From Escherichia phage vB_EcoM_G2540-3: a stretch of 64,000 nucleotides of DNA. Below, piece by piece: positions 1-64,000 of this stretch. The stretch lies in the sequence record MK327944.1; one strand, written 5' to 3'. Numbering within the stretch: position 1 is the first letter of the stretch; the number at the start of each line of letters is the position of its first letter. Made by a program: the position numbers and the translations under genes. The notes under the pieces are model-generated. The model made no database searches. It saw only the letters and a list, made by a program, of their open reading frames with translations, and had not been told where the DNA came from.

Positions 1-1
1 A

Positions 2-676
2 ACTGAAATGGCAGATGAAATTAATAAAGATATTCTACAGTCTTTGATTACAGTATCAAAACGCTATAAAGTTACAGGAATTACTGATACCGGATTCATT
101 GATTTGAGTTATGCATCTGCACCTGAAGCTGGTCGTTCATTATACCGAATGGTGTGTGAAATGGTTTCACATATCCAGAAAGAATCAACTTACACAGCAA
201 CGTTCTGTGTTGCTTCAGCTCGTGCCGCCGCGATTCTTGCTGCATCAGGTTGGTTAAAACATAAACCAGAAGATGACAAATATCTTTCACAAAATGCCTA
301 CGGGTTCTTAGCTAATGGTTTACCGCTTTATTGTGATACTAACAGCCCATTAGATTATGTAATCGTTGGTGTGGTAGAAAATATTGGCGAAAAAGAAATT
401 GTTGGATCAATTTTCTATGCTCCGTATACAGAAGGTCTTGACTTAGATGACCCTGAACATGTAGGTGCATTTAAAGTTGTAGTTGATCCAGAAAGTTTGC
501 AGCCATCTATCGGTTTATTAGTTAGATATGCTTTATCTGCAAATCCTTACACTGTAGCAAAAGATGAAAAAGAAGCAAGAATAATTGATGGTGGAGACAT
601 GGATAAAATGGCGGGTCGTTCAGATTTGTCTGTTTTATTAGGTGTTAAGCTACCAAAAATTATCGTTGATGAATAA
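2..676 (+). CDS. 24: Head vertex protein gp24, C-terminal part (ORF open to window start)
   Basis: Open frame runs from position 2 with no upstream stop; followed by rnlB as in T4; terminator hairpin immediately downstream. Confidence 0.75.
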   Translation, partial: TEMADEINKDILQSLITVSKRYKVTGITDTGFIDLSYASAPEAGRSLYRMVCEMVSHIQKESTYTATFCVASARAAAILAASGWLKHKPEDDKYLSQNAYGFLANGLPLYCDTNSPLDYVIVGVVENIGEKEIVGSIFYAPYTEGLDLDDPEHVGAFKVVVDPESLQPSIGLLVRYALSANPYTVAKDEKEARIIDGGDMDKMAGRSDLSVLLGVKLPKIIVDE

Positions 677-681
677 AACAA

Positions 682-707
682 AGGGACCTTTCGGTCCCTT
701 TTTATTT
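682..707 (+). terminator. Intrinsic terminator (hairpin agggacctttcggtccct plus T-run) between 24 and rnlB
   Basis: GC-rich inverted repeat followed by TTTTT; A-run on the other side so may act bidirectionally. Confidence 0.6.
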
Positions 708-1710
708 AACTTACCAATTCAATCCAAGCCGGACGAAGTACATCTTGTACCATTTTAACTAATTCCTTTTTAACCAAAGAAGGATTATCTGCTTGAGTTA
801 GAGTAATACCTTCACGAGAAGTTTCTTCCAAAATATCTTGAACAGTTAGTCCCATCACCTTTCCAAAATCCTTTGGACCAATTTCGCCAATTTTAGAAAT
901 AACGTTATTTACTCGGTTCAGTGTAACGTAACAAGCTAAAATTCCCACCAATTTGTTATCAGCTTCTGACAGTTCAACTTTAGCTTTAATAGGTTTATCA
1001 GACTTTTTCTTTTCGCTAAATTTAGAGTTCTTGCATTTAATCGCTACGCGATTGCCATTAGGCATCCAAGAAGGATAACAAGGTTTCAATACATATCCTT
1101 CAGCAGTAAATACTTCGCCTTTTGCTTCGGCATTCCAGACGCATTTATTTGCATCAACTAATCCAGCATGGTCTACTGTAAAATTATAATCTTGGACGAC
1201 AGAATCTAAATCATTTGGCAATTTAATAAGCTCTTCAAATTTACCGCGACCCAAAAGTGGAGCCATTTTAAATTTAAATGTATTACAGAATGATTCCATC
1301 ATATAATCATCGACATAAGTCACATCACCACTTTCGGTAGTAACAATAATGTCAAATACATAAAAATCTTTATCACCATAATCGACATTCTTCTGAATGC
1401 CAGGTCCAGCGAATTCGCCAAAGACTTGATAAAATACAACTGCCGAAGTTTCCATAATATCTTGTACTGCTTTAATGGAATCAGCGTAATTCTTTAGAAT
1501 AATTTCATACCCAAAGAAATCTTCAGCAGGAAGAATCGGTCCAGTACGTTTAGCACAAGTTGCTTTATCACGCTCAATAATCAATGAAAAGTTTGTACCG
1601 TGAATCTTTTCACGAGCTACCCATTCGCCACCAGTCAATCCTAAACTGTAAAGTTTTTCAATGAATTTAGAATTGTAATGATTTTCAAGACTGCTATACT
1701 TTTTAAACAT
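706..1710 (-). CDS. rnlB: RNA ligase 2 (Rnl2)
   Basis: 334 aa, N-terminus [20 protein letters not shown] with ligase KIHGTN lysine motif; matches T4 Rnl2 length and position. Confidence 0.93.
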
Positions 1711-1719
1711 AATTAATCC

Positions 1720-1998
1720 TCAGAATGTAATTTCTAACCAATCACCATCACGCTGATCACTATTGACTTTAAAGCTAAATCCTTCTTTTCTCAGCCAATT
1801 ACCAATTTCTTCAGTAATCAATTTATCACGAGCAGTACAATAATAACTAAAATATGTTTTACCTTGTTCAGCTGCTTTATTAGCAAGTTCCGAAAAATCT
1901 TTAATAAAACACTCTAGCTTAAACTGTTTGCTTTTAAGTGCTTTTTCGCGTAATTGATTAGCAAAAGATTCATTTTCATAAAGATCATACTGTTCCAT
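1720..1998 (-). CDS. Conserved hypothetical protein (T4 24.2 position)
   Basis: 92-aa ATG ORF, tightly packed downstream of rnlB neighbourhood. Confidence 0.55.
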   Translation of the reverse strand: MEQYDLYENESFANQLREKALKSKQFKLECFIKDFSELANKAAEQGKTYFSYYCTARDKLITEEIGNWLRKEGFSFKVNSDQRDGDWLEITF

Positions 1999-2200
1999 TT
2001 TTCACCTTTTTATTAATATGTCTTTTTCTATAGACAACTTTTTCTCGAGTCTCAAATTTATTCTTAGCAGTCATAGCTCGAGCCCATAATACAGCCACTT
2101 CTTTCGCCTGTAAGTTCAATTCACGAGCAATTTCAATGAATGACTTTCCAGACTCATGGAGTGTAAACACCACAACCTCAGTTCTCATAATCAATCTCAT
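1985..2200 (-). CDS. Conserved hypothetical protein (T4 24.3 position)
   Basis: 71-aa ATG ORF overlapping next gene. Confidence 0.5.
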   Translation of the reverse strand: MRLIMRTEVVVFTLHESGKSFIEIARELNLQAKEVAVLWARAMTAKNKFETREKVVYRKRHINKKVKNGTV

Positions 2201-2257
2201 GTTATCGAGTTGATGCCATTATATACATCGTTTTCTGATTGTGTTTTGTGTGCTTTC

Positions 2258-2285
2258 AAAATGAAGAAAGGGGCCGAAGCCCCTG
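2258..2285 (-). terminator. Intrinsic terminator downstream of hoc (aggggccgaagcccct)
   Basis: Hairpin followed by T-run on minus strand. Confidence 0.55.
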
Positions 2286-2288
2286 AGA

Positions 2289-3707
2289 TTATGGATAGGT
2301 ATAAATGATACCAGTTTCTAAAGCAGTTTTATGAATGATGTATCCATTGCGCGATTCTTGAACATCAACTTCTGGATAGTCTTTCATCATCTTCTGAAGA
2401 GTGTAACGATGCAGGTAGTATTTACTATCTGGATCTTCAGTTTTCCAATCTTTACCTTCTTCAGTCATTTTTTGGATTTCATCCATAACCCACCAACCGC
2501 ACCAGATATAAGCTGAGCTACGATGTGGAAGAGGATGAACATAAGGTAATTCACCTTCTGGTTCCGGAGCAACTTTATCAGTCACTTGAACTTGACCTGT
2601 GGCTTTAACTGTTTTACTATCATAGTCAGTTGCTGTAACGACAGCAGTAACTTCAATAGTTTGACTTCCAATAGATGAGGTATCAACAGTATATACGTTA
2701 GTTGACCCTTCCACAGGAGAAGAATCTTTCTTCCATGAGTAAGTAATTTGTGCTGCTTCAGGTGCGCCATTAACATTAGCAGTAAATGTAGCCGAAGCAT
2801 CTTGCTGAACATTAATAGAAGGAGGAGTCAATGTAACCTGTGGATTCATTGTCTTCTTATTAACTGTCAATGATACTTCATTGGAAGTAACTTCCTTTTC
2901 ATTATAATTTTCTGCAGTTACTTGGGCTACGCATTTAATTCTTTTTACTCCACTTGTAGTTGGAGTATAGTTAAATGTAGAGTTAGTTTCTCCACCAACT
3001 TGTGAATCATCTACATACCACTGATACGTAGCAGACGCTCCGTCAGGTTGAGAAGCTAATGCAGCAGTAAATTGAACCGGGGTTCCAATTACTCCAGCAG
3101 CAGGACTAGCAGGAGTTACTGCCAAGGTAGTTGTCTGTGTCTTTTTATTAACTGTCAATGATACTTCATTGGAAGTAACGCTCAGTGCATCATAATCTGT
3201 CGCAGTTACTTGAGCTACACACTTAATTTTTTTAACTCCGCTTGTAGTAGGAGTATAATTGAATGTAGCAGAAGTTGCTTCGCTCACAGGAGAACCGTCA
3301 ACGTACCATTGATACGTAGCAGATGCGCCCGATGGCTGTGAAGCTAAGGCAGCAGTAAATTCAACGGCTGTTCCGATTACTCCTTCTGGAGGACTATTAG
3401 GAGTTACAGCTAAAGTAGTTGTCTGTGTTTTATTTTGAACTGTAATAGTTGTACTAATTTCAGCTGTTTCAGCTTCAGAATCAGGAATAGTATTTGTTGC
3501 AACTACCTTAATAGTCTTTTGACCAGCAGGTCCTTTTAATACATAATCAAAAGTTGCTGCTGATCCTTCTTGGGGAGCATTATCTACGCTCCAAGCATAG
3601 GTAATAGTTCCACCTCCAGTTTCACCACTGGGTGTAGCAGTAAACTGCTTGGTTTCATCAATAACCCCTGTTGGTGTTTTAGGAGTTATATCAACTGTAA
3701 AAGCCAT
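2289..3707 (-). CDS. hoc: Highly immunogenic outer capsid protein Hoc with tandem Ig-like domains
   Basis: 472 aa with repeated Ig-like modules (…TYQWYVD…FNYTPTTSGVK.IKCVAQVTA…); position between rnlB and inh as in T4. Confidence 0.85.
   Translation of the reverse strand: MAFTVDITPKTPTGVIDETKQFTATPSGETGGGTITYAWSVDNAPQEGSAATFDYVLKGPAGQKTIKVVATNTIPDSEAETAEISTTITVQNKTQTTTLAVTPNSPPEGVIGTAVEFTAALASQPSGASATYQWYVDGSPVSEATSATFNYTPTTSGVKKIKCVAQVTATDYDALSVTSNEVSLTVNKKTQTTTLAVTPASPAAGVIGTPVQFTAALASQPDGASATYQWYVDDSQVGGETNSTFNYTPTTSGVKRIKCVAQVTAENYNEKEVTSNEVSLTVNKKTMNPQVTLTPPSINVQQDASATFTANVNGAPEAAQITYSWKKDSSPVEGSTNVYTVDTSSIGSQTIEVTAVVTATDYDSKTVKATGQVQVTDKVAPEPEGELPYVHPLPHRSSAYIWCGWWVMDEIQKMTEEGKDWKTEDPDSKYYLHRYTLQKMMKDYPEVDVQESRNGYIIHKTALETGIIYTYP
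2858..3433. repeat. Two tandem ~288-bp repeats (approx 85-90% identical) inside hoc encoding duplicated Ig-like domains
   Basis: Motif ttattaactgtcaatgatacttcattggaagtaac recurs at 2858 and 3146; protein shows two near-identical 96-aa modules. Confidence 0.8.
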
Positions 3708-3716
3708 AAGTTATCC

Positions 3717-4397
3717 TTATTTTAATGTTACGAAAGAAGAATTGCGTGTTTCACGAATTAGAACTGATCCGTCACGATTAATGTAGTAAATTAAGCTAAA
3801 TAAGGTTTGGTGTGCCGACGCGTGTTCAAAACTAGTTGGGTGAGATTTCCAATCCGGAGTTTCAGCAATCCACTGGTAAATCCACCAAGGAACCGTGCAA
3901 AATCCTGGATTTTTTCCAATCAACTGAAGATTCGGGCTAAAGTTTTCTGGAAGAGTGAATACAGACGGCTTTTCAGATTCAATAATCTCAGCTACAGCCT
4001 GTTCGAATTTTTCTTCAACAAAAGGAGTATCTTCAATCAAAACATCGATATTTTCAGGAATTTTATCCGTTTCTACTACTTCAATTTTAATGTCAGATTT
4101 AACCGGAGAATCAATCAGAAGTGCTGCTTCTGGATTGACTTCTTCATCGTCATATTTTAACCCCTCTGCGGCATCAGCAGCATTTATTAAGTCTTTAATA
4201 GATAACCCATCAGTCTCTGGCATAGGTTCACTAGCGAGCTTCTGGAGGGCTTCTTCAATATCAATAACGATATTATCAAAAGATTTATTCTTTTTGACCT
4301 TTATACCAAACTGTTCAGCATATTCAGCTAATTTAGCCTTAGCTTCTTTATTATCATCAAGAGCCTTCAGCTCTGCAATATAATCTTTATCTATCAT
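3717..4397 (-). CDS. inh: Inhibitor of prohead protease (Inh)
   Basis: 226 aa, same length and position as T4 Inh next to hoc. Confidence 0.75.
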   Translation of the reverse strand: MIDKDYIAELKALDDNKEAKAKLAEYAEQFGIKVKKNKSFDNIVIDIEEALQKLASEPMPETDGLSIKDLINAADAAEGLKYDDEEVNPEAALLIDSPVKSDIKIEVVETDKIPENIDVLIEDTPFVEEKFEQAVAEIIESEKPSVFTLPENFSPNLQLIGKNPGFCTVPWWIYQWIAETPDWKSHPTSFEHASAHQTLFSLIYYINRDGSVLIRETRNSSFVTLK

Positions 4398-4446
4398 AAT
4401 ATTTCCTCAGTATAAATATAGATATATTTATTACTCGGAAAATAGT

Positions 4447-5064
4447 ATGTACCACTTTGTATATGAAACAACAAATCTAATAAATGGTAAAAAGTATATA
4501 GGAAAACACTCTACTGATGACTTGAATGATGGTTACCTTGGTTCCGGTAAGGCAATTCAGCAGGCTATAAAGAAATATGGTGAAAACAATTTCTCTAGAA
4601 CAATACTAAAAGAGTTTAAAACTTCCGAAGAAGCGTACATGTATGAAGAAGAAATTATAACTCCTGAAATAATAAAAAGCAAAAATTATTATAATATGAA
4701 ACCTGGCGGAATTGGTGGAATTGTTATGACTACAGAGGTTATAGCAAAGATGAAAGAATCTTCCGCTAAGAGATTTGAAAACTCACCGGGCACGGTATTA
4801 GGTACAACTTGTTACACTAATGGAACTAAAAATATTTTTATTAAGCCTGGAGAACTTGTTCCAGAAGGATTTGTAAAAGGGATGGTTCATCCTAATAGAA
4901 AGTCCAGAAAAGGATGTAAAGTCAAACCGACTACCACAGGAACTTTTTGGGTCAATAATGGTGCAATAAATAAATTAATACAACCAGACGGTATTATTCC
5001 CGACGGATTTATTAAAGGTCGTCTCATGAAAAGAGATTCTAAAGGCAAATTTAGTAAGGCATAA
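4447..5064 (+). CDS. segE: GIY-YIG homing endonuclease, SegE-like
   Basis: N-terminal GIY-YIG module (YHFVYETTNLINGKKYIGKHS…); located between inh and uvsW exactly where T4 segE lies. Confidence 0.8.
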   Translation: MYHFVYETTNLINGKKYIGKHSTDDLNDGYLGSGKAIQQAIKKYGENNFSRTILKEFKTSEEAYMYEEEIITPEIIKSKNYYNMKPGGIGGIVMTTEVIAKMKESSAKRFENSPGTVLGTTCYTNGTKNIFIKPGELVPEGFVKGMVHPNRKSRKGCKVKPTTTGTFWVNNGAINKLIQPDGIIPDGFIKGRLMKRDSKGKFSKA

Positions 5065-5066
5065 TT

Positions 5067-6575
5067 ATGGATATTAAAGTACATTTTCACGACTTCAGTC
5101 ATGTACGCATCGATTGTGAAGAGAGCACGTTCCACGAATTAAGAGATTTCTTTTCGTTTGAGGCCGATGGATATAGATTTAACCCTCGCTTCAGATATGG
5201 CAACTGGGATGGACGAATCCGTCTTTTAGATTATAATCGTCTTCTTCCGTTTGGCTTAGTCGGGCAAATTAAAAAGTTCTGTGATAACTTTGGCTATAAA
5301 GCCTGGATTGACCCGCAAATTAACGAAAAAGAAGAATTATCAAGAAAAGATTTTGATGAATGGCTTTCTAAATTAGAAATCTATTCAGGAAATAAAAGAA
5401 TTGAACCGCACTGGTATCAAAAAGATGCAGTGTTCGAAGGATTAGTTAATCGTCGTAGAATTCTTAATCTTCCAACATCCGCAGGTAAATCTTTAATTCA
5501 AGCTTTGCTTGCACGTTATTATTTGGAAAATTATGAAGGTAAAATTCTTATCATTGTTCCAACAACTGCTCTGACAACTCAGATGGCTGATGACTTCGTC
5601 GACTATCGTTTATTCAGTCATGCAATGATAAAGAAAATTGGTGGCGGAGCATCAAAAGATGATAAATATAAAAATGATGCACCAGTCGTTGTTGGTACAT
5701 GGCAAACTGTAGTTAAACAACCGAAAGAATGGTTCTCACAGTTTGGAATGATGATGAATGATGAATGTCATCTTGCTACAGGAAAAAGTATTTCATCTAT
5801 CATATCAGGTTTAAATAACTGCATGTTCAAATTCGGTTTGTCTGGTTCATTACGTGATGGCAAAGCCAATATCATGCAGTATGTTGGAATGTTTGGTGAA
5901 ATATTTAAGCCAGTAACGACTTCTAAATTAATGGAAGATGGACAAGTAACTGAGCTAAAAATTAATAGTATTTTTCTTCGCTATCCAGATGAGTTCACTA
6001 CTAAATTAAAGGGAAAAACTTATCAAGAAGAAATAAAAATTATTACTGGGCTCAGTAAAAGAAATAAATGGATCGCTAAATTAGCTATTAAGCTTGCGCA
6101 AAAAGATGAAAACGCTTTTGTCATGTTTAAACATGTATCACATGGTAAAGCTATTTTCGATTTAATTAAAAACGAATACGATAAAGTTTATTACGTATCA
6201 GGGGAAGTTGATACAGAAACCCGCAATATAATGAAAACCTTAGCTGAAAACGGTAAAGGAATAATTATAGTAGCTAGTTATGGTGTATTTTCTACTGGTA
6301 TTTCAGTTAAAAATCTGCATCACGTTGTTTTAGCACACGGTGTTAAATCAAAAATCATTGTATTACAAACAATCGGTCGTGTATTACGTAAGCATGGTTC
6401 TAAAACAATCGCAACAGTCTGGGACCTCATAGATGACGCGGGTGTAGTTTCTAAATCAAAAACATCTTCTAAAAAATACTCGCATTTAAACTATCTTTTA
6501 AAACATGGACTTGATCGTATTCAGCGTTATGCTGATGAAAAGTTTAATTATGTGATGAAAGAGGTTAAACTTTGA
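5067..6575 (+). CDS. uvsW: UvsW RNA-DNA/DNA helicase
   Basis: 502 aa, SF2 helicase motifs (LNLPTSAGKS Walker A, DECH box); N-terminus MDIKVHFHDF. Confidence 0.92.
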   Translation: MDIKVHFHDFSHVRIDCEESTFHELRDFFSFEADGYRFNPRFRYGNWDGRIRLLDYNRLLPFGLVGQIKKFCDNFGYKAWIDPQINEKEELSRKDFDEWLSKLEIYSGNKRIEPHWYQKDAVFEGLVNRRRILNLPTSAGKSLIQALLARYYLENYEGKILIIVPTTALTTQMADDFVDYRLFSHAMIKKIGGGASKDDKYKNDAPVVVGTWQTVVKQPKEWFSQFGMMMNDECHLATGKSISSIISGLNNCMFKFGLSGSLRDGKANIMQYVGMFGEIFKPVTTSKLMEDGQVTELKINSIFLRYPDEFTTKLKGKTYQEEIKIITGLSKRNKWIAKLAIKLAQKDENAFVMFKHVSHGKAIFDLIKNEYDKVYYVSGEVDTETRNIMKTLAENGKGIIIVASYGVFSTGISVKNLHHVVLAHGVKSKIIVLQTIGRVLRKHGSKTIATVWDLIDDAGVVSKSKTSSKKYSHLNYLLKHGLDRIQRYADEKFNYVMKEVKL

Positions 6576-7264
6576 ATTATAAATTAATATATGATAATTT
6601 AATTAATAGAGCCCAAAATCGGGCTCGCCTTAATGGATACACTGAAACACATCATATAATTCCTAGATGTATGGGTGGTACAAATGATAAGTGTAATTTA
6701 GTAGAACTAACGGCTGAAGAACATTTTATAGCCCATAAACTTTTAGCTAAAATTCATCCAAACCATTACGGTATAATTAAAGCTGTTATATGTATGGGGA
6801 TGAATTCAAATACTCATGAAAGACACGTTAATAAATCTTACGCATGGGAACGTCGTAAAATGGCAGAACTTCAATCCGGCGAAGGTAATCCATTTTACGG
6901 AAAACACCATACGGAAGAACATAAACAATATATGTCAAAACTCATGAAAAGTCGTCCAATTACATGGGGAAATAAAATTAGTAAAACTAAAAGAATGAAC
7001 CCAACGAAATGGACTGAAGAAGCTAAAAGATTACATTCAATCAATCAATCGGGTAAAAATAACGGCATGTATGGAAGGAAACATTCCGCTAAATCTATTC
7101 AGAAAATTAAAGATAACATGCCAGATAATTCAGGAGCTAATAACCCAGCTGCTAAACCTATAGAAGTAAATGGTGTTAAGTATAAATGTATGAAAGATGC
7201 TTCTAAAGCTACTGGATTATCAATGTACAAACTAAGAATACTTAGAAAAACAGTTAATTTATAA
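6572..7264 (+). CDS. HNH homing endonuclease, MobE-like, apparent TTG start overlapping uvsW stop
   Basis: HNH motif HHIIPRCMGG…NLVELTAEEHFIAH; N-terminus nearly identical in pattern to MobE at 33443-34177; repeated NUMOD-like G.HH..E/KH motifs. Confidence 0.8.
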   Translation: MNYKLIYDNLINRAQNRARLNGYTETHHIIPRCMGGTNDKCNLVELTAEEHFIAHKLLAKIHPNHYGIIKAVICMGMNSNTHERHVNKSYAWERRKMAELQSGEGNPFYGKHHTEEHKQYMSKLMKSRPITWGNKISKTKRMNPTKWTEEAKRLHSINQSGKNNGMYGRKHSAKSIQKIKDNMPDNSGANNPAAKPIEVNGVKYKCMKDASKATGLSMYKLRILRKTVNL

Positions 7265-7289
7265 GGGCTTCGGCCCTTTGGAGAAAAAG

Positions 7290-7520
7290 ATGTTACTAAA
7301 ATTTAAACAATTTCTTTATGAAGCTTCTATTGATGAATTTATGGGTAAAATTGCCTCTTGTCAAACATTAGAAGGTTTAGAAGAACTTGAAGCTTATTAT
7401 AAGAAAAGAGTCAAAGAAACTGAATTAAAAGATACTGATGACATCTCTGTGAGAGATGCTTTGGCAGGAAAAAGAGCTGAATTAGAAGATTCAGACGATG
7501 AAGTAGAAGAAAGCTTTTAA
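7290..7520 (+). CDS. uvsW.1: UvsW.1 small protein
   Basis: 76 aa from ATG at 7290 with SD ggagaaaaag; the track ORF begins at an upstream TTG. Confidence 0.75.
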   Translation: MLLKFKQFLYEASIDEFMGKIASCQTLEGLEELEAYYKKRVKETELKDTDDISVRDALAGKRAELEDSDDEVEESF

Positions 7521-7575
7521 ATTAAAAAAGGCCCAACCAAAAAGGAAGGGCCAAAACTATAGACTAAAGGTCACA

Positions 7576-7743
7576 CTATAGCAAAAGTTGTGTTTCATTT
7601 AATTGTTCTTCCGAACTTTCTGAAACTGGTAGTTCTTTAATGTAATTATAGCAAGGCCCAGGATGTACAGGACCTTTGTCTGTTTCAACAACCAATGCAG
7701 AATCAATTGGAGTTTTACAGACAACACAAATCTTATCTGACAT
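7576..7743 (-). CDS. Small Cys-rich protein (uvsY.-2 position), 55 aa
   Basis: Hand-translated ATG ORF MSDKICVVCKTPIDSALVVETDKGPVHPGPCYNY…; below the 60-aa track cutoff. Confidence 0.5.
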   Translation of the reverse strand: MSDKICVVCKTPIDSALVVETDKGPVHPGPCYNYIKELPVSESSEEQLNETQLLL

Positions 7744-7866
7744 GATTGTCTCCTCTGAATTATATATCTATTTATAACCCCATCTTAAAACGCATTTCTT
7801 GTACACGCTTTAAACATGCTTCCATTTTTGCTAAAAGTCTAAATACTTCTTTATAATTTGTCATAT

Positions 7867-8094
7867 TTACCCCATATCTCTCATATGCATATTAATGCCC
7901 ATATCTTTAGAATAAAAATATTCATCAAGATATCCGGCAAATTTTCCTTTAATATAAAGGACATCTTCACCACACGGGTGGTCGGCCAGGATACGAATAT
8001 CCTGACGCTTGAGATTATACTTTTTCATTAAGAATTGAATTTCCGTTTCAAATTCTTCTTCATAATTAAAAGCATCATCAATGCTATATCTCAC
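7867..8094 (-). CDS. Conserved hypothetical protein (uvsY.-1 position)
   Basis: 75-aa ORF directly downstream of uvsY; start codon appears to be GTG overlapping the uvsY stop. Confidence 0.55.
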   Translation of the reverse strand: MRYSIDDAFNYEEEFETEIQFLMKKYNLKRQDIRILADHPCGEDVLYIKGKFAGYLDEYFYSKDMGINMHMRDMG

Positions 8095-8507
8095 TATTTT
8101 CCAGCCTCAAATGCCCGCATGTCTTGAATATGCTTAATAGCAAATCCGCGTGATTTAATAGCATCAAGAGCTCCGCTACAGAAATCTAATAAAATCCCCC
8201 AATACTGTAACGAGGTATCAACCTTTAAAACATCCTTATCAGCTGATAGAACTGTCTTCATTTCTGATTTCTCGTAACGATCCATACTAAATTCATCACC
8301 ATCTCCTCGTCCCGAGTAGTAGTCTAATTTAGCTTTAAGAGCAACTTTTTTCTGTGCTTCAATTCTAAGCATTTCCTTTTTAATACTTGAATGCTTATTA
8401 AGCCATTTACTATATAACATCACATTATTAGCTGCTTCATATTGTAATTTAGTCGAATCTATAAACACATCTTTCTTCAATTCTTCTTGAAGATCTTCTA
8501 ATTTCAT
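8094..8507 (-). CDS. uvsY: UvsY recombination mediator
   Basis: 137 aa; N-terminus MKLEDLQEELKKDVFIDSTKLQYEAANNVMLYSKWLNKH near-identical to T4 UvsY. Confidence 0.95.
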   Translation of the reverse strand: MKLEDLQEELKKDVFIDSTKLQYEAANNVMLYSKWLNKHSSIKKEMLRIEAQKKVALKAKLDYYSGRGDGDEFSMDRYEKSEMKTVLSADKDVLKVDTSLQYWGILLDFCSGALDAIKSRGFAIKHIQDMRAFEAGK

Positions 8508-8573
8508 ACTGTTCTCTATTCAATTGTTATTGGATGGACTTAGATTCATTATACCACGTTTATACGTGAAGCA

Positions 8574-8972
8574 TTATACTCTATTACTGGAAGCCAGTTG
8601 CAGTTTTATCTGCTCAATATCATCAGGGTTATCAATGACCGAAAAGCGTATTTCTACTATCAGAGTATAATCATCATAAACCGGTATTACATTAACTGCT
8701 AATTTATCAATACGTGGCTCATAGTTTCTTACTGCGCTTTCGATGTTACGCTCAACCGTATCAGCAGTAAGAGGAGTCATATTTTCAAAAAGCTGATCTG
8801 ATAAATCACATCCAAATTCAGGGTCAAACGGTCTTGAACCTTTTCTGGTTGTAATAATTCCTAAAAGGCTATTTTTAATTGACCTTAATCCAAGAGATCT
8901 GGAAACGTCTTTGTCCCAGTCCATTTTCATTTCTGGGTCGATGTCAGAATAAAGCTTATTAATATTTGCCAT
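8574..8972 (-). CDS. 25: Baseplate wedge protein gp25
   Basis: 132 aa, T4 gene order uvsY-25-26. Confidence 0.9.
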   Translation of the reverse strand: MANINKLYSDIDPEMKMDWDKDVSRSLGLRSIKNSLLGIITTRKGSRPFDPEFGCDLSDQLFENMTPLTADTVERNIESAVRNYEPRIDKLAVNVIPVYDDYTLIVEIRFSVIDNPDDIEQIKLQLASSNRV

Positions 8973-9598
8973 TATAGTAACTCAAAGAATTCTTTGAGTC
9001 CTCTTATTACATGAGCGTGAGTTTTTCCACACTCTGGACACTTAATTGGAACAGCCAAATAAACAGTAGGCTTTAAAAGCATATCTTTTATAGCTACAAT
9101 ATCTGACTCTGTGATGATAGAGTATAAATCTTCCAGTTCTTTTTCATTTAAGTCTTCAACTGGAATGCTTTCCCCGTTAGCATGAATCGTTTCTATGCAT
9201 GATACTATCATGTGGGCTATATTTTTATCATCAAAAATTTTAGGGTATCGGAATTTAATTTTAATGTCACCTAGTGTATACCAGAGGTCTTCTGGTGCAT
9301 CTATTTGTGTATGTAATAGATTTATATGGGTTGGTATTTCAGTTCCACAGGTGCACTTCCAGGAGTTTTCGTGATTAACTTCTCCAAGAGAATGCGCCCA
9401 TAAATGAATCAGTAATAGTTCTGATTCTTGGCGGTTTAAATCTTTTGCATTTGTACAGTCTTTGATTAGCTTTTTAACAATCTCTTCTACTGAACCATTC
9501 TTTTTAGCAGTAATAAGTTCTAGATATTCTTTAAGCGTGAATGCGCGACAATTGATTATTTTAGAACCAACTCTCACATCAAATTTGTATTCATACAT
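8972..9598 (-). CDS. 26: Baseplate hub protein gp26
   Basis: 208 aa, adjacent to 25, divergent from 51. Confidence 0.85.
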
Positions 9599-9624
9599 AT
9601 TTTAGCTCCTTTATTTATCATATT

Positions 9625-9632
9625 TATAAATA
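9625..9632 (+). promoter_or_regulatory. T4 late promoter box TATAAATA upstream of gene 51 (region also reads TATAAATA-like on minus strand for gene 26)
   Basis: Exact TATAAATA about 18 nt upstream of the 51 ATG with SD aaaggag. Confidence 0.6.
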
Positions 9633-9649
9633 GAATAAAAGGAGCATCT

Positions 9650-10402
9650 ATGGCAAACATTATTCGTTGTAAATTACCAGATGGTGTTCATCGTTTTAAA
9701 CCATTTACGGTAGAAGATTATCGAGATTTTTTGTTAGTTCGAAACGATATAGAGCATCGGTCACCACAAGAACAAAAAGAAATAATTACTGATTTAATTG
9801 ATGATTATTTTGGAGACTATCCGAAGACTTGGCAACCATTTATATTTTTGCAGGTATTTGTAGGGTCAATAGGTAAAACTAAAGTACCAGTCACATTTGT
9901 ATGTCCAAAATGTAAAAAAGAAAAGACAGTTCCATTTGAAATATATCAAAAAGAATTAAAGGAACCTATTTTTGATGTAGCTAATGTTAAAATTAAATTA
10001 AAGTTTCCTTCTGAGTTTTATGAAAATAAAGCAAAGATGATTACTGAAAATATTCATTCTGTTCAAGTAGATGAAATGTGGTATGATTGGAAGGAAATTA
10101 GTGAATCGAGTCAAATAGAACTTGTTGACGCCATCGAGATAGAAACATTAGAAAAAATTCTCGATGCAATGAATCCTATTAATTTAACATTGCACATGTC
10201 GTGTTGTGATAAGTACATTAAAAAATACACTGATATAGTAGATGTGTTTAAGCTATTAGTTAATCCAGATGAGATATTTACTTTTTATCAAATTAATCAC
10301 ACGCTTGTAAAAAGTAATTATAGCTTAAATTCAATAATGAAAATGATTCCTGCCGAGCGCGGATTCGTATTAAAACTGATTGAGAAGGATAAACATCAAT
10401 GA
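9650..10402 (+). CDS. 51: Baseplate hub assembly protein gp51
   Basis: 250 aa, Cys-rich, position. Confidence 0.85.
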
Positions 10403-11571
10403 GTATGTTACAACGTCCTGGATATCCAAATCTCAGCGTTAAATTATTTGAGAGTTATGACGCTTGGAGTAATAATAGATTTGTTGAATTAGCTGCTACT
10501 ATTACCACATTAACTATGCGTGACTCTCTTTATGGTCGAAATGAAGGAATGCTGCAGTTTTATGATTCTAAAAATATCCACACAAAAATGGATGGAAATG
10601 AAATAATTCAAATTTCTGTAGCTAATGCAAACGATATTAATAATGTTAAAACACGAATTTATGGATGCAAGCATTTTTCCGTGTCAGTAGATTCAAAAGG
10701 CGATAACATCATTGCTATTGAATTGGGAACTATTCATTCTATAGAAAATCTTAAATTTGGTAGACCATTTTTCCCTGATGCAGGTGAATCTATAAAAGAA
10801 ATGCTTGGTGTCATTTATCAAGACCGCACATTATTAACTCCAGCAATAAATGCTATAAATGCTTATGTTCCTGATATTCCATGGACTAGCACATTTGAAA
10901 ACTATTTGTCATATGTAAGAGAAGTTGCTCTAGCGGTAGGAAGCGATAAGTTCGTATTTGTATGGCAAGACATCATGGGAGTTAACATGATGGACTATGA
11001 TATGATGATAAATCAAGAACCATATCCAATGATTGTAGGTGAGCCAACTTTAATAGGTCAATTCGTCCAAGAATTGAAATATCCATTAGCATATGATTTT
11101 GTTTGGTTGACTAAATCAAACCCGCATAAACGTGATCCAATGAAAAATGCTACTATCTATGCTCATTCATTTTTAGATTCTTCACTGCCAATGATTACTA
11201 CAGGAAAGGGTGAAAACTCTATTGTGGTGTCAAGGTCAGGTGCTTATTCTGAAATGACTTATAGGAATGGATATGAAGAAGCTATTCGTCTTCAAACTAT
11301 GGCACAATATGACGGCTATGCTAAATGTTCTACTGTCGGTAATTTTAACTTGACTCCTGGTGTTAAAATTATTTTTAATGATAGTAAAAACCAATTTAAA
11401 ACAGAATTTTACGTTGATGAAGTTATCCATGAATTATCCAATAATAATTCAGTAACTCATCTATATATGTTCACTAATGCAACGAAACTGGAAACAATAG
11501 ACCCAGTTAAGGTTAAAAATGAATTTAAATCTGATACTACCACTGAAGAAAGTAGTTCTTCCAATAAGTAA
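10399..11571 (+). CDS. 27: Baseplate hub protein gp27
   Basis: 390 aa, T4 order 51-27-28-29. Confidence 0.9.
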
Positions 11572-12052
11572 TAAAGAAGTTTCTATTCCTAAAATGGGTC
11601 TTAAACATTATAACATTTTAAAGGATGTTAAAGGTCCTGATGAAAATTTAAAACTTCTTATTGATTCTATTTGTCCGAATTTATCACCGGCAGAAGTTGA
11701 TTTCGTTTCTATTCATTTATTGGAATTTAATGGAAAGATTAAATCTCGTAAAGAAATAGATGGTTATACTTATGACATTAATGATGTTTATGTGTGCCAA
11801 AGATTAGAATTTCAATACCAAGGAAATACATTTTATTTTAGACCTCCTGGAAAATTTGAACAATTTTTAACGGTGAGCGATATGTTATCCAAATGCTTGC
11901 TTAAGGTCAATGATGAAGTTAAAGAAATTAATTTTCTTGAGATGCCAGCATTCGTTTTAAAATGGGCAAATGATATTTTTACAACTTTAGCAATTCCTGG
12001 CCCTAATGGTCCAATAACCGGAATTGGCAATATTATTGGATTATTTGAATGA
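11519..12052 (+). CDS. 28: Baseplate hub distal protein gp28
   Basis: 177 aa, overlaps 27 end. Confidence 0.85.
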
Positions 12053-13821
12053 AAAAGCCACAAGAAATGCAAACGATGCGTAGAAAAGTTATTTCAGATA
12101 ATAAACCAACACAGGAAGCGGCTAAATCCGCTTCTAACACTTTATCTGGACTTAACGATATATCTACGAAATTGGATGATGCTCAAGCTGCTTCTGAATT
12201 AATTGCTCAAACTGTTGAAGAAAAATCGAATGAAATAATTGGAGCAATTGACAATGTAGAAAGCGCAGTGAGTGATACTACTGCTGGTTCTGAGTTAATT
12301 GCTGAAACTGTCGAAATTGGCAATAATATTAATAAAGAAATCGGTGAATCGCTCGGAAGTAAATTAGATAAATTAACGAGTTTACTCGAGCAAAAAATCC
12401 AGACAGCCGGAATTCAACAAACAGGAACTAGTTTAGCTACGGTTGAAAGCGCTATTCCTGTTAAAGTTGTTGAGGACGATACAGCTGAATCCGTGGGTCC
12501 TTTATTACCAGCTCCTGAAGCAGTTAATAATGATCCTGATGCTGATTTTTTCCCTACCCCTCAGCCAGTTGAACCTAAACAAGAATCGCCAGAAGAAAAA
12601 CAGAAAAAAGAAGCATTTAACTTAAAATTATCTCAAGCTTTAGATAAATTAACAAAGACTGTTGATTTTGGATTTAAGAAATCTATTTCAATTAGTGATA
12701 AAATATCAAGCATGTTATTTAAGTATACCGTTAGTGCTGCTATTGAAGCTGCTAAAATGACTGCAATGATATTGGCTGTTGTTGTTGGAATAGATCTGTT
12801 GATGGTTCACTTCAAATATTGGTCAGATAAATTTTCGCAGGCATGGGATTTGTTTAGTACAAACTTTACCAAATTCTCTAGCGAAACCGGAACGTGGGGT
12901 CCTTTATTACAGAGCATCTTTGATTCTATTGATAAAATTAAACAACTTTGGGAAGCGGGAGATTGGGGTGGATTGACAGCAGCTATTGTTGAAGGACTCG
13001 GAAGTGTTCTTTTTAATTTAGGTGAACTTATTCAATTAGGTATGGCTAAATTATCTGCTGCAATTCTTCGAGTCATTCCTGGTATGAAGGATACTGCTGA
13101 TGAAGTAGAAGGAAGAGCATTAGAAAATTTCCAAAATTCTACTGGAGCATCTCTCAATAAAGAAGACCAGGAAAAAGTTGCAAATTATCAAGATAAACGA
13201 ATGAATGGAGACCTTGGTCCGATAGCAAAAGGATTAGATAAAATTGCTAATTGGAAAACTCGTGCATCTAATTGGATTCGTGGAGTTGATAATAAAGAAG
13301 CACTAACTACTGACGAAGAGCGTGCGGCAGAAGAAGAAAAATTAAAGCAACTTTCACCTGAAGAAAGAAAAAATGCTTTAATGAAGGCTAATGAAGCCCG
13401 TGCCGCAATGATTCGCTTTGAAAAATATGCTGATTCAGCTGATATGAGTAAAGACTCAACGGTTAAATCAGTTGAAGCTGCCTATGAAGACCTTAAAAAA
13501 CGGATGGATGACCCGGATTTAAATAATTCACCGGCAGTTAAAAAAGAACTTGCTGCTAGATTTTCTAAAATTGATGCTACTTATCAAGAGCTCAAGAAAA
13601 ATCAGCCTAATGCCAAACCTGAAACTTCTGCTAAATCACCAGAAGCGAAACAAGTCCAGGTGATTGAAAAGAACAAAGCACAGCAAGCTCCTGTTCAACA
13701 AGCATCTCCTTCAATCAATAATACTAATAATGTTATTAAGAAAAATACTGTCGTTCATAATATGACACCCGTAACGAGCACGACTGCTCCTGGTGTATTT
13801 GATGCGACTGGAGTTAATTAA
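12049..13821 (+). CDS. 29: Tail tape-measure / baseplate hub protein gp29
   Basis: 590 aa. Confidence 0.9.
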   Translation: MKKPQEMQTMRRKVISDNKPTQEAAKSASNTLSGLNDISTKLDDAQAASELIAQTVEEKSNEIIGAIDNVESAVSDTTAGSELIAETVEIGNNINKEIGESLGSKLDKLTSLLEQKIQTAGIQQTGTSLATVESAIPVKVVEDDTAESVGPLLPAPEAVNNDPDADFFPTPQPVEPKQESPEEKQKKEAFNLKLSQALDKLTKTVDFGFKKSISISDKISSMLFKYTVSAAIEAAKMTAMILAVVVGIDLLMVHFKYWSDKFSQAWDLFSTNFTKFSSETGTWGPLLQSIFDSIDKIKQLWEAGDWGGLTAAIVEGLGSVLFNLGELIQLGMAKLSAAILRVIPGMKDTADEVEGRALENFQNSTGASLNKEDQEKVANYQDKRMNGDLGPIAKGLDKIANWKTRASNWIRGVDNKEALTTDEERAAEEEKLKQLSPEERKNALMKANEARAAMIRFEKYADSADMSKDSTVKSVEAAYEDLKKRMDDPDLNNSPAVKKELAARFSKIDATYQELKKNQPNAKPETSAKSPEAKQVQVIEKNKAQQAPVQQASPSINNTNNVIKKNTVVHNMTPVTSTTAPGVFDATGVN

Positions 13822-13829
13822 GGAATAAT

Positions 13830-14924
13830 ATGGCAATTGTTAAAGAAATAACTGCTGATTTAATTAAAAAGTCTGGTGAGAAAATTTCAGCCGGACAGAG
13901 TACTAAATCAGAAGTAGGAACTAAAACATACACTGCCCAGTTTCCAACTGGGCGTGCTAGTGGTAATGACACTACAGGGGACTTCCAGGTAACAGATCTA
14001 TATAAGAATGGATTATTATTTACTGCATACAATATGTCATCTAGGGATTCTGGAAGTCTTAGATCGATGAGATCTAACTACTCTTCTTCATCTTCGAGTA
14101 TTTTACGTACAGCTAGAAACACTATTAGTAGTACAGTATCAAAACTATCAAATGGATTAATATCAAATAATAATTCAGGAACAATAAGTAAAGCTCTTGT
14201 CGCAAACATTCTTTTACCGAGATCTAAATCTGATGTTGACACATCATCACATAGATTTAATGATGTTCAAGAAAGCCTTATCAGTAGAGGCGGAGGTACT
14301 GCTACTGGTGTGCTAAGTAATGTTGCTTCAACCGCAGTATTTGGGGCACTGGAAAGTATAACACAAGGTATAATGGCTGATAATAATGAACAGATTTATA
14401 CGACAGCCAGAAGTATGTATGGTGGTGCTGAAAATAGAACTAAAGTGTTTACATGGGATTTGACTCCACGTTCAACAGAAGATTTAATGGCTATTATTAA
14501 TATCTATCAATATTTTAACTATTTTTCTTATGGTGAAACAGGTAAATCTCAATACGCTGCTGAAATAAAGGGGTATTTAGATGATTGGTATCGTTCTACG
14601 TTAATTGAACCTTTATCTCCGGAAGACGCAGCTAAAAATAAAACACTATTTGAGAAAATGACAGCAAGTTTAACGAACGTTCTAGTAGTTTCAAACCCGA
14701 CAGTTTGGATGGTGAAAAACTTTGGCGCAACATCTAAGTTTGATGGAAAAACGGAAATATTTGGTCCATGCCAAATACAGAGCATTAGATTTGATAAAAC
14801 CCCTAATGGTAACTTTAACGGATTAGCTATTGCTCCAAACCTCCCTAGTACATTTACTCTCGAGATTACTATGAGAGAAATTATCACGTTAAACCGTGCT
14901 TCTTTATATGCGGGGACTTTTTAA
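13830..14924 (+). CDS. 48: Baseplate-tail tube junction protein gp48
   Basis: 364 aa. Confidence 0.85.
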   Translation: MAIVKEITADLIKKSGEKISAGQSTKSEVGTKTYTAQFPTGRASGNDTTGDFQVTDLYKNGLLFTAYNMSSRDSGSLRSMRSNYSSSSSSILRTARNTISSTVSKLSNGLISNNNSGTISKALVANILLPRSKSDVDTSSHRFNDVQESLISRGGGTATGVLSNVASTAVFGALESITQGIMADNNEQIYTTARSMYGGAENRTKVFTWDLTPRSTEDLMAIINIYQYFNYFSYGETGKSQYAAEIKGYLDDWYRSTLIEPLSPEDAAKNKTLFEKMTASLTNVLVVSNPTVWMVKNFGATSKFDGKTEIFGPCQIQSIRFDKTPNGNFNGLAIAPNLPSTFTLEITMREIITLNRASLYAGTF

Positions 14925-15889
14925 TGTATTCTTTAGAGGAATTTAATAATCAAGCAATAAACGCAGATTTCCAACGTAATAATATGTTTAGCTGCGTTTT
15001 TGCAACAACTCCATCAACTAAAAGCTCTTCGTTGATAAGTTCAATTAGCAACTTTTCTTATAATAACTTGGGCCTAAATTCAAATTGGTTAGGATTAACT
15101 CAAGGTGATATTAATCAGGGAATTACCACGCTAATTACCGCTGGCACACAAAAACTAATAAGAAAATCAGGAGTCAGTAAATATCTTATTGGTGCCATGA
15201 GTCAACGTACTGTCCAGAGTTTATTAGGCTCATTTACAGTCGGTACATATTTAATCGATTTCTTTAATATGGCGTATAATTCATCTGGATTGATGATATA
15301 TTCTGTAAAAATGCCAGAGAATAGATTATCCTATGAAACTGACTGGAACTATAATTCTCCTAATATTCGTATAACTGGGAGAGAATTAGACCCTTTGGTT
15401 ATTTCATTTAGAATGGATTCAGAAGCTTGTAACTATCGTGCAATGCAAGACTGGGTTAACTCCGTTCAAGACCCAGTAACTGGACTACGTGCTTTGCCGC
15501 AAGATGTCGAGGCAGATATTCAGGTTAATCTTCATTCTCGTAATGGATTGCCTCATACTGCGGTGATGTTCACCGGATGCATTCCAATATCAGTGAGCGC
15601 TCCTGAGTTATCGTATGATGGAGATAACCAAATAACTACATTTGATGTTACTTTTGCGTATAGAGTGATGCAGGCTGGAGCAGTTGATAGGCAAGCTGCG
15701 CTTGAATGGCTTGAATCTGCTGCTATAAATGGTATTCAAAGCGTTCTCGGAAATAGTGGAGGTGTTACTGGACTATCTAATTCGCTTTCACGACTCAGTA
15801 GATTAGGTGGAACTGCAGGAAGCATTTCAAACATTAATACTATGACAGGAATTGTCAATTCGCAAAGTAAAATATTAGGAGCAATATAA
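14924..15889 (+). CDS. 54: Baseplate-tail tube initiator gp54
   Basis: 321 aa. Confidence 0.88.
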   Translation: MYSLEEFNNQAINADFQRNNMFSCVFATTPSTKSSSLISSISNFSYNNLGLNSNWLGLTQGDINQGITTLITAGTQKLIRKSGVSKYLIGAMSQRTVQSLLGSFTVGTYLIDFFNMAYNSSGLMIYSVKMPENRLSYETDWNYNSPNIRITGRELDPLVISFRMDSEACNYRAMQDWVNSVQDPVTGLRALPQDVEADIQVNLHSRNGLPHTAVMFTGCIPISVSAPELSYDGDNQITTFDVTFAYRVMQAGAVDRQAALEWLESAAINGIQSVLGNSGGVTGLSNSLSRLSRLGGTAGSISNINTMTGIVNSQSKILGAI

Positions 15890-15893
15890 CAAT

Positions 15894-15923
15894 GGGGACC
15901 GAAAGGTCCCCATATTTTTATTT
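15894..15923 (+). terminator. Intrinsic terminator after gene 54 (ggggaccgaaaggtcccc plus T-run)
   Basis: Perfect hairpin followed by tttttattt. Confidence 0.65.
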
Positions 15924-16208
15924 ACGGAATGAAATGAAAGCAGCAACTGAAGCAACTAAACTGTCTTCAATATAAACTTCAATTTTTACCGGAGCTTCTG
16001 ACTCAAATTTACCTGTTACTACACCCTGAAAAATACTTTCAGTCTGTTCTGGCTTTGAAAAATTTTCAGAAGGAAAAATTCCAAACTTTTTATCTGTTCC
16101 GAAAATTTTGATAAATTCATCATAAACTGCTTCATTAAAAGCATTATCAGCAGGAATAACGCCTTCAACTACAAGTTCTTGACCTAAAAAGCGTAAAGAA
16201 GATTTCAT
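15918..16208 (-). CDS. Hypothetical protein (alt.-3 position)
   Basis: 96-aa ATG ORF with SD gagga; preceded by promoter/leader cassette identical to the one upstream of alc. Confidence 0.6.
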   Translation of the reverse strand: MKSSLRFLGQELVVEGVIPADNAFNEAVYDEFIKIFGTDKKFGIFPSENFSKPEQTESIFQGVVTGKFESEAPVKIEVYIEDSLVASVAAFISFRK

Positions 16209-16209
16209 T

Positions 16210-16262
16210 TTGTGTTCCTCATGTTATGTCAGTAAGACTACTATAACACAACACGAGGGACT
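16210..16262 (-). promoter_or_regulatory. Early-promoter-like cassette (GTTTAC…TATAGT) with leader and SD; 53-bp identical copy of 29508-29560
   Basis: Minus-strand reading gtttacaagtccctcgtgttgtgttatagtagtcttactgacataacatgagg; identical at both loci. Confidence 0.55.
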
Positions 16263-16626
16263 TGTAAACTACATTTTGAACTTTTTAGTACGCGTAATAG
16301 GCATGCGTCGATTTTATACTGTTTCATTGTTTGAAGAGCAGTATCAAAAACAGCATTAATGACACCAATTGGATTTCCACCCAAGTTTTTAAGCTTAACT
16401 AATGATAGTTTCTCATTAACACCTATCATTACGATATGCATCATTTTATCGCCCGGCTTAACGTTTTATTCGTATCACCGCCAGAGGTGTATGTACAAAA
16501 TCTAAATCCAGGAAGCACGCTTTCTTCGCCGGCTTGAATAGCAAAAATTTGTGGTATTTTATGCTTAGGATTTAAGTTAACAACCGGCGCCGAAGCGCCG
16601 TCAAATAATTCTGTAATAAGTTCCAT
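16241..16626 (-). pseudogene. Decayed partial copy of the alt 5' end (Alt N-terminal ~130 aa, internally frameshifted)
   Basis: Two ORFs (61 and 67 aa) in different frames that align with Alt residues ~2-62 and ~64-130. Confidence 0.6.
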
Positions 16627-16629
16627 GAT

Positions 16630-18739
16630 TTATCCTTGAACGAACTTGTAAGGCATGTTTGCAATATCTATGCAAGACGCAATAATTCCAAGAGATGATT
16701 CTACTTTCTGTTTAACATTTGATGAAACAAATGATGCAAAGTCAACTCTATCTTCTATATCACCTGTCATTGTAACCAATTCACCAGTTTCCATTAAACG
16801 GTCACCGTCATAGATTACCGATTCGGTGAGTTCTTCTGTGGTCATAACTTCAGCTTGAATAAGCTTGTTGTTAGTTCTAACTGTTCCATCGTTGTAAGAT
16901 GCATCGGTTATTTTATTAACTTTGACCATTAATCCACGTGGCAAAATGACTTCCATTTCATTTGAAGGCGCTAAACTTCCACCGGGTAAAACAACATTGA
17001 CCTTATCAGCCCCAGTAATAACCCGCTAAACTTCCACCGGGTAAAACAACATTGACCTTATCAGCCCCAGTAATAACCCATCCAATTCCAACTAAATTAT
17101 CGCTAGAATTTACTAGTCCTTCATCAGTTTTATCAATAGAAACACTTAGACGCTTTTCGTCTGGTAAAACACCTATAGATGAATCAGTCATCCAAGTACC
17201 AAAAATATTTGGATATAATGATGTTGACACAAAGTTTCTAAAATAAAAAACTCGATTTTTTACCATTGCTTCATATATTGAAGGTAACATTCGTTGTGAA
17301 CGATACAAAGTAATACCTTTTGGTAATCGTTCACCATTTTTAAAGGCTGAATCTAAATTATCAATGGCTTGTTCTATTTCAGGTGCTGTTAAAATACTTG
17401 TACGCTCATCTGGATTATATAATCCCAAAAGAGCATTATTTATGTCTACATATCCTGAACCTACATATTCACGAATTCCGCGTTTTTGCGCTGGTGTGTA
17501 TTTAGATGAATCTTTATTTTCGACTATAGGATGTAATGACCATCCAGCGGTAAGAGCATATCCACGTAATTCTCTTCGAATAATCTTTGTTTTTATTGCA
17601 TTCCAAGAATTTTGCACTAACTCATTATTCGCAGCGTCTTGATTTAAATGCGAATGTCTGTTAATATTTCTTTCAAACCAGGCACCTTTATATTTTTCTA
17701 AAGTATCATCGACGATAGAAGCAATAGTTTCTAAAGTTTTTATTGAAGTAATAGATTCTTTTCGTAATTTTTCTAAAGCTTTATTTTTTATTTCTGCATT
17801 AATAATGGATTCTTTATCTTCAGGAATTATAGAAGCTTCTCTGAATGCCATCCCAGCTGTAACACTGCTAAGAGCATTCTCTAGTGCAAATCCTGAAGTA
17901 GAAATTACCGTTAATTCATTAGAATCAGAAATTAAAGGCGCGTCCGCTGGTTTATTTAATTCTGCCGCTGAAGCCTCAAATTTTTGAAACATCGGTGTTT
18001 CAAATCTAGAAGATTCCAATGACTGACTTTGTGCAATTGCTCTACGGGAAATTTTAACTTTAACGATTACAGCTTGGTCAGAACGTTTATCATTTTCTTG
18101 TGCAATAGATGCTGCAATTGCCTCATTTTTAGTTACTTGAGCTCCAGTATCTTTATTGATATAAACATCACCGACCTTCGATTCAACTTTAGTAAAGAGC
18201 TCGGTACTAATTTCCGGAACCCCTGGAATGTCTTCTAGTGATACATTTTTGCGATGTATAAGAATATATGCATACTTTTTATCATAATCCCAGAGTTCCT
18301 TAAGAAGGACGTATCTGCCACCTGAACGACTACGGATAAGTCTATCAGCAATAACTTGAATTTGTCGAGCTTGGCCAGCAGTTTTAGACTTAAGAATACG
18401 AAGCATACAAGCATCAATTTTATACTGACGCATTGTTTGCATTGCAACAGTAAAAACCGAATTGATATAATTAATTGGGCTTGGACCAAGACCTTTCAAT
18501 TTAGCAATTGAACCTTTAGCGGTTAATGTAAAAGGAACAATATGCATCATTTTATCGCCCATCTTTAAATCACGATTAGTATCACCTCCAGATGTATAGG
18601 TACATAAACGAAAGCCTGGTTGTTCAATTGCGTCATCAACATGAACTGAAAAAATTTGCGGTATTTTCTTCTTTGGATTTAAGTTTGTAATCGGAAGAGT
18701 AGTATCTTCGTCAAATAATTCTGTAATTAGTTCCATCAT
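16630..18739 (-). pseudogene. alt: ADP-ribosyltransferase Alt, interrupted by a 55-bp tandem duplication (577-aa N-part plus 108-aa C-part in shifted frame)
   Basis: Removing one 55-bp copy restores one continuous ~684-aa frame (…VVLPGGSLAPSNEMEVILPRG…), close to the 682 aa recalled for T4 Alt. Confidence 0.8.
16970..17079. repeat. Perfect 2 x 55-bp direct tandem repeat
   Basis: gctaaacttccaccgggtaaaacaacattgaccttatcagccccagtaataaccc occurs twice back to back (16970-17024 and 17025-17079). Confidence 0.9.
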
Positions 18740-18749
18740 ATCCTCTCTA

Positions 18750-18780
18750 GTGTTTATTCTATTTATAAAATTAAAGGCCC
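18750..18780 (-). terminator. Intrinsic terminator upstream of alt (aaaggcccgaaggccttt)
   Basis: Hairpin followed by T-run on minus strand. Confidence 0.55.
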
Positions 18781-18788
18781 GAAGGCCT

Positions 18789-18977
18789 TTAGTAATCTAG
18801 TGGTAAGAGAGTACGATATATTTCAAACTTTGGTCCTTTTTCATAGGCATCAAATGTTTCTGTGAATTTATTATAAGCGTATGCATCTACAAATTCGAGA
18901 ATGACTTGTGATACAGAAGTAGAAACATCTCCACCTTCTTTTTGAGCAATGACAATTGTTTCTAAGTAAGCTTTCAT
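18789..18977 (-). CDS. Hypothetical protein
   Basis: 62-aa ATG ORF overlapping the ligase stop by 4 nt (ATGA coupling). Confidence 0.5.
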   Translation of the reverse strand: MKAYLETIVIAQKEGGDVSTSVSQVILEFVDAYAYNKFTETFDAYEKGPKFEIYRTLLPLDY

Positions 18978-20437
18978 AGACCAGTTACCTCATGAAAATC
19001 ACCAAATACATCTTCGAACGTATTAGCTTTAGTTTTATCTTCGCGTAAACGAATCGCAATCGGAAGAAATAATTTAACGTAATCAGTGCGGCCATCAGAT
19101 TTTAACCAACCGTTGCATTCGCACTCTAGAATTTTTCCAATATAATAATTTTGGTTTTCCATAATGCGAGTACGGTCAAGTTCATGCGATTTTACACCGG
19201 CTTTATCTTTTAAGCCTGAACCAGCATTTACCTTAATTTTTCCACACTCTGACTCAAGAATAAATCCACCTGCTTTAGTAGGGTCTTTACGGTGAGGATA
19301 AATTCCTACAATTTTTAAATCAACATCAATTACTTCTTTAAATTTATAGAGATTTTTTGAACGAGCATTTTCCCATAATCCATCGATATTTTTGAGAATA
19401 ATACCTTCAAGACCTTGGTCAATATACTTTTTATAAATTACCTTAGCTTCATCTAGGTTATTTACTACCTGGTTTTCAATTAAAATTACTTTATCATAGC
19501 CTGATGTCATTTGTTCTAGTTTAGAAAAACGTACATCATATTTCAAACGAAATGCAGGAAGACCGTATATTTCTACCAACGGAACATAATCCCAGACCTG
19601 AAACTTCATGCATTGAGCTTCTTTTTCAGAAATGGTTCCCTTTAAAGATTTATTGGCGATGCCATTAGATGCAGTACGTGATTCAGCTACTTCTGTGAAG
19701 TCTTTAACTTTACTGTTTTCAGGATGAGCATCAAAAAGAAAATCTAGGCCTTCTGGCTCCTTTTTAACTTGCTCATGGTATACCAATTCGCCATCAATTA
19801 ACACGCCTTCTGGATGAATCTGGCGGGCTTCAGCGGTCATTTTGATTAATTCTTCCTTAAGAAGATCTAATCCTAGATATTCATTACCGGCTCGTGATAA
19901 AAGACGAACATCATCTAATTCATCACCTCTGACTTCGGCAAAGCACCGAGCCCCATCAGCTTTTAACTGGGCAAAGGCTGGAAATTTGATATTCTTATTA
20001 ATGCCTTTTTCATCATAAGAACTTGCAAGCATTTGAGGTTGTTCAGGAATTAAACCTGGCCAAACTTTGTTTGCAATAGATACTGAAGCACCACATTCAA
20101 GGTCTCGCATCATCACTCGACGCAAAACTTCAACATCATCTTTTTTACCATCGGTGATATATCCAGATAATTCCTCAATTGCCGCATTTCCGGTCAATTT
20201 CCGAGTAGCTAACGTGAATTCAATGAAGTCAAGCATATCGGTAAGAGTCAACATTCCAAAACTCTGGGTAGCAATACCAGGTTTAGGCCATTTCTTAATA
20301 TAATACTGCAACCCACGAGAATAAGTCAGACGATATACTCGTTTAAGCAATTCATTATCTTTATTCTTTTCAAGAATTGCTTGCTTCTGCTTAGTTGAAC
20401 CAATAGATGCTATTTCGTTCAGAATTTTAAGAATCAT
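18974..20437 (-). CDS. 30: ATP-dependent DNA ligase
   Basis: 487 aa, adenylation motif KADGARC; N-terminus MILKILNEIASIGSTKQKQAILEKN as T4 ligase. Confidence 0.95.
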   Translation of the reverse strand: MILKILNEIASIGSTKQKQAILEKNKDNELLKRVYRLTYSRGLQYYIKKWPKPGIATQSFGMLTLTDMLDFIEFTLATRKLTGNAAIEELSGYITDGKKDDVEVLRRVMMRDLECGASVSIANKVWPGLIPEQPQMLASSYDEKGINKNIKFPAFAQLKADGARCFAEVRGDELDDVRLLSRAGNEYLGLDLLKEELIKMTAEARQIHPEGVLIDGELVYHEQVKKEPEGLDFLFDAHPENSKVKDFTEVAESRTASNGIANKSLKGTISEKEAQCMKFQVWDYVPLVEIYGLPAFRLKYDVRFSKLEQMTSGYDKVILIENQVVNNLDEAKVIYKKYIDQGLEGIILKNIDGLWENARSKNLYKFKEVIDVDLKIVGIYPHRKDPTKAGGFILESECGKIKVNAGSGLKDKAGVKSHELDRTRIMENQNYYIGKILECECNGWLKSDGRTDYVKLFLPIAIRLREDKTKANTFEDVFGDFHEVTGL

Positions 20438-20703
20438 TATTTATCCTTCAGAGTTTGATTTACAGTTCTATTATAAATCAATTCATCATTAAGCTCAGGC
20501 AAAGACTTATGATATGTAGTTCTAACTTTATTTCCTTGCATCCAGTGCTTGACGTAAATGAAACCTTGCTCTACACATTTTTTAAAAATTCGTTCGTCTT
20601 TTTGAGCTCGGAATTCTGGATTGCATCTAAAAAATTGATTTACGTGACCGTAATCACGTGTAGTATTACCTTCATTTTCATAAATAGTGTGAACAACAAA
20701 CAT
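20437..20703 (-). CDS. Hypothetical protein (30.1 position)
   Basis: 88-aa ORF. Confidence 0.6.
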   Translation of the reverse strand: MFVVHTIYENEGNTTRDYGHVNQFFRCNPEFRAQKDERIFKKCVEQGFIYVKHWMQGNKVRTTYHKSLPELNDELIYNRTVNQTLKDK

Positions 20704-21542
20704 TAGAATGCTCCTTGGAAAATATTATCACCACAAGTAGGTCTATTATACAAATACTCTATACCGCCGGGTTTAATATAGTTCCATGTCTGAAACGGAT
20801 GCGTCTGATATGGATGATATAGATGATTATAAGGATTAAATCCAGGAGTTCTCCAGGTAGTGTTCCAAGGAAAAGAATCGTTTTTAATCATCTTTTCAAT
20901 TACATCTTTTATAGCTTTTTCACTATCAAAACTTTCTTTATTTTCCTTTGGTGAAAAAAGCTTATTCTCTACATCGTTCCATGTATAAACTCGCTGAGCA
21001 GTTTTTGGAATACTGTCACGTTCCCCTCGAGCCATCCAATAAACAGGAACACTTAATATTTCACTCGCGTGGTCGCAGTGGTGAGCGAGATCGTCAATAT
21101 AACAAATTACGTTATATTTCTCTTTTGCCTTTTTGAACAACTCTTCTTTTGAAGAATCATGACCACACATCAGTACTTCTGAGAAGGCACCAGGAAAAAG
21201 AGCATTCAAATTAAATTGACGATTCAGCAGAGCGTCAATAGAATCACCCAGTGCTGTAACAGCTACAAAATTATAATCTTCTTTTAATTTGTTAATTACA
21301 CACAGGGCATCTTTATATGGCGACAAGTAACGAATAAAATCTGAACGATTGTATTTTTCAATTAGCTTAACGCCAAGTTCTTCATCACAATTAAAAAGTT
21401 TACCAGGAGAAATAAATTTCTCATCTTGGATCATTTTTAAAATATGTTCTAACGGAAGATTATATTTCTGAGCAAAATAAGGAAGGCCTGATTGCCAGCT
21501 TAAACATACTCCATCAATATCAGTTAAAATAGTAGGCTTCAT
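20703..21542 (-). CDS. HAD-superfamily phosphatase-like protein (30.2 position)
   Basis: 279 aa with N-terminal DxDGV motif (LTDIDGVC). Confidence 0.65.
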   Translation of the reverse strand: MKPTILTDIDGVCLSWQSGLPYFAQKYNLPLEHILKMIQDEKFISPGKLFNCDEELGVKLIEKYNRSDFIRYLSPYKDALCVINKLKEDYNFVAVTALGDSIDALLNRQFNLNALFPGAFSEVLMCGHDSSKEELFKKAKEKYNVICYIDDLAHHCDHASEILSVPVYWMARGERDSIPKTAQRVYTWNDVENKLFSPKENKESFDSEKAIKDVIEKMIKNDSFPWNTTWRTPGFNPYNHLYHPYQTHPFQTWNYIKPGGIEYLYNRPTCGDNIFQGAF

Positions 21543-22003
21543 AGAGAGTCTCTTAATAGGTTTAACACATCAATAAATTCAGCTTCGGTTAGTATTGTAT
21601 CATCTTTTGTTAGACCACTAGCCATGCTGTGCTTCAAAACTTTTCCTTTCGAGGCTAGTAATGCATCACGAAAGCCCTTGTTTTGAATCGCTGCTTCAAA
21701 ATATGCATTTGTGTATAATTCTTTCCACGCCGGGGAGTATCTTGAAAACGGAACTCCGAGCCAGAAGAGGGTCCCACGGTCCTGAGCTCTTGCATAAGAC
21801 CTTCCAGCTTGCTGTGCGGCAAGCCCGGATAACCCAAATATACGACGTTGTTGTTCAACATTTTTCACCTTACACCCTTGGAGGAATCCTTCGAGACCTC
21901 CAAATTGAATACCATCCATGACGAAAGGCCATTGGGCGAAATTACTTAATGCACATGATGGCCACCTAAAATTGCTTCTAATCTCTAACTCAGACATTTT
22001 CAA
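21539..22003 (-). CDS. YbiA/NADAR-like protein (30.3 position); likely true ATG start near 21997
   Basis: Motif CALSNFAQWPFVMDGIQFGGLEGFLQGCK resembles YbiA/NADAR core (FSNFAAWP…DG…); first track codon is TTG. Confidence 0.6.
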   Translation of the reverse strand: MKMSELEIRSNFRWPSCALSNFAQWPFVMDGIQFGGLEGFLQGCKVKNVEQQRRIFGLSGLAAQQAGRSYARAQDRGTLFWLGVPFSRYSPAWKELYTNAYFEAAIQNKGFRDALLASKGKVLKHSMASGLTKDDTILTEAEFIDVLNLLRDSL

Positions 22004-22196
22004 TGCTTATAATTTCAACATCAGCCCAATGACCATAGCAAGGAAGACGAAATTCAACTGGCCAGTTAGGGTCCTTTTCTAATATAATAGACTCAACTCG
22101 TGGTTCTTCACGTTCATCAGTATATGGATTTTTATCTGTTACTTTATATGTGACCTTAATGTACTGAATTCCAAAAATCTTATTAATTATATTCAT
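21990..22196 (-). CDS. Hypothetical protein
   Basis: 68-aa ATG ORF in operon-like array. Confidence 0.5.
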   Translation of the reverse strand: MNIINKIFGIQYIKVTYKVTDKNPYTDEREEPRVESIILEKDPNWPVEFRLPCYGHWADVEIISIENV

Positions 22197-22390
22197 ACTA
22201 ATTCCTTTAATCCGTAGATAGGAGATAATTCATCACCCATACGAAGGTCTTCATTTCCATCTACCCAGGAAACAATATAAGCCTCTTTTATTTGAATACC
22301 ACTCCATTTAAATGGAGGTAGAACCTTAGAAATTAATCCAGGTATACCAACTCCCTTTAATTCAACAGTTTGACCTAAAAAGAATTTCAT
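22193..22390 (-). CDS. Hypothetical protein
   Basis: 65-aa ATG ORF. Confidence 0.5.
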   Translation of the reverse strand: MKFFLGQTVELKGVGIPGLISKVLPPFKWSGIQIKEAYIVSWVDGNEDLRMGDELSPIYGLKELV

Positions 22391-22677
22391 TAGAACCTCA
22401 TCTGAAAACCGTGCGATTTAACATTACCGCCGCCAATATCAGAAATGTTAATTTCACGCGCAATTGAAGGGTCAATGTCAATTTCGCGATTGAGTTTAGT
22501 GATAGCTAAAGTATCACGCCCATTTACAGTACGGAACTCTAGAGGACAAACCACATTAACGTAGTTTTTAATCGATTCACTGGTAGGTTGCAAATGAGCA
22601 GGAAGGTCTTTAGGCGCCTTAGAAAAAACCACTTCACAGAAGTTTTTACGAGTATCAAAATAAGTAGTCATAAACAT
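22390..22677 (-). CDS. Hypothetical protein
   Basis: 95-aa ATG ORF. Confidence 0.5.
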   Translation of the reverse strand: MFMTTYFDTRKNFCEVVFSKAPKDLPAHLQPTSESIKNYVNVVCPLEFRTVNGRDTLAITKLNREIDIDPSIAREINISDIGGGNVKSHGFQMRF

Positions 22678-22718
22678 AGTATTTTCCTCAGCAAGGGGCC
22701 GAAGCCCCTCATTTTATT

Positions 22719-23084
22719 TTAAATATCAAATTCGTTAAGAACTACATCAAAGATTGCTTCAAGATGCTCAGGTTTAGCTCTATTACTCAGAATATGACGA
22801 ATCCAAGTTTTAACCAGAAGCTTGCGATTAACGCCATTCCAGCAAGGATGAGTCCCTAAATCGCGTTGACGAAAATCATCATCCAAAGCAATTTTGAAGT
22901 TGGAACCTTCCATTGTGATTGAAACCGTGATGCCATTTTCAAATCGCATATAAACGTAGTTAGGAGTCATATACTGTTCAATTTCGCATACTGATCCATT
23001 TTGATGTTTCCAAAGGCAGATAGTATCAATAGAACCTGCAATACCATTAGAAACATATTTACGTTCAAAGTTGATGTAGTTCAT
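22719..23084 (-). CDS. Hypothetical protein
   Basis: ATG at 23084 with SD ggaga (track ORF begins at upstream TTG). Confidence 0.5.
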   Translation of the reverse strand: MNYINFERKYVSNGIAGSIDTICLWKHQNGSVCEIEQYMTPNYVYMRFENGITVSITMEGSNFKIALDDDFRQRDLGTHPCWNGVNRKLLVKTWIRHILSNRAKPEHLEAIFDVVLNEFDI

Positions 23085-23151
23085 TTTATTCTCCAAGATG
23101 TTTAATTGCGGTACAGGTATATAATATCATATCCTGTACCAAAGTAAACAA

Positions 23152-23484
23152 TTATTTTACTACTTTCCAATGCTGCATGTCAAGTTTACCAACTTTTTTC
23201 ATCTTCTCAATTAAGCGTTCGGCACGTTGGCGAGCTGTAACATAATACCATTCACCTAATTCATTTTGTTCAATTTTTCCAACGATTACTGTATTCAATT
23301 CATAAATCCAACCAGTAAAGAAATTATGAACTTGAATTGTAAAGGTGAAATCTGTTCCCATACCTTCTGTTGTTTCTACTTCAATAATATCACCTTCAAC
23401 TGCCATTAAAAACCACATAGTTTCATCATATTTACCATTGAAGCATTTAGTTTTAACCGCAGCGTTCAGATTAATCGTTTTCAT
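23152..23484 (-). CDS. Hypothetical protein
   Basis: 110-aa ATG ORF. Confidence 0.5.
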   Translation of the reverse strand: MKTINLNAAVKTKCFNGKYDETMWFLMAVEGDIIEVETTEGMGTDFTFTIQVHNFFTGWIYELNTVIVGKIEQNELGEWYYVTARQRAERLIEKMKKVGKLDMQHWKVVK

Positions 23485-23557
23485 TTTATTCTCCTTTGTT
23501 TGTGTAAGATAATACTATCACAAAGGAACCATACTGTAAACAACTTTGTGCAATCTT

Positions 23558-23590
23558 TGGAAAATAAAAAAGGACTCCCGAAGGAGTCCT
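23558..23590 (-). terminator. Intrinsic terminator (aaggactcccgaaggagtcctt plus T-run) downstream of the basic small protein
   Basis: Perfect hairpin, T-run on minus strand. Confidence 0.6.
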
Positions 23591-23594
23591 TAAC

Positions 23595-23771
23595 TTATGC
23601 TTTCTGCTTACCAAAACGAGAAGCATCATCTCGAAGAACCGCACGTGCTCGGCGCATGATCTTCTCAACAGTTTGATTGATACGAGAGTTCGACCCACGC
23701 TTGTAACCAGCGCGTTTAGAATCACCAACTTTCTTTTCAACTGCTTTCTTTGCTTTAGCTTGTTTTGCCAT
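23595..23771 (-). CDS. Small lysine/arginine-rich protein (30.9 position)
   Basis: MAKQAKAKKAVEKK… 58 aa from ATG at 23771 with SD aaagag; followed by terminator. Confidence 0.55.
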   Translation of the reverse strand: MAKQAKAKKAVEKKVGDSKRAGYKRGSNSRINQTVEKIMRRARAVLRDDASRFGKQKA

Positions 23772-24016
23772 TATAAATTCTCTTTTAAATGAAAATGCAG
23801 GACTTATTGGCATTGCCTGCGCAAGCCCTCAAGGGGAACATAGGTTTTTGGATATTTAACGACCAGGATAACCATAAACCCGTCATCATTCACATTCAAG
23901 AGGTACACCATAAAACTGCCGGGGTCTTAAAACTATAATGATTCGCAAATCATTAATCAGACAGTTCGATGGCTCCTCGATTTTAGCTCACACTAAGGCA
24001 GTGACTCTCCAATAAA

Positions 24017-24265
24017 TTACTTCAGTGTTACCACAAAGTGACGAACTGCTTTTCGTGCAGCAGAAGCCAAAGGCTTAGCATATTTAAGTTCATCTTTTTC
24101 CTGAAGCTCAGCAGCTAATGCAGTTTGAGCAGGATTTAGATGTTTGAAATAACGCAGGATTTCAAGAGCTTCGGCTTCAACATCAATAGATGCGCCATAG
24201 TTTTCGTGACCATTATTCCATGCGTTTCGTTGCAGTTCAAGAGCGTGTTGTAATTGTTTAATCAT
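24017..24265 (-). CDS. rIII: rIII lysis-inhibition accessory protein
   Basis: 82 aa, MIKQLQHALELQRNAWNNGHENYG…, position next to gene 31. Confidence 0.85.
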   Translation of the reverse strand: MIKQLQHALELQRNAWNNGHENYGASIDVEAEALEILRYFKHLNPAQTALAAELQEKDELKYAKPLASAARKAVRHFVVTLK

Positions 24266-24412
24266 TTAAAAATTCTCGTTAGAGATTAAAACTCGGTAGT
24301 CACGTTCTTCTGAATTTCATCTTCTTTCGACAGATCTCTCAGTTGTAGACTACCACGTAGAATTGTTCGGTTAACTTATTATTCCGACACCCAATTCATA
24401 TTATTATTTATA

Positions 24413-24748
24413 TCACTTATAAAGACATGGAATAGCTTTATAGTGGCAAGTGACGAATTTTTGTTTAATTTCTTTTGGCTGCTTAAGACCCAGAGCTACA
24501 AAAGGATGCGGAACGTTTCGAATTTGACCAACTGGAAGAGAAGTCAAATCACCAACTTCACAAAAACCTTCAGGAACATCATGACCGACAGAGTGAATTA
24601 CACACAGTTCAGGAACTTCACCTTGAACACGTTTACCGATAATAAGTCCTGATTCTGTAACTTCTTCATCACCGGCTTGTGCAGGTTCAGAAACTAAAAT
24701 AACATATTCACCTACAGCACGAATTGGTAGCTGTTGTACTTCAGACAT
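24413..24748 (-). CDS. 31: Co-chaperonin gp31 (GroES analogue)
   Basis: 111 aa, [22 protein letters not shown]…. Confidence 0.9.
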
Positions 24749-24804
24749 CGTTTTTCCTTTTTGTTAACAGATGAATTAATAATAACAAATAATTCTTAAA
24801 GCAT

Positions 24805-25113
24805 TTATTTACCAATAAATTGAAGCAAATGCTCAACTTTCATACCATTAACGGAAATCAATTTGTCAATAGAAAAACCTCGCCATGCACCAAGCTCAAC
24901 ATCAAATACTGGAATCATGTCAGTAGATTCTTTCCGAGTAGATTCAGTCAATTTGCCAGTTTGCATGGTTGGCATAAAGTCTGCATCACGAGTACCTTTC
25001 ATAGTACGAATAGTACCGTCAGACTTTTCAAAAACTACGTTTGAAATACCCATGGACAATTTAGTTTTTAAAATTTCGCGAATTGCTACTTTCTGCTCAG
25101 TTGTCAGTTTCAT
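24805..25113 (-). CDS. Hypothetical protein (31.1 position)
   Basis: 102-aa ATG ORF. Confidence 0.55.
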   Translation of the reverse strand: MKLTTEQKVAIREILKTKLSMGISNVVFEKSDGTIRTMKGTRDADFMPTMQTGKLTESTRKESTDMIPVFDVELGAWRGFSIDKLISVNGMKVEHLLQFIGK

Positions 25114-25350
25114 TTATTTACCTATCACAGTTTTAATATGAGTTGTTCCACGTTCTTTAAGGGTGGAAAGTAATTTTTGGCATTTTTCTAAATCAGATTT
25201 CCAACTATATGGTCTATCAATACTAGTCCAATCAGTTTTATAATACTGTTTCCATTTAGAGAAAAAATATTTCTTATACTCTACAGCAAATGAGATGTTC
25301 TCATTAGAATAAGAACTAATTGCTGTGAGCTTTACCAAACGAAATTTCAT
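25114..25350 (-). CDS. Hypothetical protein (31.2 position)
   Basis: 78-aa ATG ORF. Confidence 0.5.
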   Translation of the reverse strand: MKFRLVKLTAISSYSNENISFAVEYKKYFFSKWKQYYKTDWTSIDRPYSWKSDLEKCQKLLSTLKERGTTHIKTVIGK

Positions 25351-25931
25351 TATTCACCACAGAATTCGTTGATATTTTCCCAGTTTAACTTATTCAAGTT
25401 TTTCTTAGGAACATTAAACACTTCAATACCTGCATTTCGCAGAATATCATCCCAACCAGGTTTATTTTTATCGTATGTTTCACAATAAACCAGCTTTTTA
25501 ATTCCAGATTGAGCTATTGCTTTTGCACAATCTGGGCAAGGAGAAAGTGTTACATACATAGTAGCACCTTCAATAGAAGAACCATTTCGTGCAGCAAACA
25601 AAATTGCATTTAGTTCAGCATGAATTTCATTTTTAGATGACCATTCCGAGTGAGCACTACGATGTTCTTTCGCCAAGACAAAACGATCAGTTGAACCAAA
25701 TGATACGCATTCAGGCTTATGGCCTTGAATGATAGTATGTTTAGGCTTATTCAACAACCATCCTTGCTCAGCAGCATAATCACAACAGTTCACACCTCCT
25801 GCGGGTGAACCATTATACCCAGTAGAAATAATACGTCCATTCTTTTCAATTACTGCTCCTACCTTCCAGGAGCAACATTTTGATTCCTGCGATACTAAAT
25901 ATGCAATTTGAAGTACTGTACTCGCTTTCAT
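25350..25931 (-). CDS. cd: dCMP deaminase
   Basis: 193 aa, zinc-binding motifs HAELNAI and PCPDCAKAI. Confidence 0.93.
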   Translation of the reverse strand: MKASTVLQIAYLVSQESKCCSWKVGAVIEKNGRIISTGYNGSPAGGVNCCDYAAEQGWLLNKPKHTIIQGHKPECVSFGSTDRFVLAKEHRSAHSEWSSKNEIHAELNAILFAARNGSSIEGATMYVTLSPCPDCAKAIAQSGIKKLVYCETYDKNKPGWDDILRNAGIEVFNVPKKNLNKLNWENINEFCGE

Positions 25932-26266
25932 TTCATAATCACCAGATAAGCAGATTTAGTAGTTTCAACACGATAAATTTCGTGACGAAGTTTAGTTATA
26001 CTTTTAATAACAGAACTAATTATATTCTGCCCATCTTTAAAGCGGTTTTTCTTATCAATAAAAACTGCGCCAGTCATCTTTTTGTGAAGCTCAACTGGAT
26101 ACTTCGTCACAATAATAGCATCATACACAGAAGGATGAATACTATTCACCAGAGTATCATTCATTAAAGTTATTCTAATGAACTTTGCTGTTTCAGAGTC
26201 AAGCGCTCTATGATCACCAGTATCATTTTCAAGACAATTATCAATTATATCAGTTAAATTCATCAT
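25928..26266 (-). CDS. Hypothetical protein (cd.1 position)
   Basis: 112-aa ATG ORF. Confidence 0.5.
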   Translation of the reverse strand: MMNLTDIIDNCLENDTGDHRALDSETAKFIRITLMNDTLVNSIHPSVYDAIIVTKYPVELHKKMTGAVFIDKKNRFKDGQNIISSVIKSITKLRHEIYRVETTKSAYLVIMK

Positions 26267-26502
26267 AGTACGCCATACACCCTTTGTGCTTCAACTAATC
26301 CATCAAAATCCAATTTGAGATGTGTTATTTGATCACCATCACCTGGATTCACAATTACTAATACTGAACGAGGAGTTTCGGTAATAACACGAACCGATGT
26401 TTCAGGAAATCGTTCAGAAACCTTATTTACTAATTCCTGTGCAAATAGTTTAACTTTTTCTTGGAATTCTTTAACAGTAATTGGTTTTTCACTTAGCAGC
26501 AT
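26263..26502 (-). CDS. Hypothetical protein
   Basis: 79-aa ATG ORF. Confidence 0.5.
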   Translation of the reverse strand: MLLSEKPITVKEFQEKVKLFAQELVNKVSERFPETSVRVITETPRSVLVIVNPGDGDQITHLKLDFDGLVEAQRVYGVL

Positions 26503-26563
26503 TTTGTTTTCCTCATTTGTTTGGTAGAGCTATAATATCACAACTCTACCGTAAAGTAAACTA

Positions 26564-26839
26564 TTAAATCGCTTTGAATTCCGCAGTTTGAGATTCAAAG
26601 CGAATGTCGCCTTTGATAACTAACTCAGCATCAAGACCGAATACAACAATGATATGCGCGGAACCTGGATACAGCGTAATGGCAACAGAATCCACCTGGT
26701 CTGGAAGCAAAGTGTTCAATACATGAGTCACTTGAGCGTGGATTCGAAGCTCAGCTGCATTATCAAGTTTTTCAAACATATTATTAGCTATAATTTGGCT
26801 AAACACTACTTCTACGATTTTAGAGTAAGTCGGAAACAT
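26564..26839 (-). CDS. Hypothetical protein
   Basis: 91-aa ATG ORF. Confidence 0.5.
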   Translation of the reverse strand: MFPTYSKIVEVVFSQIIANNMFEKLDNAAELRIHAQVTHVLNTLLPDQVDSVAITLYPGSAHIIVVFGLDAELVIKGDIRFESQTAEFKAI

Positions 26840-26903
26840 ATTTACCTCACATAATTTTCTTCAAGCCAATTAATAATATCCCAAGTTTCATGGTGCAAAG
26901 CCA

Positions 26904-28129
<1,226 letters not shown>

Positions 28130-28132
28130 TTA

Positions 28133-28363
28133 TTATTTCTCAACCAATGATTGAATATAATCATGCAGGTCTTTAGATGCTTTACCCCACTTATTTTGGT
28201 ATTCATTTTTAAGATTAGCCCGAGATTGAGCTAATAAAACATCATTAGTTGGAGGTAAAGATTCTAATCGCTGAATCTGGCGTCCATAAATCATTGCAGC
28301 CATCTCGGATTCATAAATCAATCCTTTGAGATGTTCAAATTGATGCCATGAAATCATTTGCAT
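28133..28363 (-). CDS. Hypothetical protein
   Basis: 76-aa ATG ORF. Confidence 0.45.
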   Translation of the reverse strand: MQMISWHQFEHLKGLIYESEMAAMIYGRQIQRLESLPPTNDVLLAQSRANLKNEYQNKWGKASKDLHDYIQSLVEK

Positions 28364-28653
28364 TTATCCTCTTTTAACTCTTGACGATAATAACATATCA
28401 TAGTTTTCTGATCATGTACATATCGTTTTACATCATTAAGCCAAATGCGAAATTCCTGGGAATCTTCAAATGGCATACCGACCCAAGCTTTACCATCAAT
28501 AACTTTAACTTGCCAGGATAGTTTAGCTTCATCGTATGACTTTATTTGTACTGGCCAATTAGGATGAACTGTTTCTTTCTTTACTTCTAGAGGCTTTGTC
28601 GAACAACCAACTAGAAGACCAATAGATAATATTACTGCTGATAGTCTAATCAT
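28354..28653 (-). CDS. Outer-membrane lipoprotein, probable o-spanin (pseT.2-like)
   Basis: Signal peptide with lipobox LLVGC; immediately downstream of a membrane-anchored coiled-coil protein. Confidence 0.6.
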   Translation of the reverse strand: MIRLSAVILSIGLLVGCSTKPLEVKKETVHPNWPVQIKSYDEAKLSWQVKVIDGKAWVGMPFEDSQEFRIWLNDVKRYVHDQKTMICYYRQELKEDKCK

Positions 28654-29003
28654 TTAGAAAGGTCCTGGATGTCTTCTGCGAACTTGTTGAAGGAGTTGTT
28701 GATTTGTTTTTCAACCAATCCTGGCTTATGAGCCACCACATCCGCCTTCTTTGCGTCTTTGCGCAGTTTTTCATTTTCACGCTCAATAGCAGCAATTGCC
28801 TCACGATTTTTATTATTCATCGCATCAATATAATTATACTGAATTCGCAAATTATTTAATGCTAAAGCGTTTTCATTGGCCGTTTTTGTAATTTCTACAA
28901 CAGACGTTTCTAATCTTTCAATTTTATTTTTTAAAATTAAAGAAGTTCCGCCCAATGCAATTACAATTAATAACAAGCCTGCTGTCGTATTACTTAATTG
29001 CAT
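28650..29003 (-). CDS. N-terminally membrane-anchored coiled-coil protein, probable i-spanin (pseT.3-like)
   Basis: N-terminal TM helix (GLLLIVIALGGTSLIL) followed by charged helical region; 4-nt overlap with the lipoprotein gene. Confidence 0.6.
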   Translation of the reverse strand: MQLSNTTAGLLLIVIALGGTSLILKNKIERLETSVVEITKTANENALALNNLRIQYNYIDAMNNKNREAIAAIERENEKLRKDAKKADVVAHKPGLVEKQINNSFNKFAEDIQDLSK

Positions 29004-29500
29004 AAAGTTTTAATAACCTCTATAATATCGTCTTGAGAAAGACCGTTAATTAAAATATGATGTTCAGCCGGAGATTTAGAAATTTTAAAGCATGCCTCAA
29101 CATCTTCTGCCATATCCGATGCGCTACGATTTGGATTACTAATCCCAAGGCGGTGTTTTCCCGTCAAAGGATTAACGATGATATAGCATTTACAACTATT
29201 GATATGAACATTAGGCTGAGTCTGATTAATGAACACTTCACAATCATACTTAGCGAGTTGATTTTCTAAAAAGACTTTCATCTCTTCAACCGCATCAGGA
29301 AGCATATCACGGGCTTGCTCAAGACGACGATTTCGATATTCTTTAATGGTCGTTTTCCGCTTGACTTGCTTAGCTAAATCTTTCTTAAGATCGGTGATAT
29401 ATCCAACTCGACGATTTCCTTTGAATACAGAAATCCCATCTGTAGTATCACCGTATGCTTCAACGACCATTTCAGTAGTAATAAGTTGTAAATCCATCAT
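28994..29500 (-). CDS. alc: Alc, inhibitor of host transcription
   Basis: 168 aa at the T4 alc position between pseT region and rnlA. Confidence 0.7.
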   Translation of the reverse strand: MMDLQLITTEMVVEAYGDTTDGISVFKGNRRVGYITDLKKDLAKQVKRKTTIKEYRNRRLEQARDMLPDAVEEMKVFLENQLAKYDCEVFINQTQPNVHINSCKCYIIVNPLTGKHRLGISNPNRSASDMAEDVEACFKISKSPAEHHILINGLSQDDIIEVIKTLCN

Positions 29501-29507
29501 AAAGTCC

Positions 29508-29560
29508 TCATGTTATGTCAGTAAGACTACTATAACACAACACGAGGGACTTGTAAACAG
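29508..29560 (-). promoter_or_regulatory. Early-promoter-like cassette upstream of alc; identical to 16210-16262
   Basis: Same 53-bp sequence including -35 GTTTAC, -10 TATAGT and SD gagga. Confidence 0.55.
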
Positions 29561-29561
29561 C

Positions 29562-31149
<1,588 letters not shown>

Positions 31150-31176
31150 AATAAAATGGGCCTTGCGGCCCACTCC

Positions 31177-31679
31177 TTAAAAGTATTTTTTAAAACTCAT
31201 CATAACTTTATCATCAACATCATTATCAATCTGTGCAACAAGGTAAGATGACAGTTCTACTTCTTGTGGCGCGGATTGAACATTATCAGAATTAAGATAT
31301 TCACGAATCCAAGGATATGGATGTTTAACCGGAGCATCGGTAATTGGGCATGGAAGACCGCACTGTTTCATACGAGATACAGTTAAGTAATCAATAAAGC
31401 TCCACATGCTATTTGTATTTAATCCAGGAACATCACCATCTTTAAATAAATGAACTGCCCAATCTTTTTCTTGGCGGTTAACTTCCATGAAAATATCAAC
31501 TGCTTCTTGTTCACACTCTTGAGCAATTTTAACCCATTCATCGCCATCAGTGCCAAGTTGAAGTTGACGAATAATATATTGAGTGCCTTTAAGGTGAAGC
31601 TGCTCATCACGTGCAATGAACTTCATAATCTTGGCATTACCTTCCATGATTTCCATATTCTTGTGGAAGTTAAAGGTAC
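31177..31679 (-). CDS. nrdB: Ribonucleotide reductase small subunit NrdB, exon 2
   Basis: Continues R2 sequence …(C)TFNFHKNMEIMEGNAKIMKFIARDEQLH…; 3' splice site inferred after G at 31680. Confidence 0.7.
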
Positions 31680-32770
31680 CGTTATGTTCGATTGAGCTCG
31701 CTAATTCTCAACCCGTTCTCTTATGAACTGCTACATATTACTATGCAGACCAGACTATATCACAATCCCAGAGGGATTCTCCCCATTTCGAGTCGCTTGA
31801 CCCTACGTCCGAAGACTAGTCGTTGAACCTTGCTTTGCAATTGTCGCCGTGCCATCGTTTATATGTTGATGGTGATAAATCTTTCTTATCACAATATGGA
31901 CAATTCAATTGAATTCTATTTGGATTTAATTTACATCTGTCATTATGTTTTAGATAAAATCCAGGACCTTTACCAATGTGACCGCAGAAATCACATGTGA
32001 TTTCTTTTTGTGCAGGATGGGTCCCGTTCTTAACCATTTCTAATGTTTTTGCTGATGTTCTTTTCTTATGGTCTTCTGACAAGAAATGATGTGAACTGTC
32101 ATTTACCCGTTTTGATTGAGTTTCTGACTGCATTTTACCACCGCAAAATACATGAGTACCTTCTTTTATAGCTGCAATATTGCGTTCTTTAACTTTTGCA
32201 ATATGCTCAGCTTGTTGAAAATTATGTATACCTAATGCAACTCTATTTAAATTAGATTTACGCTGTATTTCACCGTCTAAAAGATGAAATGTACCATTTT
32301 CTATCTTAGATTTAATAGAGGCAATATTTTTAGCTCGTACTTCAGGGATATTAAAAATCTGGATTTCTCTAGATTTTGCGGCTTTAGAAGCTAATTCAGA
32401 AATTTCTTCAGGAGAATATTTCATTCTAAGCTTTATAGCATGACAAGCCTGGTAATCTTTTTGAGCTAAATGTATATCATAATGTTCCTGTATAGAAAGG
32501 CACATCAAATTATCTAAATCATTATTTTCACGGTTACCGTCTTTATGATGGATTTCGTATGTTCTTCCATCGGAATCTTTAGGTATAGGTCCGTTAGCAT
32601 CTATCCAAATTTTTCTATAGTTCAATTGTGCATCCTCTTAAAAGTATAATCATATTTATATTATACTAATTAAAGGTGCAAGCAAAACCTTGGCTGCTAG
32701 TTTTCCTATAAAGGACTTTCCAGCAATTAAAGGAGTTTTCGATAAACGTTACCGTTTAAAGGCGCATTTT
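31680..32770 (-). mobile_element. Group I intron in nrdB (about 1091 bp) carrying I-TevIII
   Basis: nrdB frame interrupted by an in-frame stop right after …FYVSFA; exon 1 ends in U, intron ends in G, junction restores a Cys codon as in other R2 proteins. Confidence 0.65.
31816..32625 (-). CDS. I-TevIII: Intron-encoded HNH homing endonuclease I-TevIII (full length, apparent TTG start)
   Basis: 269 aa, HNH motif EIHHKDGNRENNDLDNLMCLSIQEH, C-terminal Zn-finger-like CxxC pairs; inside nrdB intron. Confidence 0.8.
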   Translation of the reverse strand: MNYRKIWIDANGPIPKDSDGRTYEIHHKDGNRENNDLDNLMCLSIQEHYDIHLAQKDYQACHAIKLRMKYSPEEISELASKAAKSREIQIFNIPEVRAKNIASIKSKIENGTFHLLDGEIQRKSNLNRVALGIHNFQQAEHIAKVKERNIAAIKEGTHVFCGGKMQSETQSKRVNDSSHHFLSEDHKKRTSAKTLEMVKNGTHPAQKEITCDFCGHIGKGPGFYLKHNDRCKLNPNRIQLNCPYCDKKDLSPSTYKRWHGDNCKARFND

Positions 32771-33446
32771 ACGCAAAAGATACATAAAAACGAATAGCTT
32801 CTAAGGCATTAATAACGTGTAAACAGAGGTAAAGAGACTTCATTAAAGCACGTTTAGCTTCGGCTTCTTGTTTAATAGCTCGGTTTAAACGAAAGTCGGC
32901 ATCAGGAGATTCTTTAGCTAGTTCTACAAATTCTTTAGCATTTTCCCATTCACGGGTTTTAACCAAGACATCATCATAATAACGTCCAATGGACTCAGCG
33001 CGTTTCATAATATCTTCATCTAATACAATCTCATCAAATACCTTTGATGGGTCAGTATAAAGATTTCGCATGATATGAGTATATGAACGGCTGTGAATAG
33101 TTTCACTAAAAGTCCATGTAGCAACCCATGTATCAAGACTTGGGTCTGAAATTAATGACATAAGTACTGCAGACGGTGCACGACCCTGAATGCTATCCAA
33201 AAGTGATTGATACTTCAGGTTATTAGTAAAAATATCTTGCTGATACTGAGGAAGCTTGTTAAATTGTGCAGCATCCATCATTAAGTTTACTTCTTCAGGA
33301 CGCCAGAAAAATGACAACTGCTTTTCGGTTAAATCTTCAAAAACTTTATGACGTTGAATATCATAACGCGCAATACCAAGACCTGAACCAAAAAACATAG
33401 GTTCTTTTAAAACATCAACTGGATTTGTATTAAAAACTGTGCTCAT
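32771..33446 (-). CDS. nrdB: Ribonucleotide reductase small subunit NrdB, exon 1
   Basis: MSTVFNTNPVDVLKEP… through …ALEAIRFYVSFA; start ATG at 33446 overlapping mobE stop. Confidence 0.75.
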
Positions 33447-34177
33447 AAATTTTTCCTCTTTAAAATTCTGCCGTGTTTCCAACCTGGCGGTATAATATCA
33501 TCTTTACCTATAAGCGTGCATTCACTTCCATTATTAATCCATTTCTTACCGCGGATTCCTTTATAATCTCTTGGTTTTATTTTGTCAAACTTTGCATCAA
33601 GTTGATATGACCATCTAAATCCATAAGCATATTGAAATTTACCCTCGGCACAATATTTGATATTTGACCCGTTTCCATTAACTGACCGGGACGCTGCCGC
33701 AATAGAGTGAAAGGTTTCTATGAAATCCCCATCTAATGAGAATTTATGTATTTCTACAGATGGGCACGCATATCTATTCACGTTAGATACATGCTGTTTA
33801 GTTTCGTTTTTATGATGCTTGCCTAGCATCCCTTTAGGATGAGGATTATTTTTCCAATATTTCTTAAAGAACTCAGAATTAGCTTTAGCAAATAATTTTC
33901 TGTGTAAGCTGTACAATCTGTTATTAATTCTATTGCCAGCTTTATCTGTTGCCATTAACGTTAACGCAGAGGCAAGACCAAAATGGCCTTCATTTATCTT
34001 ACATAGTAATAGATGAGCTATAAAATGTTCTCTGGCTGTTAATTCAACTAAATTTTCCTTATCATCAGAACCTCCCATACATTTAGGGATTATATGATGT
34101 GTCTCTTTATATTCTAGTAAAGATTCCCGAGCCTGAGCTCGGGAAATTAGGTCGTTATAGATTTTTTGATAATTCAT
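33443..34177 (-). CDS. mobE: HNH homing endonuclease MobE
   Basis: 244 aa, HNH motif HHIIPKCMGG…NLVELTAREHFIAH; sits between nrdA and nrdB as T4 mobE. Confidence 0.85.
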   Translation of the reverse strand: MNYQKIYNDLISRAQARESLLEYKETHHIIPKCMGGSDDKENLVELTAREHFIAHLLLCKINEGHFGLASALTLMATDKAGNRINNRLYSLHRKLFAKANSEFFKKYWKNNPHPKGMLGKHHKNETKQHVSNVNRYACPSVEIHKFSLDGDFIETFHSIAAASRSVNGNGSNIKYCAEGKFQYAYGFRWSYQLDAKFDKIKPRDYKGIRGKKWINNGSECTLIGKDDIIPPGWKHGRILKRKNL

Positions 34178-36441
34178 TACAATTTACACGCTGCGCAATC
34201 ATCGGCTTTTGGAGTTTCTATTTCATAATCATCAGTACCAGAACCATCGCGGGTATTATGATAATAGAAATTTTTAATGCCATAATACCATCCGTATAGC
34301 ATGTCATCAATCATTATTGACATTGGAACCTTTCCTTTTGGAAAAATCTGTGGGTCATAATATGTATTCGCTGAAGCTGATTGACACACCCATTTCAGCA
34401 TAATAGCTACCTGCGTAAGATAAGGTTTATTACCTTTCTTAGCTAATTTCCACGTATAATCATATAGGTCTATGTTATGCTCAATATTGGGCACGACTTG
34501 ATTAAAGGAACCCTCTTTTGATTCTTTAACAGAGACTGGTCCACGTGGAGGCTCGATACCGTTTGTACTGTTAGAAACTTGGGAAGATGACTCACATGGC
34601 ATAAGTGCTGATAATGTGCTATTACGGATGCCAAAGAGCTTAAGGTCTTCCCGCAGCGCCGACCAGTCACAAACGTATTTTGGAGCTGCGATTTGGTCAA
34701 TCTTTTTATTGTACCAGTCGATAGGTAATTCGCCTCGAGACCAACGAGTGTCTGAATAATATTCGCAAGGTCCTTTTTCTTTGGCGAGCTTAATGGATGC
34801 TTTAATGAGTCCATACTGTAATCTCTCAAATAGTTCATGTGTTAAATCGTTAGCATCTTCATAAGAAGCAAAGTTACTTGCCAGCCAAGCTGCATAGTTA
34901 GTAACACCTACACCAAGGTTTCGACGCTTTTTAGCTTTTTCTGCTTCAGGAACTGGATATCCTTGGTAATCCAAAAGATTATCAAGAGCACGAACTTGAA
35001 CTTCTGCTAATTCATTAATTTTATCTTGGTCTTGCCAATCGAAGTTATCCAGCACAAATGCAGATAACGTGCACAATCCAATTTCAGCATCAGGACTATT
35101 CACATCATTTGTTGGAATAGCAATTTCACAGCACAAGTTACTCTGACGAATAGGTGCCTTTTCACGAATAAACGGAGTATAGTTATTCGTATTATCAATG
35201 AACTGTACATAAATTCTTGCTGTTCCTGAACGTTCAGTCATGAGCAATTCAAATAGTTCACGGGCTTTAATACGCTTTTTACGAATATTAGGGTCTTTTT
35301 CTGCTGCTTCGTATAATTCACGGAAACGGTCTTGGTCTTTAAAATAAGAATAATAAAGCTCTCCACCCATTTCATGTGGACTAAACAAAGTAATGTAATC
35401 GTTCTTTCCAAAACGTTCCATCATCAAATCATTCAGCTGGACACCATAATCCATATGACGGATACGGTTTTCTTCTACGCCTTTGTTATTTTTCAAAACG
35501 AGAAGATTTTCAACTTCCAAATGCCAAATAGGATAATAAGCAGTAGCAGCGCCGCCACGAATTCCGCCCTGTGAACATGATTTAACAGCAGTCTGAAAAT
35601 GTTTCCAAAAAGGAATAACACCAGTATGACGCACTTCACCTGTGCCAATCTTAGAACCTTCGGCACGAATCATACCAACGTTAATGCCGATTCCAGCTCG
35701 CTTGGAGATATATTCAACAATTGAAGCAGAAGCTTTGTTGATAGACTTCAGCGAATCACCTGCCTCAATAACAACGCATGAACTAAACTGTCGAGTTGGA
35801 GTACGACATCCAGCCATAATAGGAGTTGGCAGTGAAATCTGTCGAGTAGATACTGCTTCATAAAAACGAATAACATGTTTTAATCTGTCAACAGGTTCAT
35901 CTTGATGCAATGCCATTCCAATAGTCATAAATGCAAACTGCGGAGTTTCATAAATTTGACCAGTGGTTTTATCTTTAACGAGATATTTTTCTTTTAATTG
36001 CATCGCTCCGGAATAAGTAAATTCCATATCCCGCTCGTGCTTAATTTTTGATTCTAAAAATGTAATTTCTTCTGCAGAATATTTTGACAACAATTCAGGG
36101 TCGTATTTACCTTCATTTACACAGTAAGAAATATGGTCAATAAATGAACGTGGTTCATATTGTCCATAAACATGCTTACGAAGAGCAAACATTAAACAGC
36201 GTGCAGCTACATATTGATAATCAGGCTCTTCAACCGAAATAGAATTCGCAGCAGCCTTAATTACAATGGTTTGAATGTCATCAGTGGTCATTCCATCACG
36301 GAGATATGATTTAATATTTTCATATAATTCATAAGGATCTACAGATGTTCCTTCAGCTGCCCAAGATAAAACTTTAATAATTTTTTGCGGGTCAAAGCTT
36401 TGAGAAACACCACTACTTTTGATAACATTAATTAATTGCAT
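34177..36441 (-). CDS. nrdA: Ribonucleotide reductase large subunit NrdA
   Basis: 754 aa, N-terminal ATP-cone, catalytic NLCCEI motif. Confidence 0.95.
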   Translation of the reverse strand: MQLINVIKSSGVSQSFDPQKIIKVLSWAAEGTSVDPYELYENIKSYLRDGMTTDDIQTIVIKAAANSISVEEPDYQYVAARCLMFALRKHVYGQYEPRSFIDHISYCVNEGKYDPELLSKYSAEEITFLESKIKHERDMEFTYSGAMQLKEKYLVKDKTTGQIYETPQFAFMTIGMALHQDEPVDRLKHVIRFYEAVSTRQISLPTPIMAGCRTPTRQFSSCVVIEAGDSLKSINKASASIVEYISKRAGIGINVGMIRAEGSKIGTGEVRHTGVIPFWKHFQTAVKSCSQGGIRGGAATAYYPIWHLEVENLLVLKNNKGVEENRIRHMDYGVQLNDLMMERFGKNDYITLFSPHEMGGELYYSYFKDQDRFRELYEAAEKDPNIRKKRIKARELFELLMTERSGTARIYVQFIDNTNNYTPFIREKAPIRQSNLCCEIAIPTNDVNSPDAEIGLCTLSAFVLDNFDWQDQDKINELAEVQVRALDNLLDYQGYPVPEAEKAKKRRNLGVGVTNYAAWLASNFASYEDANDLTHELFERLQYGLIKASIKLAKEKGPCEYYSDTRWSRGELPIDWYNKKIDQIAAPKYVCDWSALREDLKLFGIRNSTLSALMPCESSSQVSNSTNGIEPPRGPVSVKESKEGSFNQVVPNIEHNIDLYDYTWKLAKKGNKPYLTQVAIMLKWVCQSASANTYYDPQIFPKGKVPMSIMIDDMLYGWYYGIKNFYYHNTRDGSGTDDYEIETPKADDCAACKL

Positions 36442-36757
36442 AAGTCCTCAACTTGAAAATCGTCTTTAAACAATCGGTTAACTATATGAGCTATTATATC
36501 ACCATGACACGGCTTTGGTTTACATGTGCATCCTAGCCTCATTCCACGTAAAGGCTCTAAATGTGCTTTAGTTATTTCTCCGGATTTAATTCGACGTATA
36601 AAATCTTTTTTGAATAATTCAATGGCAGCCTCCCGGCTGCCAGCATCTTTACCGACGTAATTTCCCAAAATGTACCACGGTGAATATTAACATCAAAGTC
36701 GGATTTATATTTATTCACTACCTGGCATAGACGGCCCGCGCGGTGATAATTCGTCAT
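36432..36757 (-). CDS. DUF4326-like protein (nrdA.1 position), reading frame split by apparent 1-nt frameshift
   Basis: ATG-initiated frame [31 protein letters not shown] and a -1 frame continuing [18 protein letters not shown]…[16 protein letters not shown] together resemble one DUF4326 protein; junction at a G-run. Confidence 0.5.
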
Positions 36758-36974
36758 ATTGTTTTTCCGTTAAAACAGTAATATCATAGTAACAATCTGA
36801 AGAAGTTTTAACTGTAGAAATTTTATTATCAAAATACTCACGAGTCATTTTATGAGTATAATATTTTTTGCCATAAATGATAATAGGCTGATTTGGTCCT
36901 GGAACTTCTAATTCACTTGGGTTAGGAAGTGTAAAAAGAACTACACCAGAAGTATCTTTAAATCGTAAAATCAT
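36711..36974 (-). CDS. Hypothetical protein (nrdA.2 position)
   Basis: 87 aa from ATG at 36974 with SD gagga; track ORF starts at upstream TTG. Confidence 0.5.
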
Positions 36975-36997
36975 ATATCCTCGCAATTAAATTAAAA

Positions 36998-37309
36998 TTA
37001 TACCGCCATTTTTCCTTTCAAGACACCGTGGGACTGATAATCTTTGAGAACGAAATCTTTAGGCCTGAGTTTAAGAACATATTCCAATTGTTCTTTAGTA
37101 GAAAGATAACGGAATTTATAAGGCAATCCGCCTATTACCAGTTCACAAAGCTCTTTAGGTTCACGACGCAAAATTTCTTTGCACTGTTCTACATGATTCA
37201 TATAGATATGAGTATTACCACCAGAAAATATCAAATCTCCTGGAGTAAGATTACACATCTTAGCTACAATATGAACTAACGCAGCATATGATGCAATATT
37301 AAACGGTAG
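36998..37309 (-). CDS. td: Thymidylate synthase, exon 2
   Basis: Begins LPFNIASY… immediately after intron 3' end …AUG; C-terminal TS sequence. Confidence 0.9.
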   Translation of the reverse strand, partial: LPFNIASYAALVHIVAKMCNLTPGDLIFSGGNTHIYMNHVEQCKEILRREPKELCELVIGGLPYKFRYLSTKEQLEYVLKLRPKDFVLKDYQSHGVLKGKMAV

Positions 37310-38325
37310 CATTATGTTCAGATAAGGTCGTTAATCTTACCCCGGAATTATATCCAGCTGCATGTCACCATGCAGAGCAGACTATATCTCCAACTTGTTA
37401 AAGCAAGTTGTCTATCGTTTCGAGTCACTTGACCCTACTCCCAAAAGGGATAGTCGTTAGGCATTTATGTAGAACCAATTCCATTTATCAGATTTTACAC
37501 GATAAGTAACTAATCCAGACGAAATTTTAAAATGTCTAGCTGCATCTGCTGCACAATCAAAAATAACCCCATCACATGAAATCTTTTTAATATTACTAGG
37601 CTTTTTACCTTTCATCTTTTCTGATATTTTAGATTTAGTTATGTCTGAATGCTTATGATTAAAGAATGAATTATTTTCACCTGAACGATTTCTGCATTTA
37701 CTACAAGTATAAGCAGAAGTTTGTATGCGAACACCGCACTTACAAAACTTATGGGTTTCTGGATTCCAACGCCCGTTTTTACTTCCGGGTTTACTGTAAA
37801 GAGCTTTCCGACCATCAGGTCCAAGTTTAAGCATCTTAGCTTTAACAGTTTCAGAACGTTTCTTAATAATTTCTTCTTTTAATGGATGCGTAGAACATGT
37901 ATCACCAAACGTTGCATCAGCAATATTGTATCCATTAATTTTAGAATTAAGCTCTTTAATCCAAAAATTTTCTCGTTCAATAATCAAATCTTTCTCATAT
38001 GGAATTTCTTCCAAAATAGAACATTCAAACACATTACCATGTTTGTTAAAAGACCTCTGAAGTTTTATAGAAGAATGGCATCCTTTTTCTAAATCTTTAA
38101 AATGCCTCTTCCATCTCTTTTCAAAATCTTTAGCACTTCCTACATATACTTTATTGTTTAAAGTATTTTTAATCTGATAAATTCCGCTTTTCATAAATAC
38201 CTCTTTAAATATAGAAGTATTTATTAAAGGGCAGTCCTACAATTTAGCACGGGATTGTCTACTAGAGAGGTTCCCCGTTTAGATAGATTACAAGTATAAG
38301 TCACCTTATACTCAGGCCTCAATTA
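37310..38325 (-). mobile_element. td group I intron (1016 bp) carrying I-TevI
   Basis: 5' end reads UAAUUGAGGCCUGAGUAUAAGGUGACUUAUACUUG… after exon …CUUGGGU; 3' end …AUG; length 1016 nt as recalled for T4 td intron. Confidence 0.9.
37457..38194 (-). CDS. I-TevI: Intron-encoded GIY-YIG homing endonuclease I-TevI
   Basis: 245 aa, MKSGIYQIKNTLNNKVYVGSAKDFEKRWKRH… with C-terminal Zn finger and HTH. Confidence 0.95.
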   Translation of the reverse strand: MKSGIYQIKNTLNNKVYVGSAKDFEKRWKRHFKDLEKGCHSSIKLQRSFNKHGNVFECSILEEIPYEKDLIIERENFWIKELNSKINGYNIADATFGDTCSTHPLKEEIIKKRSETVKAKMLKLGPDGRKALYSKPGSKNGRWNPETHKFCKCGVRIQTSAYTCSKCRNRSGENNSFFNHKHSDITKSKISEKMKGKKPSNIKKISCDGVIFDCAADAARHFKISSGLVTYRVKSDKWNWFYINA

Positions 38326-38874
38326 ACCCAAGAAAACATCTACTGATCGTTGATACCACTGAAGGTCAAGATAACCATTACGCACATTAAACTGATAGAA
38401 CATATGACAGGGCGGTAATGCCATCTGCTTGAGTTCAGCTGGATTCCATGCCGACACAATTTGACGTCTATCATTGGGAAATGTTTTAATACGATTAACA
38501 ACTTCTACAATTTGATCTACACCACCAAAATCACGCCACTGTTTTCCGTAAATTGGACCAAGTTCACCGCTATGATAACCTAAGTCTTTGGCCTGGTTTT
38601 CGTAGTTTTCATCCCAAATTGTTTTTCCTGCAATTAAAGATCCATGAGTACGTTGACGTAAATCATTTACGTTAGTACTTCCTGATAAGAACCACAATAA
38701 CTCAGAAATACACGCATTCCAGGCGAGCTTCTTGGTTGTTACTGCAGGAAAACCTTTAGTTAAATCCCAGCGCAATTTAGTACCGAACAAAGCAATTGTT
38801 CCTGTGCCTGTTCGGTCATCAGTTTCATAGCCATTTTCAAAAATGTCTTTAATTAAATCTTGGTATTGTTTCAT
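38326..38874 (-). CDS. td: Thymidylate synthase, exon 1
   Basis: MKQYQDLIKDIFENGYETDDRTGTGT… through …QRSVDVFLG; catalytic PPCH motif. Confidence 0.92.
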
Positions 38875-38918
38875 TTAGTACCTTATATAAATTATAATAC
38901 ATTTTATGAAGCTAATAA

Positions 38919-39266
38919 TCAATACGGTTTAGCATCAAATTTTCTTTCAATTTCAGGCGTGAAATATAATTCTTTACCGCGTTTGGAAAAGCGACCAATA
39001 ATATGATAATTATTCTCATCAAACGTAATATTGCCAATATCCATAGCTTTCAACCAAATATCGATATTTCTGTCAAGCTTTATATCAAAATTCCAATACG
39101 GAGAACTATTACCGAAAATACTACAAGCGGATTCAGTGAAACAGCTGCTATAAATCTTGTCTTTAGGAACTACTAATTGATAGACGCCTTTAATAAACTG
39201 AGGACCCTGCCATTTTGGTTGTTTCGCGTCTTTTTCTAATAGAATAGGGTAATAATTAAAATTCAT
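38919..39266 (-). CDS. Hypothetical protein inserted between frd and td
   Basis: 115 aa from ATG at 39266 (track start is GTG); no similarity recognised; frd and td are recalled as directly abutting in T4. Confidence 0.5.
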   Translation of the reverse strand: MNFNYYPILLEKDAKQPKWQGPQFIKGVYQLVVPKDKIYSSCFTESACSIFGNSSPYWNFDIKLDRNIDIWLKAMDIGNITFDENNYHIIGRFSKRGKELYFTPEIERKFDAKPY

Positions 39267-39286
39267 ATTTTCCGCCACGCGTTATT

Positions 39287-39874
<588 letters not shown>

Positions 39875-40117
39875 TCAAAACCCCCTTTCAATAAACCATT
39901 CAGTGGCTTTATTAGCATCAAAGAATAATTCTTCATATGTCTTTTCTTTGTTTTCAAAGACTGTCACACAAACACGTTGACATTCTCCACAGTATTCTTC
40001 TGACATGCTCAAAGCGTCAGAAAACATTTCATTAAATTCATTTAAATCAGGATTATGCAATGCGTTAAAAATTGCATAATCGAATTCATCATTCATAAAT
40101 TCAAATACAAAAATCAT
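39875..40117 (-). CDS. Hypothetical protein (frd.1 position)
   Basis: 80-aa ATG ORF. Confidence 0.5.
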   Translation of the reverse strand: MIFVFEFMNDEFDYAIFNALHNPDLNEFNEMFSDALSMSEEYCGECQRVCVTVFENKEKTYEELFFDANKATEWFIERGF

Positions 40118-40125
40118 ATTATCTC

Positions 40126-40461
40126 CTAATATAAAGGATCGGGAATATATCCACTGGCTTTAATCATTTTAATTAACGTTAACATTCCTTTATTAACTGC
40201 TTGTGAGATTTCATTAAAAACTTCATCACTAAAAAGTTCTAACACGCCCTTCTGAACTTTTAATTTACAACCAACAATTTCGTCATCGCCTATAGTAAAT
40301 TCGTTTCCGCCAATTCCACCGAAAAACTTAATTACGCCAGTTAACTGTCTTCCACGAGAATATGGGTCGTGTGATAAAGTAATATGAGTCACCCCAGGTA
40401 CAGTTTTAAATTGGCAGCGAATGTTTACTTGTGAAATTCCAGTTACGTGAATGTCAGACAT
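40126..40461 (-). CDS. Hypothetical protein (frd.2 position)
   Basis: 111-aa ATG ORF. Confidence 0.5.
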   Translation of the reverse strand: MSDIHVTGISQVNIRCQFKTVPGVTHITLSHDPYSRGRQLTGVIKFFGGIGGNEFTIGDDEIVGCKLKVQKGVLELFSDEVFNEISQAVNKGMLTLIKMIKASGYIPDPLY

Positions 40462-40471
40462 AATATTTTCC

Positions 40472-40714
40472 TCAGACAGACTTTTTCACAATTTTCCAAT
40501 CAGCTTTAAACTGTTCAACGTCAGAGTGGTAAATCCAGAATCCTGCGCTTTCTCCATCTTCATAAAGAGGGCATCCATCGCATTCATCTTCCCATCCCAT
40601 ATCACGTAAAAGTTGTTCAGCTTTTTCAACAAGTTCAGAATCTTTACCGATGATATTAAAATACCATTTACCTCTAGCTTCTGAATCTTTAATGCTCTGA
40701 CGTTGTAATCTCAT
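40472..40714 (-). CDS. Hypothetical protein (frd.3 position)
   Basis: 80-aa ATG ORF. Confidence 0.5.
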   Translation of the reverse strand: MRLQRQSIKDSEARGKWYFNIIGKDSELVEKAEQLLRDMGWEDECDGCPLYEDGESAGFWIYHSDVEQFKADWKIVKKSV

Positions 40715-40717
40715 TTT

Positions 40718-40768
40718 ATTCTCCTTAGTTGATAGGGTAATAGTATCACACTACTACCCTTCTGTAAA
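40718..40768 (-). promoter_or_regulatory. Early-promoter-like element (GTTTAC … TA-rich -10) upstream of frd.3
   Basis: Minus-strand aaaaagtaGTTTACagaagggtagtagtgtgatactattaccc with upstream A-tract. Confidence 0.45.
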
Positions 40769-41149
40769 CTACTTTTTGAAAGTTTTTCGCAAAAGTTCAA
40801 TGATTTCATCTACATTGTTTTCGTCAACAATGCAGTGAATTTTTGTTACGCCAGAAATCTTGTCTTCGACTTCATCTTCTTCAGAAGTCGGTTCTTTATA
40901 CTCACGAAAACAATGAAATTCGTCTTCACAAATTTCTAAAAGTCTATCTTTGAGGTAAAAATGTTTTCCATTTGCGCATTCAATGTGTTTTACTGCTTTA
41001 TATCCATTAGCGACGGAAACTTCTTTAACTTCAAACCATCCGCCATTATCTCGAATAGCTTTAACTATTGATGAATTAGAACGTGGGCTATAATTAATAA
41101 ATGTATCAATAAGTCTTGGAACAAGTTCATACTTTCTACCAGTATACAT
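40769..41149 (-). CDS. Hypothetical protein
   Basis: 126-aa ATG ORF between frd.3 and gene 32 neighbourhood. Confidence 0.5.
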   Translation of the reverse strand: MYTGRKYELVPRLIDTFINYSPRSNSSIVKAIRDNGGWFEVKEVSVANGYKAVKHIECANGKHFYLKDRLLEICEDEFHCFREYKEPTSEEDEVEDKISGVTKIHCIVDENNVDEIIELLRKTFKK

Positions 41150-41192
41150 AATGTTTCCTCATTTTGATAGGGACTTGATAGCCCCTTGATAA

Positions 41193-41420
41193 TTATTGTT
41201 CAATCAGTCCCATATAAAATTCTGCGTCTTCAGAATCCATGCCATCACAATATTCATTAGCCATAAAGCGGGTGAGGTCTTCAAGAGGACCTTCAATAAC
41301 GATTTGAATACTCCAAAACTTAGAATCTTGTACGCTTGTGATACTAAGTTCAGGATAACGATTACGAATAATTTCTTCAATATATTCAAAATCAACGATG
41401 TCAATATCAACTTTAGCCAT
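41193..41420 (-). CDS. Hypothetical acidic protein
   Basis: 75 aa from ATG at 41420 ([13 protein letters not shown]…) with SD agagga downstream of promoter-like element. Confidence 0.5.
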
Positions 41421-41439
41421 ATTATTTTCCTCTTTAATC

Positions 41440-41545
41440 ATCAGCAGTATTGCCGATAGTTGTATAGTACCATGGAATGACAAGGATGTAAACCGTTTTG
41501 TGAAAAAATTTTTGAAATAAAAAGGGGACCTCTAGGGTCCCCAAT
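41440..41545 (-). promoter_or_regulatory. PeSL-like cassette: terminator hairpin (ggggaccctagaggtcccc) after gene 32 plus early-promoter-like element; shares a 36-bp identical core with 58300-58335
   Basis: gtaaaccgttttgtgaaaaaatttttgaaataaaaa identical at both sites, each followed by a GC hairpin. Confidence 0.5.
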
Positions 41546-41564
41546 TAATTAGTAATATAATCTA

Positions 41565-42473
41565 TTAAAGGTCATTCAAAAGGTCATCCAGGTCTGTGTC
41601 ATCAGCACTAGATGAACTGCCAGAGCTTGAGCTCATAAAATCATCTTCAGTTTTTGTTTTGAAGTCATCAACATTGAATGCATCCAAATCATCAGCAACT
41701 TTATCGGCTTTCTTAGCGGCAGTTGCTGCGGCACCACCCATAGCAGCAGTTCCCATAACTTGACTGAACTTAGTGCTCAGTTCTTCAAACGATTTGAATT
41801 TATCTTTAGAAGTCATTTCAGAAAGGTCAACCATTTGTTCGAACAGTTCTTTCTGGAAAGATTCATCATCAATGTTTGGAATCGCAGATTGATTCAGGAA
41901 TTTAGATTCATCGTAGTTACTAAAACCAGAAACTTGTTTAACTTTCAGTACAAAGTTAGCACCTTCCCACGGACAAGTTACATCAACCGGAGTTTCACCC
42001 ATTTCAACATCAACTGCAATCATTGCATTGATTTTATCCCAGATTTTCTTACCAAAACGGTATTTAAATACTTTACCTTCATTTTCTGGAGCAGCTGGGT
42101 CTTTTACTACAAGAATGTTAGCCCAGTAAGAAGTTTTGCGTTTAACAAGACCGTACTCTTTATTGTCAGTGTTATACAAATCATTTTTACTGATGTACTG
42201 ACATACTGGACAAGAATCGTAATCACCGTGGGTAGATGAACAGTTTTCAATATACCATTTACCATTTTTCTTGAAACCGTGATTTACAAGAATTGCGAAT
42301 GGTGCTTGTTCATCATTTTTAGACGGAAGAAAACGAATTACTGCTTGACCGTTACCCGCATTGTCGAGTTTCAGTTTCCACTCGCCTTTATCTTCAGAAG
42401 AAAAACCACCTTTATTTCCAGCCAGTTTAGCCATTTGTGCAGCGAGTTCAGCAGTAGATTTACGTTTAAACAT
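41565..42473 (-). CDS. 32: Single-stranded DNA-binding protein gp32
   Basis: 302 aa, [51 protein letters not shown]…, acidic Ser-rich C-terminus. Confidence 0.96.
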
Positions 42474-42573
42474 TTTTATTTCCTTTTTTAATTTAATTAA
42501 CAGTTGGTGCTATGACGATGTATGACCTCATAGCTGGTCAGTGAGATAATTATAATCTATTTATAATAAGCAA
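42474..42573 (-). promoter_or_regulatory. Gene 32 leader: late promoter TATAAATA and AU-rich translational operator
   Basis: Minus-strand …gcttattataaatag… and uuaaauuaaaaaaggaaauaaaaAUG directly upstream of the 32 start. Confidence 0.55.
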
Positions 42574-43227
42574 TTAATACTTGCAAGATTTCACAGTTTC
42601 AATGAAAACACTTTTAGCTTTCTGTGAATCAATATTTAAAATTTTTCTATAAGCTTTTAACTTTATAGAATAATTATTCCAGACTAAATTATCAGTCTGT
42701 TCATCATGTTTATCAATTATATTTAAAAACGAATCAAGCAAGATAAACGTCTCAAACGAAATTATATTCGATTGAAGTAGTTTAAAAATATAACTTGATT
42801 GAACTTTTGGATTATACTCAAAGATTTCTTTAAAAGCAGAAACTTCAACTTTTTTACTAAAATAATAAATGTTGCGAATATCTTCTTCAAACTTAAATTT
42901 AATTTGCTTTAAGCGTCCGATATATTCACGATAAAACACAAGTGCATCAGCGTCAGAGATGTCACCAATCCAAGCATCCTGGTTAGCAACAAGATTGCTT
43001 ATAAAGATTAAAGCAAGTTCCTTTAATTTATATTTTTCTGATAACTTCTGGAAAAAATACTTATCCCTTCGCTTTTGATAAGCGGCATCAGACACCCGCA
43101 TGCACCAATTATACTTAATTACATCATACTTTCCATTCATATGTTGTTTTATCATTAAGTATAATTTATAAACTGATTTACCATCAATGTATCTTTCACC
43201 ACCAGCAGGCATGCGGAGTTTAATCAT
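42574..43227 (-). CDS. 59: Helicase loader gp59
   Basis: 217 aa, MIKLRMPAGGERYIDGKSVYKLYLMIKQH…. Confidence 0.9.
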   Translation of the reverse strand: MIKLRMPAGGERYIDGKSVYKLYLMIKQHMNGKYDVIKYNWCMRVSDAAYQKRRDKYFFQKLSEKYKLKELALIFISNLVANQDAWIGDISDADALVFYREYIGRLKQIKFKFEEDIRNIYYFSKKVEVSAFKEIFEYNPKVQSSYIFKLLQSNIISFETFILLDSFLNIIDKHDEQTDNLVWNNYSIKLKAYRKILNIDSQKAKSVFIETVKSCKY

Positions 43228-43562
43228 AGTAGAAAATCTAATGTATTAGTTTTTTCACAACGAACAACAGAAGGACGTAAAAGATTTTCGTCAATAGCTT
43301 CTGACTGAATTTTTTCAATTATACCCGAAGGAATAAATTTAGCAAATTGAGTTTCAGGAATAGAATTTTCTTCCAAGAATGCTGTTGTAGCTTCAAGATA
43401 ACTCATTCCAAATTCTTCTACCATTTTTTCAATAATAAATCCATTTTCTTGGCGGTCAAGAAGTTTTGCTATTTCATCCTTTTCTTTCTTAATTGAAAGT
43501 TCTTTTTCTGAAAGACCGGTCTCATCGACCGGACGAATATCATTTAGAGAAAACTGTGTCAT
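43224..43562 (-). CDS. 33: Late transcription co-activator gp33
   Basis: 112 aa from ATG at 43562 (MTQFSLNDIRPVDE…); track ORF starts at TTG. Confidence 0.8.
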   Translation of the reverse strand: MTQFSLNDIRPVDETGLSEKELSIKKEKDEIAKLLDRQENGFIIEKMVEEFGMSYLEATTAFLEENSIPETQFAKFIPSGIIEKIQSEAIDENLLRPSVVRCEKTNTLDFLL

Positions 43563-43809
43563 AAAGTTCAACTACCTCTTCAGTTTCAGCTTCAAACACA
43601 TCACGGTTATCTTTATGATACAAAGCTAATAGACGATTAAACATCTTACCATCAACGCCAAGTTCATCTTTAGCACGAATTCGAATATCTTTAATCAATT
43701 CATTATAACCGGAAATTTTCAGTTTATGGTCAGATGCTTCTTTGATAAATTTAGCCAAGTCTTCGCCATGGATAGCTTCATCAAATTCGACCATTTCTTT
43801 TTTAGCCAT
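43540..43809 (-). CDS. dsbA: Double-stranded DNA-binding protein DsbA
   Basis: 89 aa, position between 33 and rnh. Confidence 0.75.
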   Translation of the reverse strand: MAKKEMVEFDEAIHGEDLAKFIKEASDHKLKISGYNELIKDIRIRAKDELGVDGKMFNRLLALYHKDNRDVFEAETEEVVELYDTVFSK

Positions 43810-43817
43810 TATTCACC

Positions 43818-44735
43818 TCAAAATTCATTAATGCTATTAGTTAATTTAGAAAGACCCGCTTTTACAAAATATGAATAAATTTTGCCACGCGGTGGTAATT
43901 TATATGAATTATAGTAATTCACAATGTTTGAAGCAATATTATCAGGAATATAATCAAAATCAATTAGAACTAAATTTTCTTTGTATCGATTGTATTCAGA
44001 TTCGGTGAGAAGCACCTTAGCTTGCTCACGGTCATTAGCAATAGCTTCAACAATAGAGGTTTTCATTGAAGGAGTTCGTTCACCTTCAACTCTAGTAAAC
44101 CAAAAGTCAGATCGTACTTTAACTGAAGCAACGTTATCCTTTTTGTCGCCTTTAAGGATTTTAGTCATGCAATCAATTTCAGCAGAACCGCTTTTAATTT
44201 TAACCCATTTCTTATGCATCGGTGACCATTGCTTAACATTTGGATATTTGTGAAGTTGAGTAAAGTCACCATCCGACGAAATGATTAAAATCTTATGTCC
44301 TTCTAAAGAGAATTTTTTAACAAGAACAGCAATGTGGTCATCCGCTTCATACTTATCAATATCCATAACAATGTATGGCATATAAGCTTTTAATTCATCT
44401 ATAACTTTATGACTGGATTCAAAATAACCTTCCCAGTCCCAAGTAGATTCTTCTCGTGCTTTTCCACGGTTTTTCTTGTAATAATACGCGAAATCACGAC
44501 GCCAATATCCAGATTTCGCGTTATCAATACACAGTACAATTTTAGTGTATCCAAGCGTTTTTGCTTTTTTGACATTAAACTTAATTGAGTTCAATATCAA
44601 ATGACGAACCATCGATAAATTAATTTTTTCTTTATCTGGGAAGTTTACCAGAGCAGTTGAAAGAGCAATTTGACTAAAGTCAATAAAGCAAATTCCTTCT
44701 TTGTAATCTTCATCCAGCATCATTTCTAAATCCAT
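43818..44735 (-). CDS. rnh: RNase H (5'-3' exonuclease, FEN family)
   Basis: 305 aa from MDLEMMLDEDYKEG…; position before tail-fibre gene 34. Confidence 0.88.
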   Translation of the reverse strand: MDLEMMLDEDYKEGICFIDFSQIALSTALVNFPDKEKINLSMVRHLILNSIKFNVKKAKTLGYTKIVLCIDNAKSGYWRRDFAYYYKKNRGKAREESTWDWEGYFESSHKVIDELKAYMPYIVMDIDKYEADDHIAVLVKKFSLEGHKILIISSDGDFTQLHKYPNVKQWSPMHKKWVKIKSGSAEIDCMTKILKGDKKDNVASVKVRSDFWFTRVEGERTPSMKTSIVEAIANDREQAKVLLTESEYNRYKENLVLIDFDYIPDNIASNIVNYYNSYKLPPRGKIYSYFVKAGLSKLTNSINEF

Positions 44736-44797
44736 ATGAACCTCGTTCAATTAGTGAGATTTCTATTATATACTATCTAAATCTTAAAGTAAACAGG

Positions 44798-44805
44798 TAT
44801 AAATA
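44798..44805 (+). promoter_or_regulatory. T4 late promoter TATAAATA for gene 34
   Basis: Exact TATAAATA about 35 nt upstream of the gene 34 ATG. Confidence 0.65.
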
Positions 44806-44839
44806 CTTATTATTGAAAACACAATAGGAGCCCGGGAGA

Positions 44840-47800
44840 ATGGCCGAGATTAAAAGAAAGTTCAGAGCAGAAGATGGTCTGGACGCAGGTGGCGATAAAA
44901 TAATCAACGTAGCTTTAGCTGACCGTACCGTAGGAACTGACGGTGTTAACGTTGATTACTTAATTCAAGAAAACACAGTTCAGCAATATGATCCAACTCG
45001 TGGATATTTAAAAGATTTTGTAATCATTTATAATAATCGTTTTTGGGCAGCAACGGATAATATTCCAAAACCTGCTGGAAATTTTAATAGAATTCGTTGG
45101 AAAGCATTACGTACTGATGCCGTATATACAACCGTATCATCTGGACCATATCAATTAAAATCCGGAGAAGCAATTTCAGTAGATACATCAGTTGGCAATG
45201 ACATTGAGTTTACTTTACCACCTTCTCCGCTTGATGGAGAAACCGTAATAATTCAAGATATCGGTGGAAAACCTGGCATAAATCAGGTTAAAATAAATTC
45301 TTCAAATCAGAGTATTGTCAATTTTAGAGGTGAACAGGTACGTTCAGTTTTAATGACTCATCCAAAGTCACAGATGATATTCATTTTTAATAATCGTTTG
45401 TGGCAAATGTATGTTGCTGATTATAGCAGAGAAGCTGCGATTGTTACTCCATCGACTGCGTATCAAGCACAATCTAATGATTTTATCGTACGTAGATTTA
45501 CTTCTGCTGCACCAATTAATGTTAAACTTCCGAGATTTGCTAATCATGGCGATATTATTAATTTCGTTGATTTAGATAAACTGAATCCACTTTATCATAC
45601 AATTGTTACTACATACGATGAAACGACTTCAGTACAAGAAGTTGGAACTCATTCCATTGAAGGCCGTACATCGATTGACGGTTTCTTGATGTTTGACGAT
45701 AATGAGAAATTGTGGAGATTGTTTGACGGGGATAGTAAAGCACGTTTACGCATTATAACAACTAATTCAAATATTCGTCCAAATGAAGAAGTCATGGTAT
45801 TTGGCGCGAATAATGGAACAACCCAAACAATTGAACTTCAGCTTCCGACTGATATTTCTGTTGGTGATACTGTTAAAATTTCCATGAATTACATGAGAAA
45901 AGGACAAACAGTTAAAATCAAAGCTGCTGGTGAAGATAAAATTGCTTCTTCAGTTCAATTGCTGCAATTCCCAAAACGTTCAGAATATCCGCCTGAAGCT
46001 GAATGGGTAACAGTTCAAGAATTAGTTTTTAATGGTGAAACTAATTATGTACCAGTTTTGCAACTTGCTTATATAGAAGATTCTGATGGAAAATACTGGG
46101 TTGTACAGCAAAACGTTCCAACAGTTGAAAGAGTCGATTCTTTAAATAATTCTACTAGAGCAAGATTAGGCGTAATTGCTTTAGCTACACAAGCTCAAGC
46201 AAATGCTGATTTAGAAAATTCTCCACAAAAAGAATTAGCAATTACTCCAGAAACGTTAGCTAATCGTACTGCTACTGAAACTCGCAGAGGTATTGCAAGA
46301 ATAGCAACTACTGCTCAAGTAAATCAGAACACCACATTCTCTTTTGCAGATGACCTTATCATCACTCCTAAAAAGCTGAATGAAAGAACTGCTACAGAAA
46401 CTCGTAGAGGTGTTGCTGAAATTGCTACGCAGCAGGAAACTAATACAGGTATCGATGATACTACAATCATCACTCCTAAAAAGCTTCAAGCTCGTCAAGG
46501 TTCTGAAACATTATCGGGTATTGTAACTTTTGTATCTACTGCAGGAGCTACTCCAGCTTCTAGTCGTGAATTAAATGGTACAAATGTTTATAATAAAAAC
46601 ACTAATAATTTAGTTGTTTCACCTAAAGCTTTGGATCAGTATAAAGCTACTCCAACGCAACAAGGCGCAGTAATTTTAGCAGTTGAAAGTGAAGTAATTG
46701 CTGGACAAAGCCAAGAAGGATGGGCAAATGCGGTTGTAACACCAGAAACGTTACATAAAAAGACATCAACTGATGGAAGAATTGGTTTAATTGAAATTGC
46801 TACGCAAAGCGAAGTTAATACAGGAACTGATTATACTCGCGCAGTCACTCCTAAAACTTTAAATGACCGTAGAGCAACTGAAAGTTTAAGTGGTATAGCT
46901 GAAATTGCTACGCAAGTTGAATTCGACGCAGGCGTCGACGATACTCGTATCTCTACACCATTAAAAATTAAAACCAGATTTAATAGTACTGATCGTACTT
47001 CTGTTGTTGCTCTATCTGGATTAGTTGAATCAGGAACTCTCTGGGACCATTATACCCTTAATATTCTTGAAGCAAATGAGACACAGCGTGGTACACTTCG
47101 TGTAGCTACACAAGTTGAAGCTGCTGCAGGAACATTGGATAATGTTCTAATAACTCCTAAAAAGCTTTTAGGTACTAAATCTACTGAAGCACAGGAAGGC
47201 GTTATTAAAGTTGCAACTCGGTCTGAAACTGTAGCTGGAACGTCAGCAAATACTGCTGTATCTCCAAAAAATTTAAAATGGATTGTGCAGAGTGAACCTA
47301 CTTGGGCAGCGACTACTGCGATAAGAGGTTTTGTTAAAACTTCGTCTGGTTCAATTACATTCGTTGGTAATGATACAGCTGGTTCAACACAGCCATTAGA
47401 ATCATATGAGAAAAATGGTTATGCAGTATCACCATATGAATTAAATCGCGTATTAGCAAATTATTTGCCATTAAAAGCAAAAGCCGTAGATAGTAATTTA
47501 TTAGATGGTCTAGATTCGCTCCAGTTCATTCGTAGGGACATTGCACAAACAGTTAATGGTTCACTAACCTTAACCCAACAAACGAATCTGAGTGCCCCTC
47601 TTGTATCATCTAGTACTGCTACATTCGGTGGATCAGTTTCAGCAAATAGTACATTAACTATTTCTAATACTGGAACGGCAACTCGTCTGATTTTTGAGAA
47701 AGGACCTCAAACTGGAACAAACCCGGCTCAAACGATGACAGTCAGAGTGTGGGGAAATCAATTTAGCGGGGAATCAGACACAACACGTTCTACCGTATTT

Positions 47801-48709
47801 GAAGTTAGTGATGAAACGTCTAGTCATTTTTATTCTCAGCGTAATAAAGCTGGAAATATAACATTTAATATCAACGGTACAGTAACACCGATAAATGTTA
47901 ATGCTTCAGGAACATTGAATGCAAATGGTGTAGCAACATTTGGTAATTCAGTCACTGCAACTGGTGAAATTATTTCTCGAAGCGCAAATGCTTTCCGTGC
48001 TATTAACGGAAATTATGGTTTCATTGTTCGCAATGATGGATCAGTAACGAATTTTATGCTTACTGCATCGGGTGATCAGACTGGTGGATTTAATGGATTA
48101 CGTCCAGTATCAATTAATAATCAATCTGGTCAGGTTACAATTGGTGAAAGCTTAATCATTGCAAAAGGTGCTACTATAAGTTCAGGCGGTTTAACTGTTA
48201 ACTCGAGAATTCGTTCTCAAGGTACTAAAACTTCTGATTTATACACTCGCGCACCAACATCTGATACAGTAGGATTCTGGTCAATTGATATTAATGATTC
48301 AGCCACTTATAATCAATTCCCTGGTTATTTTAAAATGGTTGAAAAAACTAATGAAGTGACTGGTCTTCCATATTTAGAACGTGGCGAAGAAGTTAAATCT
48401 CCTGGTACATTGACTCAGTTTGGTAACACACTTGATTCACTTTACCAAGATTGGATTACTTATCCAACGACCCCAGAAGCACGTACCACTCGCTGGACAC
48501 GTACATGGCAGAAAACCAAAAACTCTTGGTCAAGTTTTGTTCAGGTATTTGACGGAGGTAACCCTCCTCAACCTTCAGATATAGGAGCGATCCCATCTGA
48601 TAATGGAATAATAGGTAATCTTACTATTCGCGATTTCTTGCGAATTGGTAATGTTCGCATTATTCCTGACCCAGTGAATAAAACTGTTAAATTTGAGTGG
48701 ATTGAATAA
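44840..48709 (+). CDS. 34: Long tail fibre proximal subunit gp34
   Basis: 1289 aa, same length as T4 gp34; repetitive …ETRRGIA.IAT… motifs. Confidence 0.93.
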   Translation: MAEIKRKFRAEDGLDAGGDKIINVALADRTVGTDGVNVDYLIQENTVQQYDPTRGYLKDFVIIYNNRFWAATDNIPKPAGNFNRIRWKALRTDAVYTTVSSGPYQLKSGEAISVDTSVGNDIEFTLPPSPLDGETVIIQDIGGKPGINQVKINSSNQSIVNFRGEQVRSVLMTHPKSQMIFIFNNRLWQMYVADYSREAAIVTPSTAYQAQSNDFIVRRFTSAAPINVKLPRFANHGDIINFVDLDKLNPLYHTIVTTYDETTSVQEVGTHSIEGRTSIDGFLMFDDNEKLWRLFDGDSKARLRIITTNSNIRPNEEVMVFGANNGTTQTIELQLPTDISVGDTVKISMNYMRKGQTVKIKAAGEDKIASSVQLLQFPKRSEYPPEAEWVTVQELVFNGETNYVPVLQLAYIEDSDGKYWVVQQNVPTVERVDSLNNSTRARLGVIALATQAQANADLENSPQKELAITPETLANRTATETRRGIARIATTAQVNQNTTFSFADDLIITPKKLNERTATETRRGVAEIATQQETNTGIDDTTIITPKKLQARQGSETLSGIVTFVSTAGATPASSRELNGTNVYNKNTNNLVVSPKALDQYKATPTQQGAVILAVESEVIAGQSQEGWANAVVTPETLHKKTSTDGRIGLIEIATQSEVNTGTDYTRAVTPKTLNDRRATESLSGIAEIATQVEFDAGVDDTRISTPLKIKTRFNSTDRTSVVALSGLVESGTLWDHYTLNILEANETQRGTLRVATQVEAAAGTLDNVLITPKKLLGTKSTEAQEGVIKVATRSETVAGTSANTAVSPKNLKWIVQSEPTWAATTAIRGFVKTSSGSITFVGNDTAGSTQPLESYEKNGYAVSPYELNRVLANYLPLKAKAVDSNLLDGLDSLQFIRRDIAQTVNGSLTLTQQTNLSAPLVSSSTATFGGSVSANSTLTISNTGTATRLIFEKGPQTGTNPAQTMTVRVWGNQFSGESDTTRSTVFEVSDETSSHFYSQRNKAGNITFNINGTVTPINVNASGTLNANGVATFGNSVTATGEIISRSANAFRAINGNYGFIVRNDGSVTNFMLTASGDQTGGFNGLRPVSINNQSGQVTIGESLIIAKGATISSGGLTVNSRIRSQGTKTSDLYTRAPTSDTVGFWSIDINDSATYNQFPGYFKMVEKTNEVTGLPYLERGEEVKSPGTLTQFGNTLDSLYQDWITYPTTPEARTTRWTRTWQKTKNSWSSFVQVFDGGNPPQPSDIGAIPSDNGIIGNLTIRDFLRIGNVRIIPDPVNKTVKFEWIE

Positions 48710-48717
48710 GAGGTATT

Positions 48718-49833
48718 ATGGAAAAATTTATGGCAGAGTTTGGACAAGGATATGTCCAAACGCCATTTTTATCGGAAAGCAATTCAGTAAGATATAAAAT
48801 AAGCATAGCGGGTTCTTGCCCGCTTTCTACTGCGGGGCCATATGTTAAATTTCAGGATAATCCCGTTGGAAATCAAACATTTAGTGCAGGTCTTCATTTA
48901 AGAGTTTTTGACCCTTCTACGGGAGCATTAGTTGATAGCAAGTCATATGCTTTTTCTGCTTCAAACAATACAACATCTGCCGCTTTTGTTAGTTTCATGA
49001 ATTCTTTGTCAAACAATAGACTTGTTGCTATATTAACTAGCGGAAAGGTTAATTTTCCTCCTGAAGTGGTATCTTGGTTAAGGGGAGCAGGAACTTCAGT
49101 TTTTCCATCAGATTCAGTATTGTCAAGATTTGACGTATCATATGCTGCTTTTTATACTTCTTCTAAAAGAGCTATTGCATTAGAGCATGTTAAACTAAGT
49201 AATAGAAAAAGCACAGATGATTATCAAACTATTTTAGATGTTGTATTTGATAGTTTAGAAGACGTCGGAGCGACAGGATTTCCAAAAAGAACTTATGAAA
49301 GTGTCGAGCAATTCATGTCAGCAGTTGGTGGAACTAATAACGAAATTGCGCGATTGCCAACTTCAGCTGCTATAAGTAAACTTTCTGACTATAATTTAAT
49401 TCCTGGTGATGTTCTTTATCTTAAAGCACAGTTATATGCTGATGCTGATTTACTTGATCTTGGAACTACAAACATATCCATTCGTTTTTATGATGCATCA
49501 AATGGATATATTTCCTCGACCCAAGCTGAGTTTACTGGGCAAGCTGGGTCTTGGGAATTAAAAGAAGACTATGTAGTTGTTCCAGAAAACGCCGTAGGAT
49601 TTACGATATATGCACAAAGAACTGCTCAAGCAGGTCAAGGCGGCATGAGAAATTTAAGTTTTTCTGAAGTATCAAGAAATGGCGGCATTTCAAAACCTGC
49701 CGAATTTGGCGTCAACGGTATTCGCGTTAATTATGTCTGTGAATCGGCTTCACCTCCAGATATAATGGTACTTCCTACACAAGCCTCTTCTAAAACTGGC
49801 AAAGTGTTTGGACAGGAATTTAGAGAAGTTTAA
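48718..49833 (+). CDS. 35: Long tail fibre hinge protein gp35
   Basis: 371 aa. Confidence 0.88.
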   Translation: MEKFMAEFGQGYVQTPFLSESNSVRYKISIAGSCPLSTAGPYVKFQDNPVGNQTFSAGLHLRVFDPSTGALVDSKSYAFSASNNTTSAAFVSFMNSLSNNRLVAILTSGKVNFPPEVVSWLRGAGTSVFPSDSVLSRFDVSYAAFYTSSKRAIALEHVKLSNRKSTDDYQTILDVVFDSLEDVGATGFPKRTYESVEQFMSAVGGTNNEIARLPTSAAISKLSDYNLIPGDVLYLKAQLYADADLLDLGTTNISIRFYDASNGYISSTQAEFTGQAGSWELKEDYVVVPENAVGFTIYAQRTAQAGQGGMRNLSFSEVSRNGGISKPAEFGVNGIRVNYVCESASPPDIMVLPTQASSKTGKVFGQEFREV

Positions 49834-49837
49834 ACTG

Positions 49838-49865
49838 AGGGAGCCTTCGGGTTCCCTTTTTCTTT
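49838..49865 (+). terminator. Intrinsic terminator after gene 35 (gggagccttcgggttccc plus T-run), overlapping late promoter TATAAATA (49865-49872) for gene 36
   Basis: Hairpin plus T-run; TATAAATA box immediately follows. Confidence 0.6.
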
Positions 49866-49895
49866 ATAAATAATATTAAAATAAAGGGGCATATA

Positions 49896-50546
49896 ATGGC
49901 TGATTTAAAAGTAGGTTCAACTGTAGGTGGATCTGTCATTTGGCATCAAGGAAATTTTCCATTGAATTCAGCCGGTGACGATGTACTCTACAAATCATTT
50001 AAAATATATTCAGAATATAATAAACCGCAGGCAGCTGATAACGATTTCGTTTCTAAAGCTAATGGTGGTACTTACACCGGTCCAATTACTATTAATTACG
50101 GGGTAAATAGTTATCTTCAATTAAGTAATAATGAAACCCCCATCCGAATTCGTTCTGGTGGCGGCACTGGTAATACTCTTGTAGTTGGTGGCTCTTCTGG
50201 CGGTATTAGTTTTAGACCAGCAGGTAGTGAAATCACTACTGGACAAATTACTATTACGCCAGAAGGTTTGACAACATTTACCAAAGCTGTAACGGCTCCA
50301 TCTGTAACTGTTACATCTACTCCTTCCGCAGCATCTGATGTTACTCGCAAAGATTATGTTGATGGAGCAATAAATACTGTTACAGCAAATGCAAACTCTA
50401 GGGTATTACGCTCTGGAGACACTATGACAGGAAATTTAACTGCGCCAAACCTTTTTTCACAGAATCCTGCATCTCAACCTTCACACGTTCCACGATTTGA
50501 CCAAATCGTAATTAAGGATTCTGTTCAAGATTTCGGCTATTATTAA
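49896..50546 (+). CDS. 36: Long tail fibre distal connector gp36
   Basis: 216 aa. Confidence 0.85.
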
Positions 50547-50554
50547 GAGGACTT

Positions 50555-53503
50555 ATGGCTACTTTAAAACAAATACAATTTAAAAGAAGCAAAACTGCAG
50601 GTCAACGTCCTGCTGCTTCAGTATTAGCCGAAGGTGAATTGGCTATAAACTTAAAAGATAAAACAATTTTCACAAAAGATGACTCAGGCAGTGTTATAGA
50701 ATTAGGTTTAAAATATGGAGGAACAATTGATGGTTCTTTAACTGTTAATGGAAATATAATTGGAAATTTAACAGGTAACGCTGCAACTGCAACGAAATTA
50801 AAAACAGCACGAAAAATTAATGGTATATCCTTTGATGGGTCAAAAGATATCACGCTAACTCCATCTGACATAAATGTCAATAGCACAACGTTTATAAAAA
50901 ATAATGGCGAATTACCTGTTGATGCTAATTTAGATACGTATGGGCCTGTTGAAGAATATCTTGGAGTTTGGTCGAAAGCAACTTCAACCAACGCTCAACC
51001 AGCAAATAAATTTCCAGAAGAAAATGCTGTAGGTGTGCTAGAAGTATTTGTGGCCGGTCAATTTGCTGGTACTCAGAGATATACAACTAGATACGGAAAT
51101 GTTTATATTCGTTCCTTGACTGCTACATGGAACGGAGTAAACGGTCCGTGGAGTGCGTGGCGAAATATTCAATCTGGTACTCGTCCACTGTCAACAACGA
51201 TTGATCTTAATGATCTAGGAGGCGCTGAACACCTTGGTTTGTGGCGAAATAGTTCAAATTCCATTGCTACCTTTGACAGAAATTTCCCAGAAGAAGGATC
51301 GTCCGCTCAAGGACTTTTAGAAGTATATGAAGGTGGAAACTATTCTCGCACACAGAGATATACGACCAGATTTGGTGTTGTTTATACTCGTTGTCTTGCT
51401 GCTGCGTGGGATGCTTCTGCGCCTAAATGGGGACCTTGGCAACAAGTCGGTAATGTCACACCGGCGACTTTCTATGACGGAGATCTGAATGATTTTAAAA
51501 CTCCTGGGTTATATAATATTTTAGGCACTGATGCCGTTATTAACTGTCCTACCGGTGAAGGTTTGCCGACTGTTATTGTTGGTTTGCTGGAAGTTAAACA
51601 GCGTGCTTCTGGCGGTGCTATTTTCCAAAAATTTACTACTGCCGGAACGGGTGCAACTACTCGCGATCGTATTTTTGAGCGTGCATATACTGGTGGTGTG
51701 TGGGGTGCATGGAACGAAGTATATACATCTTACTCTCTGCCAATTACTTTAGGTATGGGTGGTATTAAAACTCAATTAGCGGAGCTAGATTGGCAAACAT
51801 TTGATTTTGTTCCTGGTAGTATGTTTAGCGTTCCTTTGAACAAAATAAAGAACATGCCAGCTAATATGAATTGGGGCACGATTGACGGAAACTTAATTAT
51901 GTTTTCTGTTGGTCCTAGCGAGCACACCAGCACAGGACGTACTGTTCAGGTTTGGCGTGGAACTGTATCCCAGACAAACTATCGTTATTTTGTCGTTCGT
52001 GTGTTCGGTAATTCTGGAAATAGAACTTGCACAGTTCGCCGTGTTGTTCTTGAAGATGGATCACATACTTGGACTGCTCAACAAAACTTTAGGGGATTGT
52101 TGAATATCACTGCTGCTGTTAATCTTGGTGCTAATCAGAAAATTTCACTTGCTCCAGGAGCATATATTCAAGCCCCTGCTAGCGGTTCTGGTTCTAATAC
52201 TTACGCGAATCAGAATACTACCATTGCACCATTATATCAGGCCATTGACGATTCAAATAAAAACCAGTTTGCGCCAATTGTTAAACAGAAAAACACTGTA
52301 ACAAATATTACTATGGCTTCTGGTATGGATATTGCTAGTTCAGAATATCGTATCGTTGCTCAGGGTGATTTATCCGCTACTGGAACTACAGCCACTAAAT
52401 TAGCTACATGGCGTTTCTTGCCGTCTGGCCGATTCATGTCACAAAGCCGAGTTTATGCTGGCGCAGCATTCTTGAACACTGATGGTAACATTGCTGGTTC
52501 AATCTGGAAGAAATACAACGATGCAACCAATTTAGATGCTGCCTTGAATACTCGCCTAGGTAAAGGCGGTGATACGATGACAGGTCGGTTAACAATCAAT
52601 GCACCTAATGATTCTATCGTATTATCAACAACTGCTAGTAATTCTTTGCATATTCGCGGTGACATAGACGGGACTGGTAACTGGTATATTGGCAAGGGTG
52701 GTGCTGATAATTCGCTAGCATTTTATAGCTATGCTACTCAGGCGGCAGTACATATCACAAACAATGGTGAGATTTCGCTAAATCCACAAAATATCGCAAT
52801 GGTTAACGTTAACCGCGATCGTGTACACATTAACGGTTCTGGATGGATTGCTAGACAACCGGGTGATTGGGGCAACCAATGGCGAGTAGAAGCTCCATTA
52901 TTCGTCGATCATGGTTATGTTTCACAGGATTGTTATTATCCAATTATTAAAGGAAGAAGTGTAATCACCAATCAAGGGTTTGTAACTGCCGTCGATCTTG
53001 GTATTCGTCGTGTCCCTAACAATTGGGGGCAAGCAATTATTCGTGTTGGATCTGCAGAGGCATCGCCAGCGGCTGAACACCCTAACGCGGTATTTGAATT
53101 TCATTACGACGGTACTTTCTATTCTCCTGGTAATGGTAACTTTAACGATGTGTATATTCGTTCCGATGGTCGTCTTAAGATTAATAAAAAAGAGCTAGAA
53201 AACGGAGCACTTGAAAAAGTATGTCGACTGAAAGTTTATATTTACGATAAAGTTAAGTCTATTAAAGACCGTAGTGTTATTAAACGTGAAGTTGGTATTA
53301 TTGCTCAGGACCTTGAAAAGGAATTACCGGAAGCTGTATCTAAAGTTGAAGTTGATGGATCTGATGTTCTGACAATTTCTAACTCTACAGTGAATGCTCT
53401 TTTAATTAAGGCTATTCAGGAAATGAGTGAAGAAATTAAAGAATTGAAAACGCCTCTCTTTACTAAAATTGCTCGCAAAATTAGTAAATATTTTAAATTC
53501 TAA
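50555..53503 (+). CDS. 37: Long tail fibre distal subunit gp37 with C-terminal intramolecular-chaperone-like domain
   Basis: 982 aa; C-terminus …[36 protein letters not shown]… resembles autoproteolytic chaperone modules of phage fibres. Confidence 0.88.
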
Positions 53504-53539
53504 CAACAAGGGGGAAATGCCCCCTTTGGAGTATAAATT

Positions 53540-54319
53540 ATGGCAGTAGTTGGAGTTCCTGGCTGGATTGGAAGTTCAGCCGTAAATGAAACGGGTCAGC
53601 GCTGGATGAGTCAAGCAGCTGGTCAATTAAGATTGGGTGTTCCTTGCTGGATGAGTCAATTTGCAGGTCGCTCAAGAGAAATTATTCATACACTTGGAGC
53701 AGACCATAACTTCAATGGTCAATGGTTCCGAGATAGATGTTTTGAGGCAGGTAGTACACCTATAGTGTTTAATATCACTGGAGATTTAGTATCATATTCT
53801 AAAGATGTTCCTTTATTCTTCATGTACGGAGATACACCGAATGAATATGTTCAGTTGAATATACACGGCGTAACGATGTATGGACGTGGCGGTAATGGCG
53901 GTAGCAATAGTCCTGGTTCAGCTGGAGGTCATTGTATTCAAAACGATATTGGTGGGAGACTAAGAATTAATAATGGCGGAGCTATTGCTGGAGGCGGCGG
54001 CGGCGGCGGCGGCGGCAACAGGGGTAGACTATCCTTTGACGGCGGAGGCGGTCGTCCATTTGGCGCTGGTGGGTCTTCCTCTCATATGAGTGCTGGTGCA
54101 ACCAGCGGCACTATTTACGCTCCGGGTGCAGGATCTGTCGGTGAGGGGTCTCTTAGTGCATATACAGGCGGGAATGGCGGTGAAGTTGGCTCCGCAGGAG
54201 GTAGATGTAATACTCACGGTACCGGTACAGAATATGACGGCGGTGCTGCTGGTTATGCCGTCATAGGGTCTACACCGACATGGCAAAATGTTGGAGCAAT
54301 ATATGGTCCAAGAGTATAA
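53540..54319 (+). CDS. 38: Receptor-recognising adhesin gp38, T2-type, with glycine-rich motifs
   Basis: 259 aa; conserved N-terminus [43 protein letters not shown]…, C-terminal Gly-rich segments. Confidence 0.85.
53993..54016. repeat. (GGC)8 trinucleotide tract encoding poly-Gly inside gene 38
   Basis: ggcggcggcggcggcggcggcggc read directly. Confidence 0.85.
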
Positions 54320-54349
54320 TTTGAATAAATATCCTTAAAAGGAGGGTCT

Positions 54350-55006
54350 ATGGCAGCACCTAGAATATCATTTTCGCCCTCTGATATTCTGTTTGGTGTT
54401 CTAGATCGCTTGTTCAAAGATAACGCTACCGGGAAGGTTCTTGCTTCCCGAGTAGCTGTCGTAATTCTTTTATTTATGATGGCGATTGTTTGGTATAGGG
54501 GAGATAGTTTCTTTGAGTACTATAAGCAATCAAAGTATGAAACATACAGTGAAATTATTGAAAAGGAAAGAAATGCACGCTTTGAATCTGTCGCCCTGGA
54601 ACAACTCCAGATAGTTCATATATCATCTGAGGCAGACTTTAGTGCGGTGTATTCTTTCCGCCCTAAAAACTTAAACTATTTTGTTGATATTATAGCATAT
54701 GAAGGAAAATTACCTTCAACAATAAGTGAAAAATCACTTGGAGGATATCCTGTTGATAAAACTATGGATGAATATACAGTTCATTTAAATGGACGTCATT
54801 ATTATTCCGACTCAAAATTTGCTTTTTTACCAACTAAAAAGCCTACTCCCGAAATAAACTACATGTACAGTTGTCCATATTTTAATTTGGATAATATCTA
54901 TGCTGGAACGATAACCATGTACTGGTATAGAAATGATCATATAAGTAATGACCGCCTTGAATCAATATGTGCTCAGGCGGCCAGAATATTAGGAAGGGCT
55001 AAATAA
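54350..55006 (+). CDS. t: Holin T
   Basis: 218 aa, N-terminal TM segment VAVVILLFMMAIVWY, large periplasmic domain. Confidence 0.92.
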   Translation: MAAPRISFSPSDILFGVLDRLFKDNATGKVLASRVAVVILLFMMAIVWYRGDSFFEYYKQSKYETYSEIIEKERNARFESVALEQLQIVHISSEADFSAVYSFRPKNLNYFVDIIAYEGKLPSTISEKSLGGYPVDKTMDEYTVHLNGRHYYSDSKFAFLPTKKPTPEINYMYSCPYFNLDNIYAGTITMYWYRNDHISNDRLESICAQAARILGRAK

Positions 55007-55279
55007 TTATTTGTTCGTATACATTTCTAGATATCGATATACACCCTCAAAACCCTCGTTGAATTCATCGATGAGGGTTTTCTTATCTTCTTGAGTTAAT
55101 TCAGAAACAATTTTACGAAATGAATTCTGATTTAACTTTCTACCTTCATGCGTTACTCCAATCTCATTAAGAAATGCAATAAAATTAGCACGATTCTCAA
55201 CAATATCTTCTCTGGAAAATTTAATCAAAATAGATGCAACAGTAATAATTTCACGAACTGTATCAATGTTTTTATTCAT
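55007..55279 (-). CDS. asiA: Anti-sigma70 factor AsiA
   Basis: 90 aa, MNKNIDTVREIITVASILIKFSREDIVENRANFIAFLNEIG…. Confidence 0.93.
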   Translation of the reverse strand: MNKNIDTVREIITVASILIKFSREDIVENRANFIAFLNEIGVTHEGRKLNQNSFRKIVSELTQEDKKTLIDEFNEGFEGVYRYLEMYTNK

Positions 55280-55291
55280 TAACTATACCAC

Positions 55292-55444
55292 TCAATTAGT
55301 TGACTTTGTTATAATATCATCAGACGCTTGATTTGTAAACTGGTCTGTGTTATTTTCTTCAAAAATTTTTTCTACGAATTCCTTGAACGACTCGCGTTCC
55401 TGAGCTACATTATGCTCGATTACCTTTTCAAGATTATGACTCAT
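55292..55444 (-). CDS. Small hypothetical protein, 50 aa
   Basis: Hand-translated ATG ORF MSHNLEKVIEHNVAQERESFKEF… abutting the arn stop. Confidence 0.4.
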   Translation of the reverse strand: MSHNLEKVIEHNVAQERESFKEFVEKIFEENNTDQFTNQASDDIITKSTN

Positions 55445-55719
55445 TCGAAATAATCTTCAATTTCGTAATCATGGACATAAATCATTATAGTTTTTAATAC
55501 ATCATCAATGCTTTTTCCTGGAGCTGGAATTACGTAAAAATATCCTGCTTTTGAGAGGTCTTTATAAGTTCCAATCAAGAAATCATTATTCTCAAGATGT
55601 AACTCTTCAACTAATTCATTGACAATTGAATGGTATAGGTTTGGTAGAAACTTATATAGCTTTTCTAGAATATCAATTTTGATTGTGTATTGAACCACGG
55701 GCTGAGAATCAATAATCAT
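55441..55719 (-). CDS. arn: Probable Arn (anti-restriction, McrBC inhibitor)
   Basis: 92 aa at T4 arn position upstream of asiA; acidic. Confidence 0.6.
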   Translation of the reverse strand: MIIDSQPVVQYTIKIDILEKLYKFLPNLYHSIVNELVEELHLENNDFLIGTYKDLSKAGYFYVIPAPGKSIDDVLKTIMIYVHDYEIEDYFE

Positions 55720-55802
55720 AGACCTTCCCCTTATGTTTCTGTTTGCGATTAGATTCTTTAAACGCTTTCTTCTTATCCTTATGAACAGAAGCTTTATTAA
55801 AA

Positions 55803-56021
55803 TTATGCTTTGCGACTAAATTGTTCATAGTGCTGAATTACCTCTCTTAAACATTTGCATGTGAATGAAAACTTTTTAGCTACACCACATTCAAATATAT
55901 GTTCTCTTAAATCGCGTGTATCGGTATATCCCATCTCAACAATAAAATGCCGTATTAGATTTTTATCTTTATCGTTGAGAGAATTAAAATAATCGGATTT
56001 TGAATTAATTTCCCTGGCCAA
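55803..56021 (-). CDS. Hypothetical protein (apparent TTG start coupled to upstream stop)
   Basis: 72-aa ORF, Cys-containing. Confidence 0.4.
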   Translation of the reverse strand: MAREINSKSDYFNSLNDKDKNLIRHFIVEMGYTDTRDLREHIFECGVAKKFSFTCKCLREVIQHYEQFSRKA

Positions 56022-56301
56022 TTTGAATCACCTTCAGTTGGCGTTTTAGCTCTTTTATCATCTCTTCGTTCATCGCAATATAAAGATCGCGTAAAGCAAG
56101 TTTTAGCATTCCATTTACTGGATAACTAAATGGACATACATAATCTTTTCCTACGAGCTTTTTAGTGAATTCCATATCACAGAACTGAAATGCCGGTTCA
56201 TTTGTATAAATTCCCCAATTAGTTGACATCATTTTATTGGCATATTCCAACGCCTGGATTTGATTCTTAATTCCATCAATTTGAAACTTTTTAATATTCA
56301 T
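56005..56301 (-). CDS. Hypothetical protein
   Basis: 98-aa ATG ORF. Confidence 0.5.
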   Translation of the reverse strand: MNIKKFQIDGIKNQIQALEYANKMMSTNWGIYTNEPAFQFCDMEFTKKLVGKDYVCPFSYPVNGMLKLALRDLYIAMNEEMIKELKRQLKVIQIGQGN

Positions 56302-56768
56302 TAGTAAAGGTCCTCAGAGTAAAGTTCTTTTTCACTACCACCACGTTCAATACGCACTTGTCCAGCGTAAGTTGCAATAATCATTGCTTCTTCACGTGTC
56401 CAGTAATTGCTATACTGGTCAATAAATCCTTGGTCTTCACCACAAACATGGTCTGATACAAGTTTATCACTTACCTGGTCAAGAACTTCAGCCATATCTT
56501 TAGAATAATGACGAGCACCAGGAATAACCAGAGTCCCACCATCTTTTAACTTAAAGCGGTTGGCTGCACACACAATTCGACGTTGATATTTTTCATTATT
56601 GTTCCAATGAGCTACTTGCCAACAGATTTCAGGAACCTCTTCTAAAACATCCTCTTCCGTATATTCGGTGTAGTCGCCATAGGCCTGTAATTTAGCTGCT
56701 AGACTTTCTGGAGTTTCACGTAATAAAGCCAGGTCTAATAATTCAAGACGCTCTTTGAAGGTTTTCAT
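56301..56768 (-). CDS. Hypothetical acidic protein
   Basis: 155-aa ATG ORF. Confidence 0.55.
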
Positions 56769-56922
56769 TTGGTTTCCTCAACACTTTTAATTTTTTTATA
56801 GCTTGTTTAGAACTTTCAAAGCATTGACAATATACTCTTACCGCATCAAACTGGTTGGCCGCTTTAAGATGGACTACACCTTCGCCGTTATAAAATTCTA
56901 CGACAATTTTAAATGTTTTCAT
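56743..56922 (-). CDS. Small hypothetical protein, 59 aa
   Basis: Hand-translated [34 protein letters not shown]… with ATGA coupling to upstream gene. Confidence 0.4.
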
Positions 56923-57248
56923 TTAAACCATCCTTTAATACGTTGCCATAAAGTTTTCTGTTGAGCTTTGTTAACACCAATTGAGCGAATAACTGGTTGA
57001 GATTCATGGAATTCTTTATAATCAGCAAGGTAAATTTCGTAAGCTGAATCCATAAAGGAACTTATAGCTGCCATGAAATTATTGCGAATACCTACTGGAG
57101 CATCTTTACTTTCACGAATAATCATGTATTTGCCAGTCTTAATCTTTACAATAGTTCCAAGATAAGCCCCATGGTACCAGATGTCCCACCCCTCCTGAGT
57201 GGGTTCTGCACAACGACGAAGTTCATTGACAATTTCTAACTTGTTCAT
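56919..57248 (-). CDS. Hypothetical protein
   Basis: 109-aa ATG ORF directly downstream of motA. Confidence 0.5.
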   Translation of the reverse strand: MNKLEIVNELRRCAEPTQEGWDIWYHGAYLGTIVKIKTGKYMIIRESKDAPVGIRNNFMAAISSFMDSAYEIYLADYKEFHESQPVIRSIGVNKAQQKTLWQRIKGWFK

Positions 57249-57258
57249 TATTTATTCC

Positions 57259-57894
57259 TCACAGTTCAGATGCTACAGTGATTACAGCTTCAATGTTTTC
57301 TGCCGAGCGTTTAATGTCAAGATACACATTACCGTTTTTAGCGATTTTACATGACATTCCGATGTCAGTAAATTTCTGAATATGATGTTCCATCATTTTG
57401 TATCCAAAAATTCGCATATTTCCATTGTTGTTAATTTCAAAATTACGAATTCCGTGAGTGCGTTTTTCTAAAATAGCGAGATAGTTACTGCGGTAAGTTT
57501 CAACCTTTTTAAGAACAAATCCATTTTCATCTAAAAGTTTTAACATGAAGTCTTTATCTTCTTCCATATCAGAAGTAATTTCGCGAGCTTTACGAGTTGC
57601 TCGTTTTTTCAGCAGTTCCGGAGCGTTTTCCTGTGCGTATAAAGTTGCTGCATTTGAAATAATATCCTGAGCTTCACCAGTAATGATTAATCCATCACCA
57701 GATTTCTCCACCAGGCCTTTTTTAATCAATACCCCAATATTACTATTAACTACTGCATTACCTAAATCTGGATGCACCTCACGAACTTCTGCAGCTGTAA
57801 TGAAATCTTTCTTAGCAATGGTAATTAAAATCGCAGCAGTTTTTTCATTCAGAATATCGTTAGAAGCTTTGATGATGTAAGTTACTTTAGACAT
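57259..57894 (-). CDS. motA: Middle transcription activator MotA
   Basis: 211 aa, MSKVTYIIKASNDILNEKTAAILITIAKKDFITAAEVREVHP…. Confidence 0.93.
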   Translation of the reverse strand: MSKVTYIIKASNDILNEKTAAILITIAKKDFITAAEVREVHPDLGNAVVNSNIGVLIKKGLVEKSGDGLIITGEAQDIISNAATLYAQENAPELLKKRATRKAREITSDMEEDKDFMLKLLDENGFVLKKVETYRSNYLAILEKRTHGIRNFEINNNGNMRIFGYKMMEHHIQKFTDIGMSCKIAKNGNVYLDIKRSAENIEAVITVASEL

Positions 57895-57899
57895 TTTAA

Positions 57900-57955
57900 T
57901 CTCCGTTTCAGTTCATTTATTTGATAGGTCTATAGTATCATGTTTAAAGCAGAAG
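57900..57955 (-). promoter_or_regulatory. Early-promoter-like element upstream of motA
   Basis: Minus-strand aaaaagtGTTTACttctgctttaaacatgatactatagacc. Confidence 0.45.
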
Positions 57956-57999
57956 TAAACACTTTTTTGCACTCTTTTTCAAGAGCTCTAATAAAGTAC

Positions 58000-58227
58000 T
58001 TACTTAATGTTCAGATTACGAACTTCGATTTCGTCTTCATGGGCAAAATCAAACTGTTTGAATTCTGTGTCACCTTTAAATTTAAAAATCATTGTGAAGA
58101 AAGTCAGAACACCAGGTTTTTCTTCACGAACTCCACAGATATCATATTCAATACCATCTACAACCAGTTTGTTAGCAGTCAGAGCATTTTTAGCTTTAAC
58201 GATTTCGTTTTCGATTTTAAATTTCAT
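58000..58227 (-). CDS. Hypothetical protein (motA.1 position)
   Basis: 75-aa ATG ORF. Confidence 0.5.
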   Translation of the reverse strand: MKFKIENEIVKAKNALTANKLVVDGIEYDICGVREEKPGVLTFFTMIFKFKGDTEFKQFDFAHEDEIEVRNLNIK

Positions 58228-58254
58228 TTTTTGTATCTCCGGGTTGTTTGTTTC

Positions 58255-58360
58255 AGTTCATTTATTTGATAGTTGTATAGTACCACAGTATGCTTTGGTT
58301 GTAAACCGTTTTGTGAAAAAATTTTTGAAATAAAAAAGGGAGAGCCTCGGCTCTCCCTAA
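58255..58360 (-). promoter_or_regulatory. PeSL-like cassette: terminator hairpin (gggagagccgaggctctccc plus T-run) and early-promoter-like element
   Basis: Shares 36-bp identical core with 41491-41526. Confidence 0.5.
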
Positions 58361-58362
58361 AA

Positions 58363-58512
58363 TTACTGCATGACTGTGATAACTGTCATGATAACACGTT
58401 GAATTCCGAACGCAAGAAGACCTCCTGCTACGGCAGGAACAACACCTAAACCCGCCAGTAAAATGCCACCAGATACTAATGCAGCGCTTGTGATACCAAT
58501 GAATGGACTCAT
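58363..58512 (-). CDS. Small hydrophobic membrane peptide, 49 aa (ac/52.1-like position)
   Basis: Hand-translated MSPFIGITSAALVSGGILLAGLGVVPAVAGGLLAFGIQRVIMTVITVMQ; ATGA overlap with gene 52 stop. Confidence 0.45.
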   Translation of the reverse strand: MSPFIGITSAALVSGGILLAGLGVVPAVAGGLLAFGIQRVIMTVITVMQ

Positions 58513-59837
58513 TTGATTTCCTCTAAATCTTTGGTGTATTCTGTAACTACATCAGTAGTTTTCCAATATTCGTTTTCTTCTTTTTTGGCTTTAGCTTCTT
58601 CAGCAAGTTTCTTTGCTTCGTCGGAAGTCATATGAAAAATGTTCATTCCAACTAGTTTATCAACATAAGAAGAATACATATCGATTTTCGAAAGTTCTTC
58701 GGTCAGTTCTTTGCGAGTTTTACCCTGTACAACGATTTCACCTGAAATTACTTTCTTAATGAAATGTGCCTTGGCAAAGGCTAAACGAAAAGCTGATTCA
58801 GTTTCTTTGATTTTGTTATCAATTCGTTTTTGGACATAAGTTTTACGAACTTCAACAAAGTCTTTAATTAAATCAACTACGTTATCGTAAACTTGCAGCT
58901 TTCCTTTCTCATTAATGACTGTAATATTTTGGGAACGACGCTCAATCAACCCGAAGTCTTTCATGATTTTTGCATGGCGTTCTTCTTCGTTATCACTCAA
59001 AGCGTATTCTTTGCGGAATTTAACTTTAAAGCCAAAGCCATGCTCACCACAAGCATCATCCCACGTAATGAAGCCTTTATCTTCAAGTGGGTCTAAGATT
59101 TTACTCACATAAGTTTCACGATCATACTTATACGGAATCTCAGTGATATGCATTTGAGTTCGTGAAGTAAACTTATATGTTCCACGAATTTCATATTGTC
59201 CATCAATTTCAACGACTTCACCACGAAATTCTGGGAATTCTACCTTCGGTTTAGTTACTTTCTTTCCTTGAAGAGCTTGCAGTACAGCTTTCTTAACAGA
59301 AGAAACACTATGAGGAAGAATGTAAGTTGCATAACCAGTTGCAATACCGGAAACGCCATTAAGAAGAACAGTAGGAATAATAGGCAAATAGAAAGCAGGC
59401 GGAATGTGTTCTTTATCTTGATGTACCGGAGCATATTCAGTATCTTTATATACGTTATAGAAATTTTTACTTACACGAGCAAAAATATAACGACTTGCCG
59501 CTGCTTTTTGAACAGTACGAGAACCAAAGTTTCCTTGACCGTCTAACAGAGGAAAGTTATTATTCCAAGTGTTAGCCATCAAAGCACCTGCGTCTTGCGC
59601 AGAGTTTTCACCATGATGATATCCAAGGTCCGCTACACCGCCTGCGATAGAAGCGAGTTTGTGAAACTTATCTTTATTTCCTCGTGCCAAATCAAGAGCT
59701 CGAGCAATAACAAATCGTTGAACTGGCTTAAATCCGTCAATCATATTTGGAATGGCACGATTTTCAACCGTGTACATAGCATAAGCCAATGCTTCATTAT
59801 CAATGATACTTTTTAAATCGCGATTATTCAGTTGCAT
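58509..59837 (-). CDS. 52: DNA topoisomerase II medium subunit gp52
   Basis: 442 aa, topo IIA DNA-cleavage-domain homology. Confidence 0.92.
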   Translation of the reverse strand: MQLNNRDLKSIIDNEALAYAMYTVENRAIPNMIDGFKPVQRFVIARALDLARGNKDKFHKLASIAGGVADLGYHHGENSAQDAGALMANTWNNNFPLLDGQGNFGSRTVQKAAASRYIFARVSKNFYNVYKDTEYAPVHQDKEHIPPAFYLPIIPTVLLNGVSGIATGYATYILPHSVSSVKKAVLQALQGKKVTKPKVEFPEFRGEVVEIDGQYEIRGTYKFTSRTQMHITEIPYKYDRETYVSKILDPLEDKGFITWDDACGEHGFGFKVKFRKEYALSDNEEERHAKIMKDFGLIERRSQNITVINEKGKLQVYDNVVDLIKDFVEVRKTYVQKRIDNKIKETESAFRLAFAKAHFIKKVISGEIVVQGKTRKELTEELSKIDMYSSYVDKLVGMNIFHMTSDEAKKLAEEAKAKKEENEYWKTTDVVTEYTKDLEEIK

Positions 59838-59841
59838 AAAT

Positions 59842-59982
59842 TTACCATACTAGTGAATGTAGTGCCATAATAACATCAGAAATGAAAAGCACGACTTGAA
59901 TTAATCCGAACATTACTCCATAATATAGTGCTACTAATAAAGTAGCAAGGGCTAATGAATAGCCCAAGATTTTCTTAATCAT
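59842..59982 (-). CDS. Small hydrophobic peptide, 46 aa
   Basis: Hand-translated MIKKILGYSLALATLLVALYYGVMFGLIQVVLFISDVIMALHSLVW. Confidence 0.4.
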   Translation of the reverse strand: MIKKILGYSLALATLLVALYYGVMFGLIQVVLFISDVIMALHSLVW

Positions 59983-60133
59983 TAGTAGATAACAACACAA
60001 ATGTTAAATATGCACACATACCCTGGGCTAAAGCTTGTGAAAACACACTGCTAGCATCGATACAGATAGTTAAAACACATGCTACTATCCAACAAATAAA
60101 TGAAATAACTCCTAATAATTTTGCGATATTCAT
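59975..60133 (-). CDS. Small Cys-rich hydrophobic peptide, 52 aa
   Basis: Hand-translated MNIAKLLGVISFICWIVACVLTICIDASSVFSQALAQGMCAYLTFVLLSTND. Confidence 0.4.
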   Translation of the reverse strand: MNIAKLLGVISFICWIVACVLTICIDASSVFSQALAQGMCAYLTFVLLSTND

Positions 60134-60220
60134 ATTTTCCTCACTGGCGTCCGAAGACGCCTTTAGTTTTAAGATTATTACGATAGAACTGCATCACGTG
60201 TTCGTTGTGGAAATTACTCA

Positions 60221-60679
60221 TTAATATGCCTGCAAAACGAATTTAAAATTATCAGCCAACATACGGTTCATTTCTTCAAGTGTTTGATACTCAGAATGAT
60301 GATTACGAGTAAACGCTAAAGCTAACTGTCCTTTTCCAAATCCCGTCGTCAGAGGTTTCATCTTAGAAGCAAGCAGATAAAATACTGTGTATGGAACATT
60401 GTTATTTGCAATAGTACGTGCAAGCTGAGACCGACGTTGACGAATATGACTTAGAACTGCACTGAATCCTTGCTTAGAACGCTGATTACCTACATAAAAT
60501 CGTGCAGACACACATGGATTACTAAATGGACGACCATCTAATTTACTTACTAAAAAATAAAATCCAGGTTTAGATAAAATATCTTTATGCGGAGTTCCCA
60601 AAAACCATTCACCGCCCTTGATTGTGCCAATAACAGTAGCGCCTGCATTATTCAGATCAGTAACAGTCATGTATTTCAT
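60221..60679 (-). CDS. ndd: Nucleoid disruption protein Ndd
   Basis: [35 protein letters not shown]… from ATG at 60679 with SD gaggaaa; track ORF starts 16 codons upstream. Confidence 0.88.
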
Positions 60680-60739
60680 ATTAATTTCCTCTAAATTATT
60701 TTCTACTCCAAGGCCGCGTGTATTCATGCGGCCATTAAA

Positions 60740-60955
60740 TTAATCGTCGCAGTCGACGCTCAATTCCCAAAACTCTTCTACGGTATAAGTTTCAGTATCA
60801 TTTTCAATACAGAAACGTTCATTACTGTTATTTGCTAAAGTAGCGTTAACTGTCATTTTCTCGCTGGTGCTCTTAAGAGGTGAAATACGAATTAACTGAT
60901 CACCACTATCCAAGCAAAAAATTTCACCAACTTTTACATCTTTAAAGATTTTCAT
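60740..60955 (-). CDS. Hypothetical protein
   Basis: 71-aa ATG ORF. Confidence 0.5.
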   Translation of the reverse strand: MKIFKDVKVGEIFCLDSGDQLIRISPLKSTSEKMTVNATLANNSNERFCIENDTETYTVEEFWELSVDCDD

Positions 60956-61070
60956 AATTCACCTCAAGGAGTATAAAATCCAAATGCAGTTGTTGACCAT
61001 CCCATCCAATATGGAAAATTTGCGCCAATGTAAAACATAAGAATATAAAACCAACCACTCAGCAAATTCA

Positions 61071-61268
61071 TCATTTTACACCATTCCAAATTGTTTCAAC
61101 CACGGATTTTAAACCATTTTGATGAATATCCATTCCGACTACCGTCATCAAATAAATTCCAACTACAACTGAACCTAAGGCAAAAATCAGCATGAAAATG
61201 AATAAAGCCGGAAAAATATTATCGAAAAACCATTCAATAAATGTAAAAGCACTGCGTTTACGCTTCAT
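61071..61268 (-). CDS. Small membrane protein, 65 aa
   Basis: ATG at 61268 with SD gaggaaaat; hydrophobic core FPALFIFMLIFALGSVVVGIYLMTVV. Confidence 0.45.
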   Translation of the reverse strand: MKRKRSAFTFIEWFFDNIFPALFIFMLIFALGSVVVGIYLMTVVGMDIHQNGLKSVVETIWNGVK

Positions 61269-61275
61269 ATTTTCC

Positions 61276-61389
61276 TCACATAAATCCAAAGTAAACGTTT
61301 AATACATCAATCATTAAAACGATTGGGAATATACTCAAAACTATTAGTATTATAACTACATTCCATATAGCTTTAACAATCTTTTTCAT
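61276..61389 (-). CDS. Small hydrophobic peptide, 37 aa
   Basis: ATG at 61389 with SD ggagg downstream of promoter-like element; MKKIVKAIWNVVIILIVLSIFPIVLMIDVLNVYFGFM. Confidence 0.4.
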   Translation of the reverse strand: MKKIVKAIWNVVIILIVLSIFPIVLMIDVLNVYFGFM

Positions 61390-61394
61390 TTTCT

Positions 61395-61445
61395 GTTCCT
61401 CCGTAGTTGATAGGGTAATAGTACCACGGAAGAACAGTCTTGTAA
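61395..61445 (-). promoter_or_regulatory. Early-promoter-like element
   Basis: Minus-strand aaaaaagttGTTTACaagactgttcttccgtggtactattaccc. Confidence 0.45.
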
Positions 61446-61454
61446 ACAACTTTT

Positions 61455-61553
61455 TTAAAAATATTCGTAATAAATGTGAATACCAATCACTACTGCCGAA
61501 ACTTGTGCAACCCACCATGCACACGCAATAAGTACAGAATTCAAAATTTTCAT
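61455..61553 (-). CDS. Small hydrophobic peptide, about 32 aa
   Basis: Hand-translated MKILNSVLIACAWWVAQVSAVVIGIHIYYEYF. Confidence 0.3.
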   Translation of the reverse strand: MKILNSVLIACAWWVAQVSAVVIGIHIYYEYF

Positions 61554-61632
61554 AATAACCTCATCACAAAAGTAAATGTTAAACAAATTACTGGAATACT
61601 AATTAACCAAACAAAACACCAACATAATGAAC

Positions 61633-61896
61633 TCATAGTTCAATCTCAACGATTTCCAAGTGTTTTTGTTTTATTGCCTTTTTAACACAATCATGGACTA
61701 AATATGACCATGAATCATTATATTCTCCATTAACTAATCGTTGGAGATCTTCACGTGATGATAAGTAAGGTTGATCTGATTCCCATTTTGATAAAAATAC
61801 TGCAGTAAAAATATCTCCTTCATCTGTAGTTGAAGTCGTAAATGCAATAAATTCACCGGTAATTTTATGTTTAGCGTAATAAAATTTAAATTTCAT
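61633..61896 (-). CDS. Hypothetical protein, 87 aa
   Basis: ATG at 61896 with SD ggagg (MKFKFYYAKHKITGEF…); track ORF extends upstream over a promoter-like element. Confidence 0.5.
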   Translation of the reverse strand: MKFKFYYAKHKITGEFIAFTTSTTDEGDIFTAVFLSKWESDQPYLSSREDLQRLVNGEYNDSWSYLVHDCVKKAIKQKHLEIVEIEL

Positions 61897-61899
61897 TTT

Positions 61900-61960
61900 T
61901 ACTCCTCCGTAGCTGATAGTTGTATAGTACCACGGTCCTTGTGGTATGTAAACTGTTTTG
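61900..61960 (-). promoter_or_regulatory. Early-promoter-like element
   Basis: Minus-strand …cacaaaacaGTTTACataccacaaggaccgtggtactatacaac…. Confidence 0.45.
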
Positions 61961-61970
61961 TGAAAATTTT

Positions 61971-62528
61971 TTAAATGGAAAGATACCATCCATTGTAGTT
62001 GCTTTTTCTTACAACCTTACGAAGGTCTTCTCTGTCACCGATGAACTTCGGAGTGTACTGGATAACACCTGGATGAATTTCTTTAGTGTTGAATATAATT
62101 ATACAGTCAGCGACTTGATGATTTAGAATGGGCCCTAGATTTATTCCAGAACCGTATGGATACTCTCCGCTGCATCCTGTTGTTACAGAAATCCAACGTG
62201 AGCCAGTTTGATGTGTCTTAACTTCTACACGAAGCCCACAGTATTTTGGATGTGCTAAAACATCCCACGCGTATGTATATGGATCATCGACATCTTCTTG
62301 ACCTTTATTAACATACCCGCTTAGCCAATCTGCTACAAAAAACTCTGCGTATACAGCAATACGACATCTTTCAATAACTTCTGCTTTATCCTGGTTCGGG
62401 TTTTGTTTTAAAGAGTATCTTGCAGTATCAGCAATTTTGACCTTCATTTCGCTAGTCAAGTCACTGTTCGATAGGGTAAATGTCGGAATCTGAAATAGTC
62501 TCTGTAAACCCGGATTCGTTTTCTGCAT
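61971..62528 (-). CDS. denB: Endonuclease IV DenB
   Basis: 185 aa at T4 denB position upstream of ndd region, ATG with SD aaggaaag. Confidence 0.7.
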   Translation of the reverse strand: MQKTNPGLQRLFQIPTFTLSNSDLTSEMKVKIADTARYSLKQNPNQDKAEVIERCRIAVYAEFFVADWLSGYVNKGQEDVDDPYTYAWDVLAHPKYCGLRVEVKTHQTGSRWISVTTGCSGEYPYGSGINLGPILNHQVADCIIIFNTKEIHPGVIQYTPKFIGDREDLRKVVRKSNYNGWYLSI

Positions 62529-62790
62529 TTAGACTTTCCTTTTTACCACTGAGATAAGCGTTATATACTTTAAGAGTGCCGTAATAAATTCGGTCATTTT
62601 CATCTAAAGACTCGCGGTCAAGTTCATCGAGCTCCTTTTTATCCATGACTATAACATCATTACAGTAAAGAAACCCAAGTTTTTCGTGACCAAACTCAAA
62701 TTTATTACAGTACACAATATTAGCGTGATGATTTCCGTGCAGTTTAATCTCTTTTATGTCGGAATCACCGATATTCATACAATAAATCAT
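62461..62790 (-). CDS. Hypothetical protein (denB.1 position)
   Basis: 109-aa ATG ORF with SD aaggaaaa; 3' end overlaps denB start by 68 nt in another frame. Confidence 0.5.
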   Translation of the reverse strand: MIYCMNIGDSDIKEIKLHGNHHANIVYCNKFEFGHEKLGFLYCNDVIVMDKKELDELDRESLDENDRIYYGTLKVYNAYLSGKKESLNAENESGFTETISDSDIYPIEQ

Positions 62791-62804
62791 AATTTTTCCT
62801 TAAA

Positions 62805-62825
62805 ACAAAAGGGCCGAAGCCCTTA
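62805..62825. terminator. GC hairpin (agggccgaagccct) flanked by A/T runs
   Basis: Inverted repeat read directly; same hairpin motif recurs at 63041-63058, 22691-22710, 2269-2284 and 7264-7277. Confidence 0.45.
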
Positions 62826-62827
62826 TT

Positions 62828-63022
62828 TTATTTGAATTGTGCAATTCTTTTCTCTAGACATTCAGCATAAGATTTCATTGAGATAAACTGCGAAAGTAAC
62901 AGTTCTTGCTCAACTGCATTAACTGTTAGAAACTTTGTGCTTTCTAAAAATTTGCTCAGTGCATTAATTTTTAGCATTAATTGATCGTATTCTTCTTTTA
63001 CTCGTGCTTGATAACCTAACAT
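62828..63022 (-). CDS. Hypothetical protein
   Basis: 64-aa ATG ORF between rIIB and denB region. Confidence 0.5.
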   Translation of the reverse strand: MLGYQARVKEEYDQLMLKINALSKFLESTKFLTVNAVEQELLLSQFISMKSYAECLEKRIAQFK

Positions 63023-63050
63023 AATTTTCCTTAGTTAAGGGCCGAAGCCC

Positions 63051-63989
63051 TTATTTAAATTGTTCAGTAACGTCTTCAACTACTTCGTATTGACAGGTAC
63101 GCATTTTAGCATCGTTGTAATCAATCGGAATTGATACTACATCGCGAGGATGTACTTTAACTTTTACAACTCGGCTGGTTGAACTGCCAAAGTGACGAAT
63201 ATAAGATTTAGAACACACATGCAAACCACGAGAACAAGTTTGTGTATCATCGTCATTCACACGAGTACGTGGCATTTTAACTACTTTACCAGGGCTGTTA
63301 TCAAAAGTATTTGAATGACAGTCAAAGTAATTGCTGCGAACTACTTTCCAAGCATAGAAGTAGCCGTCTTCTGTAATTTCAATATCGTTTGCTACCAAGA
63401 AATCAAAGAGTCGAGATACTGCTTTTTGGCTTGGGTTTTCCAGCAGATTTTCCAAGAACGGAAAATAAAATTCAAAGTTTTCGCCTTTTTCCATCGAATC
63501 AAGAATACGATCAACTAAACCAGACCGCAATTCAATATTTTGATAGAACAAACTTCCACCTTCAATCCGAACATCACCGGAAATATATTTTTCAACAGCG
63601 CGACGAACGTTAATTTTTTGCGCTGCTTCTTCCAATTTATCTGCAACAAGCAGATTAAGAATTTCCTGGAAGTTTGAATGTGTATTAGGAGTTGCGTTAT
63701 AAGTTACGCCATCAACGGTAATTGAAATGAATTTTTTAGATGCATTCCAAATAATGTCAGATTTAGCAACTGGAGCAATAACTGTATCGTTATTAACTTT
63801 AACTGTAATATCACCGCTAATGGTAACTTTAGAGCGTTCAGCTTCTTCAGCATTTTTCAAAACACGACGGATTGTGTCAACCGATACACCTTGCCAATCA
63901 GCCAATTCCTGTTGGGTATAATTACCACTTGAATACAGTTTAACAATTTCAGCTTGTTCGTTTTTGGTCAGGCATTTAATATTGTACAT
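63051..63989 (-). CDS. rIIB: rIIB protein
   Basis: 312 aa, MYNIKCLTKNEQAEIVKLYSSGNYTQQELADWQGVSVDTIRRVLKN…. Confidence 0.95.
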   Translation of the reverse strand: MYNIKCLTKNEQAEIVKLYSSGNYTQQELADWQGVSVDTIRRVLKNAEEAERSKVTISGDITVKVNNDTVIAPVAKSDIIWNASKKFISITVDGVTYNATPNTHSNFQEILNLLVADKLEEAAQKINVRRAVEKYISGDVRIEGGSLFYQNIELRSGLVDRILDSMEKGENFEFYFPFLENLLENPSQKAVSRLFDFLVANDIEITEDGYFYAWKVVRSNYFDCHSNTFDNSPGKVVKMPRTRVNDDDTQTCSRGLHVCSKSYIRHFGSSTSRVVKVKVHPRDVVSIPIDYNDAKMRTCQYEVVEDVTEQFK

Positions 63990-64000
63990 AATTTTCCTTA

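Follow-up and report, generated by a model that had tools for sequence, protein, structure and literature searches.

The window, a stretch of 64,000 nucleotides of a Tequatrovirus (T4-like) genome, carries on its minus strand, at positions 2289 to 3707, a reading frame that runs uninterrupted over 472 amino acids and ends in a TAA stop codon (2289 to 2291). This gene is hoc and its product a T4-type Hoc, as the first-pass annotation had called it from the letters. The open reading frame list, the relatives and the searches agree on this point: phmmer matches the protein to T4 Hoc (PDB 5vf3_Z) with E = 9e-218, the whole protein matches phrog_1149, "Hoc-like head decoration" (E = 8e-139), and the gene order rnlB, 24.2, 24.3, hoc, inh, a segE-like GIY-YIG gene and uvsW is the same as in T4. 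The window hoc, used as the query, has matches in 678 phage records. Over its whole length, it is 99.5% identical to the annotated gene of Escherichia phage vB_EcoM_G2133 (G2133), the identities to the genes of NBG2 and PP01 are 98.2% and 96.1%, and the G2133 locus around hoc, from inh to 24.3, 24.2 and rnlB, matches the window in its order.

Putative expression signals, read from the sequence, flank the gene on the same minus strand. A Shine-Dalgarno-like AAGGA (3714 to 3718) lies 6 nt 5' of the hoc ATG and overlaps the stop codon of inh, and a hairpin resembling an intrinsic terminator, GGGGC-TTCG-GCCCC followed by a T-rich run (2258 to 2283), stands just 3' of hoc; the G2133 record has a terminator annotated at the equivalent position. 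No T4 late promoter TATAAATA was found on the minus strand near 3708 to 4500, upstream of hoc, and the genome-wide count of TATAAATA is not above chance. The gene may be cotranscribed with inh.

The protein consists of four Ig-like modules and a C-terminal capsid-binding domain, all encoded on the minus strand. Ig-like domain 1 (D1; amino acids 1 to 92, positions 3432 to 3707) aligns with T4 Hoc residues 1 to 92 and is modeled as all-beta with a pLDDT of 86 to 94. It is followed by the two copies of a duplicated Ig-like module, namely D2a, of the "a" type described below (amino acids 93 to 188, positions 3144 to 3431), as delimited by repeat finders, alignment, and BLASTP, and D2b, of the "b" type (amino acids 189 to 284, positions 2856 to 3143), which in the alignment corresponds to the greater part of T4 domain 2. 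Ig-like domain 3 (D3; amino acids 285 to 378, positions 2574 to 2855) aligns with T4 Hoc residues ~189 to 282 and is also all-beta in the model, and the capsid-binding domain (amino acids 379 to 472, positions 2292 to 2573) is near-identical to T4 Hoc 283 to 376. Taken alone, this C-terminal segment matches phrog_1149 (E = 2e-54) and phrog_21694 (E = 7e-43), and it is mostly invariant in an alignment of 45 Hocs. The best Pfam PKD stretch falls on amino acids 197 to 267, in D2b (42.8 bits for a cutoff of 23.5), and Ig_3 and I-set fall on amino acids 289 to 374, in D3; the scores on the window Hoc are 29.9 for Ig_2 (cutoff of 27) and 26.4 for I-set (cutoff of 23.7).

An AlphaFold2 model, for which a 45-sequence alignment was the input, contains four all-beta modules at residues 1 to 91, 93 to 188, 189 to 284, and 285 to 376, with block pLDDT values mostly of 88 to 96 (83 to 95 for D2a) and a seven-strand pattern common to D2a and D2b; the C-terminal domain is modeled with low confidence (pLDDT of 33 to 67). 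The best PDB matches in Foldseek are four-Ig ectodomains (Dscam Ig1-4, Sidekick Ig1-4, and ICAM-5 D1-D4), and 4p99, an extended tandem beta-sandwich adhesin, is matched as well. Each of D2a and D2b is predicted to form a beta-sandwich of its own, and the boundaries of the 288-bp units coincide with the domain boundaries of the model. The earlier proposal that each unit encodes a complete Ig-like module is, therefore, upheld both by Pfam and by the model boundaries.

The length of 472 amino acids had been set against ~376 for T4, and this comparison holds from the reading frame on one side and from T4 Hoc (PDB 5vf3_Z and 8t1x; T4p181 of NC_000866, with a hoc of 1131 bp) on the other. The two genes occupy the same locus, and their D1, D3, and capsid-binding domains are collinear and highly similar. 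T4 Hoc 1-103 and 93-376 align to window Hoc 1-103 and 189-472, leaving exactly one 96-amino-acid unit extra in the window, which thus has two D2 modules where T4 has one, the T4 D2 being mostly equivalent to D2b.

Divergence between the two copies of domain 2

Tandem Repeats Finder (TRF) reports one array at 2850 to 3443, with a period of 288, 2.1 copies, 79% matches, 1% indels, and a score of 743, while an ungapped repeat finder gives units at 2850 to 3137 and 3138 to 3425, also at 79%. At the DNA level, the full extent of the homology (2850 to 3443; 2.1 units) also takes in the last 12 nt of D1 and the first 6 nt of D3. In codon register, D2a and D2b align without a gap and are identical at 226 of 288 nucleotides and 76 of 96 amino acids (BLASTP, E = 1e-52). 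The tandem units of ~288 bp that had been placed at 2858 to 3433 are, thus, confirmed, with codon-register coordinates that agree within 2 nt. Being of equal length, head-to-tail, in frame and each a whole domain, these units are a tandem domain duplication.

How alike the two copies are is another matter. Self-alignment of the Hoc modules, the check that the first-pass annotation had proposed, places D2a and D2b far closer to each other (79%) than any other pair, since D1-D2a, D1-D2b, D1-D3, D2a-D3, and D2b-D3 are each 31 to 38% identical (D2a against D3, E = 5e-11 over 63 residues). They are the most alike pair in Hoc, but to call them near-identical was an overstatement, as 62 nucleotides and 20 amino acids differ between them. 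Codon by codon, there are 28 synonymous and 20 nonsynonymous differences, and the Nei-Gojobori estimates are a dS of ~0.75 and a dN of ~0.14. Between Tequatrovirus hoc alleles, the dS in D1, D3, and the C-terminal domain ranges from 0.0 to 0.39, so that the D2a/D2b value is about twice the largest of these. The resulting dN/dS of ~0.19 indicates that purifying selection maintains both copies of D2.

The differences are unevenly distributed along the module. Most of the amino acid differences (16 of 20) lie outside the predicted strands, with clusters at module positions 46 to 55 and 78 to 82, from which we predict that D2a and D2b present unlike loop surfaces, differing mainly in two loops, on the same scaffold. 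The unit ends, in turn, are nearly alike, at 23 of 24 nt at the 3' end and 20 of 24 nt at the 5' end, and the motif ACA GTT (CAA) AAT AAA/AAG ACA CAG ACA ACT AC is seen at both the D1/D2a and the D2a/D2b junction. This repeat homology could provide a substrate for unequal recombination.

Copy number and module types among related Hocs

A search of a protein collection returned 901 relatives, of which the best 120 cluster representatives were analyzed together with the window Hoc (121 sequences). Among these best 120 of 901 relatives, the lengths were 376 amino acids (79 sequences), 472 amino acids (29 sequences), and 567 to 570 amino acids (9 sequences), with a few off-sizes. A module HMM applied to the 121 Hocs found one D2-type module in 81, two in 31, and three in 9. 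The D2 modules cluster as three types, a (with the window D2a), b (with D2b and most of T4 D2), and c. Single-module Hocs are of type b (57), a (17), or c (7), and the multicopy architectures are a-b (26), a-b-c (5), a-b-b (3), a-c (3), b-c (1), and a followed by an unassigned module (2); the a-b state of the window is, thus, the commonest multicopy form. The order a, then b, then c is kept in all 40 multicopy genes and reversed in none of the 40, a conservation which may partly reflect a single origin spread by recombination, as the 121 sequences are phylogenetically nonindependent. At the amino acid level, D2a is 100% identical to the sole D2 of some 376-amino-acid Hocs and D2b 99% identical to the sole D2 of others, while at the 20 amino acid sites that separate a from b, the D2 modules are extensively mosaic.

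The frequency of the long form was estimated from the span of the locus in 60 phage records, taken at even intervals from the 678 that match; this span was ~1419 bp in 19 records and ~1131 bp in 30. The long hoc is, thus, present in about one-third of the sequenced relatives, including PP01, NBG2, BF15, slur13, and CAM-21, and the 1419-bp gene is found in many independent isolates and in metagenome assemblies. The comparison with the Hoc lengths of related phages, which had also been proposed, leaves the window Hoc longer than that of T4 but gives its length no rarity, the 472-amino-acid form being common (about one-third of the sampled Tequatrovirus records). The 472-amino-acid Hocs of vB_EcoM_G2133, NBG2, PP01, BF15, slur13, CAM-21, and others belong to the same allele class as that of the window and differ from it in nothing material; the names given to the protein in their records are Hoc, "PKD domain protein", and "head outer capsid protein". 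The window Hoc hence belongs to a common, unremarkable allele class of a known protein and is best seen as an array in its two-copy state, not as a novel duplication. In Escherichia phages UGKSEcP1 and UGKSEcP2 and metagenomic relatives, Hocs of 568 to 570 amino acids contain the same array in the same a-then-b order plus a third D2-type module (c or b), making five Ig-like domains, and TRF resolves a three-copy gene as an array of 3.1 units. A 100-bp query spanning the D2a/D2b junction also matched single-copy genes in megablast, as joined pieces with a coverage of 62 to 86%.

Concerted evolution of the copies was not seen among the analyzed genomes. The identity of copies within a genome (0.784) was compared with that between genomes (0.795; permutation p = 1.0), and none of these genomes had an array with homogenized copies, no pair being more than 85% identical. 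Gene conversion between copies was, therefore, rejected, within-genome identity not being above between-genome identity.

Near-identical backbones with different module numbers give the closest view of these changes. Shigella phage SF2-1 has a 376-amino-acid Hoc whose D1, D2, D3, and C-terminal domain are 99.3 to 99.7% identical at the DNA level to D1, D2b, D3, and the C-terminal domain of the window. Its sole D2 matches the window D2b at 287 of 288 nt, and once D2a is removed from the window hoc, 6 of 1131 nt distinguish it from that of SF2-1. The 21% divergence of D2a from D2b rules out that this indel arose as a fresh local copy of D2b, so that either the SF2-1 lineage lost D2a precisely or an a-type module was acquired. 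When the backbones (D1, D3, and the C-terminal domain) were clustered at a divergence of 3% or less, 11 of 47 clusters contained mixed copy-number classes, and 18 of 30 two-copy Hocs had their nearest backbone in another copy-number class. Copy number is, thus, uncoupled from the rest of hoc.

In one such series, a three-copy Hoc (P0006) and two two-copy Hocs (P0040 and P0036) have identical backbones and a one-copy Hoc (P0119) one that is 99.6% identical. The shorter genes of this series are single-switch chimeras, in which the 5' part matches the upstream module and the 3' part a downstream one, a signature which is exactly that expected if unequal crossover had occurred between tandem units. 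At the DNA level, another Hoc (P0120) is a clean a-to-b chimera. Single-switch chimeras could also arise if single-copy genes of types a and b underwent ordinary allelic recombination. The T4 D2 is of the b type up to its last 11 informative nucleotide sites, where it is of the a type; it is a b-to-a chimera and runs opposite to the deletion-type chimeras. Whole-module gain and loss in hoc are recurrent and recent. Alleles that differ by whole units on near-identical backgrounds, together with junction chimeras in the expected direction, identify the locus as a copy-number-variable array, from which we infer the recombination mechanism considered below.

Origin of the two-copy gene

We propose, as the probable explanation, that hoc carries an old ordered array of Ig-like modules, present in one, two, or three copies and reshaped by unequal homologous recombination, which in the window adds one Ig domain to the capsid fiber. 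Types a and b would be old paralogues within an ordered array (a, b, and sometimes c). The 288-bp units, 76 to 79% identical and with nearly identical ends, could then undergo unequal homologous recombination with one another, and ordinary recombination between coinfecting phages could also take place, so that whole modules would be lost or swapped in frame. Genes with a, b, or c alone, with a chimeric module, or with a-b, a-c, b-c, or a-b-c arrays would be the expected outcome, on backbones that are otherwise near-identical.

With moderate confidence, we favor an old array that was repeatedly trimmed and exchanged, with loss more often than gain, because the a, b, c order is conserved, the chimeras are of the deletion type, and single-copy genes offer no long homology for a gain. 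The confidence is moderate because the sequences are nonindependent, allelic recombination mimics chimeras, the T4 D2 is reversed, and there is no usable outgroup for gain versus loss, the middle domain of the sister Klebsiella phages matching D3 better than D2. The first-pass annotation had implied that the long form was a new gain; the chimera directions and the fixed module order suggest instead that the short forms, like that of T4, often arose from longer arrays by deletion.

The same annotation had implied a recent or genome-specific duplication, in which a single-copy, T4-like hoc would have doubled its domain 2 in situ in its own recent lineage. The perfect head-to-tail, in-frame period of 288 bp and the conserved unit ends are what such an event would leave, and the units had looked near-identical at first reading; the event is nevertheless very improbable, as the 62 differences in 288 nt amount to a dS about twice the deepest allelic dS of the neighboring domains, each copy is 99 to 100% identical in amino acids to the sole D2 of other phages and 79% identical to its own neighbor, and the a-b arrangement is present in 26 of the 121 analyzed Hocs and in about one-third of the records, with no genome whose copies exceed 85% identity. 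A lineage-specific recent duplication would leave two copies closest to each other and with a low dS, and D2a and D2b show neither property. Tandem repeats are a classic cause of assembly error, and a second unit that was misassembled, or a long reading frame that is not made, would also explain the window gene. We regard such an assembly or annotation artifact as the least credible origin of all and reject it: 62 differing positions allow the units to be assembled unambiguously, the same 1419-bp gene recurs in the independent isolates and metagenome assemblies, and the reading frame is intact and under purifying selection, with its ribosome-binding site and terminator.

A gain by recombination between phages has more in its favor, and we consider it unlikely rather than implausible. 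Here, the single-copy genes would be ancestral, a and b would have begun as alleles and not as paralogues, and an unequal or illegitimate exchange between a gene contributing D1 and an a-type D2, like that of the single-copy relative P0089, and one contributing b, D3, and the C-terminal domain, like that of SF2-1, would have produced the a-b form, possibly more than once. T4-type phages recombine at very high frequency, and both a-only and b-only single-copy genes exist. P0089 combines a window-like D1 (99.3%) with an a-type D2, its D3 and C-terminal domain being divergent (93 to 95%), and SF2-1 matches everything but D2a, so that together they show the pattern expected of two parents. However, repeated gains should yield b-a as often as a-b, whereas all 40 multicopy genes are collinear; in single-copy genes, the end of D2 adjoins D3, leaving only ~12 to 14 nt of homology for the exchange; and where backbones are identical, the direction of the chimeras is that of deletion. 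It is possible that a single gain then spread through the flanking homology, or that the original a-b event consisted of an exchange between one phage with a alone and another with b alone.

Beyond the proposed origin in an old, recombining array, a tentative extension, possible but doubtful, is that the D2 region works as a maintained, ordered a-b-c cassette system, in which modules are continually lost and occasionally regained and selection keeps several fiber lengths and loop repertoires. Selection would also keep neighboring copies dissimilar, a proposal which comes from the lack of any array with copies more than 85% identical among the analyzed genomes. If this were the case, Hoc length would be a tunable adherence trait for different mucosal or environmental niches, and the Klebsiella T4-like phages would have reached the same solution independently via a different module.

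Other tandem Ig-like systems, fiber length, and mucus motifs

The Klebsiella lineage offers the nearest parallel outside the Tequatrovirus array. Klebsiella phage Marfa (MN044033, referred to as L008) and a second Klebsiella T4-like phage (L007) have Hocs of 471 to 472 amino acids with one Ig-like domain more than T4, but the repeated module is of the D3 type, unlike the D2 type of the window, and the protein is ~50% identical overall. TRF did not detect the duplication at the DNA level in the L007 hoc, because the copies are too diverged, and it is visible in protein comparison only. This lineage is itself polymorphic, with gene spans of ~1416 versus ~1076 to 1134 bp; relatives of these two phages have Hocs of 373 to 377 amino acids, and another (L013) has a Hoc of 282 amino acids without one middle module. 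The Klebsiella D3-type duplication is an independent event.

A variable number of Ig domains in Hoc is already known from the literature. Klebsiella phage PMBT63 has a four-Ig Hoc (PMC13435897), other Hocs carry one Ig domain more or fewer (PMC13435897; PMC11853027), the PhiPNJ-9 Hoc has three domains (PMC11853027), and Hoc homologues form strings of up to 10 Ig domains, as in Serratia phage Muldoon (PMC10385173). The Hocs of PhiPNJ-9, L013, and Muldoon share with the window Hoc the combination of a constant capsid-binding domain with a variable number of Ig-like modules, in other lineages and with other counts. Our literature searches found no explicit account of the Tequatrovirus D2 duplication or array. 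A comparable organization exists in bacterial surface adhesins, whose tandem Ig-like arrays vary in repeat number by recombination. Like the window array, these consist of in-frame, whole-domain repeats that vary via recombination between units, and the window model matches one of their structures (4p99); the adhesin units are often near-identical, whereas those of the window type are 15 to 25% diverged, ordered, and nonhomogenized.

Hoc is the protein behind the bacteriophage-adherence-to-mucus (BAM) model and the main display scaffold on T4 capsids. In T4, it forms 155 fibers of 180 Å, with one monomer in the middle of every gp23 hexamer, and it is dispensable for infectivity (PMC10385173). 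As its C-terminal domain is near-identical to that of T4, the window Hoc should bind the centers of gp23 hexamers through this unchanged domain, as in T4. Its fiber should be one Ig domain longer than the 180-Å fiber of T4, an addition of ~40 to 45 Å by estimate. A changed adherence to mucus or other surfaces, which such a longer fiber could bring, as the first-pass annotation had suggested, is a reasonable expectation by homology and from the model. The window hoc and the SF2-1 hoc constitute a ready-made, near-isogenic natural pair differing by one whole Ig module, and such pairs could serve to test the effect of fiber length and module number on mucin binding, diffusion in mucus, immunogenicity, and display geometry.

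At the motif level, both D2 copies end with NEVSLT, at amino acids 180 to 185 (3153 to 3170, minus strand) in D2a and 276 to 281 (2865 to 2882, minus strand) in D2b. In domain 2 of the PhiPNJ-9 Hoc, where the MUC2-binding site was mapped experimentally, residues S183, L184, and T185 of this motif are reported to bind MUC2, and E29 and G33 are reported to be critical in PhiPNJ-6 (PMC11853027). The window D1 has both E29 and G33. For the window allele, the two NEVSLT copies and the E29/G33 pair are leads only for mucin binding. The NEVSLT motif is nondiscriminating, because T4 Hoc has it too, whereas residue 29 is E in the window Hoc and Q in T4 Hoc.

Length variants of Hoc and divergence between neighbouring copies

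The Hoc of Escherichia phage UGKSEcP1 (568 aa) carries a three-copy version of the a-b array of the window, encoded at 1265-2146 of its hoc locus (L024), where TRF detected a period of 288 with 3.1 copies and 76% matches; its modules are ordered a, then a mosaic b, then c-like. Eight more Hoc representatives of 567 to 570 aa were found among the 120 best of 901 relatives. In none of the multi-copy Hocs, including the 31 two-copy Hocs with that of the window (2856-3431) among them, were adjacent D2-type copies more than 85% identical, and copy pairs within a genome were slightly less identical (0.784) than random pairs between genomes (0.795). One possible cause of such dissimilar neighbours is that near-identical 288-bp repeats are unstable in a phage that recombines so readily; another is selection against identical adjacent Ig domains.

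Among Klebsiella T4-like phages, the Hocs of 471 to 472 aa in Klebsiella phage Marfa (L008, 1501-2916) and in a second locus (L007, 1501-2916) contain the D3-type module twice, and their relatives encode Hocs of 373 to 377 aa. This long form arose by its own independent duplication, of the D3-type module, whereas the module repeated in the window is D2. A 282-aa Hoc (L013, 1501-2349) has two Ig-like domains only, i.e., D1 and one D3-type domain.

Domain 1 residues with a reported role in mucin binding in PhiPNJ-6

Domain 1 of the window's Hoc carries E29 (codon at 3621-3623) and G33 (codon at 3609-3611), the two residues on which MUC2 binding by the PhiPNJ-6 Hoc reportedly depends critically, as cited in PMC11853027. 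Across 45 aligned Hocs, G33 is invariant and position 29 is variable, T4 having Q29 in place of E29.

Genes neighbouring hoc

A segE-like GIY-YIG homing-endonuclease gene (4447-5064, plus strand; Pfam SegE_GIY-YIG, E=3e-9) lies between inh and uvsW, about 740 bp from hoc. Comparison of five loci (L002, L024, L025, L026, and L027) located it also in L026, as in T4, and not in Shigella phage SF2-1 (L002), UGKSEcP1, or L025, in which the helicase gene directly follows inh. The window and SF2-1 are 98.5% identical on the side of hoc and rnlB, and identity falls to 93.9% towards inh. A mobile endonuclease this near to hoc could favour co-conversion and the exchange of alleles there. An exact T4 late-promoter-like motif, TATAAATA (4411-4418, plus strand), precedes the ATG of the segE-like gene by about 30 nt; the motif is absent upstream of hoc and inh (minus strand, 3708-4500), and its count over the whole window is not above chance.

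Further downstream, the window has a 502-aa uvsW open reading frame (5067-6575, plus strand) overlapped by a separate one (6572-7264, plus strand), whereas the T4 RefSeq record has one 1764-bp uvsW, annotated with a note on sequence discrepancies there. The two-frame layout, annotated likewise in Escherichia phage vB_EcoM_G2133, probably corresponds to the corrected UvsW plus UvsW.1 arrangement.

Follow-up and report, generated by a model that had tools for sequence, protein, structure and literature searches.

A predicted MobE-like HNH homing endonuclease gene at the 3' end of uvsW in Escherichia phage vB_EcoM_G2540-3

In the MobA/gene 60 system an HNH gene travels with altered adjacent host sequence, and the alteration is thought to spare the carrier self-cleavage. 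This pairing of T4 MobA with the gene 60 bypass element was reportedly the subject of a PNAS article by Bonocora and colleagues in 2011. MobE, another HNH enzyme of T4, is active in experiments and nicks one strand, and a hairpin at the 5' end of mobE is a mapped terminator that stops about 30% of transcripts (PMC2988022). For SegE, which targets uvsW, activity has likewise been shown by experiment (PMC2988022 Table 1). Several mob-like HNH genes have already been counted in T6 (Petrov et al. 2010).

The window analysed here, a stretch of 64,000 nucleotides of phage vB_EcoM_G2540-3 (MK327944.1), carries an ORF of this type directly behind uvsW. The overall explanation that we favour, and hold to be probably correct, is a free-standing MobE-like HNH homing gene that forms a mobile cassette with a recoded uvsW 3' end, is expressed late, at a low level and coupled to uvsW, and homes into endonuclease-free uvsW. 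The genes concerned are the following.

4447..5064, + strand: segE, GIY-YIG homing endonuclease (Pfam SegE_GIY-YIG; T4 and RB14 annotation), on the other side of uvsW
5067..6575, + strand: uvsW helicase, 502 aa (Pfam UvsW_N, ResIII, Helicase_C), the host gene and likely target in endonuclease-free phages
6572..7264, + strand: predicted HNH homing endonuclease ORF, 230 aa (ORF list, Pfam, PHROG, BLASTP match to MobE)
7290..7520, + strand: uvsW.1, 76 aa, ATG at 7290 after GGAG (Pfam UvsW-1, E 1.7e-30; RB14 annotation)
33443..34177, - strand: mobE, nuclease-domain paralogue with the same 5' hairpin
37457..38194, - strand: I-TevI, encoded in the td intron, probably related to the predicted C-terminal DNA-binding module of the endonuclease

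Family, architecture and distribution of the endonuclease

The endonuclease ORF stands alone between conserved genes, is oriented like its neighbours and lies outside any intron or intein. Its product shares 47% identity over 134 aa with the MobE of the window (BLASTP, E 9e-34). A sequence-only reading of this DNA had proposed that the N-terminal ~75 aa are paralogous to MobE, which agrees with the identity of 47 of the first 75 residues, and the motif quoted there (ETHHIIP.CMGG...NLVELTA.EHFIAH) is found in the endonuclease. PHROG 655, 'homing endonuclease', is the best family of the endonuclease (E 3.9e-60) as well as of MobE. The HMM search that had been proposed for NUMOD domains placed NUMOD3 (PF07460) in two stretches of the protein with 51.8 bits, above the Pfam cut-off of 20.4 (E 7.6e-14). 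The Pfam HNH model (PF01844) remained below its gathering score (16.2 versus 21.4 bits, E 0.012), and MobE, with 20.2 bits, too falls just under this cut-off. HNH catalytic residues, whose lack had been named as an objection, are kept: H28, N42, H51 and H55 are invariant in an alignment of 58 homologues, and H27 is also present in the endonuclease. The AlphaFold model (mean pLDDT 88.8) predicts a strand-strand-helix arrangement at residues 25-28, 43-46 and 48-61.

Towards the C-terminus the similarities lead to I-TevI. The I-TevI_DNA-bd family (PF20987) matched weakly, with 14.7 bits against a Pfam cut-off of 27, PDB entry 1I3J was found by phmmer at E 0.0059, and the top Foldseek match of the model was again 1i3j, with a probability of 1.00 but an E-value of 0.065. 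Residues 158-222 matched the I-TevI of the window at E 1e-5 (tblastn). The predicted architecture is a MobE-type HNH domain in residues 1 to ~85, two NUMOD3 repeats and a C-terminal I-TevI-like helix-turn-helix DNA-binding module. As judged from sequence, the protein is a member of the T-even Mob (MobE-like) clade, encoded by a free-standing HNH homing endonuclease gene of predicted activity. The ORF is intact, and values of dN/dS between 0.05 and 0.31, even among near-identical alleles, show purifying selection.

The statement that T4 has no endonuclease gene at this place was correct, as nothing lies between uvsW and uvsW.1 in NC_000866. The gene nevertheless cannot count as novel, since records of T6 (AP018814, MH550421), PST, ACG-C40, G28 and others already list it at this site. 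At 97-99.7% DNA identity it occupies the same site in T6, PST and 48 of ~499 Tequatrovirus records, the latter being those which bear the junction and the 48 carriers lacking phylogenetic independence. Full-length orthologues with 53-70% aa identity adjoin uvsW in six further genera; all of the full-length orthologues found by tblastn (74/74) lie beside uvsW, and examples from each of seven Straboviridae genera display the same placement. Annotated orthologues, with 53-99.6% aa identity, include T6 EcT6_00183/BBF63601, PST 'mobD' YP_009153782, SP18 gp197 and Rgz1 gp217; they depart from the gene of the window by point changes alone. The exact protein of the window is already contained in public assemblies (P0076, 100% identity). 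A polymorphism of carriers and non-carriers exists within Dhakavirus as well. Because the same gene is found in the same place in T6 and dozens of T4-like phages, it is an ordinary selfish element that is already known and annotated, although our literature searches found no paper characterising the uvsW-adjacent endonuclease. A scan of IMG/VR yielded two near-identical copies only; the remaining matches were to distantly related NUMOD3 or HNH proteins in unrelated surroundings.

Insertion into the end of uvsW and the recoded flank

The sequence-only reading had the endonuclease gene invading the uvsW/uvsW.1 junction as a free-standing element. A free-standing MobE-like HNH gene that is missing from T4 and present in ~10% of Tequatrovirus is also what we find. 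However, the insertion point is not in the spacer but ~20 nt inside the uvsW coding sequence, where the following elements can be distinguished.

6436..6484, + strand: strongly diverged uvsW block with the loop DDAGVVSKSKTSSKKYSH versus DDCGVKPKSANTKKKYVH, candidate region for the cleavage site or an immunity polymorphism
6486..6571, + strand: recoded, mostly synonymous uvsW 3' flank of 86 bp, which travels with the endonuclease gene
6555..6575, + strand: left copy of an imperfect direct repeat, the surrogate uvsW tail M-K-E-V-K-L-stop, matching the right copy at 12 of 21 nt
6561..6564, + strand: GAGG Shine-Dalgarno of the endonuclease, 7 nt 5' of the TTG and inside the surrogate uvsW tail codons
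6572..6575, + strand: TTGA start/stop overlap (endonuclease TTG, uvsW TGA), with NTGA at this place in the orthologues of six other genera
7244..7264, + strand: right copy of the repeat, the resident uvsW tail K-T-V-N-L-stop, now the last endonuclease codons and identical to the endonuclease-free uvsW 3' end
7265..7276, + strand: resident GGGCTTCGGCCC UUCG-loop hairpin, found right after the uvsW stop in endonuclease-free phages and here shifted by 693 nt

The element thus appears to bring a surrogate uvsW tail, together with GAGG and TTG, and to take the resident tail as its own C-terminus. The surrogate tail is similar to the end of uvsW in ESCO10 and PM2, and the GAGG is missing from the endonuclease-free uvsW tail AAAACAGTTAATTTATAA.

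That the 230-aa HNH ORF follows uvsW directly, with its TTG overlapping the uvsW stop, had been noticed before and is confirmed: the TTG occupies positions 6572-6574 and the TGA of uvsW positions 6573-6575, hence TTGA is common to both genes. In the genera compared this overlap always comprises 4 nt, while the orthologues start with ATG (Jiaodavirus, Gualtarvirus), GTG (Moonvirus, Bragavirus) or TTG (Tequatrovirus, Dhakavirus, Gaprivervirus). Homology to MobE starts at residue 1. The next in-frame ATG corresponds to Met34, and a start at this codon would delete the catalytic residues His27/His28. With this comparative support, the TTG, GTG or ATG codon overlapping the uvsW stop is taken to be the true start of the endonuclease.

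All 48 endonuclease-carrying records contain the recoded 86-bp flank, which was detected in none of the ~450 endonuclease-free Tequatrovirus records. Carriers and non-carriers diverge over no more than the final ~130 bp of uvsW, the sequence before and after this stretch being 97-100% identical. The diverged block at 6436..6484 is shared by the 48 carriers and four endonuclease-free records (OES_C-1/2/3, LH2). In these four the carrier-type tract is present in its distal part alone, which is expected of conversion tracts ending short of the gene. Within Dhakavirus, ESCO10 and the endonuclease-free VR5 agree at 95-100% up to uvsW nt ~1320, at ~75% in the last 175 bp and at 100% in uvsW.1, and similarity to VR5 sets in again 23 nt ahead of the endonuclease stop. 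ESCO10 and PSD2002, which are diverged elsewhere, match at 95-98% in the flank and the endonuclease gene. Dhakavirus repeats both the flank pattern and the insertion anatomy of Tequatrovirus. These comparisons argue for one mobile cassette composed of the endonuclease gene and the recoded uvsW 3' stretch (the last 86 bp or more). The diverged flank could also be donor sequence that is merely carried along and has no role in immunity.

Expression signals, homing and alternative explanations

Two further elements bear on the expression of the endonuclease gene.

4411..4418, + strand: late-promoter consensus TATAAATA upstream of segE, pattern match only
6609..6626, + strand: GC-rich hairpin GAGCCC-AAAATC-GGGCTC in endonuclease codons 13-18 (fold z-score -3.7), a probable expression attenuator placed like the internal terminator of mobE

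TATAAATA at 4411..4418 is the sole exact late-promoter match on the + strand from 4400 to 7600 and is therefore the likely source of a late transcript comprising segE, uvsW, the endonuclease gene and uvsW.1. No late-promoter consensus was present on the + strand between 4418 and 7264. A scan of the region for sigma-70 promoters returned fewer sites than in shuffled sequence, and no + strand terminator was found in the same scan. Near-matches to the late promoter at 6578 and 7181 and a TGCTT box at 7198 were discarded as not conserved or not convincing.

The position of the hairpin was examined by taking the strongest 28-nt local fold of each ORF. In 8 of 8 orthologues and in MobE this was the hairpin, always at nt ~32-56 and with a different sequence each time, the hairpin-region sequences being completely turned over between orthologues. 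The hairpin of the endonuclease gene is not followed by a U-tract and hence does not represent a canonical terminator.

For the favoured explanation the following course can be proposed. The endonuclease gene would have no promoter of its own and would be transcribed late, along with segE and uvsW. As the sequence-only reading had proposed, the coupling to uvsW and the weak start codon would keep translation low, with ribosomes ending at the uvsW stop restarting on the overlapping TTG. The conserved hairpin in codons 12-18, which had escaped that reading, is a third likely attenuator. During mixed infection the enzyme may nick or cut endonuclease-free uvsW within roughly the last 140 bp; its C-terminal module would bind close to the insertion point, with the HNH domain acting upstream. 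In recombination-dependent repair the carrier genome would then serve as the template for both the endonuclease gene and the recoded flank. The insertion, together with the recoded or diverged flank, would shield the carrier allele.

A more far-reaching proposal is tentative, and we attach slightly more doubt than confidence to it. It assumes that a composite cassette, consisting of the recoded uvsW 3' end, the surrogate stop, ribosome binding site and start, and the endonuclease gene, moved between at least seven Straboviridae genera and rebuilt the uvsW tail each time, that the recoded flank is an immunity determinant, and that the hairpin in codons 12-18 is a clade-wide cis-regulator of MobE-type genes. 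No paper describing the composite-cassette, flank-immunity or hairpin-regulator points for the uvsW endonuclease gene was found; analogous cases are known in MobA with the gene 60 bypass and in the mobE terminator.

Strong purifying selection, the retention of the same site in seven genera and the tight coupling to a recombination helicase operon could also be expected of a domesticated or co-opted nuclease, which would no longer be selfish but kept for the benefit of the phage, for example by excluding T-even competitors or by working with UvsW in recombination. We regard this as unlikely, given that ~90% of Tequatrovirus genomes are without the gene, that it assorts with neither the genomic background nor segE, and that the linked conversion-tract signature is the product expected of active homing. 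Furthermore, a decayed copy exists: the gene is frameshifted in BF15, and hence can decay. As competitive exclusion is the expected phenotype of homing anyway, domestication is only a partial rival. The same frameshifted copy, together with the sub-threshold Pfam HNH score, would fit an inactive relic that no longer cuts and persists since its deletion would harm the uvsW tail or uvsW.1 expression. The element indeed supplies the stop and tail of uvsW, so that imprecise loss would be harmful. A relic is nevertheless very improbable in view of the intact state of 47 of the 48 Tequatrovirus copies and of all orthologues examined, the dN/dS values of 0.05-0.3 with near-identical alleles included, and the invariant catalytic residues.

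Database records gave rise to another explanation, an endonuclease encoded in a group I intron which splits a single uvsW gene. The G28 record is worded 'group I intron endonuclease', the Metamorpho record joins the helicase CDS across the gene, and the T4 RefSeq entry presents uvsW and uvsW.1 as one ORF of 587 aa. The T4 fusion is known to be a sequencing error (PMC1524935), and endonuclease-free phages have uvsW and uvsW.1 as two ORFs. The insert amounts to exactly the 693-nt ORF with no non-coding DNA around it, which leaves no room for a ribozyme. A search of 6000-7800 at E-values up to 1 revealed no Rfam intron or other relevant RNA family, only a chance miRNA match (E 0.27). Since, in addition, 75 of 75 UvsW.1 homologues were found stand-alone, we consider an intron extremely improbable. 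The idea that the endonuclease insertion itself created the uvsW/uvsW.1 split found no support: these homologues, from a search that reaches fairly close relatives only, are all of ~75 aa and include no fused form. Nolan et al. saw the two genes split in every T4-like genome that they studied (PMC1524935).

Comparison with described homing systems

The practical value of these results lies mainly in annotation, and the endonuclease gene opens no long-standing question. It is a tidy, putative example of a homing gene whose insertion lies just within the 3' end of a conserved gene, the tail of which it rebuilds with its own translation signals hidden in the new codons. Several GenBank records contain annotation faults, in which the gene is truncated, is named intron endonuclease or mobD, or is bridged by joining uvsW to uvsW.1.

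T4 SegE, encoded between inh and uvsW, shares with the endonuclease the host gene, the signature of a diverged adjacent flank, the presence/absence polymorphism and independent assortment. In our data segE assorts independently of the HNH gene, and genomes carrying segE possess a diverged uvsW 5' end. The two enzymes differ in that they belong to unrelated nuclease families and are encoded at opposite ends of uvsW. As segE adjoins its opposite end, uvsW stands between two selfish elements and offers a convenient natural system for studying co-conversion and marker exclusion in T-even crosses.

I-TevI has a probably related C-terminal module, a NUMOD3-type helix plus helix-turn-helix, although the similarity is weak. 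By analogy, the binding module of the uvsW endonuclease may sit near the insertion site while the catalytic domain acts at a distance. In contrast, the catalytic domain of I-TevI is of the GIY-YIG type and intron-encoded, whereas that of the uvsW endonuclease is HNH.

T4 MobE, free-standing between nrdA and nrdB, has a homologous nuclease domain and belongs to the same PHROG 655. Both genes are cassettes that apparently lack a promoter and run in the same direction as the host operon, and both carry a GC-rich hairpin at the same 5' coding place. This hairpin has a U-tract and acts as a terminator in mobE, but lacks the U-tract in the uvsW endonuclease gene. Further differences concern the C-terminal region, with NUMOD1 in MobE versus NUMOD3 and the I-TevI-like helix-turn-helix here, the start codon, which is ATG in MobE versus a TTG coupled to the upstream stop, and the host site, here the 3' end of uvsW.

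As in the MobA/gene 60 case, an HNH gene and altered adjacent host sequence seem to constitute one cassette, the insertion being located inside a conserved replication or recombination gene or at its end. Unlike in that case, translational bypass is not involved; the linked sequence consists of a recoded 3' end and a surrogate five-codon tail, and the protection it may confer is putative.

A MobE-like endonuclease gene starting at the uvsW stop codon

The sequence-only reading had placed a MobE-like HNH gene with a TTG start behind uvsW. It described a real feature essentially correctly, and its interpretation was broadly right. The relevant features are:

6572..7264, + strand: open reading frame of the HNH gene, 230 aa
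6572-6574, + strand: endonuclease start codon TTG
6573-6575, + strand: uvsW stop codon TGA
upstream neighbour: uvsW (Pfam UvsW_N, ResIII, Helicase_C)
downstream neighbour: uvsW.1 (Pfam UvsW-1, E 1.7e-30)
33443..34177, minus strand: MobE
37457-38194, - strand: I-TevI, the td intron endonuclease, 245 aa

The tetranucleotide TTGA is common to both genes, which confirms the overlapping start. The 4-nt overlap is kept in every genus examined (7 genera), with TTG in 3, GTG in 2 and ATG in 2 of them; TTG is thus the true start. Initiation at the next ATG, Met34, would remove His27/His28.

The HNH protein and the window's MobE share 47% identity over 134 aa (E 9e-34, alignment from residue 1), and 47 of their first 75 residues are identical, which bears out the proposed N-terminal relationship. 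Both proteins fall into PHROGs family phrog_655 'homing endonuclease' (E 3.9e-60 for the HNH protein). Pfam searches yielded two NUMOD3 motifs (51.8 bits versus a cut-off of 20.4), while the HNH match at residues 23-44 stayed below threshold. The HNH catalytic residues are present: H28, N42, H51 and H55 are invariant across 58 aligned homologues, and H27, C33 and G35 nearly so. In the AlphaFold model (mean pLDDT 88.8) strands 25-28 and 43-46 and helix 48-61 surround them. At the C-terminus, a weak Pfam match to the I-TevI DNA-binding domain (residues 193-218) is accompanied by matches of residues 157-216 to 1I3J (E 0.006) and to the window's I-TevI (tblastn E 1e-5). Taken together, these data argue for a modular endonuclease that joins a MobE-type HNH domain at the N-terminus, through NUMOD3 linkers, to a helix-turn-helix tail of the I-TevI type. 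The I-TevI domain is the closest relative of solved structure for this C-terminus, and I-TevI itself is also encoded in the window. Downstream of mobE, the nrdB frame (32769-33482, - strand) is listed as an ORF of 237 aa, consistent with a T4-type nrdB group I intron, which is known in T4.

Insertion into the uvsW tail and the linked flank

As the sequence-only reading had stated for T4, no gene is found between uvsW and uvsW.1 in T4 and RB14. Alignment with these two loci showed that the native uvsW 3' end now forms the final 18-21 nt of this ORF and the hairpin behind it, GGGCTTCGGCCC. The ORF ends in AAA ACA GTT AAT TTA TAA (K-T-V-N-L-stop), and the window's uvsW in AAA GAG GTT AAA CTT TGA (K-E-V-K-L-stop). 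The element therefore lies about 20 nt inside uvsW; the suggested invasion holds as to the inserted gene, but the site is not the uvsW/uvsW.1 junction itself. The element adds exactly 693 nt net, and the copies of an imperfect 21-nt direct repeat (12/21 identical) lie on either side of it. The left end of the element supplies a surrogate uvsW tail, which contains the endonuclease TTG and, 7 nt 5' of it, GAGG. The layout is the same in Dhakavirus, where homology to the endonuclease-free phage VR5 begins again 23 nt ahead of the endonuclease stop; there the endonuclease ends in the resident K-Q-V-D-L and uvsW in K-E-V-Q-I. In PM2 both tails read K-E-V-K-L.

At 7265-7276, after the uvsW-type stop and ahead of the ribosome-binding site of uvsW.1, there is a UUCG-tetraloop hairpin, GGGCUUCGGCCC. 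Another hairpin, GGCCC...GGGCC, follows uvsW.1 (region 7520-7560), where a bidirectional terminator is predicted in T4-like phages. The T4 RefSeq entry NC_000866.4 (2678-4441) still contains a fused 587-aa uvsW ORF, the product of a known sequencing error that affects one base of the uvsW stop (TTAATAAGC there versus TTATAAGGGC in all other phages).

When carriers of the gene are compared with non-carriers, uvsW shows 95-100% identity up to about 6436 and about 62-83% from there to its end; identity returns to 97-100% in uvsW.1. Two stretches make up the diverged tract:

6436-6484: non-synonymous block, DDAGVVSKSKTSSKKYSH against DDCGVKPKSANTKKKYVH
6488-6560: ten substitutions, almost all synonymous

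The 86-bp piece 6486-6571 occurs in exactly 48 records, all of them carriers and each match directly adjoining the gene, and in no endonuclease-free record. The block 6436-6484 was found in the 48 carriers and in four endonuclease-free records, OES_C-1, OES_C-2, OES_C-3 (about 2560-2700) and LH2, which combine it with the non-carrier last 73 bp. In these four, conversion may have stopped before it reached the gene, or the gene may have been lost afterwards by recombination. The pattern is replicated in Dhakavirus. The carrier ESCO10 is near-identical to VR5 before uvsW nt ~1320; identity falls to about 75% in the final 175 bp of uvsW and reaches 100% in uvsW.1. ESCO10 and PSD2002, both carriers, have 95-98% identity in flank and endonuclease gene but are diverged in other parts. 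With its sharp right and ragged left boundary, the region bears the signature of a conversion tract that began at a break in the 3' part of uvsW and ran on across the endonuclease gene.

Distribution and proposed mode of spread

A megablast search of 50,697 phage records with the ORF retrieved the full-length gene from 48 (96.7-99.7% identity), among them T6, Yersinia phage PST, ACG-C40, G28, G8 and UFV-AREG1. The overlap with the helicase gene 3' end recurs in all of them, the gene is mostly annotated as 'homing endonuclease', and T6 and PST share the window's order inh, segE, uvsW, endonuclease gene, uvsW.1, uvsY.-2. Relative to ~499 junction-bearing records found with a T4 empty-site probe, prevalence is roughly 10%. 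The window belongs to a Tequatrovirus other than T4 (best 20-kb match 97%), and its exact protein is already in public assemblies (P0076). The gene is thus a previously annotated member of the T-even Mob family. Three mob-like genes and one other HNH gene were reported for T6 (Petrov et al. 2010), and a 2010 review of mobile elements was restricted to the T4 set (PMC2988022); our literature searches found no paper characterising this endonuclease. All 74 full-length orthologues detected by tblastn lie beside uvsW.

Orthologues outside Tequatrovirus (genus; identity to the window protein; phages)
Jiaodavirus; ~69%; PSE-D1, Metamorpho
Moonvirus; 66%; NM4.3
Dhakavirus; 57-59%; ESCO10, PSD2002
Gaprivervirus; 56.5%; SP18
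Gualtarvirus; 55%; Rgz1
Bragavirus; 53%; PM2

A frameshifted copy in BF15 (2501-3190; annotated ORF 588 nt, two tblastn pieces) reflects either gene decay or a sequencing error. Public annotation is inconsistent: the SP18 record starts at an internal ATG and loses the HH motif, that of Metamorpho labels the gene GIY-YIG and links the uvsW and uvsW.1 reading frames over it, in PST it is called mobD, and G28 (MG867727) calls it a group I intron endonuclease.

An intron-encoded endonuclease was excluded, since no intron model and no spare non-coding DNA were found and every relative has uvsW.1 as a gene separate from uvsW. That the gene is a dead relic is unlikely in view of the invariant catalytic residues and of dN/dS values of 0.05-0.31, within genera and between them alike, which place the protein under purifying selection. 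Domestication is less likely, being disfavoured by the 10% prevalence and mosaic assortment. In the proposed mechanism, the gene would be co-transcribed late with uvsW, and its product would nick or cleave uvsW alleles that lack the insertion, somewhere in roughly their final 140 bp. If the protein works as I-TevI does, its C-terminal module would bind near the insertion point and the HNH domain act upstream. Repair of the break by the phage recombination machinery would copy the cassette, and the insertion and recoded flank would protect the carrier.

Expression signals and comparison with mobE and segE

4411-4418, + strand: T4 late-promoter consensus TATAAATA, before segE
4447-5064, + strand: segE (GIY-YIG), directly upstream of uvsW
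6609-6626, + strand: GC-rich hairpin GAGCCC-AAAATC-GGGCTC, codons 13-18 of the endonuclease gene, fold z-score -3.7
34107-34146, - strand: corresponding mobE hairpin

Within 4400-7600, the late-promoter consensus before segE is the only exact + strand match upstream of the endonuclease gene; none lies between the two. The gene thus resembles the cassettes without a promoter of their own that have been described for mobE and others (PMC2988022). In 8/8 orthologues examined and in MobE, no other 28-nt stretch of the ORF folds as strongly as the one at nt ~32-56. Stem sequences are unrelated between orthologues and the encoded amino acids vary; the hairpin is conserved in structure, variable in sequence, and at the same codons. 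The T4 mobE hairpin has been mapped as a weak intrinsic terminator stopping ~30% of transcripts (PMC2988022). The window hairpin has the same position but is not followed by a U-tract, so it is no canonical terminator. From coupled re-initiation, a non-ATG start in 5/7 genera and the hairpin we infer deliberately low endonuclease expression.

Two independent homing endonuclease genes enclose uvsW, segE on its 5' side and the HNH gene at its 3' end, and they assort independently. SegE targets uvsW (PMC2988022 Table 1). The uvsW 5' ends of segE carriers and segE-free genomes share 44/57 and 44/60 identical positions, and identity is about 75% across the initial ~120-180 bp (11 aligned genomes; window 5067-5250). 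This divergence mirrors the uvsW 3' flank signature. Insertion in the uvsW tail, a linked recoded flank, a conserved hairpin and occurrence in seven genera are tidy, conventional homing-endonuclease biology.

Follow-up and report, generated by a model that had tools for sequence, protein, structure and literature searches.

The alt.-1/alt.-2 interval of a T4-like Escherichia phage as a very probable pseudogene remnant of a second alt-like ADP-ribosyltransferase gene

Gene alt of bacteriophage T4 encodes gpAlt (phrog_802, PF03496), a packaged RNA-polymerase ADP-ribosyltransferase. Between alt and alt.-3, on the same strand, T4 has two small genes, alt.-1 and alt.-2 (NP_049810 and NP_049809), of 61 and 67 codons respectively and joined by an ATGA overlap, and in the T4 records AF158101 and NC_000866 a note on both traces them to an old duplication of the first part of alt. 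That alt.-1/alt.-2 and alt are homologous is already known and has been part of the T4 annotation for more than two decades; our literature search on the subject returned only the paper of Nolan et al. 2006 (PMC1524935), in which alt.-1/alt.-2 are listed among the alt paralogous duplications. At the orthologous locus phages T2, T6, RB14 and RB32 have a second Alt-like ADP-ribosyltransferase (685 aa) with the same MELITE N-terminus; in the annotation of RB14 and RB32 this full-length second gene is itself called 'alt.-2', and it is referred to here as alt-2.

The window, a stretch of 64,000 nucleotides from Escherichia phage vB_EcoM_G2540-3 (MK327944.1), comes from a T4-like genome (Tequatrovirus) that over the region is nearest to phage vB_EcoM_112 (e11/2), with T4 98-99% identical. 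Its minus strand reads, in order, gene 30 (DNA ligase), alt.1, alt, a 61-codon ORF, a 67-codon ORF and alt.-3, after which gene 54 comes next on the plus strand. The genes at the centre of the comparison are the following:

16630..18739, minus strand: alt, the upstream paralogue, split in the window into ORFs of 577 aa and 108 aa
16441..16626, minus strand: alt.-1 ORF (61 aa, MELITELFDGAS...), from the ORF map and BLASTP to Alt
16241..16444, minus strand: alt.-2 ORF (67 aa, MMHIVMIG...), from the ORF map and BLASTP to Alt
15918..16208, minus strand: alt.-3 (96 aa, DUF5498), the intact downstream neighbour (Pfam PF17602, E = 1.4e-64)

From 16241 to 16626 (386 nt), nucleotide identity is 100% with e11/2 and 98.4% with T4. 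Compared with T4 alt.-1/alt.-2, the two small ORFs have the same position between alt and alt.-3, the same strand, the same codon numbers and the same ATGA overlap, at 98-100% nucleotide identity and with nothing material different beyond a few substitutions; judged by sequence and layout, they are T4 genes alt.-1 and alt.-2. Searches of Pfam and NCBIfam gave no match for either ORF. PHROGs returned a full-length match for each, phrog_23015 for alt.-1 (E = 1.7e-46) and phrog_15247 for alt.-2 (E = 8.8e-50), both labeled "unknown function", and the Alt-like family phrog_802 was also matched, at positions 2-59 by alt.-1 and 64-120 by alt.-2.

With the window's own Alt ORF (17006-18739) as BLASTP reference, alt.-1 aligns with Alt residues 2-58 (36/57 identical, 63%, E = 5e-24) and alt.-2 with Alt residues 64-118 (34/55 identical, 62%, E = 9e-22), and at the DNA level the interval and the alt 5′ end of the same genome are 68% identical over 344 aligned positions. 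The Alt-like feature that the sequence-only reading had picked out at 16241-16626, two ORFs resembling the Alt N-terminus, is confirmed as real and statistically secure. That reading had the similarity extend over about 130 residues; the similarity holds and its extent is about 118 residues, the final 12 residues of alt.-2 (SKCSLQVPRVVL) having no counterpart in Alt. Set beside T4 Alt, the interval thus shares a paralogous N-terminal region at 62-63% protein identity and lacks the catalytic domain, PF03496 being present in RB14 Alt-2, RB14 Alt and the window's Alt and absent from the alt.-1 and alt.-2 ORFs. The PDB contains no Alt structure, and only a weak similarity of the catalytic domain to CdtA was seen there. 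The alt ORF of the window opens with two ATG codons (18734-18739; MMELITE...), the second of which corresponds to the annotated start in T4 and RB14 (MELITE...). Precomputed annotations of database homologues list PF26846 over the Alt N-terminal region (window 18017-18736), where a local Pfam search of the same sequence reported no match.

Comparison with other T-even genomes, one of the checks proposed with the sequence-only reading, showed that T2, T6 and RB14 carry an intact gene for 685 aa at the position of alt.-1/alt.-2. In RB14 and T6 this 2,058-nt gene sits between alt and alt.-3, and it is intact and of equal length in all ten full-length copies sampled (RB14, T6, T2, phiD1, KIT03, Nami, BCPEco_001, G10400 and two IMG/VR contigs). 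A tblastn search with the second Alt-like protein returned 402 records at 90% identity or more, all of them Tequatrovirus-type T4-like phages. RB14 Alt-2 contains the ADP-ribosyltransferase domain PF03496 (E = 9e-20), its R, STS and ExE motifs can be spotted by eye, and it is 42% identical overall to RB14 Alt, with the first ~238 residues far better conserved; about half of this N-terminal region conserved between the paralogues is held by the window interval. A sensitive DNA search with the 386 nt matched 557 phage records, and in about 70% of the rows sampled the match was confined to query positions 40-386 and lay under a feature annotated as an Alt-like ADP-ribosyltransferase. Scanning IMG/VR yielded 8 loci, and a homologue search with the N-terminal 240 aa of Alt yielded 5 matches. 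A third alt paralogue, suspected from the three places matched per record, was discarded: the third place is the far side of a deletion, where the 3′ end of the full-length second gene aligns with query positions 1-44. Among the matches is a 48-nt stretch at the record end of MG010123.1 (Staphylococcus phage SAJK-IND, 31849-31896) that is 97.9% identical to window 16241-16288; this T4-type stretch looks like contamination or a chimeric assembly.

On the partial-duplication account, the first ~390 bp of alt would have been copied just downstream, and the copy would later have gained a stop codon together with a new start codon. This is how the T4 records put it, the listing by Nolan et al. points the same way, the sequence-only reading likewise took the interval for a partial paralogous duplication of the alt 5′ end, and the match to only the first ~118 Alt residues is what a partial copy would give. 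Against it stand, in the first place, some 400 relatives with a full-length gene at the same locus: over the first 347 nt of that gene, identity to the interval is 95-98% for most records and 93% for the most divergent one sampled, versus 68% for alt. By this measure the interval is a paralogue of alt and not a copy of it.

The 3′ tail of the interval speaks to the same question. Deletions between short direct repeats are a well-established spontaneous class in T4, classically in rII. When the window is compared with RB14 by BLAST, positions 17506-16280 match the 3′ part of alt and the first 348 nt of the second gene, and positions 16288-15880 correspond to the final 20 nt of the second gene followed by the spacer and alt.-3. 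The two segments overlap by 9 nt at 16280-16288. The overlap is a single copy of a 9-bp sequence, CTAAAAAGT, which in full-length genes (RB14, T6, T2 and others) occurs at nt 340-348 and again at nt 2039-2047, 1,699 bp apart; both repeats were found in six of the ten full-length copies. The part deleted is nt 349-2047 of the second gene. Two features of the window mark the event:

16280..16288, minus strand: deletion junction with the single 9-bp repeat copy CTAAAAAGT, from the BLAST segment overlap and the junction sequences
16269..16271, minus strand: stop codon (TAG) of the ancestral full-length gene, now read out of frame (RB14 ...AAGTTCAAAATGTAG)

The 39 nt past the homology match the last 20 nt of the full-length gene plus downstream sequence and, the fusion being out of frame, the SKCSLQVPRVVL tail results from reading through the gene's former final codons, its former stop and the spacer. 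Compared with the gene of T2, T6, RB14 and RB32, the window copy is missing 1,699 bp, among them the entire PF03496 catalytic domain, and carries a frameshift as well. An identical junction is present in all 15 truncated copies sampled, and an 81-nt junction probe matches without a break in 89 of 470 records and in separate parts in the remaining 381, the short (T4-type) form being the minority state at ~19% of Tequatrovirus records. As in the T4 short-direct-repeat deletions, the same 9-bp repeat lies at both breakpoints and one copy is kept at the junction; unlike the laboratory deletions, this one is a natural, fixed polymorphism in ~19% of sequenced Tequatrovirus records. A tail that matches the 3′ end of the full-length gene and the sequence downstream of it, and a direct repeat that marks both breakpoints, both count against a partial copy of alt.

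The frameshift was located by DNA alignment, in which the interval lacks one base about 20 nt upstream of ATGATG, reading AAT-AAAACG where alt has AATCGTGAT. The two features concerned are:

16464..16467, minus strand: frameshift site, a run of four A (AATAAAACG), from the alignment gap at column 160 from the ATG
16441..16444, minus strand: ATGA, in which the alt.-1 stop (TGA) overlaps the alt.-2 start (ATG)

Five A (AATAAAAACG) are found at the same site in the intact genes of RB14 and T6 and in the truncated copies of FL44, SYGD1 and fPS-90. The ATGATG that opens alt.-2 encodes the native Met-Met of Alt-like proteins, residues 63-64 in the window's Alt ORF, and RB14 Alt-2 reads ...GDKMMHIV... 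at this site. No new start codon was therefore needed, and one lost base accounts for both the alt.-1 stop and the "new" alt.-2 start: codons 1 to ~54 of alt.-1 come from the 5′ end of the ancestral alt-2 gene, the 7 codons that close alt.-1 (TLSRAIK) follow the lost A and are out of frame, and residues 1-55 of alt.-2 are ancestral Alt-2 residues 62-116. The proposal of a frameshifted paralogue of the alt 5′ end is in this respect borne out, one missing base separating the two frames. The partial-duplication account, which calls for a new start, is contradicted here too, and we regard it as highly improbable. The interval is instead the product of a 1,699-bp deletion from a full-length gene, and the companion suggestion of the sequence-only reading, descent from a gene for a second Alt-like protein, agrees with the intact gene of the relatives. 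We also weighed programmed frameshifting at the A-run and discarded it: AAT-AAA-ACG does not make a slippery heptamer, transcriptional slippage needs a longer run than four A, and even a product with the frame restored would have no enzyme domain.

With an intact orthologue at the same locus, a repeat-flanked junction, lesions that differ between lineages and relaxed purifying selection, 16241-16626 is very probably the pseudogene left over from a second, once complete alt-like ADP-ribosyltransferase gene, alt-2, that is intact in most Tequatrovirus. An older whole-gene tandem duplication of alt would have produced two full-length paralogues. Slipped or illegitimate recombination between the two 9-bp CTAAAAAGT repeats would then, in one of the lineages, have removed the 1,699 bp and joined the first 348 nt of the gene to its last 11 nt in a different frame. 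The 128-codon ORF left behind would have no catalytic domain and would extend through the alt.-3 promoter. With selection lifted, separate copies would have gained separate disabling mutations and, in the lineage of T4, e11/2 and the window, loss of an A from the A5 run would have created the TGA overlapping the native ATGATG, and with it alt.-1 and alt.-2. The repeats make slippage or illegitimate recombination the likely mechanism, and parsimony favors a deletion over an insertion as the direction of the event.

The truncated copies differ in the lesions they carry:

Deletion only, 128-codon ORF intact: FL44, SYGD1
A5-to-A4 frameshift only: window, T4, e11/2, Geo, two IMG/VR contigs
GAA-to-TAA stop at codon 6 only: fPS-90
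Stop at codon 6 and frameshift: JEP6, slur03, Lutter, ESh30
Stop, frameshift and 9-bp deletion: F1
Stop, frameshift and second frameshift inside alt.-2: PD112

Stop and frameshift thus occur in each of the four possible combinations, which points to recombination or to repeated loss of an A from the run. Among class-private variants in codons 1-116, the truncated copies have 5 synonymous versus 9 nonsynonymous or stop changes and the full-length copies 17 versus 1 (Fisher p = 6e-4), and pairwise pN/pS is 0.10 for truncated versus 0.02 for full-length copies. These figures suggest that purifying selection is relaxed in the truncated copies; we take the test as supporting and not decisive, because the sequences are few, related and recombining.

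Transcription of the interval involves its downstream neighbour. Inside the tail of the alt.-2 ORF lies a predicted promoter for alt.-3:

16240..16268, minus strand: predicted sigma-70/T4-early-type promoter for alt.-3, from sequence match

Its elements are TTTACA, a 17-nt spacer, TG and TATAGT (10/12 matches plus extended -10), it is the best-scoring site in the region, and the annotation of phage Lutter has a promoter at the same place. In time-resolved omics of T4, alt.-3 RNA is early and alt.-1 and alt.-2 RNA middle, and Alt.-3 protein is detected, early, whereas neither Alt.-1 nor Alt.-2 protein is detected (PMC9697503, Table S2); the difference between early alt.-3 RNA and middle alt.-1/alt.-2 RNA is in keeping with a promoter at 16240-16268. 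Any larger deletion would have taken this promoter away, and it is probably the sole part of the interval still functionally constrained. The adjoining alt.-3 gene (15918-16208, DUF5498), whose likely promoter thus lies in the alt.-2 tail, is the gene in which mutants with a C-terminal extension let T4 escape the CmdTAC defence system (PMC11618068). Between the convergent gene 54 and alt.-3, a GC-rich hairpin with a 9-bp stem (15892-15913) scores as a terminator on both strands, and terminators are annotated at this site in e11/2 and fPS-90.

However they arose, alt.-1, alt.-2 or both, or else the unsplit 128-aa form, might be working small proteins now, one possibility being a prohead-protease-cleaved N-terminal Alt fragment that enters or competes for the capsid, made from translationally coupled ORFs. 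Several observations lean this way and count against a pseudogene: alt.-1 still has a reasonable ribosome-binding sequence, AAGGA, 8 nt ahead of it, as well as the MELITE propeptide motif at its N-terminus, alt.-2 is set for translational coupling through the ATGA, both frames are open in T4, e11/2, Geo and the window, the 128-aa ORF is kept in FL44 and SYGD1, alt.-2 is open in 14 of the 15 truncated copies, and the region is transcribed, with middle-class timing in T4. They are outweighed by the codon-6 stop in alt.-1 (7 of the 15 truncated copies), the frameshift inside alt.-2 in PD112, the 9-bp deletion in F1 and the excess of nonsynonymous private variants, and further by the failure of T4 proteomics to detect either protein, by a stub amounting to half of the ~238-residue conserved N-terminal region, and by an alt.-2 whose last 12 residues are read-through of the ancestral stop and the promoter. 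We consider working small proteins very unlikely. Shotgun proteomics misses small proteins easily, so that one or both peptides may nevertheless be expressed; on the pseudogene reading the stub would yield no functional protein from DNA that is still transcribed in T4.

The alt gene of the window has a lesion of its own, a perfect 55-bp tandem duplication (16969-17023 and 17024-17078, minus strand) that throws alt out of frame shortly (a few codons) ahead of its catalytic Glu-x-Glu motif and gives the 577-aa and 108-aa ORFs. None of 111 matching phage records carries it, and no microhomology of more than 1 nt was seen at its ends. With alt-2 reduced to a stub and alt split by the 55-bp duplication, this genome would encode no intact Alt-type enzyme. 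The sequence-only reading had also proposed that the locus is duplication-prone; this claim is weak, the event at 16241-16626 being a deletion and the 55-bp duplication a separate lesion. Compared with RB14 alt, the alt gene of the window is a mosaic, its 5′ 870 nt being 94% and its 3′ part 79% identical, with a middle of ~420 nt (~17506-17930) that gives no nucleotide match, and in different phages the truncated alt-2 allele adjoins alt genes of at least three lengths (2,049, 2,052 and 2,094 nt). Mosaicism and varied alt lengths beside one allele point to recombination across the locus.

The MELITE with which alt.-1 opens is identical to the hexapeptide that T4 Alt loses by cleavage according to its record (X15811.1 mat_peptide), and it is at codon 6 that 7 of the 15 truncated copies have their stop. 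The retained MELITE, taken together with the cleavage of these six residues from T4 Alt, suggests that the ancestor plausibly encoded a second processed, packaged enzyme; the idea of the sequence-only reading that a second packaged protein may once have been made here is supported to the extent that relatives have the gene intact. A speculative reading, to which we would attach only a slight probability, is that an N-terminal stub is still made and enters the prohead or competes with Alt for packaging sites, or that loss of alt-2 was itself selected. In the first case the stub (alt.-1 with its MELITE, or the 128-aa form as in FL44 and SYGD1) would tune the amount of injected ADP-ribosyltransferase; in the second, loss might for example avoid a host defence that senses a second injected enzyme, and could explain the occurrence of a single deletion allele beside two different types of alt allele.

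The finding is a refinement within otherwise ordinary biology: it corrects the T4 database note, in that alt.-1/alt.-2 are the stub of a whole second alt-like gene, and PHROG families 23015 and 15247, as pseudogene fragments, could be re-annotated. T4 is then the exception among T-even phages: an additional Alt-like ADP-ribosyltransferase, probably injected and still present in T2, T6 and most relatives, has been lost from it, and work on phage ADP-ribosylation conducted in T4 only misses this second enzyme.

Follow-up and report, generated by a model that had tools for sequence, protein, structure and literature searches.

The DNA analyzed (hereafter the window) is a stretch of 64,000 nt from Escherichia phage vB_EcoM_G2540-3 (MK327944.1), a Tequatrovirus with about 98% identity to T4. 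Near the two sites described here, identity with T4 and phages closely related to it is 98-99%. Two genes on the minus strand, alt.-3 and alc, are preceded by the same 54-bp cassette. Copy A ends 7 nt upstream of the alt.-3 open reading frame (ORF) and overlaps the end of alt.-2, which is the remnant of a second alt gene. Copy B lies between rnlA and alc, separated from the preceding rnlA stop codon by 3 nt and from the downstream alc by 4 nt. In the original prediction the two downstream genes had been given as a 96-aa ORF and as alc, respectively. Coordinates of all features are collected in Table 1.

Table 1. Features of the two cassette loci and of a second repeat pair in the window (strand relative to the sequence as given; promoters, start sites and hairpins are predictions)
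Feature	Coordinates	Strand	Description
Copy A, 54-bp cassette	16216..16269	-	Exact repeat; upstream of alt.-3, overlapping the 3' end of the alt.-2 pseudo-ORF (T4T annotation)
Copy B, 54-bp cassette	29505..29558	-	Exact repeat; between the rnlA stop and alc start codons (annotation of relatives)
alt.-3, 96 aa, DUF5498	15918..16208	-	Gene served by copy A; ORF list, Pfam DUF5498 (1.4e-64)
alc, 168 aa, inhibitor of host transcription	28994..29500	-	Gene served by copy B; ORF list, tblastn and relatives' annotation
Copy A sigma70-type early promoter	16240..16268	-	-35 TTTACA 16268-16263, 17-nt spacer, TGt, -10 TATAGT 16245-16240; predicted +1 near the A at 16233
Copy B sigma70-type early promoter	29529..29557	-	-35 29557-29552, -10 29534-29529; predicted +1 near 29522
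Predicted RNA hairpin, alt.-3 copy	16214..16261	-	Same stem as in the alc copy; SD GAGGA 16220-16216 in the 3' arm
Predicted RNA hairpin, alc copy	29502..29552	-	About 22 bp, one bulged C, 3-5 G.U pairs; SD GAGGA 29509-29505 in the 3' arm
3'-end remnant of ancestral second alt gene	16270..16288	-	...ttcaaaatgTAG; directly upstream of the copy A -35
Bidirectional terminator hairpin	15892..15913	.	Between gene 54 and alt.-3; ends the alt-to-alt.-3 unit; annotated terminator in e11/2 and Lutter
Late-promoter motif TATAAATA	18760..18767	-	About 20 nt upstream of alt; candidate source of late read-through across copy A
Second pair, copy 1	41487..41523	-	AT-rich UP-like stretch and -35 (TTTTTATTTCAAAAATTTTTTCACAAAACGGTTTACA); preceded by terminator hairpin GGGGACCCTAGAGGTCCCC, about 41524-41542
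Second pair, copy 2	58300..58336	-	37-bp core as in copy 1; another terminator hairpin, GGGAGAGCCGAGGCTCTCCC, about 58338-58357, lies upstream

A repeat search and a pattern search both returned an exact direct repeat, positions 16216-16269 being identical to positions 29505-29558 (minus-strand reading GTTTACAAGTCCCTCGTGTTGTGTTATAGTAGTCTTACTGACATAACATGAGGA). The original prediction had placed 53 identical bp at 16210-16262 and 29508-29560. On alignment the identity held; the length was corrected to 54 bp, and the coordinates moved by up to 7 nt. The identity breaks off sharply at both ends, the flanks matching at random level only. None of 100 dinucleotide-preserving shuffles contained a match to the 54-mer, with 3 mismatches permitted. 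The expectation that the identity would extend beyond promoter consensus was also borne out: similarity among the other early promoters of the window is 60-90%, and neither the 17-nt spacer nor the leader of this pair follows the consensus. Convergence, that is, selection on an optimal promoter and leader without copying, could appeal to the extended consensus of T4 early promoters beyond -35 and -10 (PMC2988021) and to the 88-92% identity over 36-74 nt that is reached within other promoter families of the window. However, the 54/54 match includes a spacer and leader matching no other promoter in the window, the orthologous promoters diverge between RB69 and IME08 at these sites, and the shuffles gave no match; this reading, already contradicted, retains a nearly negligible probability.

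In both copies the promoter reads TTTACA-N17-TGt-TATAGT, with 10 of 12 consensus matches plus the TG element in a consensus scan, and is followed by a leader of about 18 nt and a Shine-Dalgarno sequence (SD), GAGGA. All minus-strand elements originally proposed (-35 GTTTAC, -10 TATAGT, leader and SD GAGGA) were recovered by sequence reading and the consensus scan. The sequence upstream of the -35 lies outside the repeat in both cases, being AT-rich rnlA coding sequence (ttttttgaaaaattataaaaaattt) at the alc copy and ctaaaaagttcaaaatgta at the alt.-3 copy. A promoter is annotated at the site of copy A in phage Lutter and at the site of copy B in Lutter and fPS-65; the T4 RefSeq record carries no annotated promoters. 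Judging from these elements, transcription from either copy would start at the predicted +1. A literature search returned no transcription-start, structure-probing or translation data for either site, and no T4 start data set. In T4, alc and alt.-3 are both classed as early RNA and early protein, rnlA, upstream of alc, as early RNA but late protein, and the RNA of alt.-1 and alt.-2 as middle (PMC9697503 supplements).

Other elements were considered within the cassette and discarded. A RegB site in the Tequatrovirus leader was rejected as GGAG is absent, and a late or MotA promoter within the repeat as neither TATAAATA nor a MotA box occurs on either strand. An intrinsic terminator was rejected on the lack of a U-tract after the stem described below, none being called by the terminator scan. 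An upstream mini-ORF (AUGAGGA...UGA, overlapping the start codon) was dropped, as it lacks its own SD and is not the same in the two copies. No Rfam family matches the cassette, the sole match in 15500-30500 being a sub-threshold hit to Atu_C8 at 23556-23639.

Distribution of the 54-mer was determined in the INPHARED phage collection (50,697 records). Matches were found in 499 records at 997 places, with two copies per genome at the same two loci and no third copy. All matching records are T4-type phages, and Tequatrovirus wherever the taxonomy was read. The better-matching copy is identical to the 54-mer of the window in 257 records, 1-2 nt off in 237 and 3 nt off in 5; strict E-value cut-offs do not cleanly separate perfect copies from those with one mismatch. 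In T4 itself the copies are identical at 53 of 54 positions, the alc copy being canonical and the alt.-3 copy carrying G40A. A common variant, T27C (TATAGT to TACAGT), is matched perfectly in 115 records, in most of the matches listed at the alc locus and at one place per record. A scan of IMG/VR with the 30-nt promoter part gave 6 loci only, too few for population analysis.

The repeat had been attributed to recent recombination or module shuffling. Neither 'recent' nor 'shuffling' agrees with these data: the pair occupies two places in every one of the 499 matching records, the T4 copies differ by 1 nt, and T27C is mostly restricted to alc among the matches listed. Moreover, the genes downstream of both copies are syntenic across at least five genera; a comparison of flanking genes found alt.-3 beside gene 54 and alc beside rnlA in Mosig-, Dhaka-, Karam- and Marfavirus. 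As judged from these genome comparisons, the duplication is old, fixed and not mobile, and the perfect identity in the window is one allele combination; since the pair is fixed at the same two loci in 499 genomes, perfect identity here is no sign of a recent event. What stands of the proposed recombination is the copying of one promoter and leader over another.

Perfect identity could alternatively result from ongoing ectopic gene conversion (concerted evolution), the window having caught a recent event. Homology of less than 50 bp suffices for recombination in T4 (PMC2839356), and ACG-C40 carries T27C in both copies. KRT47 has a perfect T27C match at the alt.-3 locus, and its record is one with two places; two places occur in 5 of the 147 T27C records. 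Against this, T27C is confined to one place, at alc, in most of the listed matches among the 115 genomes, the T4 copies differ at G40A, and ordinary recombination between phages can also reassort alleles that lie 13 kb apart. The variation seen (257 identical, 237 with 1-2 differences) matches a divergence of 2-5% within the genus, so that no conversion is needed. Occasional ectopic conversion between the copies is possible, though not required; as the explanation of the identity, ongoing conversion is unlikely.

The cassette had further been likened to promoter-early stem-loop (PeSL) elements. A PeSL consists of a terminator stem-loop, an AT-rich stretch, a sigma70-like early promoter and an SD with start codon; PeSLs cluster in hyperplastic regions and border ORFan indels (PMC2839356; PMC4122927). 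The cassette resembles them in its early promoter, which fits the PST/T4 consensus TTTACW-N17-TAYWAT, in the SD and start codon at its 3' end, and in being repeated in the genome with homology long enough for T4 recombination. For the 54-bp pair the label was nevertheless withdrawn: no stem-loop or terminator lies upstream, there is no common AT-rich part, the -35 marks the start of the identity, and the flanks ahead of it consist of coding sequence. The stem-loop of a PeSL is a GC-rich terminator upstream of the promoter, whereas that of the cassette spans promoter and SD. The surroundings differ as well, the cassette being flanked by conserved genes instead of ORFan indels.

That the copies are a PeSL-type mobile regulatory cassette and serve as recombination substrates for active or recent shuffling of modules, as originally proposed, would agree with the ends of the identity, which coincide with the conserved boxes of the -35 and the SD. 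Short homologies suffice for recombination in T4-type phages, and recombination at PeSLs is documented (PMC2839356). In addition, 19 nt separate copy A from the end of a deletion in the variable region of the second alt gene. Since homology to the window ends at 16288 in roughly 410 of 503 relatives (an alternative flank was seen in L007), position 16288 is, on this comparison, the endpoint of the T4-type deletion that produced alt.-1 and alt.-2. This endpoint is outside the repeat, however, and the absence of an upstream stem-loop and of a common AT-rich part, the constant two copies at the same loci in 499 genomes and the synteny of the downstream genes all speak against a mobile element. 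Excision between the copies would probably be lethal, the intervening 13.3 kb carrying DNA ligase, gene 31, cd and pseT. Mobility of this kind is considered very unlikely. One element of the PeSL idea, recombination at conserved promoter boxes, is retained below.

A better example of a PeSL is found in the second repeat pair of the window. An identical core of 36 bp next to terminator hairpins had been reported at 41491-41526 and 58300-58335; the identical core and the adjacent terminators were confirmed, and its length was revised to 37 bp (41487-41523 and 58300-58336), and it forms part of a 74-nt stretch with 88% identity. The PeSL label fits this pair, in which an AT-rich stretch and an early promoter follow a GC-rich terminator hairpin that differs between the copies. 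No promoter-spanning hairpin was predicted by folding of the second pair.

The main feature of the 54-bp unit, absent from the original prediction, is an inverted repeat by which the promoter spacer pairs with the SD. In the predicted RNA hairpin, the 5' arm is formed by the promoter spacer (AAGUCC-C-UCGUGUUGUGUU), the loop by the -10 and the start region, and the 3' arm by the leader with the SD (GACAUAACAUGAGGACUU). Folding against shuffled sequences gave a dG of -24.5 to -27.3 kcal/mol (z -3.9 to -5.7) for the alc copy and of -23.0 to -23.3 kcal/mol (z -4.2 to -4.5) for the alt.-3 copy, with at most 1 shuffle per 200-300 as stable as either hairpin in any run and none as stable as that of the alc copy. 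In the predicted fold, 4-5 of the 5 SD nucleotides pair with bases that precede the start. An RNA that begins at the predicted +1 folds into almost no structure (dG -1.8 kcal/mol for alc and -1.0 kcal/mol for alt.-3). Because of its G.U pairs, the sense RNA folds more stably than the antisense (-24.5 versus -15.4; about 6-9 kcal/mol in Tequatrovirus).

Within the genus, most variants can be accommodated by the stem. G16A and G40A convert G.U into A-U pairs, an extra G in ACG-C40 fills the bulge and lowers dG to -32.9, and T27C, G32A, T33A and C34T fall in loops or at unpaired positions. G29A (-10 TATAGT to TATAAT) shifts the apical pairing, and another variant changes the top pair of the long stem. 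A disruptive variant, G18A, occurs in the alt.-3 copy of UFV-AREG1 and weakens the stem to -16.8.

At alc, a promoter spacer complementary to the SD was also found in other genera, the predicted hairpin being built there from different sequences. Arms are UCUCCUCAU/AUGAGGAGA in Dhakavirus (z -3.6), UCUCCAUUUGGUU/AACCAAAUGGAGA in both Karamvirus (z -7.5) and Moonvirus (z -6.8), and AUCCUCGUCAG/CUGAUGAGGAU in Jiaodavirus (z -4.8). Marfavirus has a weaker version (z -2.6), and in Gualtarvirus (z -4.0) and Aeromonas phage 31 (z -2.4) the SD is sequestered in the predicted fold by a 5' arm that is shifted. The hairpin is absent from alc of RB69 (Mosigvirus) and Acinetobacter phage Ac42, and is therefore not indispensable. 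RNAalifold on a plain MAFFT alignment of eight alc leaders gave no consensus structure, as the arms are not alignable by sequence. The covariation argument was accordingly based on a register anchored on the -35, together with per-sequence folds against shuffles. In this register, pairing of spacer nucleotides 2-10 with the SD region recurs in six lineages through differing pair types, and the SD core is paired at 4/4 positions in 8 of 9 sequences. These folds suggest that an SD-sequestering architecture is conserved at alc. As far as could be checked it has gone unremarked, though the older T4 literature may hold an earlier description.

The inverted repeat might instead serve as an RNase III or RNase E site at which upstream mRNA is cut off, a 3' stabilizer of rnlA or alt mRNA, an attenuator, a DNA cruciform that helps promoter melting or recombination, or an operator for a dimeric protein. 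The Tequatrovirus stem of about 22 bp has sufficient length for RNase III, the antisense fold is as stable as the sense fold in Karam-, Moon-, Jiaoda- and Dhakavirus, and the promoters at 26560, 23148 and 40768 have hairpins that straddle the -10 without including an SD (z -3.1 to -4.6), which hints at a role tied to the promoter and not to the ribosome-binding site. Yet it is the pairing of the SD core that is conserved across genera and not the length of the stem, which varies from 9 to 22 bp. A U-tract is lacking after the stem, the sequence covaries where a protein operator would be conserved, and the G.U pairs in Tequatrovirus, Gualtarvirus and Aeromonas phage 31 favor sense RNA over DNA. 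Such roles are together held to be distinctly improbable, and sequestration of the SD in RNA is the preferred reading of the inverted repeat.

The hairpin also bears on the direction of copying. In RB69 (Mosigvirus) and in IME08 (Dhakavirus), early promoters occupy both orthologous positions, and within each genome neither is a copy of the other. The alt.-3 promoters of RB69, IME08, VR5, Marfa and EnC15 represent one conserved type, GTTTACAaCACCACAnGGATGTGGTAcTAT...ACAAACAtGAGGAg; for the five sequences it can also be written as GTTTACAaCACCACAnGGATGTGG... or as CACCACATGGATGTGG-type. This type is present in Dhakavirus, Bp7 and phages of Serratia, Enterobacter and Klebsiella, and absent among the Tequatrovirus records listed. 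Compared with it, the Tequatrovirus 54-mer differs in a 36-nt core and has the left box GTTTACAA and the right box AACATGAGGA in common. Sequence identity does not name the donor, 37-43 of the 54 positions matching either outgroup type. None of the five outgroup alt.-3 promoters has an SD hairpin (z -1.3 to +0.6). Since a hairpin is predicted at alc of several outgroups and at none of the outgroup alt.-3 promoters, the Tequatrovirus cassette is of the alc type, and it is the alt.-3 site that appears to have been overwritten.

The following course of events is proposed, its direction resting on this shared structure. The native site of the cassette would be ahead of alc. A copy of the alc cassette would then, in the common ancestor of Tequatrovirus, have replaced the core of an older, unrelated alt.-3 promoter, probably by recombination or conversion, with junctions within boxes GTTTACAA (left) and AACATGAGGA (right). 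As the identity ends at boxes common to both ancestral promoters, recombination at promoter and SD motifs is plausible, and the copy most likely arose by recombination at these conserved boxes. Both copies would then have been kept at fixed loci, with a drift of 0-3 nt.

Transcripts from upstream would have to cross both copies. The terminator scan found no terminator from denA/rnlA to alc, and, on the minus strand, none that is convincing from the late-promoter motif of alt to alt.-3, so that read-through into both copies is unavoidable. Probable sources are rnlA and nrd transcripts for alc and a late alt transcript for alt.-3. In such read-through RNA, the promoter spacer would pair with the leader and bury the SD in the hairpin of about 22 bp. 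RNA from the cassette's own promoter would start in the loop or 3' arm and would therefore lack the 5' arm, leaving the SD free. Given that this RNA is without the 5' arm, promoter-dependent translation is the likely function of the cassette: Alc and Alt.-3 would be translated only while the early promoter fires, and shut-off of the early promoter would end their translation even if read-through RNA persisted. The T4 omics timing given above fits translation confined to the early phase without proving it. Taken as a whole, the reading in which the alc early promoter, leader and SD were copied onto alt.-3 in a Tequatrovirus ancestor, together with a hairpin that confines translation to the promoter's own RNAs, is considered slightly on the probable side. 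At alt.-3 the hairpin may be a neutral passenger, outgroup alt.-3 promoters functioning without one. Ribosomes that reach the end of rnlA, 3 nt before the -35, might partly open the alc hairpin, which counts against gating at that site.

Comparable arrangements are known from T4 e (lysozyme), soc, 49 and I-TevI and from Aeh1 mobE, where the SD is held in a helix in long RNAs and RNAs from an internal promoter, lacking the 5' arm, are translatable (PMC3014915). The geometry predicted for the cassette is identical to that of the T4 genes, with the -10 in the loop and the predicted +1 at the border of loop and 3' arm. In those genes, however, a late or middle promoter delays translation, whereas the cassette has a sigma70 early promoter and would be expected to confine translation to the early phase. 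A further difference is that the 5' arm of the cassette is the promoter's own spacer between -35 and -10. The promoters also resemble the T4 early 'über' promoters, described as UP/-35/TGn/-10 (PMC2988021), in the -35 GTTTACA, the TGn, the -10 of TAnnnT type and the very early genes downstream. They differ from these in that the repeated unit contains no UP element, the identity spans the non-consensus spacer and leader, and the hairpin complementarity is outside the described consensus.

The repeat alone would be ordinary, an old promoter duplication already present in T4. If the hairpin works as predicted, it would account for the strictly early synthesis of Alt.-3 and of Alc, the immediate-early terminator of host transcription, from genes that middle and late transcripts cross. 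The T4 promoter-in-hairpin switch would then extend from late to early promoters, and such a switch could be moved to another gene as a 54-bp unit. The cassette would also give a concrete and inexpensive way to study by experiment why early protein synthesis declines in T4, a process that is poorly understood.

Early promoters of the window that are followed by an SD and an ORF were folded in the same way, and a promoter-spanning hairpin with z of -3 or lower was predicted in 6 of 14. A general and undescribed Tevenvirinae design, in which early promoters lie inside SD-sequestering hairpins, with alc as its archetype in at least five genera and alt.-3 as a transplanted device, can be put forward tentatively but is thought rather less probable than its opposite. 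Under such a design a gene would be translatable only from RNA of its own early promoter, and the silencing of early promoters would halt translation while middle and late read-through RNA is still abundant. At least 4 of the 5 SD bases are paired upstream of the start for the promoters of alc and alt.-3 and for those at 61446 and 26560. For the last of these, pairing of the SD comes from a weak outer stem, the main hairpin straddling the -10. All 5 SD bases are likewise paired for the promoter at 23540, with a z of only -1.5.

Outside the two copies of the cassette (a 54-bp exact repeat on the minus strand that carries an early promoter and leader), further early promoters in the window also lie within predicted hairpins, in which the spacer between the -35 and -10 boxes pairs with the start of the transcript. 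The five minus-strand sites are listed in the table. In other genera (RB69, IME08, VR5, Marfa and EnC15), the spacer of the ancestral alt.-3 promoter holds a conserved small palindrome, CCACAnGGATGTGG. Promoters closely resembling this ancestral type occur two to four times per genome, for example before cef in Klebsiella phages.

Predicted promoter hairpins, promoters with a spacer palindrome and recurrent terminator-like hairpins (z, fold stability relative to shuffled sequences; L, alt.-3 upstream sequences of other genera)
Feature	Position	Strand	Description
Early promoter hairpin	61446->61389	minus	15-bp stem ACUGUUCUUCCGUGG/CUACGGAGGAACAG, SD buried, predicted dG -22.7, z -4.5
Early promoter hairpin	23540->23484	minus	SD paired too; predicted z only -1.5
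Early promoter hairpin	26560->26502	minus	straddles -10; predicted z within -3.1 to -4.6
Early promoter hairpin	23148->23084	minus	straddles -10; predicted z within -3.1 to -4.6
Early promoter hairpin	40768->40714	minus	straddles -10; predicted z within -3.1 to -4.6
Promoter with spacer palindrome, upstream of alt.-3	L010 460-505, L011 370-412, L025-L027		RB69, IME08, VR5, Marfa, EnC15
Terminator-like hairpin (repeat families D6/D10)	22681-22718, 62809-62834, 63024-63061, 2256-2293

The genes alt.-1 (16441-16626) and alt.-2 (16241-16444) are what is left of the N-terminal part of a second alt paralogue. Repeats D12 and D16 were located about 2.1 kb from alt, the compared regions being 16270-16640 and 18380-18740, and a note in the T4 RefSeq record traces alt.-1/alt.-2 to an old duplication that copied the first part of alt. 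Upstream of 16288, approximately 410 of 503 relatives diverge from the window, and a full-length alt-like gene is annotated there.

The alt gene itself, encoding the RNA polymerase ADP-ribosyltransferase, was found by the repeat search of the window to contain a perfect 55-bp tandem duplication (16969-17023/17024-17078), which divides it between a 577-aa ORF (17006-18739) and a 108-aa ORF (16630-16956); T4 alt has 682 aa (2049 nt). In the closest relatives the 55-bp segment is single-copy, a 191-nt query matching as two pieces over 136 nt. The duplication is either a private frameshift mutation of the vB_EcoM_G2540-3 isolate or an assembly artefact.

A 288-nt tandem repeat with 79% identity (2850-3137/3138-3425) was detected within a 472-aa minus-strand ORF (2289-3707), which is Hoc-like and carries Ig and PKD domains. 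The Hoc-like protein of phage Lutter measures 376 aa; therefore, that of vB_EcoM_G2540-3 appears to have one additional Ig-like domain of about 96 aa.

The same search returned imperfect repeats at 46244-47166 (families D5 and D9, ACTCC(A/T)(G/A)AAA...ACTGCTAC) that recur about every 108 nt and point to a protein built of repeated segments of about 36 aa. A terminator-like hairpin, (A/G)GGGCCGAAGCCC(C/T), recurs at distant sites. Finally, an Rfam hit at 23556-23639 (minus strand) to the Rhizobiales sRNA Atu_C8 fell below threshold (32.5 bits, gathering score 50, E = 0.003) and is probably due to chance.

Follow-up and report, generated by a model that had tools for sequence, protein, structure and literature searches.

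Evidence that a perfect 55-bp tandem duplication splitting the alt gene in the deposited genome of Escherichia phage vB_EcoM_G2540-3 is very probably an untrimmed assembly overlap

The alt gene of Escherichia phage vB_EcoM_G2540-3, which encodes the Alt RNA-polymerase ADP-ribosyltransferase, is located on the minus strand at 16630..18739 of the 64,000-nt stretch of DNA analysed here (the window), which is the final 64 kb of MK327944 (168,654 bp; Table S4, Korf et al. 2019). The window derives from a T4-like Tequatrovirus, and the region was matched by 523 phage records. The arrangement of genes is the same as in T4: gene 30, alt.1, alt, alt.-1, alt.-2, alt.-3 and gene 54. In T4, the mono-ADP-ribosyltransferase Alt is a head protein that is injected along with the DNA (PMC2988021; T4 GenBank note), and it ADP-ribosylates Arg265 on one RNA polymerase alpha subunit (PMC2988021). 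Two small overlapping ORFs of 61 aa and 67 aa (window 16241-16626, minus strand) resemble the Alt N-terminus and correspond to T4 alt.-1 and alt.-2, for which the T4 annotation indicates an origin by ancient duplication of the initial part of alt. Jbel, G2540 and T2 possess a second, full-length alt paralogue. The annotation "Alt-like (x2)" was considered as a sign of a split alt and was rejected, as Jbel and G2540 have two full-length paralogues.

Direct string comparison revealed that window positions 16970-17024 are identical to positions 17025-17079, such that a 55-bp unit (GCTAAACTTCCACCGGGTAAAACAACATTGACCTTATCAGCCCCAGTAATAACCC in copy 1) is present twice, back to back, within alt. TRF reported the repeat at 16969-17079 with a period of 55, 2.0 copies, 100% matches and 0 indels, in agreement with the perfect duplication described in an earlier note on this DNA. 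The sequence across the join at 17024|17025 reads ...CAGTAATAACCC|GCTAAACTTCC..., and the flanks of the join can also be given as ...CCCCAGTAATAACCC|GCTAAACTTCCACC.... The period-55 identity run extends over 56 nt, and the junction position is thus ambiguous by 1 nt; no microhomology beyond this single nucleotide, which is at chance level, was found at the junction. In the coordinates of MK327944, the repeat lies at about 121,624-121,733. No other perfect tandem duplication with a period of 15-400 was detected in the 64-kb window. The probability that a perfect 55-nt repeat would originate by chance is 4^-55 per position, which makes a chance origin impossible. The repeat is therefore non-random, which does not mean that it is biological. 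A further repeat at window 2850-3443 (288-bp period, 2.1 copies, 79% match) lies within a 472-aa Hoc/PKD-domain head-decoration gene and looks like ordinary Ig-like domain repeats.

As 55 is not divisible by 3, the duplication splits alt into two CDSs. The minus-strand ORFs of the window (18739->17006 and 16956->16630) confirmed the frameshift into products of 577 and 108 aa that had been noted previously. The N-terminal ORF (17006..18739) ends ...VVLPGGSLA-GYYWG-stop and consists of 572 genuine residues followed by GYYWG, five residues that the second copy contributes in the shifted frame. The C-terminal 108 codons (16630..16956) are left as an orphan ORF, and an exact-sequence look-up identified its product as QBO65606.1 (G25403_00202), a GenBank "hypothetical protein" of this phage. 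Exact matches to vB_EcoM_G2540-3 were also obtained for all ten further window proteins tested, among which gp37 (982 aa) and NrdA (754 aa) are listed in the protein collection under no other phage name. Neither the exact 577-aa product nor the exact 108-aa product was recorded in the gene-position index. When one copy of the unit was deleted in silico, a single 684-aa frame was obtained, and the inferred true length of alt is 2055 nt once the extra 55 nt are subtracted. In a full-length comparison (residues 2-684 versus 1-682), the restored Alt shares 98.7% identity with the 682-aa T4 Alt, which upholds the expectation that removal of one copy would return a frame near the T4 size. The 55-nt unit is single in T4, where it matches with 0 mismatches. 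The restored gene shares with T4 alt its flanking genes, the PF03496 domain and the Arg, STS and ExE motifs of this protein family. It differs from T4 alt in that the deposited version is broken into parts of 577 and 108 aa, a difference that we attribute to artefact and not to biology.

The break falls within the ADP-ribosyltransferase domain. In the restored Alt, PF03496 (ADPrib_exo_Tox) matched residues 376-616 with 120.3 bits against a gathering cut-off of 23.4 (E = 8e-35). In the 577-aa product, the match was confined to residues 376-546 and to profile positions 1-153 of 196, which indicated a truncated domain. The 108-aa ORF covered profile positions 161-195 of 196 and, on its own, fell below the family cut-off. 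A phmmer search against PDB aligned SNEMEVILPRG of the restored Alt to AGEYEVLLNHG, which contains the E-Y-E of C. difficile CdtA (7vnj_H). This alignment places an ExE motif at E576-M577-E578 in restored numbering (E574/E576 in T4 numbering), encoded by codons at 16951..16959 on the minus strand. Further upstream, the ART domain has two other motifs, which lie before the break and are encoded within 17219..17302 on the minus strand. They comprise the Arg of TLYRSQR (R480; 17300-17302), in a region that aligned to TVYRR of CdtA, and FVSTSLY (S505-T506-S507; 17219-17227), for which the STS assignment relies on motif reading.

The earlier note had described the loss of the Alt C-terminus, and this description could be sharpened. 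The break follows residue 572 and lies 4-6 codons upstream of the ExE motif, which is present on the restored frame only; the deposited frame severs the motif from the remaining domain, and the start codon of the orphan ORF is M577, the middle residue of the motif. By analogy with the R-S-ExE ADP-ribosyltransferase family, E576 and E578 are the putative catalytic glutamates. Because the break precedes the ExE motif, the 577-aa product as written is predicted to be catalytically dead.

The distribution of the duplication among relatives was assessed with queries that span the repeat. A 251-nt query around the repeat aligned to 196 nt in the best 40 of 211 matching records, which corresponds to one copy in each. 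A 40-nt query with the junction at its centre (17005-17044), for which no megablast seed is possible without the junction itself, had no match in 50,697 phage records; MK327944 is absent from the collection searched, which accounts for the negative result. A 35-nt query of the alt junction likewise had no match in IMG/VR. The same search method did recover the corresponding junctions of two sister genomes, G2540 and G8, in their own records, and these searches served as positive controls for the alt junction. Logan contigs that share NrdA (DRR634204_19 and SRR28437055_5440) were considered as an independent assembly of this phage and were rejected, as they are 93-97% identical to the window and represent different phages.

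The length of the repeat is equal to the assembler k-mer used in the source study. Korf et al. [quoted passage not shown] Both Illumina with SPAdes and PacBio with HGAP were used in that study, and its tables give no per-phage assignment. The coverage of G2540-3, at 410x, is compatible with MiSeq and is no proof of it. We infer that G2540-3 was among the SPAdes-assembled genomes. The behaviour of the assembler with circular templates has been described: terminal repeats cluster at 55, 77 and 99 bp, a pile-up that was attributed to k-base end repeats of circular templates (CheckV; PMC8116208), and overlaps at contig ends arise from SPAdes and need removal (Unicycler; PMC5481147).

If the duplication was produced by this pipeline, one perfect 55-bp tandem repeat at an unrelated site would be expected in each of the study's other rotated genomes. 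The window and the complete genomes of G2540 and G8, about 402 kb of T4-like sequence, were scanned for perfect tandem repeats. The G2540 record (MK327936; 168,886 bp) begins exactly at the rIIA CDS, and the last base of the window aligns with the last base of this record. Its sole perfect tandem duplication with a period of 15-400 is a 55-bp repeat at 87,839-87,948 within baseplate gene 11. Gene 11 is annotated as two CDSs, and removal of one copy restored a 219-aa gp11. The G8 record (MK373787; 169,650 bp) also begins at rIIA and contains one 55-bp perfect duplication at 116,869-116,980, within baseplate-hub gene 28. Gene 28 is likewise annotated as two CDSs, and removal of one copy yielded a 177-aa gp28 identical to the gp28 encoded in the window. 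The identity runs were 56 nt in alt, 55 nt in G2540 and 57 nt in G8, and the 55-mers of the three genomes show no sequence relationship to one another and lie in different genes. The junctions of G2540 and G8 are each private to their own record or its RefSeq copy, and the G8 duplication is mirrored in RefSeq NC_054915.1. The only other perfect tandem repeat in the roughly 402 kb was an in-frame 18-bp repeat (six codons) in the G8 tail-fibre gene 37 (158,744-158,779).

Both baseplate genes, 11 and 28, are essential in T4. Frameshifts in either are incompatible with plaque formation, and the duplications in G2540 and G8 therefore cannot be real. The alt duplication shares their signature. The error was not universal in the study, given that no such repeat was found in three of its small siphoviruses, MM01, WFI and PTXU06 (the last over its first 42,321 bases). 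The genomes free of the repeat may have been trimmed or assembled from PacBio data. The GenBank record of PTXU06 (MK373789) is 45,904 bp, compared to 42,321 bp in Table S4.

These results indicated, with very high confidence, that the 55-bp duplication in alt is an assembly and finishing artefact and not a feature of the phage DNA, and that the real G2540-3 very probably encodes one intact 684-aa Alt. The earlier note had listed an assembly artefact among its alternatives, and this alternative is now favoured on account of the match between repeat length and SPAdes k and of the sister genomes with 55-bp duplications of their own. The stated k, the rotated sister records and the signature in two sister genomes, which were observed directly or taken from the paper, are consistent with the following sequence of events. 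The G2540-3 genome, being circularly permuted, would assemble as a circle, and SPAdes at k = 55 would output this circle as a linear contig that was cut arbitrarily and whose last 55 bases equalled its first 55. The arbitrary cut would have landed within alt, which would place the original contig ends at 17024|17025. Re-ordering by the authors to the conventional T4 start at rIIA would then have joined the old contig ends, and the k-mer overlap, if left untrimmed, would have become a perfect internal 55 + 55 tandem repeat, one copy of which would be the retained overlap. Gene callers would subsequently have divided alt into two CDSs of 577 and 108 aa.

The repeat resembles the k-mer overlaps of de Bruijn graph assemblers such as SPAdes in several respects: its length equals k, its copies are identical, it occurs once per genome at an arbitrary site and within the output of one pipeline, and it is found in a circularly permuted genome that was manually re-arranged. 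It differs in that such overlaps usually appear as a direct terminal repeat, whereas here the overlap became internal after re-ordering and mimics a gene-splitting mutation.

Among the alternatives, the one that survives best is a genuine 55-bp duplication that arose spontaneously in the sequenced stock, by replication slippage or illegitimate recombination, and inactivated alt. The deposited sequence does contain the repeat, and alt is non-essential in T4, so that a mutant of this kind could be propagated. The truncated product keeps the N-terminal region and loses the ExE motif; it would be a catalytically dead Alt fragment, possibly still packaged, and the lesion could be reverted by recombination between the copies. 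Genuine tandem-duplication frameshifts are known in T4 from the classical rII-type duplications, in which direct repeats of a length not divisible by 3 shift the reading frame and could revert via loss of a copy. However, nothing would tie the length of real duplications to an assembler k, and sister phages that form plaques would not show exactly 55 bp time and again, at unrelated sites that include essential genes. A genuine event in alt would require the match to k to be coincidental, would leave the single 55-bp duplications in genes 11 and 28 of the sister genomes unexplained, and would have occurred at a junction with only the 1 nt of homology expected by chance. It was also seen in no relative, whether in the best 40 of 211 matching records, the 50,697 phage records or IMG/VR. 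We therefore regard a spontaneous duplication in the stock, and with it a real alt knock-out whose length coincides with k, as very unlikely. The small probability that we retain for it reflects the dispensability of alt, the unspecified platform for each phage and the siphoviruses that lack the repeat.

A real duplication would, in effect, give a host-modifying enzyme that is injected a crude on/off state. The earlier note had offered as one alternative a switch of this type, in which the duplication forms and collapses reversibly at high frequency to control a packaged enzyme. Its sole support is that homologous recombination between two 55-bp direct repeats could, in principle, reduce them to one copy, and every objection to a genuine duplication applies to it as well. 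A phase-variable switch should present both states at one site, yet the best 40 of 211 matching relatives were all one-copy, with no "off" state among them, and the alt junction was missing from the 50,697 phage records (without MK327944) and from IMG/VR. Recurrence at the same site would be expected in related phages; instead, the 55-bp repeats lie at different sites and come from one pipeline only. The k match and the sister duplications in essential genes speak against both a real frameshift and a reversible switch, and the switch is, in our estimate, highly improbable. Least credible, to the point of being negligible, is that the duplication is real and that translation skips it to give full-length Alt, through ribosomal bypass in the manner of T4 gene 60 (a 50-nt translational bypass) or through frameshifting: the tandem repeat does provide a take-off codon and, 55 nt away, an identical landing codon, but the proposal is superfluous given the k-mer artefact and leaves the corresponding repeats of gene 11 and gene 28 unexplained.

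On the preferred reading, that of an untrimmed k-mer overlap, the duplication has no biological significance, since alt is almost certainly normal in the phage itself. A spurious 55-bp insertion that splits a gene would be present in at least three GenBank records of one study, namely MK327944 (alt), MK327936 (gene 11) and MK373787 (gene 28), and such insertions have seeded orphan "hypothetical proteins" in nr, as exemplified by the 108-aa product of alt. The practical output is a set of corrections to GenBank and RefSeq records, together with a screening rule for genome scans. The rule applies to rotated genomes that are circular or circularly permuted. If such a genome contains a lone perfect tandem repeat with a period that matches one of the usual assembler k values (55, 77, 99 or 127), the repeat should be presumed to be an untrimmed contig overlap unless reads show otherwise.

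Two further observations were made in the window and in the databases. At window 5067-7264 (plus strand), a 502-aa uvsW helicase ORF overlaps the ORF that comes after it, which encodes 230 aa from a TTG start (6572-7264). The counterpart of the 230-aa ORF is annotated in G8 as a group I intron endonuclease and is missing from G2540, and the ORF may represent a mobile homing-endonuclease insertion between two uvsW pieces. Partial proteins assigned to Enterococcus faecalis (e.g., WP_411416250.1 and WP_411401510.1) are T4-like fragments of the Alt C-terminus, gp29 and UvsW. They are carried on contigs of 275-1312 bp, and their presence in an E. faecalis assembly is probably due to coliphage contamination.

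Follow-up and report, generated by a model that had tools for sequence, protein, structure and literature searches.

Gene 30.3 of Escherichia phage vB_EcoM_G2540-3 as an ortholog of T4 adfN, encoding a predicted NADAR-fold DNA ADP-ribosylglycohydrolase

INTRODUCTION

Besides T4 AdfN itself, the closest described systems to the gene considered here are the DarG1/DarT1-associated NADAR antitoxins (BC4488 subfamily), including those of Geobacter lovleyi (8bat) and E. coli C7 (Schuller et al., Mol Cell 2023, PMC11543638), and the YbiA subfamily, represented by E. coli YbiA (2b3w) and a Phytophthora NADAR (8bau). YbiA belongs to a LexA-controlled host operon and has also been described as a riboflavin-intermediate N-glycosidase. 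NADARs rely on a catalytic Glu and a phosphate-binding Lys, as in E43/K50 of PnNADAR and E88/K95 of the E. coli C7 protein, and in the phage clade a His in the last strand replaces the Glu of the YbiA family or the Asp of the BC4488 family (PMC11125620, PMC11543638).

Gene 30.3 of the T-even phages and its mechanism are already published, with in vitro activity reported in 2024 and both the naming of AdfN and a transposon-based confirmation in 2025. Hydrolysis of guanosine-ADPr, and not of thymidine-ADPr, by gp30.3 was demonstrated in vitro (Cihlova et al., Toxins 2024, PMC11125620), and Johannesman et al. (Nat Commun 2025, PMC11825919) renamed the gene adfN, for anti-DarT factor NADAR. Recombination with RB69 showed that T2 and T4 owe their resistance to DarTG1 to the 3' portion of 30.3; the RB69 allele is frameshifted and is without the last 15 residues, a loss that gives DarTG1 sensitivity (PMC11825919). 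T4 and T2 lacking adfN no longer form plaques on DarTG1 hosts, AdfN-T4 expressed in trans rescues RB69, and purified AdfN strips ADPr from DarT1-modified DNA; E36A and K43A variants give partial rescue only, and C-terminal truncation is also impairing (PMC11825919). The T4 protein is thereby both necessary and sufficient for DarTG1 resistance and is without activity against DarTG2, which involves thymidine-ADPr. A HIDEN-SEQ preprint (bioRxiv 10.1101/2025.11.20.689424) reports that DarTG1 hosts are the only ones on which transposon mutants of 30.3/adfN disappear. The gene is nonessential on E. coli K-12, and the DarTG1-specific defect is the only deletion phenotype reported. Outside infection, AdfN-T4 fails to protect E. 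coli against DarT1, and it offers non-T-even phages hardly any rescue; this restricted activity suggests that a T-even-specific factor is required.

Here, we compare these systems with a locus in the genome of Escherichia phage vB_EcoM_G2540-3, for which an initial annotation, made from sequence alone, had proposed a YbiA/NADAR-like protein.

RESULTS

Identity and boundaries of gene 30.3

The window, that is, the whole 64,000-nucleotide stretch of record MK327944.1 that was analyzed, is part of a Tequatrovirus (T4-like) genome, with DNA ~98% identical to many Tequatrovirus records. The 2 kb around 30.3 are 98 to 99% identical to many T4-like phages of Escherichia, Shigella, and Yersinia, and the minus-strand gene order is that of T4: alt, alt.1, 30 (DNA ligase), 30.1, 30.2, 30.3, 30.4 ... 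31, cd, pseT. The encoded protein matches T4 gp30.3 at 150 of 152 residues, differing by Q114L and I125M, both at columns that vary within the family alignment of 58 sequences. It shares with T4 AdfN its length, genomic position, neighbors, and residues E36, K43, and H123. Its C-terminus is identical to that of T4 and the C-terminal helix is intact, whereas the RB69 allele is truncated. On this basis, the ORF of this Tequatrovirus is orthologous to T4 gene 30.3, which public records label "hypothetical protein," as most do, or "Bacteriophage protein GP30.3." The features at this position are as follows.

Gene 30.3/adfN: 21539..21997, minus strand, 152-aa NADAR-fold DNA ADP-ribosylglycohydrolase (activity predicted from the T4 protein)
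Two extra codons, TTG AAA: 21998..22003, minus strand, inside the 3' end of gene 30.4
Alternative-frame ORF within 30.3 (T4's annotated 30.3'): 21655..21861, minus strand, 68 aa versus 75 aa in T4

A minus-strand ORF ending at 21539 does include the peptide quoted in the initial annotation, CALSNFAQWPFVMDGIQFGGLEGFLQGCK, although its start requires refinement. The coordinates 21539..22003 given there reflect the first possible start, a mechanically chosen TTG, and an ATG at 21997 lies two codons downstream. This ATG, yielding 152 aa, is almost certainly the true start, because the T4 annotation begins there and the published numbering of E36 and K43 (PMC11825919) fits it; the TTG AAA codons are probably not translated within 30.3. 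The ATG shares nucleotides with the 30.4 stop (ATGTCTGA), as does the 30.3 stop with the 30.2 start (4 nt, ATGA at 21539-21542); such compactness is usual in the early gene clusters of T4.

The 30.3 ORF itself appears genuine rather than a chance reading frame, given its match to Pfam family PF08010 (Phage_30_3; E 2.7e-70, 235 bits versus a cutoff of 36), its 114 database homologs, and its identity to T4 gp30.3. The internal ORF is another matter. T4 30.3' is annotated at 8403-8630 of its locus, which maps to 21634-21861 of the window, and the version here is shorter through an earlier stop. Length variation within a gene that is 99% identical argues against a conserved 30.3' protein, and the status of 30.3' as a gene is doubtful.

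NADAR fold and catalytic residues

Assignment of the protein to the NADARs required methods more sensitive than a single-sequence search. The PF08010 match covers positions 1-138 of 138 with residues 13-152 of the TTG-start ORF, and Pfam houses this family apart from PF08719 (NADAR), to which YbiA belongs. A direct Pfam scan of the 30.3 sequence gave no PF08719 match at E <= 1, so that the case for a NADAR is made by profile-profile comparison and by the fold. An NCBIfam search with the single sequence returned nothing. In the PDB, a single-sequence search found no NADAR; its match to 3rjz, at E 0.37, was rejected as spurious.

Comparison at the level of the family gave a different picture. 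We collected the 114 database homologs and aligned the 58 that were full length, down to 35% identity. In an hmmsearch of the family profile against the PDB, the only significant match was E. coli YbiA (2b3w, E 0.0017), with LSNF...E...Q.K of the family paired with FSNF...E...Q.K of YbiA. The hhalign comparison of YbiA with the family reached a probability of 96% (E 4.7e-9) over residues 15-121. Moreover, 24 of the 58 family members individually match PF08719, the best at E 1.5e-7, establishing NADAR homology transitively. An AlphaFold2 model of the 30.3 protein, built from a family alignment without the T4 record sequence, had a pLDDT of 93.9 and a pTM of 0.89, displayed the alpha+beta fold of NADARs, and included an intact, high-confidence C-terminal helix at residues 138-151. 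The protein has the NADAR fold, and the proposed resemblance to YbiA/NADAR is upheld; the profile search that had been suggested as its check is negative by direct PF08719 scan but positive by every more sensitive test.

The residues expected of an active NADAR are present. None of the 58 family sequences varies at E36, K43, or H123, and E36 and K43 align with E48 and K55 of YbiA. The register of H123 is ambiguous by one residue, as extended hhalign pairs it with YbiA E125 and MAFFT pairs it with YbiA H126; for this reason, the exact equivalence of H123 with the YbiA Glu is taken from published structures.

The relationship to YbiA raises the question of whether the phage protein might likewise serve metabolism as an N-glycosidase, with riboflavin-pathway intermediates or soluble ADP-ribose-derived signals as substrates in place of DNA adducts. 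We regard this as extremely improbable, as the Glu of the YbiA family is swapped for an invariant His in the phage clade, and the published biochemistry and genetics directly show that the substrate is guanine-ADPr in DNA and that the phenotype is specific to DarTG1. A second, soluble substrate alongside DNA is conceivable.

Position relative to alt

The only ADP-ribosyltransferase (ART) near 30.3 is Alt, four genes away; by Pfam, the immediate neighbors include none. The initial annotation was accurate in placing 30.3 four genes from alt, which is on the same strand, with alt.1, 30 (ligase), 30.1, and 30.2 intervening. It had also raised a functional link between the two, and such a coupling, in which 30.3 erases or edits ADP-ribose marks that the phage enzymes Alt, ModA, or ModB make on host proteins or RNA, would explain this position.

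To assess how far the arrangement extends, we searched 80 viral contigs encoding family members for homologs of the neighboring T4 genes. Loci in which the contig continued for at least 5 kb downstream were tabulated, and alt was scored within 6 kb; the survey sees those ARTs that phmmer can relate to Alt, and any others would be missed.

Close relatives (at least 84% identity), n = 12: alt within 6 kb in 12, 30.2 in 12, ligase in 12
Distant members (37 to 46% identity), n = 59: alt within 6 kb in 3, 30.2 in 7, ligase in 9

Proximity to alt is thus confined almost wholly to close relatives (12/12 versus 3/59 distant loci), indicating inherited Tevenvirinae synteny rather than a conserved association. 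The family also occurs well outside the T4 synteny block, as shown by a homolog in a jumbo-phage-sized contig. This homolog, 39% identical to gp30.3, lies at positions 6001-6468 of locus L002, from a 308-kb ENA contig, near NUDIX and Thg1-like genes, and the next ORF encodes an unrelated protein of 254 aa with no Pfam match; loci L003 to L005 are further examples.

The state of alt in the window also bears on the proposed link. A perfect 55-bp tandem duplication at 16969..17079 (2.0 copies, 100% match), present as a single copy in T4, shifts the alt frame beyond the position that corresponds to residue 570 of T4 Alt. The gene is consequently split into two minus-strand ORFs, 17006..18739 and 16630..16956, of which the 577-aa ORF ends GYYWG*. 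The C-terminal 108 aa of Alt are out of frame and start MEVILPRG, presumably the catalytic E-x-E region. Of 50,697 phage records, none has the duplication junction and 114 have the native one; the duplication reflects a genuine alt-null variant or else an assembly or sequence artifact. Separately, two small minus-strand ORFs of 61 and 67 aa at 16241..16626 repeat the Alt N-terminus (MELITELFD...) and correspond to T4 alt.-1 and alt.-2, described in the T4 record as an old partial duplication of alt.

Coupling of 30.3 to phage ADP-ribosyltransferases is, on this evidence, scarcely credible. Beyond the scarcity of alt at distant loci, the window combines an intact 30.3 with an alt broken just before its presumed E-x-E motif, guanine-ADPr in DNA is a substrate of every NADAR tested to date and thymidine-ADPr of none, and the one reported consequence of deleting adfN, a gene dispensable on E. 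coli K-12, concerns DarTG1.

The neighboring gene 30.2

The gene that overlaps the 3' end of 30.3 had been noted for a DxDGV motif of HAD phosphatases, and closer analysis bears this out.

Gene 30.2: 20703..21542, minus strand, 279 aa, HAD-superfamily phosphatase-fold domain at residues 1 to ~195

While gp30.2 has no Pfam match, it carries DIDGV at residues 8-12, and in its family alignment D8, D10, K132, D150, and D151 are invariant and T96 is nearly so. These conserved positions are HAD motifs I (DxD), II (T/S), III (K), and IV (DD), and the modeled domain has the Rossmannoid HAD fold. The C-terminal ~80 residues are poorly conserved, with residues 223-235 and 239-279 modeled at a pLDDT below 50.

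Since the activity of AdfN-T4 points to a T-even factor, we considered whether the translationally coupled gp30.2 supplies it, or whether gp30.3 has a second substrate arising from phage ARTs; we judge either very unlikely. Gene 30.2 is present in 7 of 66 distant viral loci and adjacent to 30.3 in 1 of the 66, and such sparse adjacency argues against obligate coupling. In 6 of the 7 distant loci that have it, 30.2 adjoins the ligase gene instead, and it is therefore not counted within AdfN function. In the 308-kb contig, the 254-aa protein encoded immediately after the 30.3 homolog is unrelated to gp30.2 (hhalign probability, 0.1%), and 30.2 as an obligate partner of 30.3 was accordingly rejected. 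A literature search on gp30.2 found nothing relevant, and the HIDEN-SEQ text makes no mention of 30.2 in connection with DarTG1.

DISCUSSION

Our analysis supports the reading that 30.3 of this phage is AdfN, a free-standing NADAR-fold enzyme that reverses the guanine ADP-ribosylation of phage DNA by DarT1, to which we assign a probability of about 0.93. Orthology to the T4 gene, the fold, and the invariant E36, K43, and H123 connect the window to the experimental work, and a counter-defense role against ADP-ribosylating toxins, put forward by the initial annotation as one possibility, is established experimentally for the 99%-identical T4 protein acting against DarT1. With only Q114L and I125M separating the two, this allele would be expected to behave as T4 AdfN does. 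As it is full length and retains all key residues, the phage is predicted to be DarTG1 resistant.

According to this mechanism, the DarT1 toxin of a host carrying the DarTG1 defense would ADP-ribosylate guanines in phage DNA and block replication. AdfN, made during infection, would hydrolyze the N-glycosidic bond between ADP-ribose and guanine and so restore replicable DNA. Catalysis would depend on E36, the conserved Glu, and on K43, the Lys that binds phosphate, and the C-terminal helix would be required for full activity. AdfN may in effect be an orphan, phage-carried copy of the DarG1 antitoxin.

The likeness to DarG1 has clear limits. In contrast to DarG1, phage 30.3 has no adjacent DarT toxin, and it is an orphan antitoxin-like gene rather than a toxin-antitoxin module. 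The phage protein has His where DarG1 has Asp, is shorter (152 aa versus 219 aa for 8bat_A), and cannot serve as an antitoxin in uninfected cells. With respect to the YbiA subfamily, the last-strand Glu has become His, and the Pfam families differ, PF08010 for the phage clade and PF08719 for YbiA.

For annotation, the value of this analysis lies in a corrected start codon for 30.3 and the updated name adfN. The broader principle that the gene exemplifies, already published, is that phages take the antitoxin from a toxin-antitoxin defense and domesticate it to erase ADP-ribosylation from their DNA.
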